Shown here piece after piece: positions 1 to 64,000 of a stretch of 64,000 nucleotides of DNA. Source of the stretch: Mayamaea pseudoterrestris. Its lineage: Eukaryota. The position numbers and the translations under genes were made by a program. Location: positions 1,178,001-1,242,000 of the forward strand of contig BROI01000002.1 in assembly GCA_027923505.1 (NCBI GenBank). Reading direction: 5' to 3'. How positions within the stretch are numbered: position 1 is the stretch's first letter; each line of letters begins with the position of its first letter. The notes under the pieces are model-generated. The model was not told the DNA's origin and made no database searches. It saw only the letters and a list, made by a program, of their open reading frames with translations.

Positions 1-68
1 TATGCTCGTGCGCCCCCGGCGACGTCTAGGTTCGCGTCAAGCGACTGGACTAGATCGTCATTGTGACA
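1..68 (-). repeat. Partial LTR, cut by the window edge; identical to 4438-4505
   Basis: Bases 1-68 match 4438-4505 exactly (offset 4437). Identity stops at ...CATTGTGACA, the TG start of the LTR on the minus strand. Confidence 0.9.
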
Positions 69-3000
69 CAGTGGGTAGCCCCTCTTCTTCGGAGCTTTGG
101 GTGCCGAGTTGGAAGCTCTCTTGGAGTCCACCTTCGGTGTATACGAACATGTCGCCTTCGGGAGAAGCTTCGACTTGTGGTAAATCAAGACGGATGTTTG
201 GGTTAAGATCGTCTCGACGAGCCGTTACAATGCTTCGGGCGACAACTTGATGTGTTTCCTCGTCCAAGACCCAGTACGTTAGAGCATCACCGACGTTATC
301 AGCTACCCCGACGAAACGTCCAGCGCGCTCATTGGTTTGGTTGAGCAATGTAGAGTTTGCGCTGTATCGAACGGGCTGCCACCAGTGGTAGTTGAGGTAG
401 GCAGAGATATCGGGTACTTCATTGTATACCTTTTGATATGGGGTCATGCCACCGAGACGTGACTGGGACATGAGGGCGAGTAGAGCTACGATGTGTAGAG
501 TGCATAGCAGCCAGGTTGGTGCAGGCGATCCGGTTCAATCCATGTTGACATTGACAGTGCGCTCGACGTCGCCGATAACGCGTTCCGCTGGATTCTGCTG
601 TTGGTTTTCCGGTTCGCTGACCCAGTGCTTACGGATCATAAACTGGCGTTCGATTTCTCGAATCGCTAGGCTGTTTTCTTCCTTGGCTCCGTCTGATATT
701 AGACCGAGTGGAGCACCGCAATCGTTGATAAACTGCATGAGCGTCGACGGAACTTGTCCCTTGTTCGCCATCGGGTAGACGCGAATCAATCGGCTCTGCA
801 TGCAAACGTATAGTTGCGCTGCTTGGCATCCGGCATGTCCAGGAATACCATCGTTGAGTGCGGGTGTGTCGGAGAATAGTGTGTCCATTGCAACTTCTTC
901 AGGTAGTCGACGAACATTCGCACCCGGGAAACGAGTACGCAAATGGCGTCGCTGAGGAAAACGTTGCTCGGCGCGATAGAATTGGGTAGTGTTCTTGAGA
1001 GTCTCTTTGATACGATCGGTGGGTAGAAATCCGAAGTTGGGACGAAGCATTTGGTAATCTGGTCGCGTAGGAACCACAGTGCGTGCCGGTCGGCCGGCTA
1101 GTCCAGAATATGGATTGCCTCCAGCTTCTACAATTGCGGCATTGACCTGCAGCTCGTACGGATCGTACATTTCCCCGGCAGTGTCTTCGTATTCGAACGT
1201 TGCGTCGTTGGGGTTCTGAGCATGGCTTGATCCGGATGTCGATATGGTTCCGCGTGAGAGTAGTGAGGGTAGTGAAATGTCATCCTGTTGTGGGTTCGTG
1301 TTGTAAGAAGCGTCGTCGGGTACAATGTCGGCAATGCGCTCGGATGGACCCTCGGTTTCGACTTGCATAGGGTCCGACTCGTCGCTGAAGTGCTCCCATT
1401 CGTGGGTTTCGAGTCCGTTCCATGAGACGACGTTGAGTGTTTCGACTGAAAGGTCTTCGGGATATTCGTCTTGCGCGTTTCCGTTGACTTGGGTGTTGTT
1501 GACTAGTAGTGTTGGCGCTTCGTGATCGTCCGTCGCGGTTTCAATTTCCGCTTGGATCGAATCGTCATTAAGGTCTCCATCGTACTTTGACGGATCCCAA
1601 GGCGTGTCTGCTGTCATGACGACGTGCGGCAACGTGTCGAACTCGGCGTCGGTGAAATGATGCATCTTCAAATGGACCAAACCGTTCTGGACCGTGAATG
1701 GGATCAATGCTCCTTCGGGTGTAATCATGAGCTGCCGTCCGCCAAGTGCGCTTGCCTTGTCGAATACCTTGTTTCCGAAGTCCTCGAGCTGAACGACCGA
1801 ATGAATGGTTGCGTCGGTTCCTCCGTCGGCGTACTGGTAGAAAATGCCAATGACGTACCCTTCCGTCGTCCAGATCTTGGCGGCGAATGTTCCGATGGGT
1901 AGTCCTTGCATCATGTGATTGTCAATTCCGGTAACGTCGGCAAACTGAGTCGTCGATCGATCCAAGCAAATCATGTCCTTACCAGCGATCGAACCGTTGG
2001 CACCGCGATCCATCATGGACGGGCTTCGAGACGTAATTGCACGAGTGACATGGAACTGTGACGCGTGTGGCCCTTCGGTTGCCGGAGTATTCATACCCAT
2101 AAGCGCATCTGCGTAGGATACGTTATGTGTAGCGACATGGTTTGTAGAACGACGCGTGACGTTGGTTGCGTTGGCGGCGATACATGTTGTATGTAACGGC
2201 CGACTCGCGCTTGATACACTGGTGGAGTAGATGGCTGGCTTCCCAGCGGTCGAGCCTTGTTGCTGAGACTGAAACAGCGCACGGCGGTTCCACGTGCTGG
2301 TGTAGTTCCGACTGTAGGCCGTGTAATCGCCGACATGGGTGACATCGCCGTCGACTCGCCGGTGGGAAGCTGAATTTGTGGAGTTGGTGGTGGATTGGTG
2401 TTGTTCGTGCTGGCTTCCGTTGCGTTCAGCTGCAGGCGCGCCGCTCCGCTTCTCGGATTCGGCGAGTTTCTGCCTTATGAGCTTCGCGTTGCTCCTCCGG
2501 CCCAAGAGAACCATACATCCGGCTCGACTCCGTTGCGGCGCTGCAGAAGGATTGGTGCACTGTCCGCGTCCACCACCTCGTCCGAAGTTACCTCGGCCGC
2601 CGCGTCCACCGCCGCGTCCAGAACCGCGACCGGTTCCGCGTCCGCTGCCATTTCCACGACCGTTTCCGCCTTGGCTGCTGCTTGGAGTGTTGCCGCTAGT
2701 CGGTGTAGTGCCTCCGGTCGGTGGAGTACTCGCTTGTTGGATGGATTGGTGGATCTTCATTTGGCGTTTGCGTGCCGCTTTGACGTCGTCGGTATCGCGA
2801 GCGAACTCGATGAGCTGCTTGTACCAGTCTTCGAAGCTTTGATCTTGACCTTGCGCGTTGAGGATACGACTCGCCGAACTGATTTCTTGGCGAAAGGCGT
2901 CATTCCAGCGAACCGATTCGGACAACCACTTCTTGCGCGTCGCGTCGGGGACTGTTTCGCCGGTATAATCTTCGTAATCGAGCAAGGCATTCTCCCATTG

Positions 3001-3855
3001 AGTGAACCACGCAGTGTACGTACTGCCGTGGTCGTTCGTCAGTTTCATGTCGCGAACTCTTGACTCGGCTCGCTGCGCTGCGCGCTCGGCGTTCTTGCCC
3101 GTCAAGTACATCGTGTGCATTTCCTTGAAGCACTCGTGGGCCGACCCGTCCTTGTGGCGACGAATGATCGGGATGCAGTTGGCGACTTTGCAGTATGAAG
3201 TGATGATGTCGAATGCTGTGGCTTCTTGCGCTTTGAATACCTCGAGATCTTCGGGCGAAAGCGTTGTCGGGTTGAAATCCGGATCGAAGACTCGCTCGAT
3301 GCCTTGGTTCTTGGCCGTTGCGAACGTCTTGAGCCACCATTGACGGAATTTGTACTCGTCTTTGAACTCGGTGTATGCTTTGGTGTCGACTCGGACGCGA
3401 GATTTGTACTTCTCGGCCTCGGACTTCTCGGGAACGTCCGTCGAGCTGACTCGTTGAATCCGACTCATGTCGCTTTGGAATAGAGACTCTTCGGGCGATT
3501 CGGTTGCTTTGATGAGTCCTGCGAATGTGAGCGTCGCCCATTCCTTGAGTTCGCGCTCTTCCGATGCCCATTGACGAAGGCGGGTAATGGTTCGAATAAC
3601 CGTGATGTGCGTTTTGGATTCCTTCAGTACCGACTCGATGTCCTTGATGGTCAGCATTAGGAATGGCTCCGTGAGTAGACGTCCGTCCGGGAGGAGTGAC
3701 TTGATGGCGACGATGACTGGAAGCTTCATGAACTTGTCGTTGTTGACGGTCTTCTGCTTGTACATGCTTTTCAATCCGACGGCGAGCGAGTTGTCTTCCG
3801 CGTCATCTTGCGTGACATTGGGTCCGTCGGGAGGATCATCTTCGACGACGGTCAT
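58..3855 (-). pseudogene. Copia gag-protease-integrase polyprotein with an in-frame stop and apparent frameshifts
   Basis: Gag (FRQWWLKTFATAKNQGIERVFDPDF), RGG-rich tract, protease-like MDRGANGSIAG, and integrase core AMDTLF / ISDGAKEE / PENQQQNPAERVI. After a TGA at 535-537 the same frame continues TGSPAPTWLLC...TPYQ...PDISAYL...GRFVGVADNVGDALTYWVL (integrase C-terminal region). Confidence 0.85.
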
Positions 3856-4014
3856 GTTGTTGATTGATTGGTACGGGATGAATATATACCGCGAGAATAA
3901 TCGAGGAAGTCGATTCTATCCGAGCGATGCTTGCAATTCGACTCGGTCTTCAATCCCTCCGTCTGCCGGACTAGTGTAGATTGAAGCCTCGGACAGGAAA
4001 TGAACGAGGGATGT

Positions 4015-4023
4015 CCGCTGCCA
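4015..4023 (-). other. Primer-binding site TGGCAGCGG
   Basis: Starts with TGG one base after the LTR terminal CA on the minus strand (...CTACA T TGGCAGCGG). Confidence 0.65.
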
Positions 4024-4024
4024 A

Positions 4025-4505
4025 TGTAGTGTGCAACAAAACGACGGGAGTGGTCGTCACCAGCGCCCGAGAGAGTTGATTGTAAAGACCAAGACTGTGT
4101 GATCTGACACGATGCAGTTCCAGTTCGTACGGCTGCAACGATTCCTCACCCTCTGTAGTCGGTTTCCAAGTGAGCGGGATGATCAGTCCTTTACCTTGGT
4201 TTATCCTACAGGGGTCTTATCCTACAAAACGCTAGTTGATTAAGCAGTTCTCTAGAAAGTGAGTTGATTTACGATCGGTCGAGAAAGAGCGATTGATCAG
4301 ATGGCTCTTTCAAGACCATTCACGATAGTGAATACTAATCTTGTTTAATCGTGCCTGCGGCTGGCACACATGCAATATTTCAATGACGTAGTTGTGAGTA
4401 GATGTCTTTTCTGGTACCGCAACGGAGGTTCGAGTACTATGCTCGTGCGCCCCCGGCGACGTCTAGGTTCGCGTCAAGCGACTGGACTAGATCGTCATTG
4501 TGACA
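4025..4505 (-). repeat. 5' LTR, about 481 bp, TG...CA termini
   Basis: Outer end fixed by identity with 1-68. Inner end inferred from the TGT...ACA termini and the adjacent PBS. Confidence 0.8.
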
Positions 4506-4519
4506 AGCAATGGCTCACC

Positions 4520-5062
4520 ATGGAGGCACCCTCTTTGGCTCCAAGAATGTCTCCAACCACTCACCCCAGCTGCTTGCCATCAAGTGATTCAAGCAACAAG
4601 TCTAGTGAGTTGCCTTGCGCAAACCCAGTCTCCGTCCCAGTACAGCACCTATGTTTCACCCTGCAAGCTCCTTTATGTCTCCCAGCACTCATCTCAGCAG
4701 CATGCCATCAAGTGACCCAAGTGCCAAACCCAGTGCATCACCTAGCGCTGCAAGCATGCCCTCTCCCAGTAACTCCCAACTTGTTTCCAAGCACTCACTC
4801 CAGCTGCTTGACATATTTAAGCGACAAGTGCAATGAGTTGCCTTGCACAAGACCCGGTCTCCTTCCTTGTGCAGCACCCAGCTTGTCACTCTCTGTGGCT
4901 CCCAGTTTGTCTCTCAGCACTCATCCCAGCAGCATGCCATCAAGTATGCCATTGAGTGATATAAGCGACATATCCAGTGAGTTGCCTTGTGCAGGACCCA
5001 GTCTCATTCCAGTGCAGCACCAAGGTGATCACCCTCTGTGACTCCCAGTTTGTTTCAAGCAC
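4520..5062 (+). pseudogene. Decayed tandem repeat resembling Pro/Ser/Thr-rich (PSxxPS) cell-surface protein coding sequence
   Basis: Recurring CACTCAYYYCAGC..C.TG units near 4558, 4687, 4792 and 4918, and GAGTTGCCTTG at three sites. Translates to PSSMPSSDPSAKPSASPS only when frames are switched. Confidence 0.5.
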
Positions 5063-5499
5063 ATATTATTATGTTTTCATGTTTTAGCAGCCCCCATTCA
5101 TTGGGTTCCCATCTGTGCTATTGCCACAGATGCACTTATTCTTAGTTCAACTGAGTTAGCGCTAACATTCCAGGTGCAGCGCTAGTTACATTGGATCTGC
5201 CACGCAGCCAGGTCAGACCCCGGTCCCTCGGTGCAATGTGACTTAGTCGCGGTTCACTCGTCCGCCGCTTTTGCATTCGCCTTGCAGTCGAGTCTTGTCG
5301 ACGATGACTGCAAAAGATCAACCAAAAGTCACGAGCACTACTGCTTATTCATAGACTAGCCTCGATTCGACGATTCTTTCTAACTGTTGAGTTATATTTA
5401 ATAGAGCAATACGACGCAACCCAATTAAAGCAACGGCTGGAGTATTGAAGGTCATTTCATCTGCGCACCTTTTCTTCTTTGGATTTCCAACATTCCACC

Positions 5500-6855
5500 A
5501 TGACGACGACGATGCTACTACGCCAAGCACTGCTACTTTGCCTGTCGTTTCAACTAGCATGTTCATCACAAATTCCTATATTGACAAAAGCAGTCAATTG
5601 TTCATCTGATCTAATTGAAAGTGGCGGCAACATGGCGACACTGACTCCCACGATTCAGTTTCACTGGAAGCTGCTGGAAAACTACGACTTGGAGGCTGCC
5701 GTTCGCTACCAAGGCATTGGATGGGTGGCGCTTGGCTTTAGTACGAACGAAACAATGGTGGGAGCGCAAGCTCTTGTCGGAGTTCCGAATTATAATGGAA
5801 TTGGTGATGCCGTCCTGTATGACTTGCATTCCAAAGCCATGGATGGAAGTGGTGTCGTGGCAGTCGCCGGACAGGAGCGAGCCAAGGGCAATGTCATTCA
5901 GACGGGAAGCACCACGACGCTACTACTTGAAACGTCCCATTGGCAGGCGGCGCACTATGAGAATGGGTTGTATACCTTTCTTGTCGCTGTGGGAGAAGAT
6001 AATGACCTTGGTTATCACAAGCATGCCGTTCGCTTTCGGATCGACTTGCATGTTTGCAAAGGCACTGGATTGGAATATGCCGATGATGACGCGACGGCGC
6101 AGAACGTTTCAAGCGTCTATGACCACAAGACAGCCTTTGCTGTGCATGGTATTTTTGCGACGCTGGCCTTTGGTTTGTTCGTTCCAGGCGCCGTGGCGTC
6201 GGCGCTCTTTCGCTCGCTCATGCCAAAGCTATGGATCTACGTGCACGTCGTTTGCAACTGCACTGCCTTTTTATTCGTCATGATATCCGTTGCAACGGCC
6301 TTTGGTGGCATGGTCATGCGTGGTAAAGCAGCGACTGGTAGCTCCACCGTGTCGCACTTGAATCGAGTCCATCACTGGATGGGATTGGTGCTGTTTCTGA
6401 CAGTATGCTGGCAAGTCTTTAACGGCTTTCGACGACCACCTGTTGAGCCAAAGCTAGAGATCAAGACTGAAAGTTACGACGATGCCAGCGAAGAGAGTGA
6501 CTACAGATCAACTCTGTGCTGCGGAATGAAACGACCCCAGTCGCCCCGCGAAAGGTGGCAGTTTGTTCATCGGCTCTCGGCAATCTGCATTGTATGTCTC
6601 GCTATCTATCAGTTGCAATCCGGCATCAAATTGTTCGTGTACGAATATTCTGCGAAGCAGACACCAAAAGGTGTATTGACAGTTCTTTGGATTTGGATCG
6701 CCTTGGTGTTTGTTGGATTCGTTTATTTGCGTTGCACCGTCCGCCGCAAGGAGCAACACCATCATGCACCCGCACTTCGACCCGGACGCAATATCATGCC
6801 GCAGCGAGACGAAGAAATGACTAGTATGCGGGGCAACGAGTTCAATGTCATATGA
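5500..6855 (+). CDS. DOMON plus cytochrome b561 domain membrane protein
   Basis: Signal peptide, DOMON motif GWVALGFS...MVGAQALVG...YH, then TM helices with the four b561 His residues (HGIFATLAF, WIYVH, HHWMGL, WQFVHR). Confidence 0.85.
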   Translation: MTTTMLLRQALLLCLSFQLACSSQIPILTKAVNCSSDLIESGGNMATLTPTIQFHWKLLENYDLEAAVRYQGIGWVALGFSTNETMVGAQALVGVPNYNGIGDAVLYDLHSKAMDGSGVVAVAGQERAKGNVIQTGSTTTLLLETSHWQAAHYENGLYTFLVAVGEDNDLGYHKHAVRFRIDLHVCKGTGLEYADDDATAQNVSSVYDHKTAFAVHGIFATLAFGLFVPGAVASALFRSLMPKLWIYVHVVCNCTAFLFVMISVATAFGGMVMRGKAATGSSTVSHLNRVHHWMGLVLFLTVCWQVFNGFRRPPVEPKLEIKTESYDDASEESDYRSTLCCGMKRPQSPRERWQFVHRLSAICIVCLAIYQLQSGIKLFVYEYSAKQTPKGVLTVLWIWIALVFVGFVYLRCTVRRKEQHHHAPALRPGRNIMPQRDEEMTSMRGNEFNVI

Positions 6856-7371
6856 TCCAGTAGGACTGGGCATTCGATGGCGACGACAGAGACTTTGCTT
6901 TTCGACCTCAGTTGATGCTTGGCTGGCATTCATACTGATATATTGTTCCGAGCGAGCAATCTAGTAATTCGATAACATTTAACATTTCTCACGATTATAT
7001 GGTGACGTGTACGAGATAGATAGTCTTCGAAAGGATAAAAAATCCTCTGCAGCACTCGTATGTAACAATGAATCAAGCCACATTCTTCACCAAAATGACT
7101 CACTAGCACCACAGCCACACAGTTTTTGCGTATGGAATGCTAAATGATTGCCTAATCTACTGATGTTGTGGTATGGGTAGGTATGGTTACCAGTGTACTG
7201 TACCAGTAGGTGGTTCCGCCATAGCTGTGATGGCTGTCGTGTCTTACTGTGACTCAAGGATACCTTTCGGTCATTCGCGTGACTTTCACCATGACCACAA
7301 CATTCGTTCGGCGCGCTGTCGAACTTTTCTCCTACTGCTGCAAAACGCTTCTACATATATCAGGCAGTACA

Positions 7372-8876
7372 ATGCGTTCACTTGGTAGCCGAACATCAGG
7401 TCCCAATCGTACAAACAGTGGAGCGCTTGCTACAATTAACAGTGCCGATGAGGAGAGCGATGCTGGCTATCTGCCGTCACAACGATGGCACGGCAGCGAA
7501 CGACGGCGACGGGGCCCAAGACAAAGCAAGGCGGCCCAGCAAGCTTCTGCTCCCTTTGAATCAAATACATTGCTGTGGACGTTTCTGCTTGTTGGATTAG
7601 CGTTTTGTGGACTTGATATTATATATATTGTTCATTACGTCATGCGAAATGATCGCTTTGATATAGGGACGGACGACTTGCGCAGCTTGATCGGAGGCGA
7701 CGAGGGAATTATGCACGAAGAATTTGACATCTCCAAAATAACAAATCCAAAAATTGCTGAAATACTTGCTGAAATTCACGCTGATCCCGACAAGCAACCA
7801 GTGCTGCAGCTGCTGCTGGATGCGCGAGTCGATTTGAACGAAATTGATCCATCCAAACTTTTGCAAATACCAAAATGGTCCGACGTGACAGCCGTCTATG
7901 GTTCTGAACCCGTCTTTGTTGGTTTGGAAACCTGTCTAGCCTTTCAAAACAATGCTATTGATCCGGCCGAGCACTTTGTCACAACGGCTGGCACGTTTAA
8001 TACGGGAACAAATCTTCTCAGTGAATTGCTGATTGGAAACTGTCGCATGACGGAGCGAATCAAAAAGTATGGGCCGTCGCAGCGGGGAGTCAGATGGCAG
8101 GCTATATGGGGTGAGTATAAGGGCGTGGTTGCTGAAGCTATCGCATCAATCTTGCTTATGCTGCAATTTGTACAACACTCGCAGGTAAACATACACCAGT
8201 CTTTAACGAAACTTTTCGACAGCAGCATCGCACCTACAAGGATGACTTTCTGACGGCCAATGCCATGTTTGCCGGTGTCACGGTCAGAGATCCGTTAAAG
8301 TGGGCGCAAAGCATGTGTCGGCACGAGTATGGCGCCAATTGGCACCACGACAAGTCATTGCACTGCCCCAACTTGATTCCCATTCCAGCGGAACAGGAAC
8401 TATTGGTAAAGCATCACTTGAATCTTTCAAAGACGGGAGCCATTCCAGTCGAAGTCCATTACGCCGAGTTCAACGTTCAGCATGACTCGCTGATTGACTT
8501 TTGGAATGACTGGTACCGCGAGTACGCAAATGTCAAGTGGCCGCGACTGCTGGTTCGCTTCGAAGATTTGGTCTTTTTTCCACAGCAAGTCACAAAGACA
8601 GTCTGCGAGTGCGCTGGAGGCGAGTTGAACCACAATCGACCCTTCAAGTTCATTGTCGAGTCGGCCAAAAAGGGAGACGCCGCGCATGGCAAACTCTCGG
8701 ATCGCACTACATATATTGACGCGCTTGTCAAATATGGAACGGAACAGGGACGATACAAGGGATACACGCGAGAGGATTTGGACTATGTACGCAAACATTT
8801 AGATCCGAAACTGATGGAGCTCTTTCACTACAAGTATCCAGACGACGATATATCGGATGAGGCACTGCGAGGCTAA
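7372..8876 (+). CDS. Type II membrane protein with sulfotransferase-like domain; exons 7372-8110 and 8185-8876
   Basis: GTGAGT...GCAG intron at 8111-8184 joins the two ORFs into WQAIWGKHTP. One TM helix, then GTFNTGTNLL, VRDPLKWAQS and VRFEDLV, resembling the PAPS-binding motifs of sulfotransferases. Confidence 0.7.
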
Positions 8877-9286
8877 ACGATGTGGAAAAGCGCACCGGAA
8901 CTTTTTTGGCTGCAACAATTACTCTCGAAAGTTTTCGAATCAACTTCGAATGTATAGAACTGCCTACCTGCTTCAAAATTTTGCCTCATCGACTGTATAG
9001 ATGGATGAAACGCTGTAACGTGTCGACTCGACGGAGATCGCTGTGAGCTCCCTATTTGCAGATACATAGAGGCAGACCAGGCATTACATGAGATGTTTGC
9101 TTGCTTGCTCGACTCTGGACCTTGATGTCTCCACTGCTTAACCGCAAACTGGTGGAAAAACTGACATATTTGGACCTATTCTTAATTACCTGCGCCTACC
9201 AATTGTTATATGTGAAACGCACATTGGCTTGCAATCTTTTTAGTAATTTTTTTCGTCCCTGCATCCATTCCATTCTATGTCGTTCA

Positions 9287-10267
9287 TTAGAGTATCCATA
9301 CGGCAACTGCAACTACGATGGTCCTGTAAGTAAGCCTAATCGGCACCCACGTTGATTCGACTCCAGATAATTGTTCAGTTGTCGTTTGGTCCAGTGTTCC
9401 ATTGGAATTGGAAACAGTATTTCCAAAACCATTATCGGATGACGACGTATTTCTAAACGTTTCATTTGCAATATCCATCGTCGTTTCATTCACAAAAGCA
9501 TTCTGCCCGGGCAGCACTGTCCCAGCCGCAAACTGGCAATGCAGACCTTCCGACTGACTTGGGCAAGTGCAGCCTTGAAAAACTTCTCCAGAGTTGACTG
9601 TATTGTTTCCGCAGGTTCCGCCGTTGACGCAGAACGCATAATCGGAATTGAGCGTACCTATTTCGCAGCTGACAACACCACCGGTATACTCGCACACGTC
9701 TCCAGTCGCATTCGTTGAGCCACCAACAGCGCCGGAGCAGTCACACTTCCAAACGGTACTGTTGTTCGTTTCAGAAGGTGCACTGTAGCATGTTCCGCCG
9801 TTGAAGCAGGCACGAGCACTCGTATATTGAGCGTCATCGTCGGCGACACTGGGACAAACTTCCACGAGAAAGGCGCAACTGCGACCTGCGAATCCTTCAT
9901 AGCAGACACTGCAGTCAATAGAGACGCGACAGCTGAGTAGGAGACGCATGCTCGTTGATAGATGTTTCCGTAATTATACCATGCAGCCTTCGACGGTCGT
10001 GCGCTGCTCCCTGGCAAATTGCTCGGACCAACTGATATCGCATGCTATCGCAACAAAAGAGAGACTCAATTGCACATACCATCGCTCTTGACAATCATCT
10101 CCGCACGACCGAGTGTCCAAAACGCATTGGCCGTGCGGTAGGCAGTCACCTGGTGGACAGGCAGCAAAGGTGTAAAATGAAAGATTGTTCGTTGCTGCTG
10201 CTACAATGACGAGAATAAGCCGTCCAAGACGAAGAAACAGAGGCTTTCGTGTCGTTAAAGAATGCAT
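9287..10267 (-). CDS. Secreted or surface EGF-like repeat protein; probable intron 9933-10079
   Basis: N-terminal hydrophobic segment, EGF-like Cys spacing (CFNGGTC...CDC...GDVCE; CVNGGTC...CTCP...GLHC), many N-x-S/T sites and a hydrophobic C-terminus. A GTATGT...CTCAG intron keeps the frame. Confidence 0.7.
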
Positions 10268-11118
10268 CTGGTTCGCAATATCTAAATGGATCGCAAACGC
10301 TGCTGACAAAATGAAAGATGGAGACGCAACTTGTGATGCTTGGCGATCGTGCGAGGTGCAAGTGCGTGAACGAAAAAACTTGGCACGACTAAATGTGTCA
10401 TGAAAACCAGCTAGTCCCGGTACGACAGTAAGGCATTTTGATGAAACGCGGCATATAGACCATGCTAGGCCTACCGTATCGTTTCCAGTAAAATGGCCAA
10501 GACCATCGCACTTGAAACATTGCCTAACAAGACTAAATGCCTACCAGTGGAAGCAAGTCCAGTGACTAAAGCACTTCCGTGTGTTGAGGTAACTTTACGT
10601 CGCTGATTGTGTTACCGAGATAAACACATTCGCGGAGCGGGGAGGTGGTAGGATCAACGGTTTAACTTAAAACAATGGTTTAAAAAGGACCTCAAACTGC
10701 TCTGTAGTGTGGCCATTGCCTAGCAGTTGTGTTAGTGCGCGCGAAAGCCTTTGGACCCTTCATCTGTCCACTTCACCCATGCAGCAAAAAATCAATCTCA
10801 TATACAACCTGCGACTCAAGAGGCATAGCTAGTTATTATCAATCTAAGCTGTGGAAATGTTACTGCGTGGGTTGAGTAAGGAAGTAACTACAAATTCAAT
10901 AAAGCGACACGTAGTATCGACTCGATTCTTTACAAAAGGTAGGAGATGTCGCAGAACGACACGGTCATTTTGAGAGTCATCGAGTGCAAACGTCATGGAA
11001 TCGCAACGGCAGCGCCTCAATTAATGTCGTGAAGCATGTTCGAATGTATCCTACCACAAAGAGCGAATTCAGTTATTGTCATTCTCCTACTCTTTGAACT
11101 ACACGATTGCATTGTCCC

Positions 11119-12021
11119 TCATCTCATTCCTAGCGATGTAAAGCCACCATCCACCGGCAGGCACTGGCCCGTCACGTAGGCGCCAGCTGGGCTCGCCAAA
11201 AAGACGCATGGTCCAACCAAGTCTTCGGGAACGCTGTTTCTGCCAATCATGGTCCGCGCCGCCAGTTGATTCGCTCGCCCCACGTCTGCAAACACACTCT
11301 TGGTGAGCTCGGTGGCAACGTAGCCTGGAGCAACTGCATTCGCCGTGACGTTTTCGTAGCCATGTTTCGTCGAGTAGGCTTCCGCCAGTGCCCGCGTGAG
11401 CCCCAAGACACCACTCTTGCCCGCCGCATATGGAAGTGAATCTGGAAATGCCTGAAACGACTGGAGACTGGCAATGCTAATGATGCGACCATAGTGTTCC
11501 TGACGCATGCTTTCACTCATGGCGCGAGCCAAGAAAAAGGGAGCCGTCAAGGTCAGTGTCAAGGTTTGCTCCCAGTGTTCGGCAGTCAGATTGGATGGAG
11601 CTTGCCGCACATTGACGCCGGCATTGTTGACGAGAATGGTTGGTGGGGTTTCCGTCATGTTTGTGACGTGTTCAATGAGTTTTGGAATTTCGTCAAGCTT
11701 GGAAAGGTCGCAGGTTGCATAGTACGCAATTTGACGAGGTGATTCTTTATCCGGTTGATTGCTATTGCTTCCGTGATTTACTGCATGGTCCAAATTTACT
11801 TGATCTTGTATCATTTGGCAGGTTGCTTGGAGTGGTTCAAGACGTCGTCCGACGACCACCACCGTCGCACCTGCTCGCGCCATGTTTAGAGCGAGCGCGG
11901 CTCCAATTCCCGTACCTCCTCCAGTGATGATTGCCGTCCTGCCTTTGAGTGAAAACAATGACGAAATAAAGGGTAATGGGGAAGAGGAGGAAGATGTTCC
12001 TGGTGTTGATAATGATGACAT
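11119..12021 (-). CDS. Short-chain dehydrogenase/reductase, gluconate 5-dehydrogenase/KduD-like
   Basis: TGGGTGIG, LVNNAG, catalytic YAAGK, NAVAPG and VTGQCLPVDGG motifs. Confidence 0.9.
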   Translation of the reverse strand: MSSLSTPGTSSSSSPLPFISSLFSLKGRTAIITGGGTGIGAALALNMARAGATVVVVGRRLEPLQATCQMIQDQVNLDHAVNHGSNSNQPDKESPRQIAYYATCDLSKLDEIPKLIEHVTNMTETPPTILVNNAGVNVRQAPSNLTAEHWEQTLTLTLTAPFFLARAMSESMRQEHYGRIISIASLQSFQAFPDSLPYAAGKSGVLGLTRALAEAYSTKHGYENVTANAVAPGYVATELTKSVFADVGRANQLAARTMIGRNSVPEDLVGPCVFLASPAGAYVTGQCLPVDGGFTSLGMR

Positions 12022-12555
12022 GTTGAGTCGTTGCAGTGCTTGAAAGAAATGTGGTGTAGAGATTGAGAGACTATAATGAATTGCCTTTTGCGTAAAGTTG
12101 AAAGAGATGAAGATCATTTGTACGATTCTACCGGTAGATTATCGATGTGGCCGCCACAACGGGCAGGCTGCCATGGTGGCGAAGGCGCAATGATTTTAAG
12201 TAACAAAGCGACACGAAATGAATCGCTTCGCTATTCACGTTCCGCGATTTTCTCGATCGAAAGATCGGCGAGCGTTCATGGGTAAATTCCGAAGTTGTTG
12301 TAGCTTACATTAAGCGATAGGAAGGGTGGAGTTTCAACGGTATTGAGTAACGAGGCTAACGGGGACCATATCCGCCTGCTTGATTGTGAAACTGTATAAC
12401 AGTCTTTATTTGCGTCCTTTGCTCGAGCCCGATCCGCGATCCGACTCTTTTGCAATTTTAAGTTTTGACGCAGACAGCCCTCCATATTCCAGTGCAACGA
12501 GCACGCAATCAACGTGTCCTGTTTCAATATCGGATTTGCACTTTCTGTCCTGGCT

Positions 12556-13119
12556 ATGGCGCGACGAAGAAGGAGAAAGCAGAAAAGGCGTCGGTTCTCA
12601 TCTCGGAAACGGTCAAACATTTGCGCTGAAGTGTTGCGTTCGCCTAATTCATCAGTCGACGCTTCCAGTATTCAAATGACCGTGCTTTGCATGAATCGCA
12701 TTTTAGGATTTCCAGGTGTATCGAATCTTATAGCAATCTATTCAGAAGTGTTGCACAAAATCGTGTCTACAAGACAAGCAGACTTGTTTAGCAACTATTG
12801 TTGGAGAAAAGAGGAGCTTGTTGATATTGACGCATGCATCGAAGACCTCCAAGAGCCCACGGCACATTTGATCGAGACAGTGACCTTTATGAATCAGTAC
12901 CCAAACAATCTACCAATCTTGAAAGATGCGTTGTGCTTTTTGGAAGAACTTTGCAAATTCCCGGCACTACGACCATTAATTGCAGAGAAAGCGCTCGTTC
13001 ATGCAACGACTGCTGTTATTTGCCACGCAGACAAGGATGGGGTGATCCATGTGCTCTTTACAACCTTTTTGGCGCGGTTGCTACAACTCGATGTTGGAGT
13101 CGAACCAGTTGCTAGTTGA
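12556..13119 (+). CDS. Hypothetical protein with basic N-terminus and helical C-terminus
   Basis: Open frame of about 187 codons with amphipathic helical character; no motif recognised. Confidence 0.35.
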   Translation: MARRRRRKQKRRRFSSRKRSNICAEVLRSPNSSVDASSIQMTVLCMNRILGFPGVSNLIAIYSEVLHKIVSTRQADLFSNYCWRKEELVDIDACIEDLQEPTAHLIETVTFMNQYPNNLPILKDALCFLEELCKFPALRPLIAEKALVHATTAVICHADKDGVIHVLFTTFLARLLQLDVGVEPVAS

Positions 13120-13714
13120 GTGGAGGAATAGAGCGATTGATGGCGTTCTCGACGCCGGGCTGCAAGGATTGCTGCTGAGGCAGCCGCATCGTCCACTACT
13201 GGGATATGTACGGCTTTTGATGCACTTGAATTTGAGCAATCGACCATCGAGCCAATATTACAAGCAGTCGCATGCGTTTCGTGCTGTGCTAAACCCGTCT
13301 CAATCTTTGAAGAACATGCCGAAAATGTCCCCTTGACTGATTTGCAAGAGGTAATGGAATATTGGCAAGGCTGGATGAATTTAAATTGTAGTTATGAACG
13401 CGTTCAACCCAGTATTGCGTCGTATTTTTGACGCAAAAGGAACATTTAAACCCGTCACCTGCAGCAATCTATTACTGGTCTCATGTCGAGACGCTGAAAA
13501 GAAAAGATTTGATTCGAGAGCAATGCGCACCGAGATATCCGTGCCAAAGGTGCGGTCCCTTTTAGAATGCGGGCATAAAATGGCAGAAGTATATAGCAAC
13601 TATCATGTCTAGTTAAGGCATACACCAGTAGCACAGCAACTTTTGGGAGAGTTATGATAATGTACATTATCGGAACCGTCCACAATGTCTGATATCATCG
13701 CTCATCCAGCCGAC

Positions 13715-15253
13715 TCAAATCGAGATTGGCGCATGGTCCAGCTCCAAAATGGTTGATTCGTTCCACATGCGCAAGCACCGCTGGCCAAGCAGATCAATCG
13801 TCCGCTGCGTCGTTGCCTTGATGCCATGCCCACTCGTGAGTCCCATTTGTATCGAGTGCTTGACGGCATCATACTCACGGCATCCCTCCGTCTGCAGTTC
13901 CAGCACTTGGTAGACGGCCACGCCTGCGTCTGTCAGCTCAAAGTCGTTGAAAAGGAGCGACAAGACGTTAGTCTTTTGTTGCAGCCAAGCTGCATCAACG
14001 GTTCGAGTAGCTGCTGCCGTCGAGTGGCACTTGCTTGATCCAGCGTGTTTCCTTGTGCGAGCCTTTTTCTGTGGCAAAAATGCCGGAGCATCTGTCGTTG
14101 CTTCGGACGCATCGTCGTCCATGCCCAATGAGACTCGATGAAAGGCACGCTTCGTACTGCTCGCTTTTGAAGCCTCCCTATCGCCGGCAGAGCCGTCATC
14201 GGCGTCACTGTCGTTTTCGCTGCTTTCATGGTATTTGCTTTTGTTGCTACAAGTTCCATTTTGCTCGCCATGCTGCTCGGCATTTTGCTCTTCCAGCTCA
14301 TCCTCGTCATCATCGGATTCTTCCTCGTCTGCTTCCTCGACTCGCTCAAGTCCATCCAGCGGACTCTTCATCAAACTAACATTATTATCGTCAGTATCTG
14401 CTTCACATGCACGTACTGCATTTGCATCAAACACTGGCAGTGTATATGGCGCCGTGGCTGCCCATAGTTGCAGCACGAGCGTCTCCGACGGCGTGACACT
14501 GCTCGAGGCGGTGCGTCGTCCGGTCGACTTGGCGTTTGGCGCCGCGAGCGATCCCGTTTGACGATACAGGACGCGCAGCTCATGGAGCGAGTGAACGTAG
14601 TGAACGCCGTGCAAGAGTGTTTCGTCGTTGCCATTCTCGAGCGCACCCGCTAAATAAATGCGATTGCGTTCCTTGTCAAACACCACCTTGCGCTTGGTGA
14701 GAATCATTTCAATAGTTTCTTCAGTTGCGATATGTGACGCAAGCGCTGGATTCATTCCCTTGAGGCTTTCCCTGGCATCCGTGGCAGTCGTCCAGTCGAC
14801 GTGCTGCGTGCGAATGGTCCATTCCAATGCTTGGAGACGATCGGCGTCGAGTAAATGAGCATTGGGAATGCCGGAGTGCAGCATGGAAGCAACGACTTCA
14901 TCCACGCAAGACCAAGTCTTTAGATTCGAAGGATGATTGGCGCTTGTCAATGTCGTCTTGCTGCTGCTTTCCTTGACCAGGAGCGGATGAGAGTAACACT
15001 TGCCAATGCGCTGAAAGCCAAGCGTCAGCAAATCGTCGTGCTTGTTGCCACGAGGATCCAATGACAGCCATGACTTTTCCCAAGCAGTGGGAGAGCGGAG
15101 CCTGATCACCAAGACCATTTTTTGTGCAATGGCGATGCAATAAGAGTTCAAGCAAGGAGGGGCCAGAAGGTATGATCGTCGGATGGCGACTACAATGGTG
15201 GCTTCGTCGAAGGAAGAGATCCGACCATTGCTTGGCTGGCGCGCTCTTTTCAT
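13715..15253 (-). CDS. Hypothetical protein with acidic low-complexity centre; start uncertain
   Basis: 512-codon ORF with globular-looking N- and C-terminal parts and a D/E-rich linker. Confidence 0.65.
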   Translation of the reverse strand: MKRARQPSNGRISSFDEATIVVAIRRSYLLAPPCLNSYCIAIAQKMVLVIRLRSPTAWEKSWLSLDPRGNKHDDLLTLGFQRIGKCYSHPLLVKESSSKTTLTSANHPSNLKTWSCVDEVVASMLHSGIPNAHLLDADRLQALEWTIRTQHVDWTTATDARESLKGMNPALASHIATEETIEMILTKRKVVFDKERNRIYLAGALENGNDETLLHGVHYVHSLHELRVLYRQTGSLAAPNAKSTGRRTASSSVTPSETLVLQLWAATAPYTLPVFDANAVRACEADTDDNNVSLMKSPLDGLERVEEADEEESDDDEDELEEQNAEQHGEQNGTCSNKSKYHESSENDSDADDGSAGDREASKASSTKRAFHRVSLGMDDDASEATTDAPAFLPQKKARTRKHAGSSKCHSTAAATRTVDAAWLQQKTNVLSLLFNDFELTDAGVAVYQVLELQTEGCREYDAVKHSIQMGLTSGHGIKATTQRTIDLLGQRCLRMWNESTILELDHAPISI

Positions 15254-15345
15254 CCGTTCAAATTGGAAACTTCGAAATTGCGCGCGCGCCGGTTGATTCC
15301 AATTTGCTACCCATTGCCGGCCATGCTACCTGCTGCAACAGTGTA

Positions 15346-15660
15346 TGTAGGCTTCCAGGCAGTCCCTTTTGCACCATTTGAGACTATGCACATGTCAATG
15401 GCACACCCTGGACTGGTTTTGCCTGACTCAATGGGTTGTTCAGTGGCCAGGGCATGGGGCATCTTAGTAGTATGATTCCATAACTTTGGGTGTTAGCCAT
15501 ACTGTACCCATCCTGCGGACCATTCCATGGTGTAGGCTTCCAGGCATTCCTTTCTGCACAATTTGAGACCATCCTCATGTCAATGGCACACCCTAAACTG
15601 GTTTTGCCTGACCCAATGGGTTGTTGAGTGGCCAGGGCATGGGGCATCTTAGTGGTATGA
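15346..15660. repeat. Two diverged direct copies of a 130-bp unit (15346-15475 and 15531-15660)
   Basis: Ungapped alignment at offset 185, e.g. TGTAGGCTTCCAGGCA...GTGGCCAGGGCATGGGGCATCTTAGT. Confidence 0.9.
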
Positions 15661-15796
15661 ATAGCATTTCCTCACTGCGAGTATGCAAAATTTTGTGGAT
15701 GTACGTACAATAGAGAAAAGGAAGATGACTATAGATTAACATGGCATTGGTGCAATAATGGTTACTGCGTCAGTCAGCAAAATCATCAAGTACGAA

Positions 15797-17286
<1,490 letters not shown>

Positions 17287-17659
17287 TTAACTAGTCTGAT
17301 TTTAGTAGATTGATGAAGCAAAGTTAAACACAGCGTCGATCAAGAGGAAGCAAGGGCTGCTGTCGAGAGCAGAGCGGCGTGACGAGATGGAAGAATGAAC
17401 GGACTTGATGTTTCCAAGCTGACGCAGGCCCACGTCATCATCATCTACTCCCGTCAAGCTCATTTGAACCTTATTACTATGGCTTCCAAAGTACAAAAAC
17501 GCCGACGAGTATTTAACGCTGACGTTTCGGCGTTCCTCGTGCAATTGGCGCGACCATGACGCTGATAGATTCATCGATTCGTCAGCGCTACAACGACCCG
17601 CAGGTAGTGGTCTCAATAGCACAATACAATCAAGTAGCTGCAACTCCTACATCTATACA

Positions 17660-18460
17660 ATGAAGTTTGCAAGCAGTGTCGTCATCGCATTGACTTTTGC
17701 GTCAACAAGCCAAGCCTTTGCTCCGCAACGAGCGTCATTCGTCGCACAACAAACACAACAAAGCATTGTTACTCCAGCAGCACAACCTCTCTACAACAGC
17801 AAGGACATTTACGACGACGACGTCGACGAAGAGGTCGAAGAACTCGTCCAAAAGGAGCTTGCCAAGAATGCTCGCATGAGCAACTTGCGCAACGCCAATG
17901 GCGTGGAATACGCTCCCTGGATGCGACTGTCGGAGGAGGATGAGAAGCGGATTCGCGCCACGGTGCGCGAAAAGACGGCCCAACGAAAACTGCGGCGCGA
18001 GCAGGAGCAGACGGTGCAGGGATCCTTGCTGCGTGACAGTCAGGGGCAGGAACTTTCGGGGGTTGGTTTGAGGAGTCGGGTCATTGATGATGAGAGTGTG
18101 GAATTGGAGTGGGCCACGTCGTCGGAGGCATCGACGCGAGGGTTTATTGTCAAGCGTCGAGCGGCCAAGACGGAAGATTTTCAAGTACTGGCTTCGTATG
18201 AAAGCTATGGACCGCTGCAGTCGCAGGGAGTGGAAGGAGGTGTCTATCGCTACTTGGATGAAGGTGTTGGAGCTGGTGGCTGGGTATATCGCGTGACGGA
18301 ATGTGAAAGCAATGGCGCCGAAAACGATCTTTCGCAATGTCTTGTCAATATTGAGACCAAGGAGGAGCAGCAAGGAGCCCTCATTACACTGGCAGCCTTT
18401 GGAGCTGTGGCTGTTGCCGCTGTCATTGCTGGGATTACGCTTGATCCGGTCCAGTACTAG
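17660..18460 (+). CDS. Plastid-targeted protein with FN3/Ig-like domain and C-terminal TM helix
   Basis: Signal peptide ending SQA-FAP (ASAFAP motif), beta-sandwich pattern VELEWATSSE...GFIVKRR...YRYLD...WVYRVTE, hydrophobic C-terminus. Confidence 0.8.
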   Translation: MKFASSVVIALTFASTSQAFAPQRASFVAQQTQQSIVTPAAQPLYNSKDIYDDDVDEEVEELVQKELAKNARMSNLRNANGVEYAPWMRLSEEDEKRIRATVREKTAQRKLRREQEQTVQGSLLRDSQGQELSGVGLRSRVIDDESVELEWATSSEASTRGFIVKRRAAKTEDFQVLASYESYGPLQSQGVEGGVYRYLDEGVGAGGWVYRVTECESNGAENDLSQCLVNIETKEEQQGALITLAAFGAVAVAAVIAGITLDPVQY

Positions 18461-18656
18461 AAAGATTCACAACTGCATGCTATTACGGAAGACGAAATGA
18501 AACGCGGACGAAAGACGGATTCATCCGATACGCTGTATACTCATACACAGTAATCTTTGCTATAAACTTTATGATCGTGTCCTTTGACATTCACTCTAAT
18601 ATAAATGCACCGTAAATAATGGAGATATCGCAAAGCTGGCTGGGTGAACTTCCATT

Positions 18657-19820
18657 TTAATACGATACGGGCGGCAACGTAGGATTCGCCTTGCGGGAGC
18701 GTTTGTCGCGATGCTCGTCCGTAGAATGCGTCGTCTGACGGTCGCAGTGGCCGCACCACTTCTTCTTCCTCCGTGAAGGAGAATCCGAAAGACTATCAGA
18801 GGCTTCAGATTCGCAGTCCGGAAACAGCGGCTTCCATTGCTGTTGGGAAACGAGTTCTTCATATGAGGCAATGGCAAGGCGGAACAAGTCTTGAGGGAGA
18901 CATTTGTTGGCAGCCATGTGCTGGTCCCGGTCATGTGGGGACATTTGACAGCAAACTCCCCATGCCTCGGAGTGAAGTGAATCAAATTTCATGAAGCTCT
19001 CGATAAACTCCATTTTTATTCGAGAGTCTTCTCCACTGGCCCTCAAGAGATTCTTGAAGAGTCTGCAGGTTTTTCGATGATCGTACGCACCAGCATCCTG
19101 GACGATAGTGATAAGATCGAGTACCTTGATGCAATACGCGGTTATGTTCTCACCAACGAAATCAGTGGGAAGAATGGCAATGGCTTCGTCTTCAAGACGG
19201 CGATGCATGTCATAATTATGCTGGCGGACCATGGATAGGATACGCCAGTACGTGACCGCAAAGGAACCAGGTTCATTGCCGGGTGTGAGATGAATGAGGC
19301 GTTTGAGCATCGTTGGATCAATTGAGTTGCGAATGAAGATGGTCGCTTGTACGTCGTTGATCTTGTCGTATTGATCATAGGTCTCCTTCGGCTCCGCAAA
19401 AGCATCTTCGACCATTTTCACGTCGCGGAAAATACCGCAATGGCGCGGCAAAAAGACGACACTGTCCTTGTCGCGAGGATCATGTCCATACGCAATCGTA
19501 TCCATTCCAAACTTGACGAGGTGATCGCTCACTTGATGCTCCCACATGAGAACGTCGCCAGTGAACGTGAGCTTGACCGGCAAACCTTTGATGCGATCCG
19601 ACTGGGTGTATCCACCGTAGACACCGCTAAGGGGGCGCATCATACCGTCTGAATTAGGGCGCTTGTGTGTATCATGCTCGTTGAACTCCTCAAAGTTTCG
19701 GCTGGGCGTTCCGCCGGTCCACGGGATGAACTCCTTCTGAGATATTTGCAAAAGGCCCCCGTGGATTGGCTTTGGCGGGAGGAGTACTTCCTCTTTCACA
19801 TCCTGGTTTTTGACGGACAT
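18657..19820 (-). CDS. Stand-alone copia-type Gag-like protein
   Basis: Motifs WTGGTP, HLVKFGMDTIAY, YDQYDKIND...FIRNSID and PTDFVGENI resemble diatom copia Gag as recalled. C-terminal C-x2-C-x5-H-x4-H knuckle (WCGHCDRQTTHSTDEH). Confidence 0.7.
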   Translation of the reverse strand: MSVKNQDVKEEVLLPPKPIHGGLLQISQKEFIPWTGGTPSRNFEEFNEHDTHKRPNSDGMMRPLSGVYGGYTQSDRIKGLPVKLTFTGDVLMWEHQVSDHLVKFGMDTIAYGHDPRDKDSVVFLPRHCGIFRDVKMVEDAFAEPKETYDQYDKINDVQATIFIRNSIDPTMLKRLIHLTPGNEPGSFAVTYWRILSMVRQHNYDMHRRLEDEAIAILPTDFVGENITAYCIKVLDLITIVQDAGAYDHRKTCRLFKNLLRASGEDSRIKMEFIESFMKFDSLHSEAWGVCCQMSPHDRDQHMAANKCLPQDLFRLAIASYEELVSQQQWKPLFPDCESEASDSLSDSPSRRKKKWCGHCDRQTTHSTDEHRDKRSRKANPTLPPVSY

Positions 19821-20413
19821 ACTACAATTTTCGTCTGCCTTGAAACAATGGCGGAAACGACGAGAGAGAAACAAGCAGACGAGAGAGGCTAGATTGTTGG
19901 AGCAAGGATGCCGTTGGTCGAGTTACCTCAACCGAAGAGGCACGCTGTCACGGCCGTGAAACCCATCACGATAATAATTTTACAAGTCGCCGAGGCGTTA
20001 CGGGACACTTACACATACATGACTGTGAGAAGCTTTACCTCAATTAGATGGTGGGAGACTGTCTCAATGATTGGCAGTAGAGAGCTTACTAGTTGAGCAC
20101 CTGGATCAATGAAGTAAATACGCAAAAAATCGCCACGTTGACCGCGTCTTACTGCTGGCTCTGCATGAAACAAACAAGCAAGCTTGCCCGAGCTAGAATA
20201 CCGGTTATTCCTTCTTCAGCAGCAGCGCCAATTAAAAAAGGACGGACGACATACTGCGTAAACTGGTAGCCTTGCCTACGGTAGTATTGTCGACGAGCAG
20301 CGAGCACTAGCGCGAAGAGGGTCAAGATAGAATAGCTTGGATGTCGCAGCGGTTAAAAAGAGTCCCGGAGAGACTTTTCGTTTAATGAAATCGACGCCAT
20401 CACTTCTGTGACC

Positions 20414-21472
20414 ATGGCAAGTTCCTTGCTCGCCTCGTACCCGCAGTCTACGTGGGATGCGGCAGCAGTCAGCCTCCGAGACAATTCGGGACTCGCTCTC
20501 ATTGAATTAGACGATATAACTCTCCAGCAAATATCCAAGACTGCCTTTGAGTCGACCCTTTCTCACTTGGCCATGTTTGCCAACGATTTTTCGCAACACA
20601 TTTCTCCGTTGGCCGATGCCGCTCACGCGACTGGCTACCATGGCGCAAGCGATGCGTCTAGTATGAGTCGGTACAATCAGTTTCGCGAGGGACTCGTCTT
20701 TAGTGATGGAAACAAGCTCAAGCAATGTAGTGGTGATGCTCATGCCGACGACGACGACGACGACGACAGATTCAAATATGCAAGCCTGCAAAAGTACTTG
20801 AATGAGTTGGAAGACATGCTACACTGCATCGCGGAACATGTTTGCAGAGGCATTGAACGAGAGTTGGGATTGTCAGAGGGATGGTTTCAAGCCAACTTTG
20901 GACCGACGCGTTGTAGCAGTCAGTGGCACGTGAAGCGATACTTGCCTCCAATAGTGCAAACTGATGCCGACACCGTCACCGAGGACAATTACTCGACTAA
21001 AAACCTTTTACCAATTCATACTGATCCATCTTTGATATCCATCATTATCCATGACCGTCCTGGAAAACAAACTGGAGCGCAGGGACTACAGTACAGCCAC
21101 ACTGGTGCGGATGGAACGCGCCAGTACATAAACGTGTCACACTCGGGCCACGCCGTGGCCGTCGTCTTCGTTGGATCCGTCCTTGGTCACGTGACGGGCA
21201 ACTACTATCCGGCGTGTCGACACTACGTGGCGCCGCCAATGCAGCAACAGCATCGCATGGCGGCCACACTCTTTCTGCGACCTTCTCCACATGCTCGCCT
21301 CGTGGTGCCGCCGTCCCTGCAACTGCGCCACGTCAAAATGAAGCGAAACGACATGACGTTTGGGGAATGGAACATGCGAGTCTCGAAGCGATACATGAAG
21401 GGCAATGGTAAGACGTTGGCATGCAACGTCGACGGTAAGCAGGCGGAGGCGAAGCAGTGTGCTGACGGATGA
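20414..21472 (+). CDS. 2-oxoglutarate/Fe(II)-dependent dioxygenase, IPNS-like
   Basis: HTDPSLISI (HxD), GLQ, distal His in ACRHYV and RMAATLF. Confidence 0.85.
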   Translation: MASSLLASYPQSTWDAAAVSLRDNSGLALIELDDITLQQISKTAFESTLSHLAMFANDFSQHISPLADAAHATGYHGASDASSMSRYNQFREGLVFSDGNKLKQCSGDAHADDDDDDDRFKYASLQKYLNELEDMLHCIAEHVCRGIERELGLSEGWFQANFGPTRCSSQWHVKRYLPPIVQTDADTVTEDNYSTKNLLPIHTDPSLISIIIHDRPGKQTGAQGLQYSHTGADGTRQYINVSHSGHAVAVVFVGSVLGHVTGNYYPACRHYVAPPMQQQHRMAATLFLRPSPHARLVVPPSLQLRHVKMKRNDMTFGEWNMRVSKRYMKGNGKTLACNVDGKQAEAKQCADG

Positions 21473-21566
21473 ACCTCGCAACGTGCGTGAAGGAAACTGC
21501 AGCTACTATTTGGCAGGAATGGGTAACAAAGTCAAAATATGCATTATAGTGCAAGAGCAAATATTG

Positions 21567-24500
21567 CTACGGCCACCAAGAAAGATCGCCTAGGACTTCA
21601 CTACCCAGCGCCGTGACGGCCGCTTCCGAATCTCGAAGACTTGATCGCAACTGCCTCATGATGATTTCCTTGTGTGGAAGAATCGCTTCCAACACCAAAA
21701 GATTCCGATTAACGCTCGTTCCTGCGCGACGAACGAGTGCCTGCAGAAGCTTGACACCAGCCAGTCGAACTTTCCAGAATTTGTCCTTCAACGTGCCTTC
21801 AACAAATTGCACAATCATTGAACTGGTGGATGGCAATCTCAACTTTTCATCTTGGCATACTTGCACAAGTTTAGCCATGCATTCGGTCGAAGCCTGACGA
21901 ATAGTCCAAGCAGTCTGCTTTTCGCCTCCGAGCGACTTGAGACGAAGCAGTGTTTCAGATACGTCGTTTACTTGCTCTTCGCCGAATGACTGACTCCCAA
22001 TATCTTGAAAAAAGAGTTCTCCCAAACAGTCCAATGCAGTCGCAACCAAGACTGGTTTTTCGTCAATTTGATCCAAGAAATCTAGCAACCTCGGGGTCAT
22101 GAGTGGGTATAAAGATTCCTTGGCGGCGGTGCCATCGCTTGACAAACTTGATAATAGTGTTTTTAAGCCTCTTAAAGCACTTGCACGGTAGGGGAGTGAA
22201 TAGTCAGAATAGCCTTGTGGAGACGTCAGCCCCTGACTGAGAAGCAACCTACAAAACCCAGTAAACACCACTGGAGAGAATGTGCGACGTTCGGTTACAT
22301 TTCGTTCGTTTCCGCTTTCCTCCGCAAGAGTTGCATGGCAATCTTGCATGTCAATCTGCTTGTCACCCTCCGTAGCATCCTTCATAGGTTCTGATAGGTT
22401 GTCGACCTCTTCCACAGTAGCTTCAACGCCATCTTCTCTACTGCGAAGAAATGCATCTCCTACAATCAAATCATCAGGACAGGCCGATGACAAAGCCACA
22501 GGCTTCCACGGACATGGATTATCAATATCGGTCCAGCCGTTTAAGGTTTTACTTTCGCTTTCCTTCGATACTTCAGCAGTAATCCATTTGGAAGCGAGCT
22601 GAACAGCTGAGTCAATGACATCTCCTTTTCCAGTCCACAATCTTGGCTTACTAATTGATATAACGCACTCTTGCAGCGCCAAAGACGCTGCCTCTGCACG
22701 AAAGCGAGCTCTTCCTATTTTTTGCGGATTGTCAGTCCCACGCGGTGCAGATTGTTGGAGTGGAACAACAACCCCTATGTCAGACAGCTCGTTCAGCGCC
22801 GTTGCTCCAACTATTCGTCTAGACCATGATACATCTCGAATTGCACTAATGCAAGCGTCGACGAGTTTATCCAAAATCCTTTCTTCCAAACGGGTACCGT
22901 ACGTTGTTGAAGCTGAGAACTCAGATATACACGATCCGCCTTCGTCCCAAACCTCTCTCCAATACGTTGCAGTCTTCTTGTCCAAGTCTTTGCATCCTAA
23001 GAAGGCTGTGGGAAGAATTGTGTCGCCCCAAACGTATCCGTCGGCAAAGTGTTCCGGTGCCCGCAAGGCTATTGCTCGAAGAGCGGCTGCACTCGATCGG
23101 CGAGAGGCAGGGTCGTCACTGTTACCTGTGCTACGACGGTAACTTTCGCATGCTCGCAAAGCCAGCGAGCGAACACTAGCACCAGGACAAAGGGCCGCAA
23201 GGTTTCCGAATGCATGAATCATTTTGTCCTTCGAATTGTCGCCGCGCTCTCTTTCACTTGCGTAAAAAAATGCGCGAAGCAATCGTACCGAAGGGTTCGA
23301 ATTAGGCGGCCCCGAGAATCGAAATGCGTTAGGCACAGTTGAACACAGCGTCGAGACAGCGTCTGCAACAGCAGCTCGCGTTGCAAAGCCTGCTGATAAG
23401 CGGAGCGCGGAATCAAGTTGAGATATTACAGCATGCTGATGCTTTTCGTCCAGACAAGGAACGATATCAAGACATTTCGATAAGGCACTCGCGAGTGGTG
23501 AACTCTGCGCCATTTGAAGCCGAATTCTCTCGAGGCCTTCTTGATCATTCGTCCTCAGTTGTAAGTAATTAAGCGCAGCTGGTTCAAGTCCAGACATGGC
23601 CAAGAGAAGCGACCTAATCAGGTCGGGCAGCACGGGGTGTAGCAGTGTCGAAATGGAAGGCAAACTTATCACTTCAATAAGGGTACTGACACAGATTCCA
23701 GTCGCCTCAGCACATGGCTGACTGAGACCATATCGGCAAAGCCAACCAAGTGACGTCGCTGCAGCAGCTGCGGCATCTCGCTGGCGCGTCGATCTAACCT
23801 CGTCTCGCATCCTTTTGCGGTGCGAAGGAGCTTGGTCTGGATCACAAAGTCTGATAGTTAACGCCCTCACACCGCGAGCTAGACTCTCTCCAGCCTCCCT
23901 TACCGAGCCGCGTACGTCATCTAGTGCTCTCGTTGATGTCTTCCATAGACGTAGCAGACGGGTGGCTGCGGTCGGTGTTGTACTGTTATTGAAGTCATCT
24001 TCATCGAGTAACGGCCCTCCTCCACCAAGATCCGACCACTCTCTGCCCACAATTATGTCAGCAAGAGCACCAAGCGCTCCGCATCTTGCCCTCCAAAGCT
24101 TACTTGATGTGTCGTCAAGAAGCGCGTCAGTAGTTGACGCAAAGTGTTGAGTAATCATTTCCCGCGCCTCAGCTCCTCCGCCAGTTAGACCAATCCAAAG
24201 CGACTTTATCTGCTCTCTTGTTTGTTTATTCGGATCAAAACGAGCACGCAAGAGGCGAGGAACGAGCTTCCCCATATGAGGACGAAGTATGTCTCTCATC
24301 TCCTTTGTATTCGAACTAGGTCCAAGCTTCAAACTTGAGCTTAAGAGAGATGAGGCATGATACCGATCTCGGAATTCCTCCGTTAACCAGGCTGGATGCG
24401 AAACAGATAGCAAGAAAAGCGTGTACAGCAAGTCGTCACGTCCGATTGCCACACTTACTGCAGCCATTTCTCTGTAAGCTCCCAGGGCTGCTTCGCTCAT

Positions 24501-27500
24501 GTTTGCTACACCACCAGGCTCATTTTCAAATCCAAACTGTTCCATCAATGACGCCCCATCTGTGGGAGTCTCTGTATTTCGCCCTTCTCTGACGCGACGT
24601 TCTGATGCCTCCTCTGCCGTCTCAATCATTGCGCTGCCAGCAAATTTGGTAGTTTGGCCAAAGGCACCGAGTAGCCGACGATTAAGCTCGTCGCTTGTAG
24701 CTTCCACTCCGGCCTTTCCTGCAATCCCTCGACAGGCTGCTAGTCCCAGACAACAGCTTTCCCGCGATAGATGCCGGATCTTCGGATCGGATAGGAGTTG
24801 GATAAAAGCATGCTGAATATCACCGAGCCGTATCAAAAGCTCACATGTCAGCGCACGGCCCATGTATGCATTGTAATCGATATGAAGACCTTTGGCGATG
24901 CGAGCAACAATTGCAAGCAGTGCAGGGGCGCATGCTGTTCGGGTAAATGGACTCGATGCCAATAGATTGCTCTGCAGGAGTACAAACAGTGCGTGCTGAT
25001 AAGAAGGCAGTTGTGACGCTAAAGATGCATCATAACCAGACGGCCAGACACTTTCTGTCGATTGAAGCGAGCTGTCAGCATATACTGAAAGCGCCTCCCC
25101 AGCAACAAGCGCCACCTCCTCGTTCTGTCGAAATGCATTGGAACCCAAGAGATGAAATAAGGCGTCTACGCATTCTAAGCGACCAGTGACACCACCGTAG
25201 AGCGTCGTAGACCCCAGGCATATCCCAGCAGCCTTGGCAAGCTTCAAGACTCGTTTCCAGTGAGCTGCTATCGCCAAATTTTACGAGAGCATTGGCAATA
25301 CTAGACATCACTGAGGCGGCACTGCTTTGTAGGGTGGCAACCGGAGAAGGTGCATCCAATCCATCATACGAAAACGCAATTGACAATGCATCAGAGCATG
25401 CATTACCAATCACTTCGTCAGTGTGAGCAATTCCTGCGCCAAGAAAGATCAAGATTTGAGATATCTTGCTCCAGATGCTTGACTCAGTGACAATTGGATC
25501 AGATACTGCCCTTAGCCGGCATGCACGGACAACATGCCCAGCAAGATATGCGCTTCCGTGCCTTTGCCCAAGCGAGACACTGCTTGTTGATATCAAATCC
25601 AGCTTTTCATTGCACGTCAATAAAACGTTGCCAATTAGACTTTGATCAACCCATACATCAAAGCTCATTTCGCCAGGCAAAACATGATCCCAGAAATTAT
25701 TATCTTCGTATAATTTTCCAACCACCGCGGCGAAGTGTCGCCGGGCACGTGAAGAGTCGCTCTCAATTGACAAAACCAAAAGATCTGCCAAAGTGATGTC
25801 TACTTTGGCACTGAGAATTTGCTTTCTAATGAAGCTAGAAGCTGATACGCCGGCAAGAAGGGCTAATGATGCTTCATCCAGCAGGTCCACCACATGATGT
25901 CCAGTCGCTGTTGGAAACGTTTTAGTGACATATGGTTTCAAAGTAGCACACAGCGTTGTCAGGAATGCGAGCAATGCGCCTTCATCGCCTGCATAAAAAT
26001 CGTTCAAAAGCGCAAGGATGCCGAGTCGCAAGGCCGTCGCCTTTCCTTGCAAGGAAAAATCGGCATAGCGCTGCCGACGATCCAGCGAGCTATTTTTTGG
26101 TGGCGTCTCGGAAAATATAACAGCAATAATTTCGCTAAAGTTTGGAAGTCGAAAATCGTCAGAAGGAGTTGGTATCGAGTCTTGATCCATTTCTAGTAGC
26201 CCAAGCCCCTCCCGTGCCGTTGATGCAGCAGTCGGGTCGACGTCGCCGGCAAGGAAGCAGAGCAAATGACATGCACTTGATAAATCCAACTCCATCAGCA
26301 AATGGCCAGACCAGCGGCTGGCGGCAATACGTGATGCTTTGGGTAAATGAAGTTGCGCGGCTGTCCACAACAAAGGAAGCAATGACCTGGCGAGTGCCAG
26401 CCTGTCGACCTGCATGTTAACTGGATCAGTTGACGGAAGCGTCACCGACTGTGACAATGTCTGCGTTGCCCATGGATTTGCTTCCACCGGAGTACGGGTG
26501 ACATCTGGCGCAACAGCAGCGTAAACCCTAGTGTATGCAGCCAGCAAAGCATCCAAGGCGGCAACGGCGCGATGGCGAAGCTTCTCCTCTTCATTCGCAG
26601 CGCAAGTAAACAAGAGCTTTGCCGTTTTGACCGATACCGTCGTTTTGCCTGACACTTCCATTTCTGCACCGCAATTAAAAACAATGCCTTCCGGAGCTTG
26701 CACCAATTGCGAGCGGCAAAGTGTACAAATGACACCGTAGCATGCGTCGCGCACGGCAATATTGCCTTCATCGACCACGACCGTTCGTTGATTCGGCACT
26801 GTCGGTGGCCGATTCGAAACAACTTCAAGGACGCTGCAAACGATACTCATTGACTTTGCCAAATGTCGACTGATCAGTAGCCTATGCTCGTCCGATAGAG
26901 AATCATAGTATGACGCCAATCGAATTGTGAGAGCGTTCAAGAGTTCCGCTGCCGCAACAAAAGGTCGACCTTTTATTTTCGTCAAGCCAGACACAGACGT
27001 TACATTGACAAGCGTTCGACTGGCCACGAAATTCACCAAAGCCGCAAATGAAACGACGCATGATATGTTGGCATGGTCAAACACGTTTGGCTGATCCTGC
27101 AGTACGCTGGTAGCTACAAATTGAGCAAGCTCTGTCATGGTAGATTCAAATACTGGTCGTCGTTTCGCATTCAATACTTCTTGCATGGAATCTGCCTCAG
27201 TCGGCAGAGCTTGTGCACCAAGCGTAAAAGGAGTAACTATGCCGCCTTCATTAGCCTCAGGTGCTTCGTTGATTGCCGCGTCCGCTTGTTGCTCTCCGAC
27301 ACCCAACGACAACAAATGTGTCGATAATGCCATAACATCGCCCAATCCATGGATCAAGCTCTTGCCCCGAAACGAATCAAAGTACATTTTCGAATAGCCC
27401 TTGGCTTGTTCGGCAACATCCAAGGCTAAATCTCCACTCGCAACTACCAATAAAGCAATTGTCCGCGACAAGTTGAGCGCACTCAAGTCGTCCGCAGAAA

Positions 27501-28452
27501 TACCCTCACCGTCACTTTCCGCCGAGTCATTCAGAAACAAGGCCCACGTTCGACTCGGCGCCACCAAGTCCAGCAATCGCAGCTTGACTTGAGCTCGCCG
27601 GGTTGCAACGGCGAGCCAGTCGCGAGCATGACCCGACACCAAACGCTGCGTAGAGCTGGCGCTCAAACCGTCGGGCGGAATGCTGGAATTGTGGCGCGTG
27701 GGTTGAAAGAGCAATACGTCCAAGAGTAAATCGTAGAGTGATGATGCAATGGTGGAATCGTGTGTTTGCAGCAGCAGCTTGGCTTGGTGCCAAGCGTCGG
27801 AATGAATGGCTTGCTTGGATGAAGCATCGCCACTACTACTGCGGATTGCTGGTTTCTGCCGTTGCTCCTCCTGCTCCACAATTCCTTCCAAACACTTGAG
27901 TAGCAAATGCGCAAACTGATTGGACTGCATGCGCTTGGAGCAACTTGCTTCCAAAAAATACGTGTCGCGCGAAACATGTCCAAACAGAATCAGCAGTGGC
28001 GAAAGGACTTTAGTGTAGTCAGCAACGCGCGGCAAGCCAATCGTCAAAAAGGCCAATGACAAGTTGACGGTGAATGGATCAACATGTGACTTTGGTTTCG
28101 ATTGATCGCTTTCAATGAATAGCATCAATATCGCTTGGCAGGGCAAGACGCAATGCTCGTCGGCCCGCGATCGCTTCATGACGTGCGACAGCATTTGCAC
28201 CAGCGTGGCGTGAATCGCATCGTACTTTTGTTTCAGCAAAGCCATAGACTCGTCATTATTGTTGAGTTTCACGAGAGCCTGATGATTCTCTCCGACTCGA
28301 TGCAGCAATCGAGGTAGAAGCTTGTCCAATATGTCGGGCAGCTTGTCGTCCGTCAGCAGAGCGAGCCGATGCGAAACGCGATCAAGAGCTTTAAGATCAG
28401 TTTGAGCCTGTACAAGTGGGTCATGAGATGTAGGTACGATAGTTTCTGCCAT
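21567..28452 (-). CDS. ECM29: Proteasome adaptor/scaffold ECM29 (HEAT repeats), split by a frameshift near 25250-25280
   Basis: Ecm29-like segments LVPRLLRARFDPN, LWRARCGALGALADII, LDDVRGSVREAG, MSGLEPAALNYL and ERIRLQMAQSSPL; N-terminal LDKLLPRLL. The two overlapping ORFs total about 2300 aa. Confidence 0.85.
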
Positions 28453-28700
28453 GATGAGTCAGTAATCTGTTGTGTTTATGGGCAAGATGCGAGCATCAGC
28501 TTCATTTTGTGTCATTCATGGTCGATCCCAATCCTTCCCGTTCGATCGCAATAGTGTGTCGTAACGGCAACAAAAGATCGTATTCATGATGAATTCATTG
28601 TCGAATAGACCGTTAACCTCGATCCCTAACATTCCAAATTAGCGATCACGTCGAGCTGCCTCCGCGCATTCATTTGCCATGCCACAAACCAGAATTCACC

Positions 28701-31358
28701 ATGGCTGCTACATCTCCAGTCGGCATTGACCTTGGCGGCAACTACACGGTCGGCGCTCATCTTGCCTCTGGCGCGCAGTGTTCCATCCATTCCGTCTTAT
28801 GCAACGGCTATATTTCGCTCGACTACGTGGTCAAGTGCGCTCCGCTTCCACCGGCCCGCAAACCCAAGGCCAAGCCCACCAAGCTTGCCATTGATGCGGC
28901 CTCGCTCAATAAGGAAGCGAATATCTATCCGGGGCCGCTGCGGCCGCTGCAGGGAACGGCCATTCCGCGGTTTGGGTTTGATAACAAGATGGCGCTTGGT
29001 CGATTAGAGATTGATGGTGAGTGTTTATGCAGCGAAATGAGCGAGCGTTCCGAGTTGCCGCCAGTCGTGACAGTAAACGAATGTTTTTTTACCTTGCTAT
29101 GGAGTCGCTTCCTCGTCTCTTGCTCAACTCTCGCATTCTCATTCTCTATTACTACACTTGTCTCATTTACAGGCTTTCGTTTCCTCGTTCTCGAACGCAT
29201 GGACCATGACTTGTTTGATGGCTTGCACAAGATGATGCGTGATCGCACATCCAATGGCTCGATTAACCTTAATCCCATTCTAATGCGCATGCTCGAAATT
29301 ATCAAGGAGATTCATGGAGCGAACCATGTCCTTGTGGATGTCAAGGCGGATAACGTCATGTTCGCCATGGACCAGACCAAGCAGTCGCGAAAGACGCTCC
29401 ACTACGACAATGACGAGCTCGCCCGCCTGCTTCGCTGCGTCGACTTTGGACTCGCGCAACCAATCACTAAATACTCGCCCGCCATTGCTGAGAATCCGCA
29501 GGGAAAGCTTGTCGGAACGCCATTGTACTGCAGTCGCAAGGTGCACGCTGGATTCACGGCGGCGCCTCGGGATGATTTGGAAGCGATTGGCTTGGTTGCT
29601 TGCGATTTGATCATTCGCGTCATGGCCGCCTTGGACGGAACGACGGTCACTTGCAACAAAATGGACGTTCCCAACTTTTTGCCGTGGGCGCACGAAGCGG
29701 GCGATGATGCAATTGGAGCGAAAAAGGTGGCGGAAATGGACAACGAGCAGTCGGACTTTTATGCACTCTTGGGCGCGGCGGGTCCGACCATGTTCAACTA
29801 CTTTGAGGTGACTGGGGCTTTGGAGCACAAGGAGAAACCCGACTATGGCAAGCTCATGGAATTATTGAGTGAAGTGAATGTTGCACCAAGTGCCAGCAAG
29901 GCTGGTGGGCGTAAGACTGCTGCGTCGGCTCGATCGCCTGCTCGCGCGGCAAAGAGTAGCACCAAGAGTCCGGCCAAAAAGCCAAAGCCTTTCGAGTGTC
30001 CTGCTGCTGCCGCTGCTTCGCCCGCTGGTCGTCGTCGCTCGAGTCGTCTTGTCAAGGAGGAAGCTGTGATCTACGTTGACGATGACGACGAAGAAGACGA
30101 GGAAGAGGAGAAGCAAGTGGCGAAACCAGTCGCGTTCCGCGCCAATACTGCATCCAAATCTGGCACAACACCTGTCGTTGTTGTCAAAAGCATTGCCAGC
30201 AACAAGAAGATGCCAGCCAAGCGCGCAACTCGCCAGGTTGACGATGATGACGACGAAGAAGAAGAGGAGGAAAAGCAAATCGCGAAACCAGTCGCGTTCC
30301 GCGTTAATGCTGCATCCAAATCTGGCACAAAACCTGTCGTTGTTGTAAAAAGCATTGCCAGCAACAAGAAGATGCCAGCCAAGCGCACGACTCGCCAGAA
30401 CACCGAGGACGACATGTCATTGGATGACAGTGTTGAAACGGACAATGAATCGCCTGTTGTGCAGACGCTTCGTGTAATTTCTCGCGAAGATTATGAGTCT
30501 ATGCGCAAAACTCACAAGTCTGCCTCAAAGGCCGCCGCCAGCTCCACGGCTAAATCGGCAAGCTATGTCAAGAAGTTGCCTGCCAAGCGCACCACTCGCC
30601 AGGTTGATGAGGACGCCATGGTGCTTGACGATACGGACGACGAAGACATTGATTCGTCTGCCTTGACGACAGTTCCGGCCAAGGATCGCAAGCCTGTTGC
30701 ATCTTCCATGTCAAAGATAGGCGCAAGCACCAAGGGCAAGTCGCCTGTCGCAGCCAAGACCAAGGCTGTTGCGTTTACCGTCCCCAAGACAACTGCTGCT
30801 TCTGCTGCTGCCTCGGCTGGCACTCGCAAGACGGCTCGCACATCGATTCGTGCTACGGCTCGTGTTCAGGTTGGCGTCGATGGTGGGAGCGTAAATGACG
30901 ACACCGACGATTTCGAAGTGAGCAGCATGGACTACATGGACGTTGACTTTGACGATGACGACGACAATGTCGAAAACAATGTTGCGATGGCTAATTCCGC
31001 CAACAGTAATAGTCCAAAGCCTGCCAGCGGCAAGAGTAGTTTGACGGTTTTGGTGACGCAAGGTCCGCACAAGAATTCCAAGTTTGTCTTGTCCAAGTTG
31101 AACGACTCACTCATTATCGGCAATGGCCGCGCCGCCTCCAAGCAGCCAATGTTGGTATTGGACAAGGAGAAGAACATTTCCAGTTGTCACTGCCAGCTTG
31201 CGTTTGACATGAATGGCGAAACTCCTGTCATCTCTTTGACGGCCAAGTCGAATGGAGTCTATGTCGGCCAAAATGTGGCCAAGGTCGGCAGAAGCATGAC
31301 GTTGATGCGCGGAGCCACTTTCAAAATTGGACAGACTGTCATTGAGATTGTAATGTAA
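28701..31358 (+). CDS. CK1/VRK-like protein kinase with low-complexity linker and C-terminal FHA-like domain; intron 29017-29172
   Basis: VVK, RFLVLERM, DVKADN, DFGLA and GTPLYCS...RDDLEAIG (CK1 family, no APE). C-terminal LTVLVTQGPH...IIG...ISSCHC...SNGVYV...FKIGQT matches an FHA pattern. Confidence 0.85.
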   Translation: MAATSPVGIDLGGNYTVGAHLASGAQCSIHSVLCNGYISLDYVVKCAPLPPARKPKAKPTKLAIDAASLNKEANIYPGPLRPLQGTAIPRFGFDNKMALGRLEIDGECLCSEMSERSELPPVVTVNECFFTLLWSRFLVSCSTLAFSFSITTLVSFTGFRFLVLERMDHDLFDGLHKMMRDRTSNGSINLNPILMRMLEIIKEIHGANHVLVDVKADNVMFAMDQTKQSRKTLHYDNDELARLLRCVDFGLAQPITKYSPAIAENPQGKLVGTPLYCSRKVHAGFTAAPRDDLEAIGLVACDLIIRVMAALDGTTVTCNKMDVPNFLPWAHEAGDDAIGAKKVAEMDNEQSDFYALLGAAGPTMFNYFEVTGALEHKEKPDYGKLMELLSEVNVAPSASKAGGRKTAASARSPARAAKSSTKSPAKKPKPFECPAAAAASPAGRRRSSRLVKEEAVIYVDDDDEEDEEEEKQVAKPVAFRANTASKSGTTPVVVVKSIASNKKMPAKRATRQVDDDDDEEEEEEKQIAKPVAFRVNAASKSGTKPVVVVKSIASNKKMPAKRTTRQNTEDDMSLDDSVETDNESPVVQTLRVISREDYESMRKTHKSASKAAASSTAKSASYVKKLPAKRTTRQVDEDAMVLDDTDDEDIDSSALTTVPAKDRKPVASSMSKIGASTKGKSPVAAKTKAVAFTVPKTTAASAAASAGTRKTARTSIRATARVQVGVDGGSVNDDTDDFEVSSMDYMDVDFDDDDDNVENNVAMANSANSNSPKPASGKSSLTVLVTQGPHKNSKFVLSKLNDSLIIGNGRAASKQPMLVLDKEKNISSCHCQLAFDMNGETPVISLTAKSNGVYVGQNVAKVGRSMTLMRGATFKIGQTVIEIVM
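30075..30398 (+). repeat. Intragenic tandem duplication, 2 x 162 bp (54 aa)
   Basis: VDDDD...KPVAFR...KKMPAKR.TRQ repeated at 30075-30236 and 30237-30398. Confidence 0.9.
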
Positions 31359-31761
31359 CGAGAGAGAGACTTCAATGAGCGCTTTTACAGCAGCTCTTGA
31401 ACATGCATATTGATGGAGAGACGGCGAATAAATTGACGATCACTGTGGATCGCAAAATAAAGATAGCGTCTAACGAATTAGCCAAAGATTAATGTAAACA
31501 TGCTTTTCTACTAGGTGAGTGTTTTTGTGCATTACCGTGATGATTCTGGAACCTTGCGAGACCAAACGATAAGCAAAGTCATCATCACATAGCTAGCCGC
31601 ATAACCGTTACGACATACACTTGATTGCCATGCCGCCGCGAAAGCGCGCCACCATGAGTGACAGTCCTCTCACATGCATCTTCACTTTACAGTCTCAACC
31701 ATTTGCTTTTGAAACAAATGAAGACGTACTCGACTCAAACTCTAAAATAATATTTATAGAA

Positions 31762-33501
31762 ATGTCTTCATCTACGAACACCAGAAACATTCCACGCGTC
31801 GCATCCGACGACAGATCCGATCTTTCAACAGCAGCACCGGATCGATCATCTTCTCCACCATCATCAACGACTAATACGCCATGGTGCGCACCTCGGCTTT
31901 GGCTGGCCGTCCTCGTTGGAGTCGCCGTCGGAGGCTCATTGGTGGCTTCCATGCGAGATGCTCGTCAAATTTCCGCCTACTTTTCGGACGCTTCGTCGGA
32001 ACATGATGCCATGCTGTTGGAGCAGCAGCGGCAAATGCACGAAGCGACGCTGCCAAGTAATGTCAAGAAATCAACGATGAATCATGCCGACAATGACCAA
32101 GACAGTCAGGATAGCAGCAACAGAACAAAACCAGAGCAACCAATGAATATCGTCTTTTTCTACGCCGACGACTGGACCATGAAGACACTTGGCTTGCTGA
32201 ATCGCCATGTTCACACGCCAAACATTGACAAAATGGCCAAGCGGGGCATGCTCTTTCGTCGCAACTGCGTCACCACCAGTATTTGCTGGCAGTCGAGGGC
32301 CACCATGATGACTGGCTTGTACGTTTCCGTGCACAAGCAGTTGAGAATCATGGACAACAACATGTTCAACAAGACGGTGCAATGGCCTAATACACTCTAC
32401 CCACAACTCAAAGCCAATGGATATCACGTTGGCTTTATTGGAAAGTGGCATGCCATATACAATTCCGATTTTATGAGCTACACGTTTGACCACTTTAACG
32501 AATACTACGGCGATCACTGGATGGACCGCAACGGCCGGATGCGACACGTGACGGAACTGAATGGCGCCGATGCCTTGCACTACCTGCGCAACGTGAAACC
32601 TCCCAATCAAAAGTTTGCCTTGACAATCTCCTTCTTTGCCACACACGCGGACGACTCCATGCCTTATCCACTCCAATACAATCCCATGCCGTATACGGCT
32701 CATTTGTATGCCAACGCCACCATTCCACTTCCAAAGACTGCCACTGAAAATCACTGGCGCAACCTGCCGTGGTTCTTTTCCGAGTCGAACGAAGGACGAG
32801 CACGGTGGCGGCAGCGCTACGATACGTACGAACACTATCAAACCACCATGAAGCGCTACTACCGCATGGCCACCGAAGTGGATGACGTGGTTGGTGCCAT
32901 CATTCAGGAACTAAAAAAGCAAAATCTCTACAATCACACGTTACTCATATTTACCACGGACAATGGCAATCTACATGGGGAGCATGGGTTGGCGGACAAG
33001 TGGTATCCGCAGCAGGAGTCGATTCAAGTGCCACTCGTGATACAGGATCCGCGCATGCCGCGCCACAAGCGTGGCACCGTCAATGACGACTTTACCTTGA
33101 ACATTGACTTGGCGCCTACCATACTGGCCGCGGCTGGTATTGCGGCTCCCAAGCACATGCAGGGACGTGACGTTGCGCAACTGTATTTGAATGCTCCACA
33201 AGCCAAGGCGAATTGGCGTCAAGACTTTTTCTACGAGTGGTCGCAAGGTCGACCGGAGGATGCAGAAGGTCATGGGTCTATTGATCATATTCCTGCCGTC
33301 TTTGCCTTGGTGCAAAAGGATTACAAGTACTTTTACTGGCCACAAACAAAGTACGAACAAGTCTTCAACATTATGGATGATCCGTTTGAGGAAGTGGACT
33401 TGTTCAATGAAACGTCGCAAACGGATTTGAACAAGCTGACGCAGCTTCGGGCGAGGTATTCGTACCTCAAGACGCTCAGTCAGGGTGGGAGCTACGTGTA
33501 G
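31762..33501 (+). CDS. Formylglycine-dependent (S1) sulfatase, type II membrane anchored, paralog 1
   Basis: FYADDW, TTSICWQSRATMMTG, GKWH, TTDNG and HGLADKW; N-terminal TM helix. Confidence 0.93.
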   Translation: MSSSTNTRNIPRVASDDRSDLSTAAPDRSSSPPSSTTNTPWCAPRLWLAVLVGVAVGGSLVASMRDARQISAYFSDASSEHDAMLLEQQRQMHEATLPSNVKKSTMNHADNDQDSQDSSNRTKPEQPMNIVFFYADDWTMKTLGLLNRHVHTPNIDKMAKRGMLFRRNCVTTSICWQSRATMMTGLYVSVHKQLRIMDNNMFNKTVQWPNTLYPQLKANGYHVGFIGKWHAIYNSDFMSYTFDHFNEYYGDHWMDRNGRMRHVTELNGADALHYLRNVKPPNQKFALTISFFATHADDSMPYPLQYNPMPYTAHLYANATIPLPKTATENHWRNLPWFFSESNEGRARWRQRYDTYEHYQTTMKRYYRMATEVDDVVGAIIQELKKQNLYNHTLLIFTTDNGNLHGEHGLADKWYPQQESIQVPLVIQDPRMPRHKRGTVNDDFTLNIDLAPTILAAAGIAAPKHMQGRDVAQLYLNAPQAKANWRQDFFYEWSQGRPEDAEGHGSIDHIPAVFALVQKDYKYFYWPQTKYEQVFNIMDDPFEEVDLFNETSQTDLNKLTQLRARYSYLKTLSQGGSYV

Positions 33502-34221
33502 CGCATAGATGGCAGCATCACATTGTGCTTTATGTGGGCCGAATTACAGACCGGATCTGATGCGCGAGCGAGGCAATGCATTCGTTCCCCTTGAGTAGCA
33601 CAAGAGCAAGCACCCAGGCCGTTTCAGCAGTTCTTCTATTTCGGCAAGCGTGACAGTGCGAGTTACATTTCAACTCCGCAGTAGCATAAAATAGCTACAA
33701 CGACTAACCCGAGGTTTGAGATGGGCTGCGCGAGAAGACTCACAAACACCAGCTTACAGCTAGCAACGTCATTCGATGATTAACAAATCAACCAGGTTAC
33801 AAATCCGTTATCGTAAAAGTTACTTTATACATGATCGTAGCAGGCTGCTAGTTGCGGATAATGGCTCCCATGGCGCGACGACAGCACCGATGGCCAGCGA
33901 CGTGTATCTCGGTCGCCTATTCAATCTCAAGGTAACGCATCATCATCGGGGACTGCCGCTAATGAAAAAACCACTTGGTCGGAAGATGAGCAGCGTCTGT
34001 TTCTTCTCGGTTAGTACTATAATAGGGCCCAGCGCCAGGAGGTGACCGTCGAGTAAATGAGCGGAAATATGATCCATGTTGCTTTTCGTAAAGACCACCA
34101 GCTGCAATGGTAGTCGTTCGTTGCCGACAATTCATAAAGCATCCTGTCTTGACGATATGTGCTTTATTTAATTTGCAATATGGTCTTTCATCCAAGCACT
34201 TGCACCGACACTCAGTTCGTT

Positions 34222-35955
34222 TCAGACGGGCAGGCCTCCTTGACTGGCAGCCTTCATGAACTCGTATCGCTTCTTCACTTTAGCCATTAGGTTTGGTTCA
34301 CTAAGAGCCAACAATTTGAATACATCATTTTCCTCCCATGGATCCTGCGAAATGTTGAAAAGCTGCTCGTAAGCAGCGGCCGGCCAGTAAAAGTACTTGT
34401 ACTCCTTTCCCACCAAGGCAAAGACGGCGGGTATAGTGTCGTCTCGCCCGTGCCCCGTGGCGTTTTGCGGCTCCCCCTGGTTCCACTCGTAGAAAAAGTC
34501 CTGCCGCCACGTTTTGGTCGCCTCCGTCGCATTCAAATACAATTGACTAATGTCGCGTCCCTGCATAAAGGACGGTGGTTGAATGCCAGCAGCTGTCAAT
34601 AAAGTTGGCGCCAAGTCGACGTTCAACGTAATTTCATTATTCACCGTCCCTCGCAAATGCATTGGCATGCGGGGATCCTCAATCACCAAGGGCACTCTGA
34701 TGGATTCCTCGTGTGGGTACCACTTGTCGGCCAATCCGTGTTCACCATGAAACATGCCATTGTCAGTAGTAAAAACTAGCATGGTCTTTTCGTAAACGTT
34801 TTGCGCTTTCAGTTCATTTATGACTTGTCCAACCACGTCATCCACCTCACTCGCCATGCGGTACAACCGCTTGATGGTGTATTGATGGCGGTCGTAGGTA
34901 TCAAATCGGACGCGCCAGCGGTTGCGGGCCTCGTTGGCCTCGGTGAAGAACCATGGCATGGCGTTCCAGTGCTTTTCCGTGGCCGTTTTTGGCATTGGTA
35001 TTGTTTTGTTTTCGTACAAGTACTCGGTTTGTTGTTGCGGTTCAAATTGCTTCTCAAAGGGCGCACCATCCTGGGCGTGCGTTGCGAAGAATGCAATCGT
35101 CAGTGCAAAGGATTGATTCTGTGGTCGACCGCTACGAAGATACCAAAGGGCATCCTGCGCGTTTTGCTGCGTCACGTGTTGCTTGCCCATGAAGTGATGC
35201 CCAAAGTAAAACTTGAACCAGCTAAAGGCAGCTGCGAATGCATTCTTGTCGTAAGAATTATGGTACTTGCCAACATAACCAACGTGATGGCCATGTGACT
35301 TGAGTAGCGGATACAGTGTTTCATGCCACGGCACCGTTCCATTGTACATGCTCGTCGAGATAATCTTGAGTGCCTGGTGAACGGCCGATGTCATGCCTGT
35401 CATCATGGTGGCTCTCGACTGCCAGCAAATGCTTGTTGTGACCGCGTTGCGTGGGAAAAACATGCCGCGTTTGGCCATGCCGTCAATGTTTGGTGTGTGT
35501 ACGTGTGGATTCACCAAGCCAAGGGTCTTCATGGTCCAGTCGTCGGCGTAAAACAAGACAATGTTGAGTGGTTCATGTTTCTTGTCAACATCTTCCGCTT
35601 TCAATGGTTCACTTTTCGCAAACATTCGTCGCTGCACTTCCTCCATAATGGATCGATTGTTGGCTCTGGAAGGAACCATATCTTCGAAATTGCTCCAATC
35701 GAGCATGCTGCTGCTCGGCGAAAGGGCTTCAAGTGCCTTGAACGAGCGATTGAAGGAGGACAAGGTTCCCAATGTTACAATGAGAGAGATCCATGCTCGT
35801 TTGCTTTGGTGGCTACTGCTGCTTGATGCTGATGCCGACGAAATTTGTTGCTTGGTGGGCGATGTTGAAAACGACTTTATTTCTTGTTCGACTTGCTCCA
35901 TCGGAACAGCATCAGCAGTAGCTGCTGCAACGCCGTTACTCCTGGAAGACGCCAT
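34222..35955 (-). CDS. S1 sulfatase, paralog 2
   Basis: FYADDW, TTSICWQSRATMMTG, GKYH, TTDNG and HGLADKW; N-terminal hydrophobic segment. Confidence 0.93.
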   Translation of the reverse strand: MASSRSNGVAAATADAVPMEQVEQEIKSFSTSPTKQQISSASASSSSSHQSKRAWISLIVTLGTLSSFNRSFKALEALSPSSSMLDWSNFEDMVPSRANNRSIMEEVQRRMFAKSEPLKAEDVDKKHEPLNIVLFYADDWTMKTLGLVNPHVHTPNIDGMAKRGMFFPRNAVTTSICWQSRATMMTGMTSAVHQALKIISTSMYNGTVPWHETLYPLLKSHGHHVGYVGKYHNSYDKNAFAAAFSWFKFYFGHHFMGKQHVTQQNAQDALWYLRSGRPQNQSFALTIAFFATHAQDGAPFEKQFEPQQQTEYLYENKTIPMPKTATEKHWNAMPWFFTEANEARNRWRVRFDTYDRHQYTIKRLYRMASEVDDVVGQVINELKAQNVYEKTMLVFTTDNGMFHGEHGLADKWYPHEESIRVPLVIEDPRMPMHLRGTVNNEITLNVDLAPTLLTAAGIQPPSFMQGRDISQLYLNATEATKTWRQDFFYEWNQGEPQNATGHGRDDTIPAVFALVGKEYKYFYWPAAAYEQLFNISQDPWEENDVFKLLALSEPNLMAKVKKRYEFMKAASQGGLPV

Positions 35956-36333
35956 GTACATTCGAATACGTTTGTCTCCTCTTTCTGCTTCTATAGCATC
36001 CAACGTAAACTTGATGTATTGTACGAAGAAAAGGTGCAACTGTGAGTGTCCGGGTCAAAAGCGCACCTCTCCGCTGGAGTTCGAGTCGTGCAAGAGCTCG
36101 TATTTCATGAAAGGCGTTTGAAAGCGTTATGGAATACGGAGTCGAACAACTTGGCGTCATACGGGACTAATGGTTCACGAACCGTGTCACGCTCGGACGC
36201 ATGGCAACGATCACCGTCCATTCTTTCAAACATTGGATCGAATCAAGCCATCACTTTGGTTTCGACACGATCTTCTGCTCTTGTCACGCAAGTCTTTACA
36301 GTGAAACAAAACAGTCAAACCAATACAACAAAC

Positions 36334-38576
36334 ATGCTTCTTGCACAAGGATCAAGATTGTCTATGTCGCACGTTTGGCTGCTCAGCATCATGGCCAAGA
36401 CTGCCATGGCGTGGGAGACGAAAACATTGGCAAAGACGACAATGCGACGCGGATGGACGACCAAACTACCCATGCAGCAGCAGCCAGCCTTGCAATATTG
36501 CAGATTGACATCTACGTTGAAAATGTCCGACGTGGAAGACGATCCATGGTACACTGACTTTACGGTGGATCCAGCCACGACGCGTCGCCCGCGCGAGCAG
36601 CCGTCCTTTGGCGGCGGCGGCCGCTCCGACTACGGCAGCAACGATCGCCGGCCGCAGTATGGACAGGACCGGCGACCACCGCGAGACTCATATGGCTCGT
36701 CATCGTCAGCTCGCCCCGCCCGCGGCAATTCTCCGACGCGCTACACGCGCGACACGAGCCGCGACGACTCGCAGGTCGACGAATCTGCCGTCGAACGCTT
36801 GATTCAGGCCCGCATGGAGGCCCGCGGCCGCCGCGACTTTATTGCCGCCGATGCCATTCGCGACGAGTTACTCTCGAAACATTCCGTGGCGGTATCGGAT
36901 CGTGATGCGAGTTGGAGAACGGGAGCGTCGTCTTCGGGAAGTGGATTAAAGTATAATGGTGATCAGCGAGGAAGCAGTGATCGCTTTGGTGGCGGCGGCG
37001 ATCGCCGTGGACGAGACTTTAATGAAGGTCGGCCGCGTCGGCAGCGCGACTTTGGCGTCAATGGACATGACTATGAGCAGTCGGCGGATGCCGTCGGAGC
37101 GCCAAACCTTTCCGACTTGGAGGACTCTGAAATTCATGACTTACTGGCGCAGCGATTGAGGGCGAAAATGAGTCGCGATTTTAAAACGGCGGATCGTATC
37201 CAGTATGAGCTACTGGATGCTGGTGTATTTGTACATGACTCGCTCAAGGAGTGGAGAGCGGATGGTGTATCGTTTTCGGAAATGGGTGGCAGCGGTCCTC
37301 GACCCAGCGGACGAGCCGAACGACCTGAGCGGCGTCGCAAGAGCTTTTACGAGCAATCACCGTACTCGGCGCAGATTGATGAGGCCGATGTGGATCAGAT
37401 TGCTCGCATGGTGGCCAAGCGTATGCGATGCAAGGAGAAGCGACAGTATGATGAAGCTGATGCCATTTTGAAGGAACTGACGGATGATTACAACGTTCAG
37501 GTGGACGATCGTCTGCGTGAATGGAGCGTTGGCGGTGACTTTGGTACGTATTGAGTGTTTGAATAAGAGGTACGAGACGTTACTTTCATCTTTGCCTTGG
37601 CTAATACCATTGACCAACGACAGGTGAGGAAGCCAATCAGCAGCGAGAAATGTCGGAAGCGTACAAGTCACGAGGCTACACCAAGTCGGCAAGCTCCAAG
37701 TCACTATCGGATGCTAATGAGGAGATTGTTACGCAACTAGTCGAGGAACGTGTACAAGCCAAAAAGAACCGCAACTTTGACCTTGCCGATGACATTCGCG
37801 ACCGATTATTGGAGGAGTTTGGAGTCTACATTCAAGACAAGAGCAAGCTCTGGTCAGTTGGAGGTGACTTTACCAGTGAGGGTGGCGGCACCCGCAACGA
37901 CGCCATGTACACGCGCGTCGGAGGTGGAGGTGAGACTGTGACGGACGAAGACTTGGCGACGATTACCGAAATGGTCATTAGCCGATCCAAGGCGAGAAAG
38001 GACCGAAACTATGACGAGTCTGACGCAATTAGTGACATGTTGTATGAAAAGTACAAGGTCAAGACGGATGACAGCAATAAGCAGTGGTGGATTGAAACGG
38101 ATGGGTTTACGCAGGAACCTTTCTCTCCTCGTGCGCGAGTATTAAATGAGGAAGAAGTAGTTGCTGTGGAAAACTTGTTGCTGGAACGTTTGGACAAGAA
38201 GATGGATCGCGACTACGATGCGGCGGATGCAATTCGTGACGAGCTCCGAGACCTTTACAATGTGGAGGTGAATGACAGGACACGCTCCTGGAGGACAATG
38301 GAGGATTTTACGTCTGGTTCAAGATCTGCGAGACCGTCGCCAAGGCAAGCTCAAATTGTCGACGACGACGACGACGACGAATTCGACGACGTTGATGAGG
38401 ATGACGAGGAACATGTTATCACTGAAGCATCAACATTTTCTACATCAAACGAGTCAGAAATGAGCCGTGAGGAGCTCACTGCCCTGACCATTCCAGAGCT
38501 AAAGGAAAAGCTGCGAGTGGCTGGCAAACCAGTCAGTGGCAAAAAGGCAGAACTTGTCGACAGAATACTAGAGTAA
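36334..38576 (+). CDS. Protein with six CysRS anticodon-binding-domain-like repeats and a C-terminal SAP domain; intron 37544-37623
   Basis: GTACGT...ACAG intron joins the ORFs in frame. Six copies of R-x3-[RK]-x4-[FY]-x2-[AS]D-x-I-x3-L...D...W. SAP motif LTIPELKEKLRVAGKPVSGKKAELVDRI. Confidence 0.85.
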
Positions 38577-38805
38577 ACAACTAATATGTATCTAGCTAGC
38601 AATAATAAGCATGGCGGTAGATGTCTGCTCATATTGTACGGTGCTTTTGAAAGAGTCACTGCCAAGGCAGTCATCTGATAGCTAATTCAAGCGCATCGTA
38701 GTGGTTTTGCTTGATGACCGAGCGTGACATCCGATTTCGTTTCGTTCCATTTAAATTGATCGTGCCGACAAAGTGGCTGCCCTTGGCTCCAAGAAATCGA
38801 CAGGC

Positions 38806-40731
38806 ATGCTTCCATCTGGACGCCAACGAGGATTGCACCCATCTCCAAGCAGGTCAAACAGCTTTGATCGTGAGCCTCCGCATCAGCCAGCTGCTCGAGC
38901 GCCTTCGCCAACTTCATCGCCGTCATTTCGCCAGCCTGCTCGAACCTTTCGACTCCGATTGCTGATCGCATGCTTTTCACTCATTGTGTTTTTAACACTA
39001 TATCGATCAATGTGGCAGGCAGATCAAGCTATATCTCGTGTCAATATTCCGACGCATCAGTTGATTCTGGAGAATCGAAAGGGTAGAAAGTACGAAACTA
39101 AAGTTCGCATGGACAAGACCAGCGACTCAACTAGTAAAGTTACGGAGAATAAACATTCCAAGAATCAACAGAAAGCTGCAGAGATCCGAAATTCGACAAG
39201 TGGTTTAAACAAGATACAAGAACCAGCAATTAGAATTGTTCCGAGGACGAAAAAGTTGGCACCTTTAGCAACAAACAATACAAGGCAACAACAGCCTTTG
39301 CAGCAAGAAAAGGGCGACGAGCAGACCGACTCACATGTCAAGCAATCTACGTCCAATGAGCGTTTGAACGTCGTGCTCCTATATGCCGACGACTGGACCT
39401 ACCGAACGCTTGGCATGGTCAACAAGGTGGTACACACGCCTCATTTAAACGCCATGGCCAAGCGGGGCATGCTTTTTCGACGAAACTGCGTTACATCAAG
39501 CATCTGTTGGCAGTCAAGAGCAACCATGTTTACTGGAACCACGACATCAGTGCATCGCTCCTTAAAAATTATGGATGACTACATTTTTACAAATGACACT
39601 CAAGTGCCCTGGGAAGAAACACTTTATCCAGCAATGAAACGAGCCGGCTATCATCGCGGCTACATTGGCAAGTATCACAATGCCATGCCAACTGCCAAGC
39701 ACACGCCACTTTCCGACTGGACGAACCTTTACTTTTCACACCACTGGGAGCACCGCAAGGGAAAGTTGCGGCATGTGACGGACTTGAACGGCGAAGATGC
39801 CTTGCACTACTTGCGCCACGAACGACCTGCCAATCAAAGCTTCTTTTTGACCGTGGCCTTTTACGCGACGCATGCGCAGGAGGCCATGCCGTTTGAGCGG
39901 CAGTATGAGCATCAAAACTATACGAAACACTTGTACGAGCATACTACTATACCAACTCCGAAAACGGCAACGGCACAAGCGTGGAGAAACATGCCATACT
40001 TTTTCAAGGAGACGAATGAAGGTCGCAAGCGATGGGCCAAGCGCTACAAGACTCCGGAAATGTTTCAGCATTCCATGAAGACCATGTATCGCATGGCAAC
40101 CGAAGTGGACGATGTTGTTGGTCGCATCATGGATGAACTCAAGCGTCAAAACGTGTACAATGACACAATGGTTATATTTACCACGGATAATGGCGTTTTT
40201 CATGGAGAGCATGGACTGGCGGACAAGTGGTACCCGCACGAGGAAAGCATTCGGGTTCCACTCATTATTCAAGATCCTCGCATGCCGGAACACATGCACG
40301 GCCAAGTAAATGATGACTTTACCTTGAGCGTCGACTTGGCACCAACCATCCTGGCAGCTGCAGGGGTGAAGGCACCATCGTTTATGCAGGGACGCGACAT
40401 TGCCCAGCTTTACTTGGAGAATGCGACGGAAGCATCCAAAGCATGGCGGCAAGACTTTTTCTACGAGTGGAACCAAGGGTCTCCACACAATGCGTCGGGT
40501 CATGATGATCCCAGATACATTCCCGCAGTCTTTGCCTTGGTACAAAAGGATGCCAAGTACTTTTACTGGCCGCAGGTACAATACGAACAAATTTTTGATT
40601 TAACGAATGATCCGTTTGAAGAGAATGACATTTGGAACGTGGCCATGCAGACGAATCGCCCCATGTTGGAGGCGATGCGGGCTCGCTACTCGCAGCTCAA
40701 GGCTGCGTCGCAAAGTGGCCTGCCGGTGTGA
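38806..40731 (+). CDS. S1 sulfatase, type II membrane anchored, paralog 3
   Basis: LYADDW, TSSICWQSRATMFTG, GKYH, TTDNG and HGLADKW; TM segment LLIACFSLIVFLTLY. Confidence 0.93.
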   Translation: MLPSGRQRGLHPSPSRSNSFDREPPHQPAARAPSPTSSPSFRQPARTFRLRLLIACFSLIVFLTLYRSMWQADQAISRVNIPTHQLILENRKGRKYETKVRMDKTSDSTSKVTENKHSKNQQKAAEIRNSTSGLNKIQEPAIRIVPRTKKLAPLATNNTRQQQPLQQEKGDEQTDSHVKQSTSNERLNVVLLYADDWTYRTLGMVNKVVHTPHLNAMAKRGMLFRRNCVTSSICWQSRATMFTGTTTSVHRSLKIMDDYIFTNDTQVPWEETLYPAMKRAGYHRGYIGKYHNAMPTAKHTPLSDWTNLYFSHHWEHRKGKLRHVTDLNGEDALHYLRHERPANQSFFLTVAFYATHAQEAMPFERQYEHQNYTKHLYEHTTIPTPKTATAQAWRNMPYFFKETNEGRKRWAKRYKTPEMFQHSMKTMYRMATEVDDVVGRIMDELKRQNVYNDTMVIFTTDNGVFHGEHGLADKWYPHEESIRVPLIIQDPRMPEHMHGQVNDDFTLSVDLAPTILAAAGVKAPSFMQGRDIAQLYLENATEASKAWRQDFFYEWNQGSPHNASGHDDPRYIPAVFALVQKDAKYFYWPQVQYEQIFDLTNDPFEENDIWNVAMQTNRPMLEAMRARYSQLKAASQSGLPV

Positions 40732-41734
40732 GAGTTGTGGAAGGCATTCTATTCATCAGGAACGCACTCGATATATAAACGCAAGTACTCAGACGCAATT
40801 GTATGGGCAGAATTGTTCGACCACGATTGGTTTCGGCTTCTCGCGCACATTGAATTTTGACGATTTCGCTGGGTTAATTTACCTTTCGCTGGACGCGAGT
40901 TTTGATTTTAGCTTAAATTGAACGAGGCAATGATCGGCGAGCAGGACAGGAAAGCAATTGCAGTATTATCATACAGTACAAGCACGAGTGAGATAACTAA
41001 TATCAAAAAAGGACCGCCGCTAGATAAGATTGCGTAACTCGGTTTCGCAAGAGCCGCAGCGGTTGGATTTGGAACAGCAACGAGAGCAACCCGCGCTTCC
41101 GCGCTCCAATTTTCTTGTAGTTAAGGTATAGTTGTCCGAATAGAAGCATGGCAGCAGTAGTAGCTTCGATAACTGCGCGAAACACCGTATTGGCGCGGAT
41201 CTTTGGAGTCGCAGCGGTTGACTGAGTACCGCTACGTGATTCAAAAGCGAGAGTTCCACGGAGAAACTCTCAAACGTGCACAAGTCTCATTCGGATCGCG
41301 TTTGGCAAACGTTCATACAATCCGAACAAGTCTGAAACAACAACAGCAAGCGCAATCCTACCAGATACAATCATTCATATACAGTATATCTATCACATTT
41401 AACTACAATGTTACTCTTTGCAGTCTTTCGACTCGACGTTTGAAGAATGCAGCAAAACAAGCAGCAACAGGAGAATGAATCAACGGCTGCGACGAGTGAC
41501 GACGGAATCCATGAACAGGCTGCTCCAAGTTTGAGGTAAGAAACAAGAGCATATATTATGGTTCTTGTGAATGAATGAATCAAGGAGTGGCGGAGTTGTT
41601 TCAGTATTGGGAAGGCAAAGTAAAGCGCGCCTTTTTGATGACGTACTCGTCTGCCGATTCAACGAATTGACTCGCAGCAGCAGATTGATTTTCACTCACT
41701 CTCTTCATCCATATATTCAACATTTTGCAGTTCC

Positions 41735-43201
41735 ATGCAGTCTATTGCTGCTGAGTCTATGCCATCATTTCGCTCAGTGGCTCTGCTTTCGTCAGTGCCG
41801 CCACTGCAGCAGCACCTGCAGCGCTCGGAGAAGCAAGCAGCTGGCTCTACTGCTTCCTTGACGTTGAAGCGGCAAAGCTTTAGTACCACTAGAACAACAG
41901 CAGCGACATCAAGCACGACATTATCGAGTTTTGCTTCGTCATCTACATTTGGCTCGCAGCAAGTTTTAGACGTGCACACGTCGCAGCCGCTGCAGCCGCA
42001 GCAGCAAGAGTATTACGGATGGAAGCAACCCGTCTTGACCACCATGTGCTGCTACTCGTTCTTGGAACCGTATCATGTCCACATGCCAGTGTCGCTGCTG
42101 CATTCGTTACTGACATGGCTACCGCAAGTTTTTGCGCAACTTTCGCTTCACGTGACGGAGTTCTGCGAGTCTCCCGTTTGTGCGCGCATGAACTCATGGG
42201 AGCTAGTTGGCATGTGCGTTTCGCTGTTAAAAATTGGCAGCAGCGCAGACGAAGCGAATAATATCATGGTGCTGCAAGTCCAGCGTCGGTCGGGCTGCAG
42301 CATGGTCTTCGGAACCTATGCTCGCGCCATTATCAAGCAGGTTGAGGATTTTGTTGCTGGCACTGTGGCGGATCATGTGCAGGTTGGACGCACGCGCCCG
42401 GAAGCAGTGAGCAAGATGGATGCGCCAGTGTCGTTTGGCGGGCTACCGTTGCTGAATCATCATCATCATCATCATCATCAGGGTAATGGCTTGGCGGAAT
42501 CCGTCTTGGAGCGTTGCAGCGGCCAAGCGATGCAGCAGCAGCAGCAACATCATTTTCACAATGTTTTTGACACGAATGTTTTGATCGACACGGCAGCCAT
42601 GCTACAATGCTTTGCCACGCGTTACTTGGCATTGGAAGCGTTGACCATACTGACGGATCCAATGAAAACGACGAAAAGTGTTGTCCGGCAAGTTTCGCGC
42701 GTCTTGCTTTGTGGTGGTGAGAGTGACGCGGCAACTGACAACAACAAGACAAGCTTTTCAGACATGGTGCGAACAATTATTGGTTTGGCGATTACTGGTC
42801 AGTGGAACGACAAGGACGCCATGGAGGATGACTGCAGCTGCGACGATCGAGCGCGGTTTCTCGCACTCCAAGCATTGGTCAACGCCATGCATGTCGTGGA
42901 CTGCCAAGACGCCAAGGTGTTGTCACTATTTTGCCAAACTTGTCGGCACCATACTGGCTGTGACTGGACGCAATTCTTGTGCGAGAAATTGCACGCGGCG
43001 CAGCATGAACCTCACGCGGCGTTTCTAGCGGCCAAGGCATTGTGTCGGTTGCACAAGAAGGCGAAGAAACATGAGCCACTACCGTTGGACAATCATGCCA
43101 TGAACACGACAACGGAGGCGGCGAAGCAGGCGGTGCTTTGCCCGCACGTGGCGTTGCAAGTGGCTTGTCAGCAACTGCTTGGCTACTTGGAAAGTGGTTG
43201 A
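41735..43201 (+). CDS. Hypothetical protein with possible KA1-like domain and ARM-like C-terminus
   Basis: 488-codon ORF. VLQVQRRSGCSMVF resembles the end of a KA1 domain; helical C-terminal half; poly-His and poly-Gln runs. Confidence 0.7.
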   Translation: MQSIAAESMPSFRSVALLSSVPPLQQHLQRSEKQAAGSTASLTLKRQSFSTTRTTAATSSTTLSSFASSSTFGSQQVLDVHTSQPLQPQQQEYYGWKQPVLTTMCCYSFLEPYHVHMPVSLLHSLLTWLPQVFAQLSLHVTEFCESPVCARMNSWELVGMCVSLLKIGSSADEANNIMVLQVQRRSGCSMVFGTYARAIIKQVEDFVAGTVADHVQVGRTRPEAVSKMDAPVSFGGLPLLNHHHHHHHQGNGLAESVLERCSGQAMQQQQQHHFHNVFDTNVLIDTAAMLQCFATRYLALEALTILTDPMKTTKSVVRQVSRVLLCGGESDAATDNNKTSFSDMVRTIIGLAITGQWNDKDAMEDDCSCDDRARFLALQALVNAMHVVDCQDAKVLSLFCQTCRHHTGCDWTQFLCEKLHAAQHEPHAAFLAAKALCRLHKKAKKHEPLPLDNHAMNTTTEAAKQAVLCPHVALQVACQQLLGYLESG

Positions 43202-43371
43202 AAGTAGCAGGTGAAGCGAGTACCAGAATATATTATGTTAACACGTTTGGTAGTACGAATTTGCAATTATCGATAAACACTGGAATGTCATCAAGTAACT
43301 GTTAACTCTGGTCACTCGAGTAGATCCAGAGCAATTGCTTTGTAGCCTGTAAAGCTTATTCCACTAATGTG

Positions 43372-45066
43372 TCAACCCATGCTCGCAATGAACGAATCCA
43401 GTTCCTCCGAATGCCCACCCACCGCCGTTCCCATTGGCAAGTCGCGTGGCCGCACCACATCCAAAATCAACACGACACGCTCACAACTCGGCGAATAGTT
43501 GAACGCCCAGTGCACCTTGGAGTCGTCAAAGGCCACCAGCTCGGCGTGGCGCAACGTTTGCACGCACCCATCCACCCACAAGCCGCACACGTTTTTCGTG
43601 GCTGGTAGCAACAGCGGCAAGTGGACGCGAACCACATAGTTCGCCAAGTCCTGCCACCCCGTGTGCGCCTGCAGCAAGGCTTGCGGTGCCAGTCGTGACA
43701 GTAGGGCCGTGCGAACGTGTGCGCGCAACTGTTGGAGCAGCGCCGTTGTTTGTGGTAGCAAGCTCGTCGTGGATGGAATCCAAGCTAGTTTGGACTCGTC
43801 CGTGGCTGGAAAGCAGTGACAGAGAGGAAACACGGTCCATGGTGTGGCACTGTCGTTGTCATTGCTGTAGTGCGTCGTTTCTGGCCAGGCTGTCCAATGT
43901 TGCACCATGGAGGCTTCCTTTTGAATGATTGGCAAGTTGTCAATGAGCAGCTGCAGATAGGGAAACTCCTCGAGAGCATTAAGATAAGGTTGGCACGTGA
44001 GTCGGGTCAAAACAGGAGGTATACATGTTGATTCGTTCTTTGTAGCGTTTGCAGTGGCCTTTGGATTTGGCACTGTTTCCCAGAGTGTACCAGACGGAGC
44101 GACTTGCTTCGTTACTGGATGCAGGAGTGAATGCGTCTTGCGCGGCGGCAAGTGTCGATAGACAAGCAGCGTGCATGTTCCATCGTTAGCATCATTGTCA
44201 TTTAAACATTGTATCCCCTCTTGCTGATCTTGTTGTTGACGGTCCTCCCATGGCCGTCGAAGAAGGAGCGAGTTGCGACAGCGCAAAACGGAATGCAGGT
44301 ACCAGGACGGATTGGCGTCTCCGACGCGAAAATTGACTAGAATTTCCGGCGCTGCTTGATGTATGATCAAAACAATGGTGTTTGGAATAGACGCAGTTTC
44401 GTCATCATACCACGGCGATGCCGTGTGTCTTGTGCCAAGGAGCGATCGCAAGAATACCAAAACGTCGGCCGGTGTTTCTATAATCTGCTGCATGGGCGCC
44501 TCTGCGCTGCGCAAATCAATCCAGTCCATCAAGACTGCTGCGTTTGATGTTGCTGCTGACTCATGACTCAACGTAGATGATGAAGATGCGCCATGATGCT
44601 GCATGCGCCTCCACTCTCTGTGTTGCAACAATGGCGTGGCTTCCTCTCGCTGCTCCACGGCATTACTATAGTTTATGTCATGTTCCCATACCTGCAGACT
44701 CACTTGATCAACTCCTTCCTCGACTAGTCCAAACAAACTCGGTTTTGCTTTGGTGTATTTTGGACGGGCGCAATTCAGCAAACTTGCGTCAATGTTGACT
44801 GGATGATAGAATGCATCGTCGTCGTCAACAAACGCTTGCTCGATGAGTATCTCCAACGACGCGAGATGGATCACGGACGGTTCAACTAGGCTCAAGAGAG
44901 GAATTGTTGCGTCTAAACGATCATGATGAAACTGGAGCATCTTTCGCTGATTTCTCCTAGGAGAATCATTATGAATGCGGTTGCTCGACGACGAAATTCC
45001 TTCGACTGCTGCTGCTGCTGCTGATTCTGCCTTCGTTGCATTGTCACTTATATCTCGAGTCGTCAT
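43372..45066 (-). CDS. Aspartyl/asparaginyl beta-hydroxylase domain protein
   Basis: WTVFPL, LSRLAP...AHTGW, RVHLPL, FDDSKVHWAFN and RVVLILDV. Confidence 0.85.
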   Translation of the reverse strand: MTTRDISDNATKAESAAAAAVEGISSSSNRIHNDSPRRNQRKMLQFHHDRLDATIPLLSLVEPSVIHLASLEILIEQAFVDDDDAFYHPVNIDASLLNCARPKYTKAKPSLFGLVEEGVDQVSLQVWEHDINYSNAVEQREEATPLLQHREWRRMQHHGASSSSTLSHESAATSNAAVLMDWIDLRSAEAPMQQIIETPADVLVFLRSLLGTRHTASPWYDDETASIPNTIVLIIHQAAPEILVNFRVGDANPSWYLHSVLRCRNSLLLRRPWEDRQQQDQQEGIQCLNDNDANDGTCTLLVYRHLPPRKTHSLLHPVTKQVAPSGTLWETVPNPKATANATKNESTCIPPVLTRLTCQPYLNALEEFPYLQLLIDNLPIIQKEASMVQHWTAWPETTHYSNDNDSATPWTVFPLCHCFPATDESKLAWIPSTTSLLPQTTALLQQLRAHVRTALLSRLAPQALLQAHTGWQDLANYVVRVHLPLLLPATKNVCGLWVDGCVQTLRHAELVAFDDSKVHWAFNYSPSCERVVLILDVVRPRDLPMGTAVGGHSEELDSFIASMG

Positions 45067-45326
45067 GATCAAGTCTGCTTCTAAATTGTTACTTGAACGC
45101 TAGTCAGTGTTTGGCAATGCTGGTCCTGCGAATGCAGCAGTAAAAAGGAGTTGACGGCGAAACAAGGATGAACGACGGAGCAACCGTCCGCCTGAATGAT
45201 GTCGTAGCGGTTTTTGTAGGGGACGAGGGCGTTTTGTTAGCTCTGCCGACGCACAGAGGTATTATGATCACAGAAATGGCATCGCAGCCATGAACAGGTT
45301 GTATATTTTGCTTGAAAATATCTGCA

Positions 45327-47192
45327 TCATGACGATGCGGCAATCATTACATGGATATATAAAATTCGCGAAATCTCATGTATCTTAGTAAGCGCAGATT
45401 GAAACAATTCCAGCTCCCTTGGGTTCAGTTCTTGCTCAATGGTCCGCCGATGTTCCGCCAAGTCGCTCACCATGGGACCAACAATCTTAAGCACTTGACA
45501 GCGTTCATCTTCGTCTAACGTATACAGGCAGGCGAGCAAGTGTCGACACTCCAGCTTGTGGCCCATGCATTGCGCCAAGTCTTTCGCCACACTAGTCATT
45601 GATGCTGCTGCTCCATCATTGGCATTGGATGCTGTTGCCACTTGCACCAGCCGGCAGTAGTCGCGCGGCGAAAGGTTTCGCACCAGCATCTTCCACGAGT
45701 CGTCGTCACCGTCCAACAAGACACTCAAACTACCAGGCGACTCTCGAATCAACGTTTCCAATTGCTGCATATCAGGTTGAGGATAGTCCGAGTATGGCCT
45801 AGATGAAAATGCAACGTCAGAGTAAGCAGCATTGCTTGCGCTACTGAAATCCAGCGACTCGTCCGGCGCACTAGGCGTCACACCAAGGGCGTGCGCCGCT
45901 TGCAGTTCGTCATTGATCAAGAAGGCTTGCGCCATGGGAATGGCGATGGGGTCGTCCACGACTGGACCGCTCGTTATCGTGTCAACGACGTGGGCCTCGA
46001 GAATGTCAGGGTTTGTTGCAAAACTTGCTGATGTTGCAGCCGGTATGATTGGCGGCAGTTTTCTCATCATGATTAATTCCGACGCTGATTCCGGACTCGA
46101 CGTGGCCCAACCCTTCATGCAGGCCGTCACGACGAGCGTATGACGCACCGTCAAGAGGCGGCCGCTGTAGTAGTCGTGAGCGTCGGTGGGAATGACTAGT
46201 TGCGTCCGTAGTGGTGCGTTGGGTGCATGATGGTAATCGTTGTTGCTGTTGCTGTTAGTATGACTCGATCCAGACAACAAGCCATAACCTGACTTGGCCT
46301 GCCAATTTGCACAATAGTCGGTGGAGAGGCGCTGCTCGCACAAGGTTCGCGTGCATGCCATGGATCTCGAATCCGAAGCACGCGCGTTTTCTCCAGTTTG
46401 CTCCAGTTTCCACTGCACCGTTTCCATGCACTTGACGATAAAGTACTGCACACTCGTCCGACTCTGGTTGCTTCCAAATACTTCAACGTTAACAACATCA
46501 CCAGGACAAGATAAGTTGCCATCTGCTACTTGCCAACCCATGCAGAGCTTGCCCTTGCTCCAAAACCAGCAAGTGCTGATTGGATAGTCTTGCAGTTGCG
46601 CGTAAATGGGTCGATGCAGCTGCAGCGCCTCGTGTGACGATGGCGGCGTGGCAAAAACGACGAGCGTCACACTGGAACTTGGAAGTGTATTCGCTTCCTC
46701 GCGCTTGCCGGTATGTTTAGTAGTGGCAGCTCCCGCCAGGTAGGCCGTGAGCGTGTATCGAATCTCGCAAAAACTCGACGAATAGTCCTTGGATTGGCAA
46801 CGCATGCTCGATGGCAAGTGTTCGGGAAGCCGCCATCGAAAGACATACTCGTACTGGCCCACTTTGATTTCGGAAACCTTGACAATGGCGTGATCAATCT
46901 TGGCAATGGTGCTTGTTGCCGTGTGTACTGGTGTAGATGATGTTGTTGCAGAAGCTGATGATCGATGCGAAGACGACGACGACGTATTATGATGACTACT
47001 ACTACCACCTTTTCGGACGGCAGACTGCTCCCACCCCTGCAGCAGCAAGTGAATGCCTTCAACATGACTCAGGTGCGACTGTTTAGCGACGCTCAAGTAG
47101 ACGCGTCCCTCCAAGACTTGACCTGCTTCCGCTTCATTCTTGGAGTCCTGCAGCTGGAGGCCAATGCGAAAGGATGGCTGCTTGTTTCCCAT
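45327..47192 (-). CDS. Arrestin-fold (alpha-arrestin-like) protein
   Basis: AGQVLEGRVYL, GQYEYVFRWRLPEHLPSS, CEIRYTLTA, PGDVVNVEV and GRLLTVRHTLVV. Confidence 0.85.
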   Translation of the reverse strand: MGNKQPSFRIGLQLQDSKNEAEAGQVLEGRVYLSVAKQSHLSHVEGIHLLLQGWEQSAVRKGGSSSHHNTSSSSSHRSSASATTSSTPVHTATSTIAKIDHAIVKVSEIKVGQYEYVFRWRLPEHLPSSMRCQSKDYSSSFCEIRYTLTAYLAGAATTKHTGKREEANTLPSSSVTLVVFATPPSSHEALQLHRPIYAQLQDYPISTCWFWSKGKLCMGWQVADGNLSCPGDVVNVEVFGSNQSRTSVQYFIVKCMETVQWKLEQTGENARASDSRSMACTRTLCEQRLSTDYCANWQAKSGYGLLSGSSHTNSNSNNDYHHAPNAPLRTQLVIPTDAHDYYSGRLLTVRHTLVVTACMKGWATSSPESASELIMMRKLPPIIPAATSASFATNPDILEAHVVDTITSGPVVDDPIAIPMAQAFLINDELQAAHALGVTPSAPDESLDFSSASNAAYSDVAFSSRPYSDYPQPDMQQLETLIRESPGSLSVLLDGDDDSWKMLVRNLSPRDYCRLVQVATASNANDGAAASMTSVAKDLAQCMGHKLECRHLLACLYTLDEDERCQVLKIVGPMVSDLAEHRRTIEQELNPRELELFQSALTKIHEISRILYIHVMIAASS

Positions 47193-47921
47193 GCTGCTCT
47201 ACTTATTGAAGTATTGATTGATTCGGAGATTAGAGAGTCTGGCTTGTTTAAATCAGTGTTCAACTAGTCACCTACATTATTTGATCTGGAGCAATTTCTA
47301 GTTTTTGATGGAACTGGTCAAGCGATTTTGTCACGCTGTTCGCGGCGATGCGAAGAATTCCGAGATGTTTCAAAACTAGTGCGACGATCGTTGCGACATG
47401 TTTCCTTCTTACTGTACAAGCTGGATTCGCGCGCGCGATACCTCACGTAGCCCTACCAGCGTCGGTCCGGCAATTGCTTTCCACCGCACGTTCTAGCGTG
47501 CCGTACCACGGCCAGACGGAGGAAAACGAACTCTCGCCACGACGAGCTGATCGTGATCCCGCCGGAATAAAGCTATAACTAGGTGAAGCAGCAATATAAA
47601 CTATACAGGCTTATACAATACAATTATCCAGTGTATACGGCGCAAAAATGAAGTCAATTGAAGGTATAATGACTATGTGGGACCGCTGCAAAGTCAACGA
47701 TTCGTTTGCGCTTTCCTTACCAGCGCCAAAAAGGGAATACGATGCGTCAGATAATGATCCAAATAAAAAATCCAGCTATCAACGCATTGCTCATCATATA
47801 ATTAACACGGTATTGACGCAACTTGCAGAAATTGTACCTTTTAGAGGTCGTAAATGGAGGCAGCAACCAGAGCGACATTTTCATGAGCTCTTCTGAGGCA
47901 AATAAACTCGCCATCCAACGC

Positions 47922-48000
47922 CGTTAAGGCCACTATTATTCATCAATTGCATCTATGGCATGTGTATGCTCGTTTTCATCCAATAATAGTGGCCTTAACG
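47922..48000. repeat. 79-bp element with perfect 19-bp terminal inverted repeats, copy 1
   Basis: CGTTAAGGCCACTATTATT (47922-47940) and AATAATAGTGGCCTTAACG (47982-48000) around a 41-nt core. Confidence 0.9.
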
Positions 48001-48254
48001 CCTCATACTTGTCTTCGTCTTTCCAGTTTTGTGGCGGCGGCATGGAACGAGCACTTGCCCAAAACGTTTATATAGACGCACTAGCCGATCCTTTGGTTGA
48101 CGAATCGCTAAATATGACATCTCCATGATCACGTTTGTGTAAGGACGACTTTGCGCCGGTGTCGAAAGAGCTCTTTGGTTTGATCGAACCAAATTCTGCC
48201 GAGCATGCTCGAGCAACATACCACTGCGAGGAGATTTACTCATGATCCCTATGT

Positions 48255-48333
48255 CGTTAAGGCAACTATTATTCATCAATCTCATCCGTGGCATATTAAC
48301 GCATGTTGCGGTCCAATAATAGTGGCCTTAACG
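48255..48333. repeat. 79-bp element with 19-bp terminal inverted repeats (one mismatch), copy 2
   Basis: CGTTAAGGCAACTATTATT (48255-48273) and AATAATAGTGGCCTTAACG (48315-48333) around a 41-nt core. Confidence 0.9.
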
Positions 48334-48614
48334 CGTCAAACTGGTCTGTAGTTGACTCAAGAGCAGCTCTCCGTCGAATTATCGTGTGAATTAACACGGA
48401 GTGCCGGTACGATGTTAAGCGAAGCCCATTCAACCGGTGCGACTTTGGTAAGCTCCACGTGAGGTATCACGCGCGCGAATCCAGCTTGTATGTAAAAACA
48501 TGCAGATACCTACTACCATACGTAGCGAAAAAACACCTGGAAGTACATAAGTCGTCAAATAATTCAGTCACTATACTATCATTAATAATATGTCCAACCA
48601 CTAGTATAATATAT

Positions 48615-49440
48615 TTAACGATTCGACTTGGAGACACGCTCAATCTCATCCTTCTTCTTGATGGCATACGAGTTGCTGGATCCACGCGCCGCATTGATCA
48701 GCTCCTCCGCGAGACACTCGGCCATGGTCTTGAGGTTGCGAAAGGACGCTTCCCGAGCTCCCATGGCCAGCAAGTACAAGGCGTAGTTGACTCGTCGAAA
48801 GGGACTCATGTCCACCGCCTGGCGGCGGACCACACCGGCACCTCCCACGCGCGTCGAGTCTTCGCGCGGCCCAGAGTTGATAATGGCGTCGACGACGACT
48901 TGAATGGGATTTTGGTCCGTCAGCAAGTGAATGATTTCGAGCGTGTGCTGAATGATGCGGACCGCCATGAGCTTTTTGCCCGAGTTGCGGCCCTTGCGCA
49001 TGAGGCAGCACGCCAAGCGCTCCACAATGGGACAGGAGGCCTTGCGGAAGCGCTTGGCTTGGTAGCGACCAGCTGTGTGTGGAAGGTATGTGGCGTGGTC
49101 GCCCTTGCAGGCAATGTAGTCCTGAATTTAATTTATAAAAGATGATTTGGGTGAGAAATGGGTGAATGATGTATTAACTGTAAAGCGAGAATGAAGAGAA
49201 GTGCAGCCGTCTCCTTTCCTTCATCTTCAATATTTCCTCTTCTGCTACATATATATGATATAATATAGTTTGACTTACAACGAGTGAAATATCCCGGACC
49301 TCAATGTCGTCGAAGGACCACTTGCCAAAGAGCTTGACCTCGGTGGCGCCTCCCACGGCGACAAAGTCATCCTCATCGTCGACGGCACCAACCATTGGAG
49401 TCTCCTCCTCTTCCGTGATAGCGACTTCTTCCTCGGACAT
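48615..49440 (-). CDS. RPS5: 40S ribosomal protein S5 (uS7); intron 49122-49278
   Basis: [23 protein letters not shown]...[19 protein letters not shown]...[19 protein letters not shown], with a GTAAGT...TTCAG intron. Confidence 0.98.
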
Positions 49441-49804
49441 GATTATTTAAAGCTTATGTTTGTATCGAAAGTCTACTTGCAGTAGCAGCAGCAGTAACTC
49501 ACTGTCGCGATGATCAGCAAGCGAGAAACGCGCCTTTGCGGTCGTCACGCGAGTTAGTAAGAGCGGTAAGATGCCAATAGCCTTAACTTGACTACTCAAA
49601 CCAGTTTTACTTAAGGTTCAATGCAAGACTCGATTCCTTGGATCGCGGAAACGTCAGCAGCAGCCAGCGAGCATCACAATGGGATTGCCTTCCAAAGTTG
49701 CAGCAAAACGATCCTTTCCTTATCTGTCTATTAACACACATTCACTACTCTTGCATCAATCGCATATACATTACAAACATTACAACTGGCTATAATTATT
49801 CATT

Positions 49805-52354
49805 ATGATGCATGAACAGCGAGGCGAGTTACGACGCCGACGACACGACGCTCCGGAGCCGCAGCGCATCCATCGCCTGGCGCAGCAGCAGCAAGACTAC
49901 ATGGAGCGCTTCCAGGCGGCGCAGCGGCTGCGCCATCAGGAGCAGCAGCAGCAGCAACAACAACGGAATAATGGAAGTGGAGAAAGTCCGCAACGGCGCA
50001 GTCACAGCCGCAATCTCTCACGCTCCACGTGGTACGGAATCATTTCTACTCTTGTCGCTATACTGGCAATCGTTTTGACTCCGATTCACCACCAGCCACT
50101 GACAGACTTTGCATCATCATCACTGCAAGATATGATTATGTTGCCAGAGACGCGGTGGTTTCAGAGCTTGGGACTATGGAAGAGTCATGCGGATGAAGCT
50201 ATTACGGCTCCCATGGCGACTCCATCGCCGAATCATAAGCAGCATCAATCGAGCAGCAGTAGCAGCAACAAGCTACCTCATTGGCTGCGCTGGATGAACA
50301 ACAACGATAGTGACGAACACGAGCAAGGCTTGCATGCGAGATACAAGACGCGATGGAAGTCACTGGATGCAATCTTGCACCATTTGATTTCGTGGATGGA
50401 TCCCATTTTGCTGCAGGAGCCGTGGTCGTCCACCACAGTCACGGACTTGCTCGACAAGATTTTGACCAGCACGTTCCGACTGATTGCCATTGCCAACTTT
50501 TTGTTGGCGTGTACCTTCTTCACGCATGCCACCGTTGCCGATTGGTTCCTTGGTAGTCGTGGCGGTGAAAGTACCAATCATCATTCACCAAATCCAGCTG
50601 CGGCTGCTGCAACAACAAACAATAATACATTAAACACAGACTCGAACATTAATTCCCGCGGCGGCGTCGCCGGCTACTTGCTGTTCAAAATGTTGCTCAT
50701 GAGCGCCATTGTGTCGCCCGACATTTTGGACTTGCTCATTCTGCTGGGCTGGTACACGCTATTGGCGTTTCTGCGCAGTTTGGCGCACCAGTGTCACTTG
50801 GCGACGGTGCAGTTGCAGCAGCAACAGACGACTGTGCAGCCAGCAGTAGGAGGAGTTAACGGCAATAGCAACAGCAGCACGACAATGCTTCGCATGGGCA
50901 TATTGCAGTTGCTATTGCTCATTTTGGTGAGCGACTTGCTCGCGGCGAGCACTTGCGTCGCCTTGTTTCACGGCGCCGGCTGGGGCATGGTGTTGCTTTT
51001 GACATGTGACAATGCCTTGCTGCTACTCGATGTGCTTGGTTATATGCTGCAGTTTGTGGCGCACATGTGGGAGCAGGCGCACTCTGTCAAGGTGCAGGAG
51101 TGTGAGCAAGCACTGAGTCAACGTCTTCGTCGGGAGCGACGGGAAAGTAACAATTTGCAAAATATGTCGGACAGTCAAGCTAGGCATGTTGGCGGCATGC
51201 GGAGAGTGGAAAGCATTCGCGAGAGTGTATTCGAAAATGACAGCGACGAAAATGACGATATCCAATATGAAGATTTGGTAGCGCCAATTTCGGGAGAAGC
51301 AGAAGCGGAGGTTCGTAATCTTGAGCGTCAACTTGAGGTCATGGAGCAAGTGCATGCCAAGCAGCTGTCTCGTTTGGACTCTGCTGTCTTTATTTTACAA
51401 ATAATCGCTCAGCTTCTGACAATTGGACATTTCGTTCACATTTGGATGCTTCACGGGGTCCAATTTACACCAATCAACGGAGTGATTGCCTTGCATTTAT
51501 ATGCAGCTGTGACACAAGCTTCGCGCAAGATTACTGATCGCCGCAAGTTGCATCGCATTGCTCGGGAGTTGAACTCTCGATTTGACGACGCGACGGACAT
51601 GGAGCTGCGAAAGGCTGCTGCTGCCGGCGACGTTTGTTGCATTTGCTTGACGAGTATGAATAGCACAACCCAAGTTAAAAGAGTTGGATGTGGACACTTG
51701 TATCATACGAGCTGTTTGCGCGAAGTGGTGGAGCGAGCGCGTTCGCTTGAATCGGCCAGGTGTCCATTGTGTCGCGCGAACGTCTTGGATGGCCAGCAAC
51801 CGCAACATGTAGCTGGCGTACTTAATCGAACTGGAACGCAGACCAGAGAGCAAGTTGAAGCTGGCGCAGCAGCAAGTTTAGTGCAAGCGACAGCGGCGGA
51901 AGAACTCCAAGCTATGAATGACGCACCAGCTGGGCGAGAGAATGAACGAGCTTTGCTTCGCTTTTCCACTGAAAACTTTATTCCTGCATGGCTCCCGCTG
52001 CCAGCCTTTTCTTTTGAGGTGGTGAGTCGCCAAGTGCCCGAACCTGCCGATGCTGCAAATTTTGGCGCGCAAGGACAACACCTTGATGCCGCCGCGCATG
52101 AGGATCCGCCCCGTTTGTCCTTTCTACGCCGACTACTCATTCTGGCAGGTGCAATACCCATGTCAGCCGAGGAAGAAGCAGCTGCACTTGAACAATTAGT
52201 TGACATGTTCCCACAGTATGATCGCGCCGAACTTGCACGCGAATTGCGCAGTCGACGATCAATCGAAGCAGTGGCAGAGCGCATTCTAGCTGGTACCTTT
52301 GGGGGTGAAGTGCGAGCGGGTGCAATTCCGGCAAACAATATCCAAGCGCGGTAG
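49805..52354 (+). CDS. Multi-pass membrane RING-H2 E3 ubiquitin ligase with CUE domain (AMFR/gp78/HRD1-like)
   Basis: Several TM helices, RING-H2 CCICL...CGHLYHTSCL...CPLCR, and CUE-like QLVDMFPQY...AVAERIL. Confidence 0.88.
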   Translation: MMHEQRGELRRRRHDAPEPQRIHRLAQQQQDYMERFQAAQRLRHQEQQQQQQQRNNGSGESPQRRSHSRNLSRSTWYGIISTLVAILAIVLTPIHHQPLTDFASSSLQDMIMLPETRWFQSLGLWKSHADEAITAPMATPSPNHKQHQSSSSSSNKLPHWLRWMNNNDSDEHEQGLHARYKTRWKSLDAILHHLISWMDPILLQEPWSSTTVTDLLDKILTSTFRLIAIANFLLACTFFTHATVADWFLGSRGGESTNHHSPNPAAAAATTNNNTLNTDSNINSRGGVAGYLLFKMLLMSAIVSPDILDLLILLGWYTLLAFLRSLAHQCHLATVQLQQQQTTVQPAVGGVNGNSNSSTTMLRMGILQLLLLILVSDLLAASTCVALFHGAGWGMVLLLTCDNALLLLDVLGYMLQFVAHMWEQAHSVKVQECEQALSQRLRRERRESNNLQNMSDSQARHVGGMRRVESIRESVFENDSDENDDIQYEDLVAPISGEAEAEVRNLERQLEVMEQVHAKQLSRLDSAVFILQIIAQLLTIGHFVHIWMLHGVQFTPINGVIALHLYAAVTQASRKITDRRKLHRIARELNSRFDDATDMELRKAAAAGDVCCICLTSMNSTTQVKRVGCGHLYHTSCLREVVERARSLESARCPLCRANVLDGQQPQHVAGVLNRTGTQTREQVEAGAAASLVQATAAEELQAMNDAPAGRENERALLRFSTENFIPAWLPLPAFSFEVVSRQVPEPADAANFGAQGQHLDAAAHEDPPRLSFLRRLLILAGAIPMSAEEEAAALEQLVDMFPQYDRAELARELRSRRSIEAVAERILAGTFGGEVRAGAIPANNIQAR

Positions 52355-52508
52355 TCATTGCTGGTGCCCATGACGATGATAGTACATAATGCTGCATCAT
52401 ACTTTGGTAAGATACATAATTGATACTAATGCACGTTTGACACTACTCTGATGCTAGAATCTCTAATTACGTTTACTTCATTATTTGTCCTACGTTCGCT
52501 CGATTATC

Positions 52509-53486
52509 TCATTTTCGCATGACGATAATTGCAGCGGCGAGCCAAAGATTTACCTGCCCCTTCGTTCCAACAACTTCAACCAGTCGCTTCTTGGCACGCT
52601 CAATGTCAGAGACCTCGTATTTCTTGTCACTATTATGGGAGCCAATGGAACACTTGATCATCTCCCAGAGTGCTTGGGCGTTTGGCCAAACGATGGTGTG
52701 AATTGAGTAAGATACGCACTTAGAGCGGAAGTCATCCACCTTACGCACCTCGCCTCCGTTAGTTAAGGAAGGCGAAGACGACGCTGCGTTGGACTCGTGG
52801 CCATTGTTTTGAGTTACTTCTTTCTCGGTGTGAGAGGAACCGTTACTATTGCCATGAGCGGCCACTGTACCATGAGAGTTATAAGAGCCATTTTCGCCAG
52901 AGGGAGAGGAGGCATGACTGTTAACCCCATTTAGTGCTTCTTTCGTGGCATAGTATGCACTTCGAAGTGATGGTCCAAACTGCATTGGCACCCATTGCGG
53001 ATCGGACCAACTAGTAAAACCAAAGCAGCCGCCTGGCACAAGCACCCGATGAACCACTCGAATGGCTTGCATACAGTGTTGCATTTGAAGGACCCCAAAG
53101 TTGCTGACGACAACGCATACGCTCTCGTCTTCAACGCCAGCCAACTTGGTGCTATCTTCGACTTGATACAGAATACGCGTTTTAAAGTTTGCAGGCAACT
53201 TGGCAGTCAAAACTTGCTTGGCCTTGTTCACCATGCCTTTCGAAATGTCCGAGCAAATGAGCGTTTGTCCTTCAATTCCTTCCGGAAAATGCTGCATATA
53301 CGCCAAGCAAAAGACTCCAGGTCCGCATCCAATATCCAAAATCGTCTTGGCAGAGGCAATGCTCGAGTACAAACTCCCGGCCACCAAGTCGCGGGCAAAG
53401 AGGCACGTGTCCCGCGCCGCGTTTGCGGCGTACAAGTCAACATAGTTGCGTTTGTCGTTAATACTGCCTTCGCTAGTCGTCGCCAT
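52509..53486 (-). CDS. Class I SAM-dependent methyltransferase
   Basis: ILDIGCGPG, SDISKGMV, VEDSTKL and RVLVPGG. Confidence 0.88.
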   Translation of the reverse strand: MATTSEGSINDKRNYVDLYAANAARDTCLFARDLVAGSLYSSIASAKTILDIGCGPGVFCLAYMQHFPEGIEGQTLICSDISKGMVNKAKQVLTAKLPANFKTRILYQVEDSTKLAGVEDESVCVVVSNFGVLQMQHCMQAIRVVHRVLVPGGCFGFTSWSDPQWVPMQFGPSLRSAYYATKEALNGVNSHASSPSGENGSYNSHGTVAAHGNSNGSSHTEKEVTQNNGHESNAASSSPSLTNGGEVRKVDDFRSKCVSYSIHTIVWPNAQALWEMIKCSIGSHNSDKKYEVSDIERAKKRLVEVVGTKGQVNLWLAAAIIVMRK

Positions 53487-54134
53487 ACTGAAATAGTCAC
53501 AGTTGCGTTAATTCAAAGTGTTTTAGATTTTGAAATGGTTCCGGCGATGCAATTGATGCTATGTGCAAGGGTGCAAGGCTGAAATTAAGGATGCGAAAAC
53601 GATTCGACCGGAGCTAGATAGTATCCCGTCAAGTAGGCTGTGTATCAATTGTTGAGACTATGATGATGGTAGGCAGGTAATCCTATCAGAAGGAGCGGAA
53701 AATGTGGATAAGCGGATGCTTTCTCCCCGTTTTGTGTTATGTTTCGTGCAAGCACCATAATGGGAAATGTCGCTGCGTTTATCATACTGGCTGCTATGCT
53801 TCCGCCAACAACTCATTAGCGTTTTGTAAACTGCTGCATCATCAAAATATTTTGTTCGACACGAACGCGAAGGAGTTGCAATGAATGGACGACCATGAGC
53901 GCTCGAGCCGCGCGGTCGCCACACCATCGCCACTGCTTGGAGCAGCGGTACCATACCGCACGTTTCGAATAATTGCGCAAAGAACAGCTTTTCATTCAAG
54001 CGAACAAAAGTCTTTGAACTCAATCTTGTTCACTGAAAGCGTCACAAGCGCCGAGCCGCGACCTCCTCCCATCAGCCACGCACAGCACAGTAACACAGCA
54101 GACACCTACACAAAGAATTAATTAACATAAGACC

Positions 54135-55586
54135 ATGTCATTCAACTACCGCGGCGGCAGCGGCAACTCGGGAGGCCGATCAAGCAGCAACTATCGCGGC
54201 GGCGGCGGTCGTAGTAGCGGCGGACGAGGCGGTCGGCATTCCGGCGGCCGTGGCGGTGCACCAGGTAGCAACAACAATGCCACCGTTTTGCCGTGCAAGT
54301 TTCGGCCCTGCAAGTCTTGGATTCAGTCGGGAGCTTGCTCCAACGCGCGATGCAGTTTCGCTCATGTGGTACAGCTGCATGCGAATATTGAAGCGAGTGC
54401 ACATGTCAATGCGGATGGAAGCGTTGCGAATGATGGCAAGCAGCAGCAGCATTCAAGCAGTTTTCAGCATACAAATGGCTCCACAAAACCAGCAGCCGTT
54501 ACTAGCATTGCCATTTGGGAAGCCAATGGCGCTTTGAAAATATTCACGGGCTCGCTCGACGGCTACTGGCGTCTTTGGAGTACGGGCGACTGGCGCAAAG
54601 AGTTTGAATCGTCGGCCGGAACCAAGGTGGAGAGGCTGCTCTGTAGCAACAATACGCATTTAATATGCGGCATGGAAGCAATCAGTCGAGCACTACCGGC
54701 ATGTCCAGTAGGAATGTGTCATGTTTGGAACCTTTCGCAGCCGGATCGGCCGCCCATGGAGCTGCACTTGGATGGGAATGCGGCTGCACCAAATGGCGCT
54801 CCAGCACCAAGCTTGCTACCCTACGCTCACAATCTTGCCGTCACGGCCATTTGCTTGCATGATACGACACTCATTACGGGCAGTCGCGATGGATGCATTC
54901 GCATATGGAAGTTTGTGAATAATGCAGCCTTCGTTTTAGACAAGACCTTGTTTGGACAGGCGCGCGAAGTGACGGGCCTCGTCGTGGTTGGCGGAGCCTC
55001 CGCTGCCGGTGCGGCAGCTCCAGCGGCACCAGCGCTACTATGGAGCTCGAGCTTGGACGGCTCCATTCGCATTTGGGACTTGCAGTCTGGCGACTGTCGG
55101 TACAGCATTACCAGTGCACCTCCGCTACAGCAACCCTCGCAACCGGTGGGCCAACCGGCGGCGGCAGGACCGGGTCATGCGGACGCTGTCACTTGCTTGG
55201 AACGTTTCGAAACTCCTTCCGGTGTTTTTATCCTATCCGCCAGCCTTGACGGAACCATCAAGGCGTGGAACGGCGCCACGGGCGAGTGCGTTGCCAGTGA
55301 GCAACATGGAGAAGGCGTTGTCACGATTGCCATTGCCAAGGACCAAACGAATACCGAAGTCTTGCTGGTCGGACTTTTATCAGGCAACATTGTTTGCCGC
55401 AACTTGGTACAGACTCCGAAAGCTGCAGCCTTTGAGGCTTTATTTTGCTTGACGACAAAGTTCAACGCGGGTCACTCGGAGGCAGTCCGATGCATCACGC
55501 CCGGACCGCAGGCAACCTTTTACTCGGGCGGAAACGACGGGCGATTGATGGTGTGGCAGATCAATGGTGACTTGCAGCTAAAGTGA
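54135..55586 (+). CDS. CCCH zinc finger plus WD40 repeat protein with RGG N-terminus
   Basis: CKSWIQSGACSNARCSFAH finger; WD40 ends TGSLDGYWRLW, TGSRDGCIRIW, SSLDGSIRIWD, SASLDGTIKAW and SGGNDGRLMVW. Confidence 0.9.
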   Translation: MSFNYRGGSGNSGGRSSSNYRGGGGRSSGGRGGRHSGGRGGAPGSNNNATVLPCKFRPCKSWIQSGACSNARCSFAHVVQLHANIEASAHVNADGSVANDGKQQQHSSSFQHTNGSTKPAAVTSIAIWEANGALKIFTGSLDGYWRLWSTGDWRKEFESSAGTKVERLLCSNNTHLICGMEAISRALPACPVGMCHVWNLSQPDRPPMELHLDGNAAAPNGAPAPSLLPYAHNLAVTAICLHDTTLITGSRDGCIRIWKFVNNAAFVLDKTLFGQAREVTGLVVVGGASAAGAAAPAAPALLWSSSLDGSIRIWDLQSGDCRYSITSAPPLQQPSQPVGQPAAAGPGHADAVTCLERFETPSGVFILSASLDGTIKAWNGATGECVASEQHGEGVVTIAIAKDQTNTEVLLVGLLSGNIVCRNLVQTPKAAAFEALFCLTTKFNAGHSEAVRCITPGPQATFYSGGNDGRLMVWQINGDLQLK

Positions 55587-55817
55587 AAAGTAGAATGCAG
55601 GAGTCGATGAAAGTAAATAAATGAAATAGTGAAGATTATTGCTACGCAACCATGTCGAATGTAGTAAAATATTTATTGAAAAAGCTACAGCTATTCCTCA
55701 TTTGCAAAGCGAAATGGGCACACCTGCTAGCAAAGCTGTTCTCGAATGTCGTACAATGTGAGACTTGATGTAGTTGCCGCATCTATAGCTCAAAAAGTGG
55801 TGCGGGAGTTATTTTCT

Positions 55818-56333
55818 CTAGTCATCAAAATCCACAGTGTGCTCGAACGACGGGGACGAGTCCATCAATGTTGCAGCGTTCGTCAAATCCTCATCAGTTT
55901 CTGCCATAGCTTCAACTTCCTCGGACGGTAGATGGAAACGGTACATTTGCTGCCGTCCTTCGTTGCCATCTTCGTCGTTGTTGACGACAACCTCCTGACC
56001 CAAGTAGGCGTCTTGGTTCTTGATCAGTTCTAAAAGCTGATTCATTGTAAAGTTGAAAACACGTCCATCAGACGTTTCATACAAAATGAGTTTATCGTCG
56101 TCATCTCTGCCATCACTAGCAGTCTCCTCTGGGGCGGTGTTGCTCGCTACGTGTGCGTTTCGCGGGACGTCAGCAAGATACTTTTGCTGCTCCTCCTGGC
56201 AGAGCATGTGAAGCCAGATTTGGAAGTTGAAGGGACTGATGATGGGCATGATATATTGAGTGCTTGGTGTTTTCCTTACACTGTTTCTTCTTCTTCGTGG
56301 CAACCGGAAATTGAGAATTCGCTTCTTCATCAT
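55818..56333 (-). CDS. Hypothetical acidic protein; 5' structure uncertain
   Basis: The C-terminal 120 codons look protein-like (ILYETSDGRVFNFTMNQLLELI). A possible GTAAGG donor near 56280 leaves the start unclear. Confidence 0.4.
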   Translation of the reverse strand: MMKKRILNFRLPRRRRNSVRKTPSTQYIMPIISPFNFQIWLHMLCQEEQQKYLADVPRNAHVASNTAPEETASDGRDDDDKLILYETSDGRVFNFTMNQLLELIKNQDAYLGQEVVVNNDEDGNEGRQQMYRFHLPSEEVEAMAETDEDLTNAATLMDSSPSFEHTVDFDD

Positions 56334-56553
56334 GGCCGCCTTTCAAGCAAACGAGGTGCGAAACGTCATGCTGTCTGTTCATTCACGCTTTTAGATAGGA
56401 TTAAAAACGTCGTACCGAAACTCGCAACCGCGCTGGCTCCATCCAATCGATCGTTCGAAACAAGCAGCAGCTGCTACTGCACCGTTGTTGATGGATCATG
56501 TCCGATGCTCTATAGATATCACATTCCACCTTCTCTCAATTTGCAAGATACAA

Positions 56554-58748
56554 ATGAGTATGAGGCTGTATAACAGAAATATACGATTACTACTAGCGCT
56601 AGTTGCATCTAGCAGTCTCAGATATGATCGCGACCGACCGAGCTATGCGTTTGCCTTTGCACCTCCATTGTCGACGCGAAAGGATTCCATCGGCACCAGG
56701 CGGAGTCACTTGAAACTGCACAGCGTTTCTCAGAGACGGGAACAATTGCTAGAGTCTATGACACTTGCATTACAGAATGCTACCTGCACTAACATACAGC
56801 AATCATCATCCACCGACGACTCTTGGATATCAAAATCCTTTGATGCCTTGTCAAACGTCGCGACGAATCGCCAAGGACGGCCTGCAACAGTCATTGGACC
56901 GGATCGCGTCTTGATCTATGACACGTCATTGAGAGGTATGTAAAATTATTCTCGCTTTATAGTTGCATGGTGCCTGCTTGAAGAATGGTTTCGCCGATTT
57001 ATTCAGCGTCTCATTCATGTGTCATGTCACACACTCACACACAACACGATATTCATTCAGACGGCACGCAGGGCGAGTCTGTTTCGGCATCGGTTGACGA
57101 CAAGTTGAAAATAGCAAAGCGCTTGGTTGCTTTTGGCGTCGACTACGTGGAGGCGGGCTGGCCGGGATCCAACCCAAAGGATGCCTCCTTCTTCGCGCGG
57201 TCGCGCCACGAACTCTCCGCAGCGGAGCATGCCAAGCTCGTGGCCTTTGGAAGTACGAGACGCAAGAACATTCGTGCATCCGATGACTTGCAGGTGCAGG
57301 CGCTGCTGGAGAGCAATGCGCCCACCATTTGCATCGTGGCCAAGTCGCACGCCTGGCAAGTGACGGACATTTTGCGGGCGTCGCTGGAGGAAAACGTGGC
57401 CATGATTTCCGACACGATCAAATGCTTGCACCGAGACAATCATCGCAACGTCATGATTGACTTGGAGCACTTTTTTGATGGCTACGCGCATGATCAAGTG
57501 TATGCGCTGCAATGTTGTCAAGCAGCCGTGGATGCGGGTGCTTCGTGCTTGGTCTTGTGCGATACCAATGGTGGAAGCATGCCGTGGCAAGTGGCGGAGG
57601 TTTGTAAATCTGTGGTTGACCAATTCGCGTCGCAGGGTGTCACCATTGGCATTCACTGCCACAATGATTGTGGCATGGCCGTGGCAAACAGTATTGTGGC
57701 GGCCAAGAATGGCGTCGGCCTCATTCAAGGCACCATCAACGGCATTGGTGAGCGCACGGGCAATGCCGACTTGTGCAGCATTGTTCCGGCGCTGGCGCTG
57801 CATGTGAACAGTAGCATGACATGTAAGGAGCAGTTAAAGGGACTGACGAGTTTGAGTCGATTCGTTGACGAAATTTTGAATCGAACGCCGCAGCATTCCG
57901 CGCCGTTTGTTGGCGCCTCGGCCTTTGCGCACAAGGGAGGCTTGCATGTTGCTGCCATGGAGCGAAGTCCATTGTCATATCAACATATAGAACCCGACTT
58001 GGTTGGGAACGAGAAGCGCATTCTCATTTCAGAGTTGGCCGGTCGGCAAAATATAATGGGCAAGATTGAGCAAGCGGGTGTTCACTTGGGCGAAGGAGCT
58101 GTGAATGAACGAGCGACTGCCATTTTGAATCGCGTCAAGAGTTTAGAAGCCAAGGGATACACCTTTGAAGGTGCCGACGCTAGCGTTCATCTCATGATAC
58201 TTCACTCGACGGGAGGATATTGCTCACCGTTTCGGGTTCTCGACTACTCGGCAAATGTTTACGACAATAATATGGATAGTGCGACGCGGGTGCTCATGTC
58301 GGACGATACTGAAGGTACATTTGCTAACACTGGATCGACTGCGAGAGCTACGGTAAAGGTTCGAACAATGCTGCCGCCTGCCGATGGGTTGGAGGCAAAC
58401 AGCATGAATCAATTGCCCTACGAGGACCACTTGGAAGTAAGCGATGGTAATGGTCCAGTCGACGCATTGGCCAAGGCGCTTGTGCGAGCATTGCTACCAT
58501 CCCATCCGTCGCTACAGTCGATTGAACTCATTGACTACAAGGTCCGCATACTGGATCCCGAGTCGGCTACACAAGCGTCCACTCGCGTCATGATTGAGTT
58601 CAAGGATTCAGTGACGGATAACACGTGGACTACCGTCTCGGTAGACACCAACGTTATATCAGCGTCAGTGAATGCTTTGATTGATGGTTTCGAATTTGCG
58701 CTCATTGAACATGCCGAAAGCTGCATGCTTTGCGACGATGCCTTTTAA
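56554..58748 (+). CDS. cimA: Citramalate synthase-like DRE-TIM metallolyase (LeuA/CimA family), plastid-targeted; intron 56936-57060
   Basis: Splicing gives YDTSLR-DGTQGE. Also EAGWPGSNPKD, AFGSTRR, EHFFDG, CDTNGG, HCHND, GERTGNADL, FAHKGGLH and regulatory-domain GNGPVDAL. Presequence has AFA-FAP. Confidence 0.8.
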
Positions 58749-58986
58749 AACTAAATTGATTTATTCTTTATGTGAGCGCGATGTCGTAAACGCATATTAA
58801 GCCAACACAATGCTAAACTGTAATTCAGTCGCCGGAGCGTCGGGCGTTCACTTGATTCAAGCTTGGCAACGTGTTCACACCTCACCATTGAGGCATTTAT
58901 GAATCATGCCGTCTTTGGTGCTCATTTATACAACCTGGGCTGCCTTGTTGTATAATTGCTTGGGAATTTAATTAGCATCGGCCCTT

Positions 58987-61900
58987 TCATTCACCACTGT
59001 CAAAACCGGGCCTATTGCGGATAGCCCCATTTAAGAGACTCTGGTAGTCTTCAGTCGAAACGCTGTGCGCGGCTTTACAAATGCTCGAGGGAACGCCATC
59101 GCCGATAAGTTTAAAGACCTTCGCCACGTCAGCTGGTAGGTCTGGATCTGTGGGCAGGAGATCCTCCTCATCCGGCACAGTTATCAAACTTTGTCGCAAT
59201 AGACGACGAGTCCGGGGAGTGTTGGCGGATGGATACGCACTTGCAAAAAGTCTCACCGAATTGCTAAAGGTGAGTGGACCCAATCGGATCGTTTTTTCGC
59301 CAAGCGAGGGAATGCCGATTGTGTGACGATTCGTGAGCAAAACCTTGACATTCCGTGTTTCGCGCAGCAAATCACCGAGAAACATGGGGAATTCACTAAT
59401 TTCATCCGTATCTTCCAGCAAGTCAACACGATCAAAGACGACCAGCACTTTGTCATTCTTTAAAATACGACACACAATCTCTGACAGGACTTCGATTCGA
59501 GAATTTTCGTCGGGAAGCTCCTGAATTTTATTAGCTTCAGCCAGTTTTTGCAGCAATCGCCATACAACAGCCTGAGCTCGATTCGCCGTCCAATGTTGTT
59601 TCGTTTTGACAAAATAAATTTGTTCGATCTCTGTCATGGTACTCGCGCGTTCATTTATATAGTGACAAAGGGCGCACGCGAGCGATGAACGACCAATGCC
59701 CGCTTCGCCTGTGACGCTGACCAATCTCGTCTCCAATACTAAACGTAACAAGTGGTACATTTCAACTTCGCGTCCCAGAAAATGCTCAGGTGGTAGGGGT
59801 GATGGATCCTCTTGTATCATGTTACGAACGCTGAGTTCGGACGCTCTCGTACCGCCAGCATGGCGAAGTCGCTTTCCTCGGCGCCCCTTACCATTTTTGT
59901 CAACAGGCCATTCGTAGACTGGTTTTGCGTTAAATATTGTCACTTGATGATTACCATCCTCGGGTAGAAGACGGAACTTGTCCATTTCTCGCTCGGCGTC
60001 GCGAAGGTTTGGCGTGGCTCGCACAGCATTACAGCCAAGATCGAAAGCTTCCTTGACAGTATTCCCAACGGCCAACGACAAGTAGAACTGTCGAGTGAAC
60101 GCAATGGCAGCTGTGTCTTTTAGTTCGGATTCTTGACGGCAACAAACGACGTGCGGAACTCCGGCCTCGGCAAATGTCCTCCCTGCATTTTCGGAGTGGC
60201 AAGCTGACACAAAGACAAATCGAAACGAAGCACCTTCTTCTCGCTTGATTATATCCTTGATCTTTTGCACACTAAACCATTGGGGCCCTCCTTTGTCCTC
60301 AAACGGCAAAAAATCTGGATGCCCGTGGCCTGAGTAGTGAAGGCAGCCACACCGTTTCGATATTGCTGCAAGAAATCGATCGTGCGTTGCCGTGTCAAAC
60401 GACAGTTCTATATCACGCGATGCCTCTTTGAGGCACTGCCACATGTGTTCTCTTTCCAAAGTAAATTCAAGTTTTGCAAAGGGACACAATCGATTTCTTT
60501 CGTCAGTGTATACAAGAGGCGCGGAAAATAGAACGGTGATCATATTGTCGCCCTTCGATATTAGCTCCCCGGCATGTGCATGTACAGCTGGGCTTGTATC
60601 GTCATCCTCCACAATCGTTAGCAAGTGTCGTTCGTCGACGATTCCGTCATGATCTCGATAGAAGAGACTACTTTCGTTTATGTCCGCATCCTTTTGGGCC
60701 TGCCTATCGCTCATAAAGCGTTGCAAAAGCATTTTTCGGGCTCGAATGCACAAGGATCCGAGCCTCGATTTTTGAGGGGCAGTCAATTCCGGAATGTTAC
60801 CATTCAATCGAAGAAACCCGAGCACTGAATCATTCATCGCAGAAGATAGCTCGTTCAAAATGTGGTCAATAGCGCCTTGGCTGAACTTGTTACCGGACAA
60901 ATTAAAATGAGTCAAACAAGTGTTCTTCAGGAGAGCTGAAACAAGTACGTTCATGAATTCTAGATCATGATCGTTTAGAACAAGTCCATTTGCTGACAAA
61001 TCCAGTGAATGAAGCTCGAGTGCGTTGTGTTTTAGTAAGGTCACTAACTCGAGCCAAGCCTTTCCTAAATGAAGCCCATTATTCGCAAGGTACAGGGTGT
61101 GTAGAGGTGACTTCCAGCCCTTTCTCGTTTGGCTTCGCCCCGTCCGATGATTGTACCGGAAGTGGTCAACATAACCAGTTAGTACTTTCAGAACTGCGTT
61201 TCCGGCCAAGATGCGGTTTCCCGAAAGGTCAAGCTGTTCGAGCGAGCAGCCAGAATCCTTGTCATGAACAAGAGCCAGTAAACTGGCACATAGTTCATCA
61301 CCAAGCTGGTTGCCACTCAGATCAAGAACAGTCAAGGACGACAAGGGAGCTTGTACCGGCAAAGCGGACAAAGGACTCTTCACGTCACCCAATAACTTAA
61401 AGAACGCTGCCCACGACGAAGCTTGAATTTTCGGCGAACGGCGTACAGCGAAGAAGCAATATCTGCCTTGGCCGCCGTATCCAACTGGCTGTCCTTCCAG
61501 TTGCGGCAACTCGCGAGTCGCCGAAAGCCTCCCCATTGTTTCCAATATCGAAACCAGCGCTTTCATGTCTCTGTCATTCAACAGTCCATCGAAAGTAAGG
61601 TTTGATATCCACGGAGGTAATGAACCGGCTAGTATTGCAAGTATCGCACCACCTTCTTCTGACGCTACTTCAACTTCTGCATCGCCAGCAACCGTGATGT
61701 CTAACCTCTTTGAAAAAGTGAGTCCTCGAATCATGGGACAGAGATAAAGCGCTTGCACAAGCGACTCCGAGAACTCGCCCGAAAACGAACTGTTTGTAAA
61801 TCCAAGAAGCCAGTGAGCTTGCGAACCTCCAAGCTGCGCCTCTTCTCTCGCACAAACTCGTGATAAAAGCTGGCCTTCTCGCCTGAACGAAAAATACCTT

Positions 61901-64000
61901 CGCTGCGGCATCAACAGCGACCTAAAGTTGAATGAAGCCTGAGACCGGAGTTTGTAAATAGGGAGAGCAATGTCTTGAAGTAAAGGTGACGGAAAACACC
62001 ATTCCAGGAACGTTCGAACGTGAGAAGAAAGCTGAAGGTCCAAGCAATTATCTGTCTCCTGCTCATCGTTCCGCATAACTAGATCGTGGGATAAAATCCA
62101 ATGCGTTTCTGTTTCGCTGCTTGAGAATGGATAAACTTGTCGCGAAAGAAGGTTGTCGCTTGAATGAGCATCTCCACTACTACGTGGCTTGACTTGCAGC
62201 TTTTCGTTAGACAGCTCTCCAGCATACATATCCCTGTACTGTTTAATCATTGAATCTCTTAGAAGAGCCGTGTCCTTATCGGTGGTAAAATTTTCAAACA
62301 AGTTGTCACAGGCAGAGCTGTCATCACTCCTCGAGAAGTCCGACATTTCACGGATCAAGTTCGTCACCATCGGATCACTCGATTCTTTTACCGCAAATGC
62401 CCATACATTTCCTATCAATTGCCTGATTTCTTGTCTAGCCATGGACTGAATGATAAAGGAACGCTCTAGACAAAATAGATCAGCAAGAATTTGGGGGCTG
62501 TTACCGGCTAGGTCGTCGTCTGTGAACTCGAGGCATTGGAAAGTCTGGTTAATGTAAGTCGACGCTTCGCCTCCGTTACGAATAATATCGTCCTGGAGAA
62601 GATAAGGAAGAAGCTTGTCGACCACCCTGATCTTAAGCGGTTCCGACCAAGCTAACGCAGCCACGCCTCGGAGTACATTGTCTTGAACTTCTTTAATGAA
62701 GTTCCGAGTTGGGCTTTTACAGTCTGTCCCAGCGACTTGCCGCAAAACCTTGTAGAAGCCAAATAGGACGTCGTCTGCCCAATGAGAGAAGCCGATCTCT
62801 GCAATAGATTCCGAAAGTAAAAGGGGTGCCATTGAGGCTAGCGATCTGCAAGTCTCAACCAAAAGGTTTAATAGCTGTAAGTCGACAACGCCGTCGCTGG
62901 GTACGCATAAGCGTGATGCAATACATAGCAGCGATCCAAGTCCGCCGCTCTCTGCGGTCTCTTTACAGCCATGAATTAACAACTCGCGAATATCCCCCGA
63001 CGCTTCACGTTTCCTCTGGTGTTTTGGATCAGCTATCGGATCTAAAATGTTGGCAAGGCCGCAAACTGCTTCGTGAAGATCTTTGAAACATTCGTCGTTC
63101 AGGTCTTTCAGTCCCTGCGACTGGTGAAGTTCCTCATCATGTCGACTAAGGCATTGTTTGAGGGTGACTCCCAGCGCTTTCGCCGCTCCTATGCGACAAA
63201 GTAGGCTGCGTGTTTGCCGTCGCGTGTTTGTGTCTTCGCTTAAAACACGAAGCGCCTCAACGGCAACTGACCTTAACTTCTTTTCCTCTGATAAAGCCAT
63301 TTCGACAAAATGGTTAATAGCACCGCTGTCAATAATTTGTCTGGAAGTGAGCATCGTGTAAGATAAATCACAATATGTCATTGCATTGTGAAGAAAATTA
63401 TAACTGCATGACTTACTGAACGACCACATCCTGCTTGTCGGACGAAGCAAGCAGGAATATTTCCAGATCATCTTCACCAAACACATTCGCTCGTGTAATA
63501 GCACCCGCTGCTAGCTTCAGGAGAGCTCTGCCGGCAAAGAATGCACCTTCCTTCCGATCACGATGCTCGCACAAAAACTGAATTAGCGGAGTTACGCCAT
63601 TGGCCTCGACAACAGCTGCCCGCGTGTGGGGAGCAACGCAAAGTGACGATAGGATACGAGCAATTGCAAGTTGAACATCTCGGGGAAAGCCATATTCGTT
63701 CTCGTCGAACAAGGTGACTATTCCTTGGAGTACGCCTTCATTGACCATTTGTGAGTGTATCCAGCCGGCCATATATTTGTCCTCAATCGAAGTCAAATGG
63801 CTTAATGCAGACGACGCTGTGCGTATCTTTTCTGGGTCTTTGGATCGAATCCATTCAACAATAATGCCCAAAATGCCTTCCCGCACAGCAATTGGCCTCG
63901 CTGCCTCCACGGCACAAACTTGTTCCAGAAGTGTGCACCGCCAGCTATTCAGGTTTTCGCCATTCTCATCAATTGTGCTTATTTCGTCCCTTGCCATGTA
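58987..64000 (-). CDS. Large ARM-repeat, LRR, CHAT protease and STAND-like NTPase protein; intron 63341-63416; may start beyond the window
   Basis: ARM-like helices; LRRs LTVLDLSGNQL, LEQLDLSGNRI, LHTLYLANNGL, LHSLDLSANGL, LTHFNLSGNKF; CHAT motifs VLFSAPL, LHYSGHG, VFVSACHS, AFTRQFY; NTPase FLGREVE, GEAGIGRS, LVVFDRVD, LLTNR. Confidence 0.88.

Follow-up and report, generated by a model that had tools for sequence, protein, structure and literature searches.

Introduction

The TR-GAG elements of plants are non-autonomous LTR elements with a gag-only body and terminal repeats. In the mobile elements of diatoms, tandem Zn motifs in Gag have been reported for CoDi6.2 to CoDi6.5 (Maumus et al. 2009, PMC2806351). 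Gag genes taken over by the host were surveyed by Wang and Han (2021), who counted 14 co-options among animals, plants, and fungi; copia is the source of four (Crtg9, 10, 12, and 13, in plants and fungi), and Arc, dArc, PEG10/RTL, and PNMA are derived from gypsy (PMC8321522). Co-option of the Crtg genes was judged by synteny in two or more host families or a host-matching phylogeny, by selection, and by expression, and the survey gives no protist co-option and presents protists as possibly under-sampled (PMC8321522). We found no domesticated diatom gag in the literature searched. A further system is DRT2/p22-p18 of Saccharomyces cerevisiae (PMC10951436; PMC13709905). Each of 40 strains carries an intact DRT2, and its dN/dS is 0.84 (PMC10951436); the Drt2 protein is a CA-CTD remnant that is 91.5% identical to its target and does not extend its action to a Gag of 78.9% identity (PMC13709905).

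Here, we analyzed a solo gag in a 64,000-nt stretch of the Mayamaea pseudoterrestris genome (the window), which an earlier note, made from the letters of the DNA, had read as a possible domesticated capsid gene. Its protein product, P0001, is homologous to the CoDi-type Ty1/copia Gag of diatoms, whereas those elements have a pol, LTRs, and the first knuckle, none of which P0001 has. As in the TR-GAGs, the coding content is gag only, but the locus has no terminal repeats and shows no sign of further copies. Like the co-opted gags, P0001 is a solo gag with a predicted capsid fold, and the structures of PEG10, PNMA2, and dArc are among its fold matches; however, the co-opted gags keep their synteny from one host family to another and evolve under selection that can be measured (PMC8321522), whereas for P0001 no synteny was found and strong purifying selection is rejected over codons 13–160. 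Compared with DRT2, the locus is likewise a Ty1/copia gag remnant at a fixed place, known from one species only, perhaps transcribed, and carries a 1-bp deletion 5' of the CA-CTD. Unlike P0001, DRT2 has a near-identical living target and a demonstrated restriction, while the nearest Gag found for P0001 is only 32% identical; furthermore, P0001 in the assembly retains a full CA, whereas Drt2 is a CA-CTD remnant.

Results

The Gag Locus and Its Neighbours

The gag is located at 18657–19820 on the minus strand, where the ORF reading of the window gives a stop-free frame of 387 aa, from an N-terminal PxxPxxGG motif to just beyond a Zn motif. This motif, WCGHCDRQTTHSTDEH, has the form C-x2-C-x5-H-x4-H and occupies residues 356–370, with 17 residues remaining before the stop. 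For the assembly, the uninterrupted 387-codon ORF of the earlier note is correct; the sequencing runs additionally show a frameshift allele at 19409. The stop of the gag and that of the convergent plus-strand neighbour (17660–18460) are separated by 196 bp (18461–18656), in agreement with the ~200 bp given earlier. This gap contains the 3' end of the neighbour, for which an RNA-like contig (run X4) extends to 18551, and it is without pol, LTR, or poly-A. Retrocopying of spliced gag RNA, an idea from other copia elements, was considered as an origin of the locus and set aside; a poly-A tract is absent after the gag stop. At the opposite end, a head-to-head gap of 593 bp (19821–20413), in which no LTR copy was detected, lies between the gag ATG and the ATG of a divergent host gene on the plus strand, a 2OG-Fe(II) oxygenase (20414–21472; Pfam PF03171, E 2.5e-9). 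The long ORFs of the window have a median gap of 410 bp, and the gaps flanking the gag are ordinary by comparison.

The convergent neighbour encodes a conserved diatom protein, one relative of which carries the database name fibronectin type III domain-containing, and it served as an internal selection control. The CpG observed/expected ratio (o/e) of the gag is 1.14, close to the 1.11 of the window, and differs from the 0.17 of a decayed repeat at 4507–5060, as the earlier note had described; that of a young element at 535–3855 is 1.40. The gag is also unlike the gag of this element, as had been stated: the best match to that protein has E=3.0.

Copia Gag Origin and Capsid Fold

A phmmer search with P0001 gave 414 matches at E≤0.001, and the best match besides itself shared only 32% identity. 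This nearest sequence is P0003 (GKY98968.1), a hypothetical protein of Mayamaea pseudoterrestris (E 2e-39, residues 11–332). We scanned 24 matches with Pfam, namely the long ones and the top ones among the best 150 of the 414, and found gag_pre-integrase in 15 and RVT_2 behind gag_pre-integrase in nine; the long homologues contain protease, integrase, and RVT_2 in copia order. The succession of gag_pre-integrase and RVT_2 in the matches identifies the family as Ty1/copia Gag-Pol, and P0001 derives from the Gag of a diatom-type Ty1/copia Gag-Pol. The copia gag homology on which the earlier reading was built is thus confirmed by the 414 matches. P0001 itself gave no Pfam family at E≤0.05.

The AlphaFold2 model of P0001 has a mean pLDDT of 88, which was driven by an alignment of 106 sequences. 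In a VIA-align comparison with 48,161 chains, the first match was the Drosophila Copia capsid (8vvw_A, Z 9.0, rmsd 5.8, 182 of 184 aligned), covering residues 75–327 of the model. Further matches included the PEG10 CA-CTD (7lga_A, Z 7.6) and the Drt2 CA-CTD (9rxy_A, Z 7.4, 87 of 90 aligned), and PNMA2 and dArc also appeared in the next rows, interspersed with unrelated helical bundles. Because a Z of 13 is recommended for helical models and 9.0 falls short of it, the Copia match was weighed together with the sequence evidence. The capsid fold match came from VIA-align only, and Foldseek of the model against the PDB and BFVD returned nothing at E≤0.001. As a lead only, the ESM Atlas gave feature matches of 0.94 to fungal clusters named 'Gag protein', with 162–167 features in common. 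The capsid fold prediction that the earlier note had named as a check therefore points to a capsid, with the Copia structure on top. The modelled capsid (CA) is two-lobed and corresponds to 18840–19598 on the minus strand (residues ~75–327), including a C-terminal lobe at 18840–19217 (residues ~202–327).

In front of the capsid, a module of short strands is encoded at 19598–19781 on the minus strand (residues ~14–75), recognized in the alignment by a GGL...WTGGxP motif and modelled with a pLDDT of 91–98 per 10-residue block. The homologues (P0003–P0151) have the same conserved N-terminal module before the capsid, in the form PxxPxMGG...AWTGGKP, and it is confidently modelled. No Pfam family was found for this module or for the second Zn motif in the proteins scanned.

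A Trimmed Nucleocapsid

The proteins of this family are arranged as a capsid, a canonical CX2CX4HX4C knuckle, a basic linker, and then W-C-x2-C-x6-H-x4-H; among the retrieved members, there were 72 matches to the first motif and 58 to the second. From P0001, the canonical knuckle and the basic linker, ~95 residues, are missing in frame. The distance between W329 and the second Zn motif is 26 aa in P0001, compared with 82–151 aa in all 41 measurable homologues, and a Gag-Pol profile (17 polyproteins, 2034 positions) aligns at 16–346 and 450–481, with 347–449 unmatched. The junction, placed by profile, spacing, and haplotype contigs at 18776–18801 on the minus strand, is crossed gap-free by contigs of both haplotypes. 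Taken together, the profile match and the spacing indicate that the capsid gene is whole, that the nucleocapsid has been trimmed, and that no other part of the element is left.

The Zn motif that remains in P0001 (18711–18758, minus strand; modelled with low confidence, pLDDT 50–60) is the second of the family, W-C-x2-C-x5-H-x4-H in this copy; it is one residue short, as the x5 lacks a conserved Trp of the family's x6. Behind their second motif, the homologues have a hydrophobic segment, which P0001 lacks. The knuckle that the earlier note saw near the stop is indeed there, but it is the second Zn motif and not the canonical nucleocapsid CCHC. RNA binding appears less likely with the canonical CCHC knuckle absent, and its deletion, judged from the sequence, would weaken the RNA-binding host role that had been suggested.

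Absence of Pol, LTRs, and Further Copies

No direct repeats flanking the gag were found among the 20 largest repeat families of the window, and BLASTN of its upstream flank against its downstream flank gave chance words only (11–25 nt, E≥2.6). The profile of 17 related Gag-Pol polyproteins found no pol near the gag; because it missed the integrase-like end of the unrelated 535–3855 element, this result excludes the pol of the gag's own family only. The repeat listing, the flank BLASTN, and the profile are therefore in line with the earlier description of a gag with no pol or LTRs, and the first two with that of a gag without flanking direct repeats.

In runs X1 and X2, we searched for gag copies of at least 80% likeness with other flanks by loose contig ends, in contigs that can drop records. 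No loose contig end lies inside the gag, and hence no such copy was seen. The protein cluster of P0001 has one member. A near-identical full-length element elsewhere, which the earlier note had set against its own reading, was not seen either, with the copy number judged from the run contigs.

Two Haplotypes and a Frameshifted Allele

Of seven public runs, four (X1, X2, X4, and X6) were aligned to 15700–21700 and gave 396 difference rows, plus 53 rows with indels, over these 6 kb, indicating a very heterozygous organism. The pattern of X1 and X2 is that expected of DNA from a diploid with very high heterozygosity, with two contigs each across 18735–19227, and the gag sits at one locus common to two diverged haplotypes. 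Since both haplotypes span the knuckle junction gap-free, the insertion and the knuckle deletion predate the haplotype split.

A 1-bp deletion at 19409 is carried by contigs of all three runs that cover it; the contigs of X1 and X2 span 441 places with 440 letters, and that of X4 spans 274 with 273. Read on the window's letters, the deletion shifts the frame from codon 138, and the first stop follows 88 codons on. It belongs to an allelic cluster at 19406–19424 (minus strand), together with six nonsynonymous substitutions in codons 133–139. In the C-terminal lobe of the CA, 136 nt at 18941–19078 (minus strand, codons 248–294) are replaced on one haplotype by 145 unlike letters in X1 and X2, a net gain of 9 that leaves the frame intact. 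This lobe is the most diverged part between the haplotypes, with 7% in addition to the replaced segment. Across codons 198–362, the aligned parts of both haplotype contigs have no gap; the frame is judged here by gaps, and stops are not visible.

The share of the window's words in X1 is 0.81. A rough simulation with assumed switch points gave 0.83 for a block mosaic of two haplotypes and 0.59 for a third haplotype, and the window's open frame probably combines blocks from both haplotypes. Such a mosaic open frame need not exist in either real chromosome; the heterozygosity and the mosaic assembly bear on every 'intact ORF' claim for this genome.

Transcription

None of the seven runs is recorded as RNA. 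X4 alone skips the TrpRS intron at 16658–16763 (GT-AG, minus strand), and it was treated as RNA-like on the basis of this joint only. Its gag contigs cover 19065–19265 at a depth of 3.8 and 19392–19665 at a depth of 2, and the latter carries the 19409 frameshift; gag stretches without X4 cover were not counted as evidence on transcription. These contigs, in which strand, level, and DNA carry-over are indistinguishable, give a hint that the gag is transcribed. The expression check proposed in the earlier note thus has a mixed outcome, as thin gag contigs are present in an RNA-like run but the one over 19409 is frameshifted.

Selection on the Gag

The SNP counts were taken from 40 of the 396 difference rows, and all gag SNPs listed there lie upstream of the C-terminal lobe. 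In the X1 contig over gag codons 13–160, all 12 differences comprise 10 nonsynonymous and 2 synonymous ones; four of the 12 are CpG-type transitions, too small a number for a judgement on methylation. Among the rows listed, the neighbouring coding regions have 16 synonymous and 2 nonsynonymous differences (both in the first 16 codons), and the convergent neighbour has 9 and 2, respectively. The difference between the gag and its neighbours is significant (Fisher p=1.2e-4; p=0.018 after removal of the codon 133–139 cluster). The neutral expectation for the gag is 74–79% nonsynonymous, and 10 of 12 fits neutrality. For codons 13–160, omega≤0.3 is rejected (p<0.01), while an omega of 0.5, the case of one dead and one constrained allele, is not (p=0.07).

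The window allele has T38, a residue of none of 98 homologues, at a site where K is the family residue (65) and that of the other allele; its G112 likewise occurs in none of 105, and V is the residue of the family (35) and of the other allele. P0001 agrees with 43 of 69 conserved columns (0.62), compared with a median of 0.85 for 65 homologues, and its terminal branch, beside P0003 and P0065, has a length of 1.16. Departures from the consensus number 14 in P0001 against 5 in its nearest relative (p=0.064), and 11 against 8 in the comparison with P0016 (p=0.65), which shows no excess.

The neutral survival of an open 387-codon frame has a probability of 0.001–0.17 under an assumed 2.5–5% divergence per lineage and assumed indel rates, before allowing for the picking of an open frame. 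One gap letter was found in the ~930 bp gag contigs versus 8–16 in the 372–382 bp upstream pieces. The scarce gaps, the frame-keeping replacement, and the low neutral survival suggest that selection acted on the frame to some extent, either formerly or in part. A high omega is compatible with function, as DRT2 itself has a dN/dS of 0.84.

Orthologues and Synteny

A word-based search of proteins of 212–678 aa returned P0001 alone, with nothing among shorter proteins; because the search missed homologues of 25–30% identity and near length, it rules out close orthologues only. Metagenome contigs scanned with P0001 gave 40 pattern matches, none of which was confirmed. The convergent neighbour has relatives at 80, 73, and 67% in the database in which no P0001 orthologue was found. 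Around distant orthologues (49–62%) of this neighbour, none of 14 loci has a gag match, and in the two where the adjoining gene is visible (L003 and L008), a TrpRS gene, not a gag, stands tail-to-tail directly behind the neighbour's orthologue. The synteny check named earlier therefore turned out negative among the proteins, the metagenome contigs, and the 14 distant loci, and the synteny by which co-opted gags are recognized was not found for P0001 in these sets, which leaves room for a gene kept at the genus level.

The TrpRS gene and the gene at 17660 (together 15797–18460) are head-to-head in the window and tail-to-tail in L003 and L008:5001-7031, so that the linkage is kept with the orientation flipped. 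Run X6, which has another organism label, was considered as evidence of an orthologue and rejected; it contributes one 179-bp contig at a depth of 2.5 with four differences, two of which are common with X1 and X4.

Discussion

A member of the copia family once stood at this locus; its pol, both LTRs, and the CCHC knuckle are gone, and the capsid-coding part is whole. The locus is probably, though by no means certainly, an old and immobile single-locus relic of a Ty1/copia gag that is now under little or no protein-level constraint. About half of our belief in such a relic goes to a 'retired' gene that was once useful, and half to a relic that was never useful and is open by chance. The domesticated host gene proposed in the earlier note is disfavoured by the lack of an orthologue or synteny, by nonsynonymous and synonymous SNPs of 10:2 against 2:16 in the neighbours, and by the frameshift in one allele. 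In the case of a retired gene, selection probably kept the frame open for some time, and the likeliest reason is that a knuckle-less Gag would have poisoned the particle assembly of its own family. Such a restriction would need a closely matching target, and none is seen any more; selection may then have lapsed, after which amino-acid changes would have built up at a nearly neutral pace and a frameshift arose in one allele. The gag is probably read at a low level from the promoter region it would have in common with the 2OG oxygenase.

The same remnant could also be a living restriction factor of the Drt2/p22 kind, in which the C-terminal lobe of the CA, translated from Met171, 197, or 205 as an internal start or within the knuckle-less Gag, poisons the particle lattice of a copia family. 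The loss of pol and knuckle would have left a dominant-negative Gag, with the C-terminal lobe kept in frame in both haplotypes and diversifying between them, also through the swapped segment of 46 codons; the upstream frameshift and an unconstrained N-terminal half would be harmless, and the allelic divergence could reflect conflict. The match to the Drt2 CA-CTD (Z 7.4, 87 of 90 aligned) is consistent with this, as is the history of DRT2, whose own 1-bp deletion breaks the 5' GAG and leaves the CA-CTD ORF intact (PMC13709905). Similarly, the only frameshift seen here is at codon 138, codons 198–362 are gap-free in the aligned parts and the replacement keeps the frame, and all 12 scored SNPs are upstream of the C-terminal lobe, with methionines available at 171, 197, and 205. 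However, the haplotypes diverge most in the C-terminal lobe (7% plus the replaced segment), and no close target was found: the nearest Gag is 32% identical, and no contig of at least 80% with other flanks occurs in X1 or X2, whereas Drt2 needs a near-identical target. We favour the relic and consider a restriction factor active today unlikely.

A host gene of the Arc/PEG10 kind, forming full-length capsids or binding RNA and constrained on one haplotype while lost on the other, a kind of loss that is frequent in highly heterozygous genomes, would fit the complete two-lobed capsid predicted by the model (mean pLDDT 88), the host-like spacing and CpG content, the RNA-like contigs, the low neutral survival of the open frame, and the omega of 0.5 that was not rejected. 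It is nevertheless decidedly unlikely: the open allele has the unique T38 and G112 at conserved sites, the RNA-like contig over 19409 has the frameshift, P0001 has neither the canonical knuckle nor a second motif of full length, and no orthologue or synteny was found. A coding content of gag alone and an undepleted CpG content, as in the young element at 535–3855 (1.40), would be expected of a still-mobile, TR-GAG-like element or of a recent fragment of an active full-length family. The absence of terminal repeats, the lack of loose ends in the gag at 80% likeness in X1 and X2, the presence of the gag at this site in both diverged haplotypes, and the protein cluster of one member make continued or recent mobility very improbable.

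If the locus is a relic, it matters little in itself; it is a clean example of how a solo gag that looks open because a heterozygous assembly was collapsed can pass for a domesticated gene, and phased alleles are needed to check 'intact' ORFs. If it restricts transposons, or did so until recently, their capsid-based control, known from yeast and animals, would extend to the diatoms, in which copia-type elements are the main mobile ones, and this would be a case caught between capture and loss. As far as we searched, a Drt2-like co-option would, if true, be without a described precedent among protists.

Other Features of the Window

A young copia-like element of another lineage occupies 1–4505 on the minus strand, with identical 68-bp repeats at 1–68 and 4438–4505, the LTR being cut by the window edge. 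By eye, its 1106-aa ORF comprises Gag, a protease-like motif, and an integrase-like end, and stops at 535; Pfam finds nothing in this ORF, and there is no space for RT before the 3' LTR. The element looks internally deleted or non-autonomous. Adjoining its LTR, a degenerate array of ~106–128-bp units is located at 4507–5060 (CpG o/e 0.17). At 47415–48490, there is a MITE-like unit of ~1.08 kb with 34-nt inverted repeats (97%) and an internal 100-nt direct repeat. Three sulfatase genes at 31630–40731, two on the plus and one on the minus strand, share 71–82% DNA likeness and surround two genes with short CysS_C-like and SAP domains. Finally, a 1499-aa protein encoded at 58987–63486 on the minus strand matches LRR, CHAT-like, and NACHT/STAND NTPase domains, in most cases close to the cut-off or under it, in an immune-receptor-like layout.
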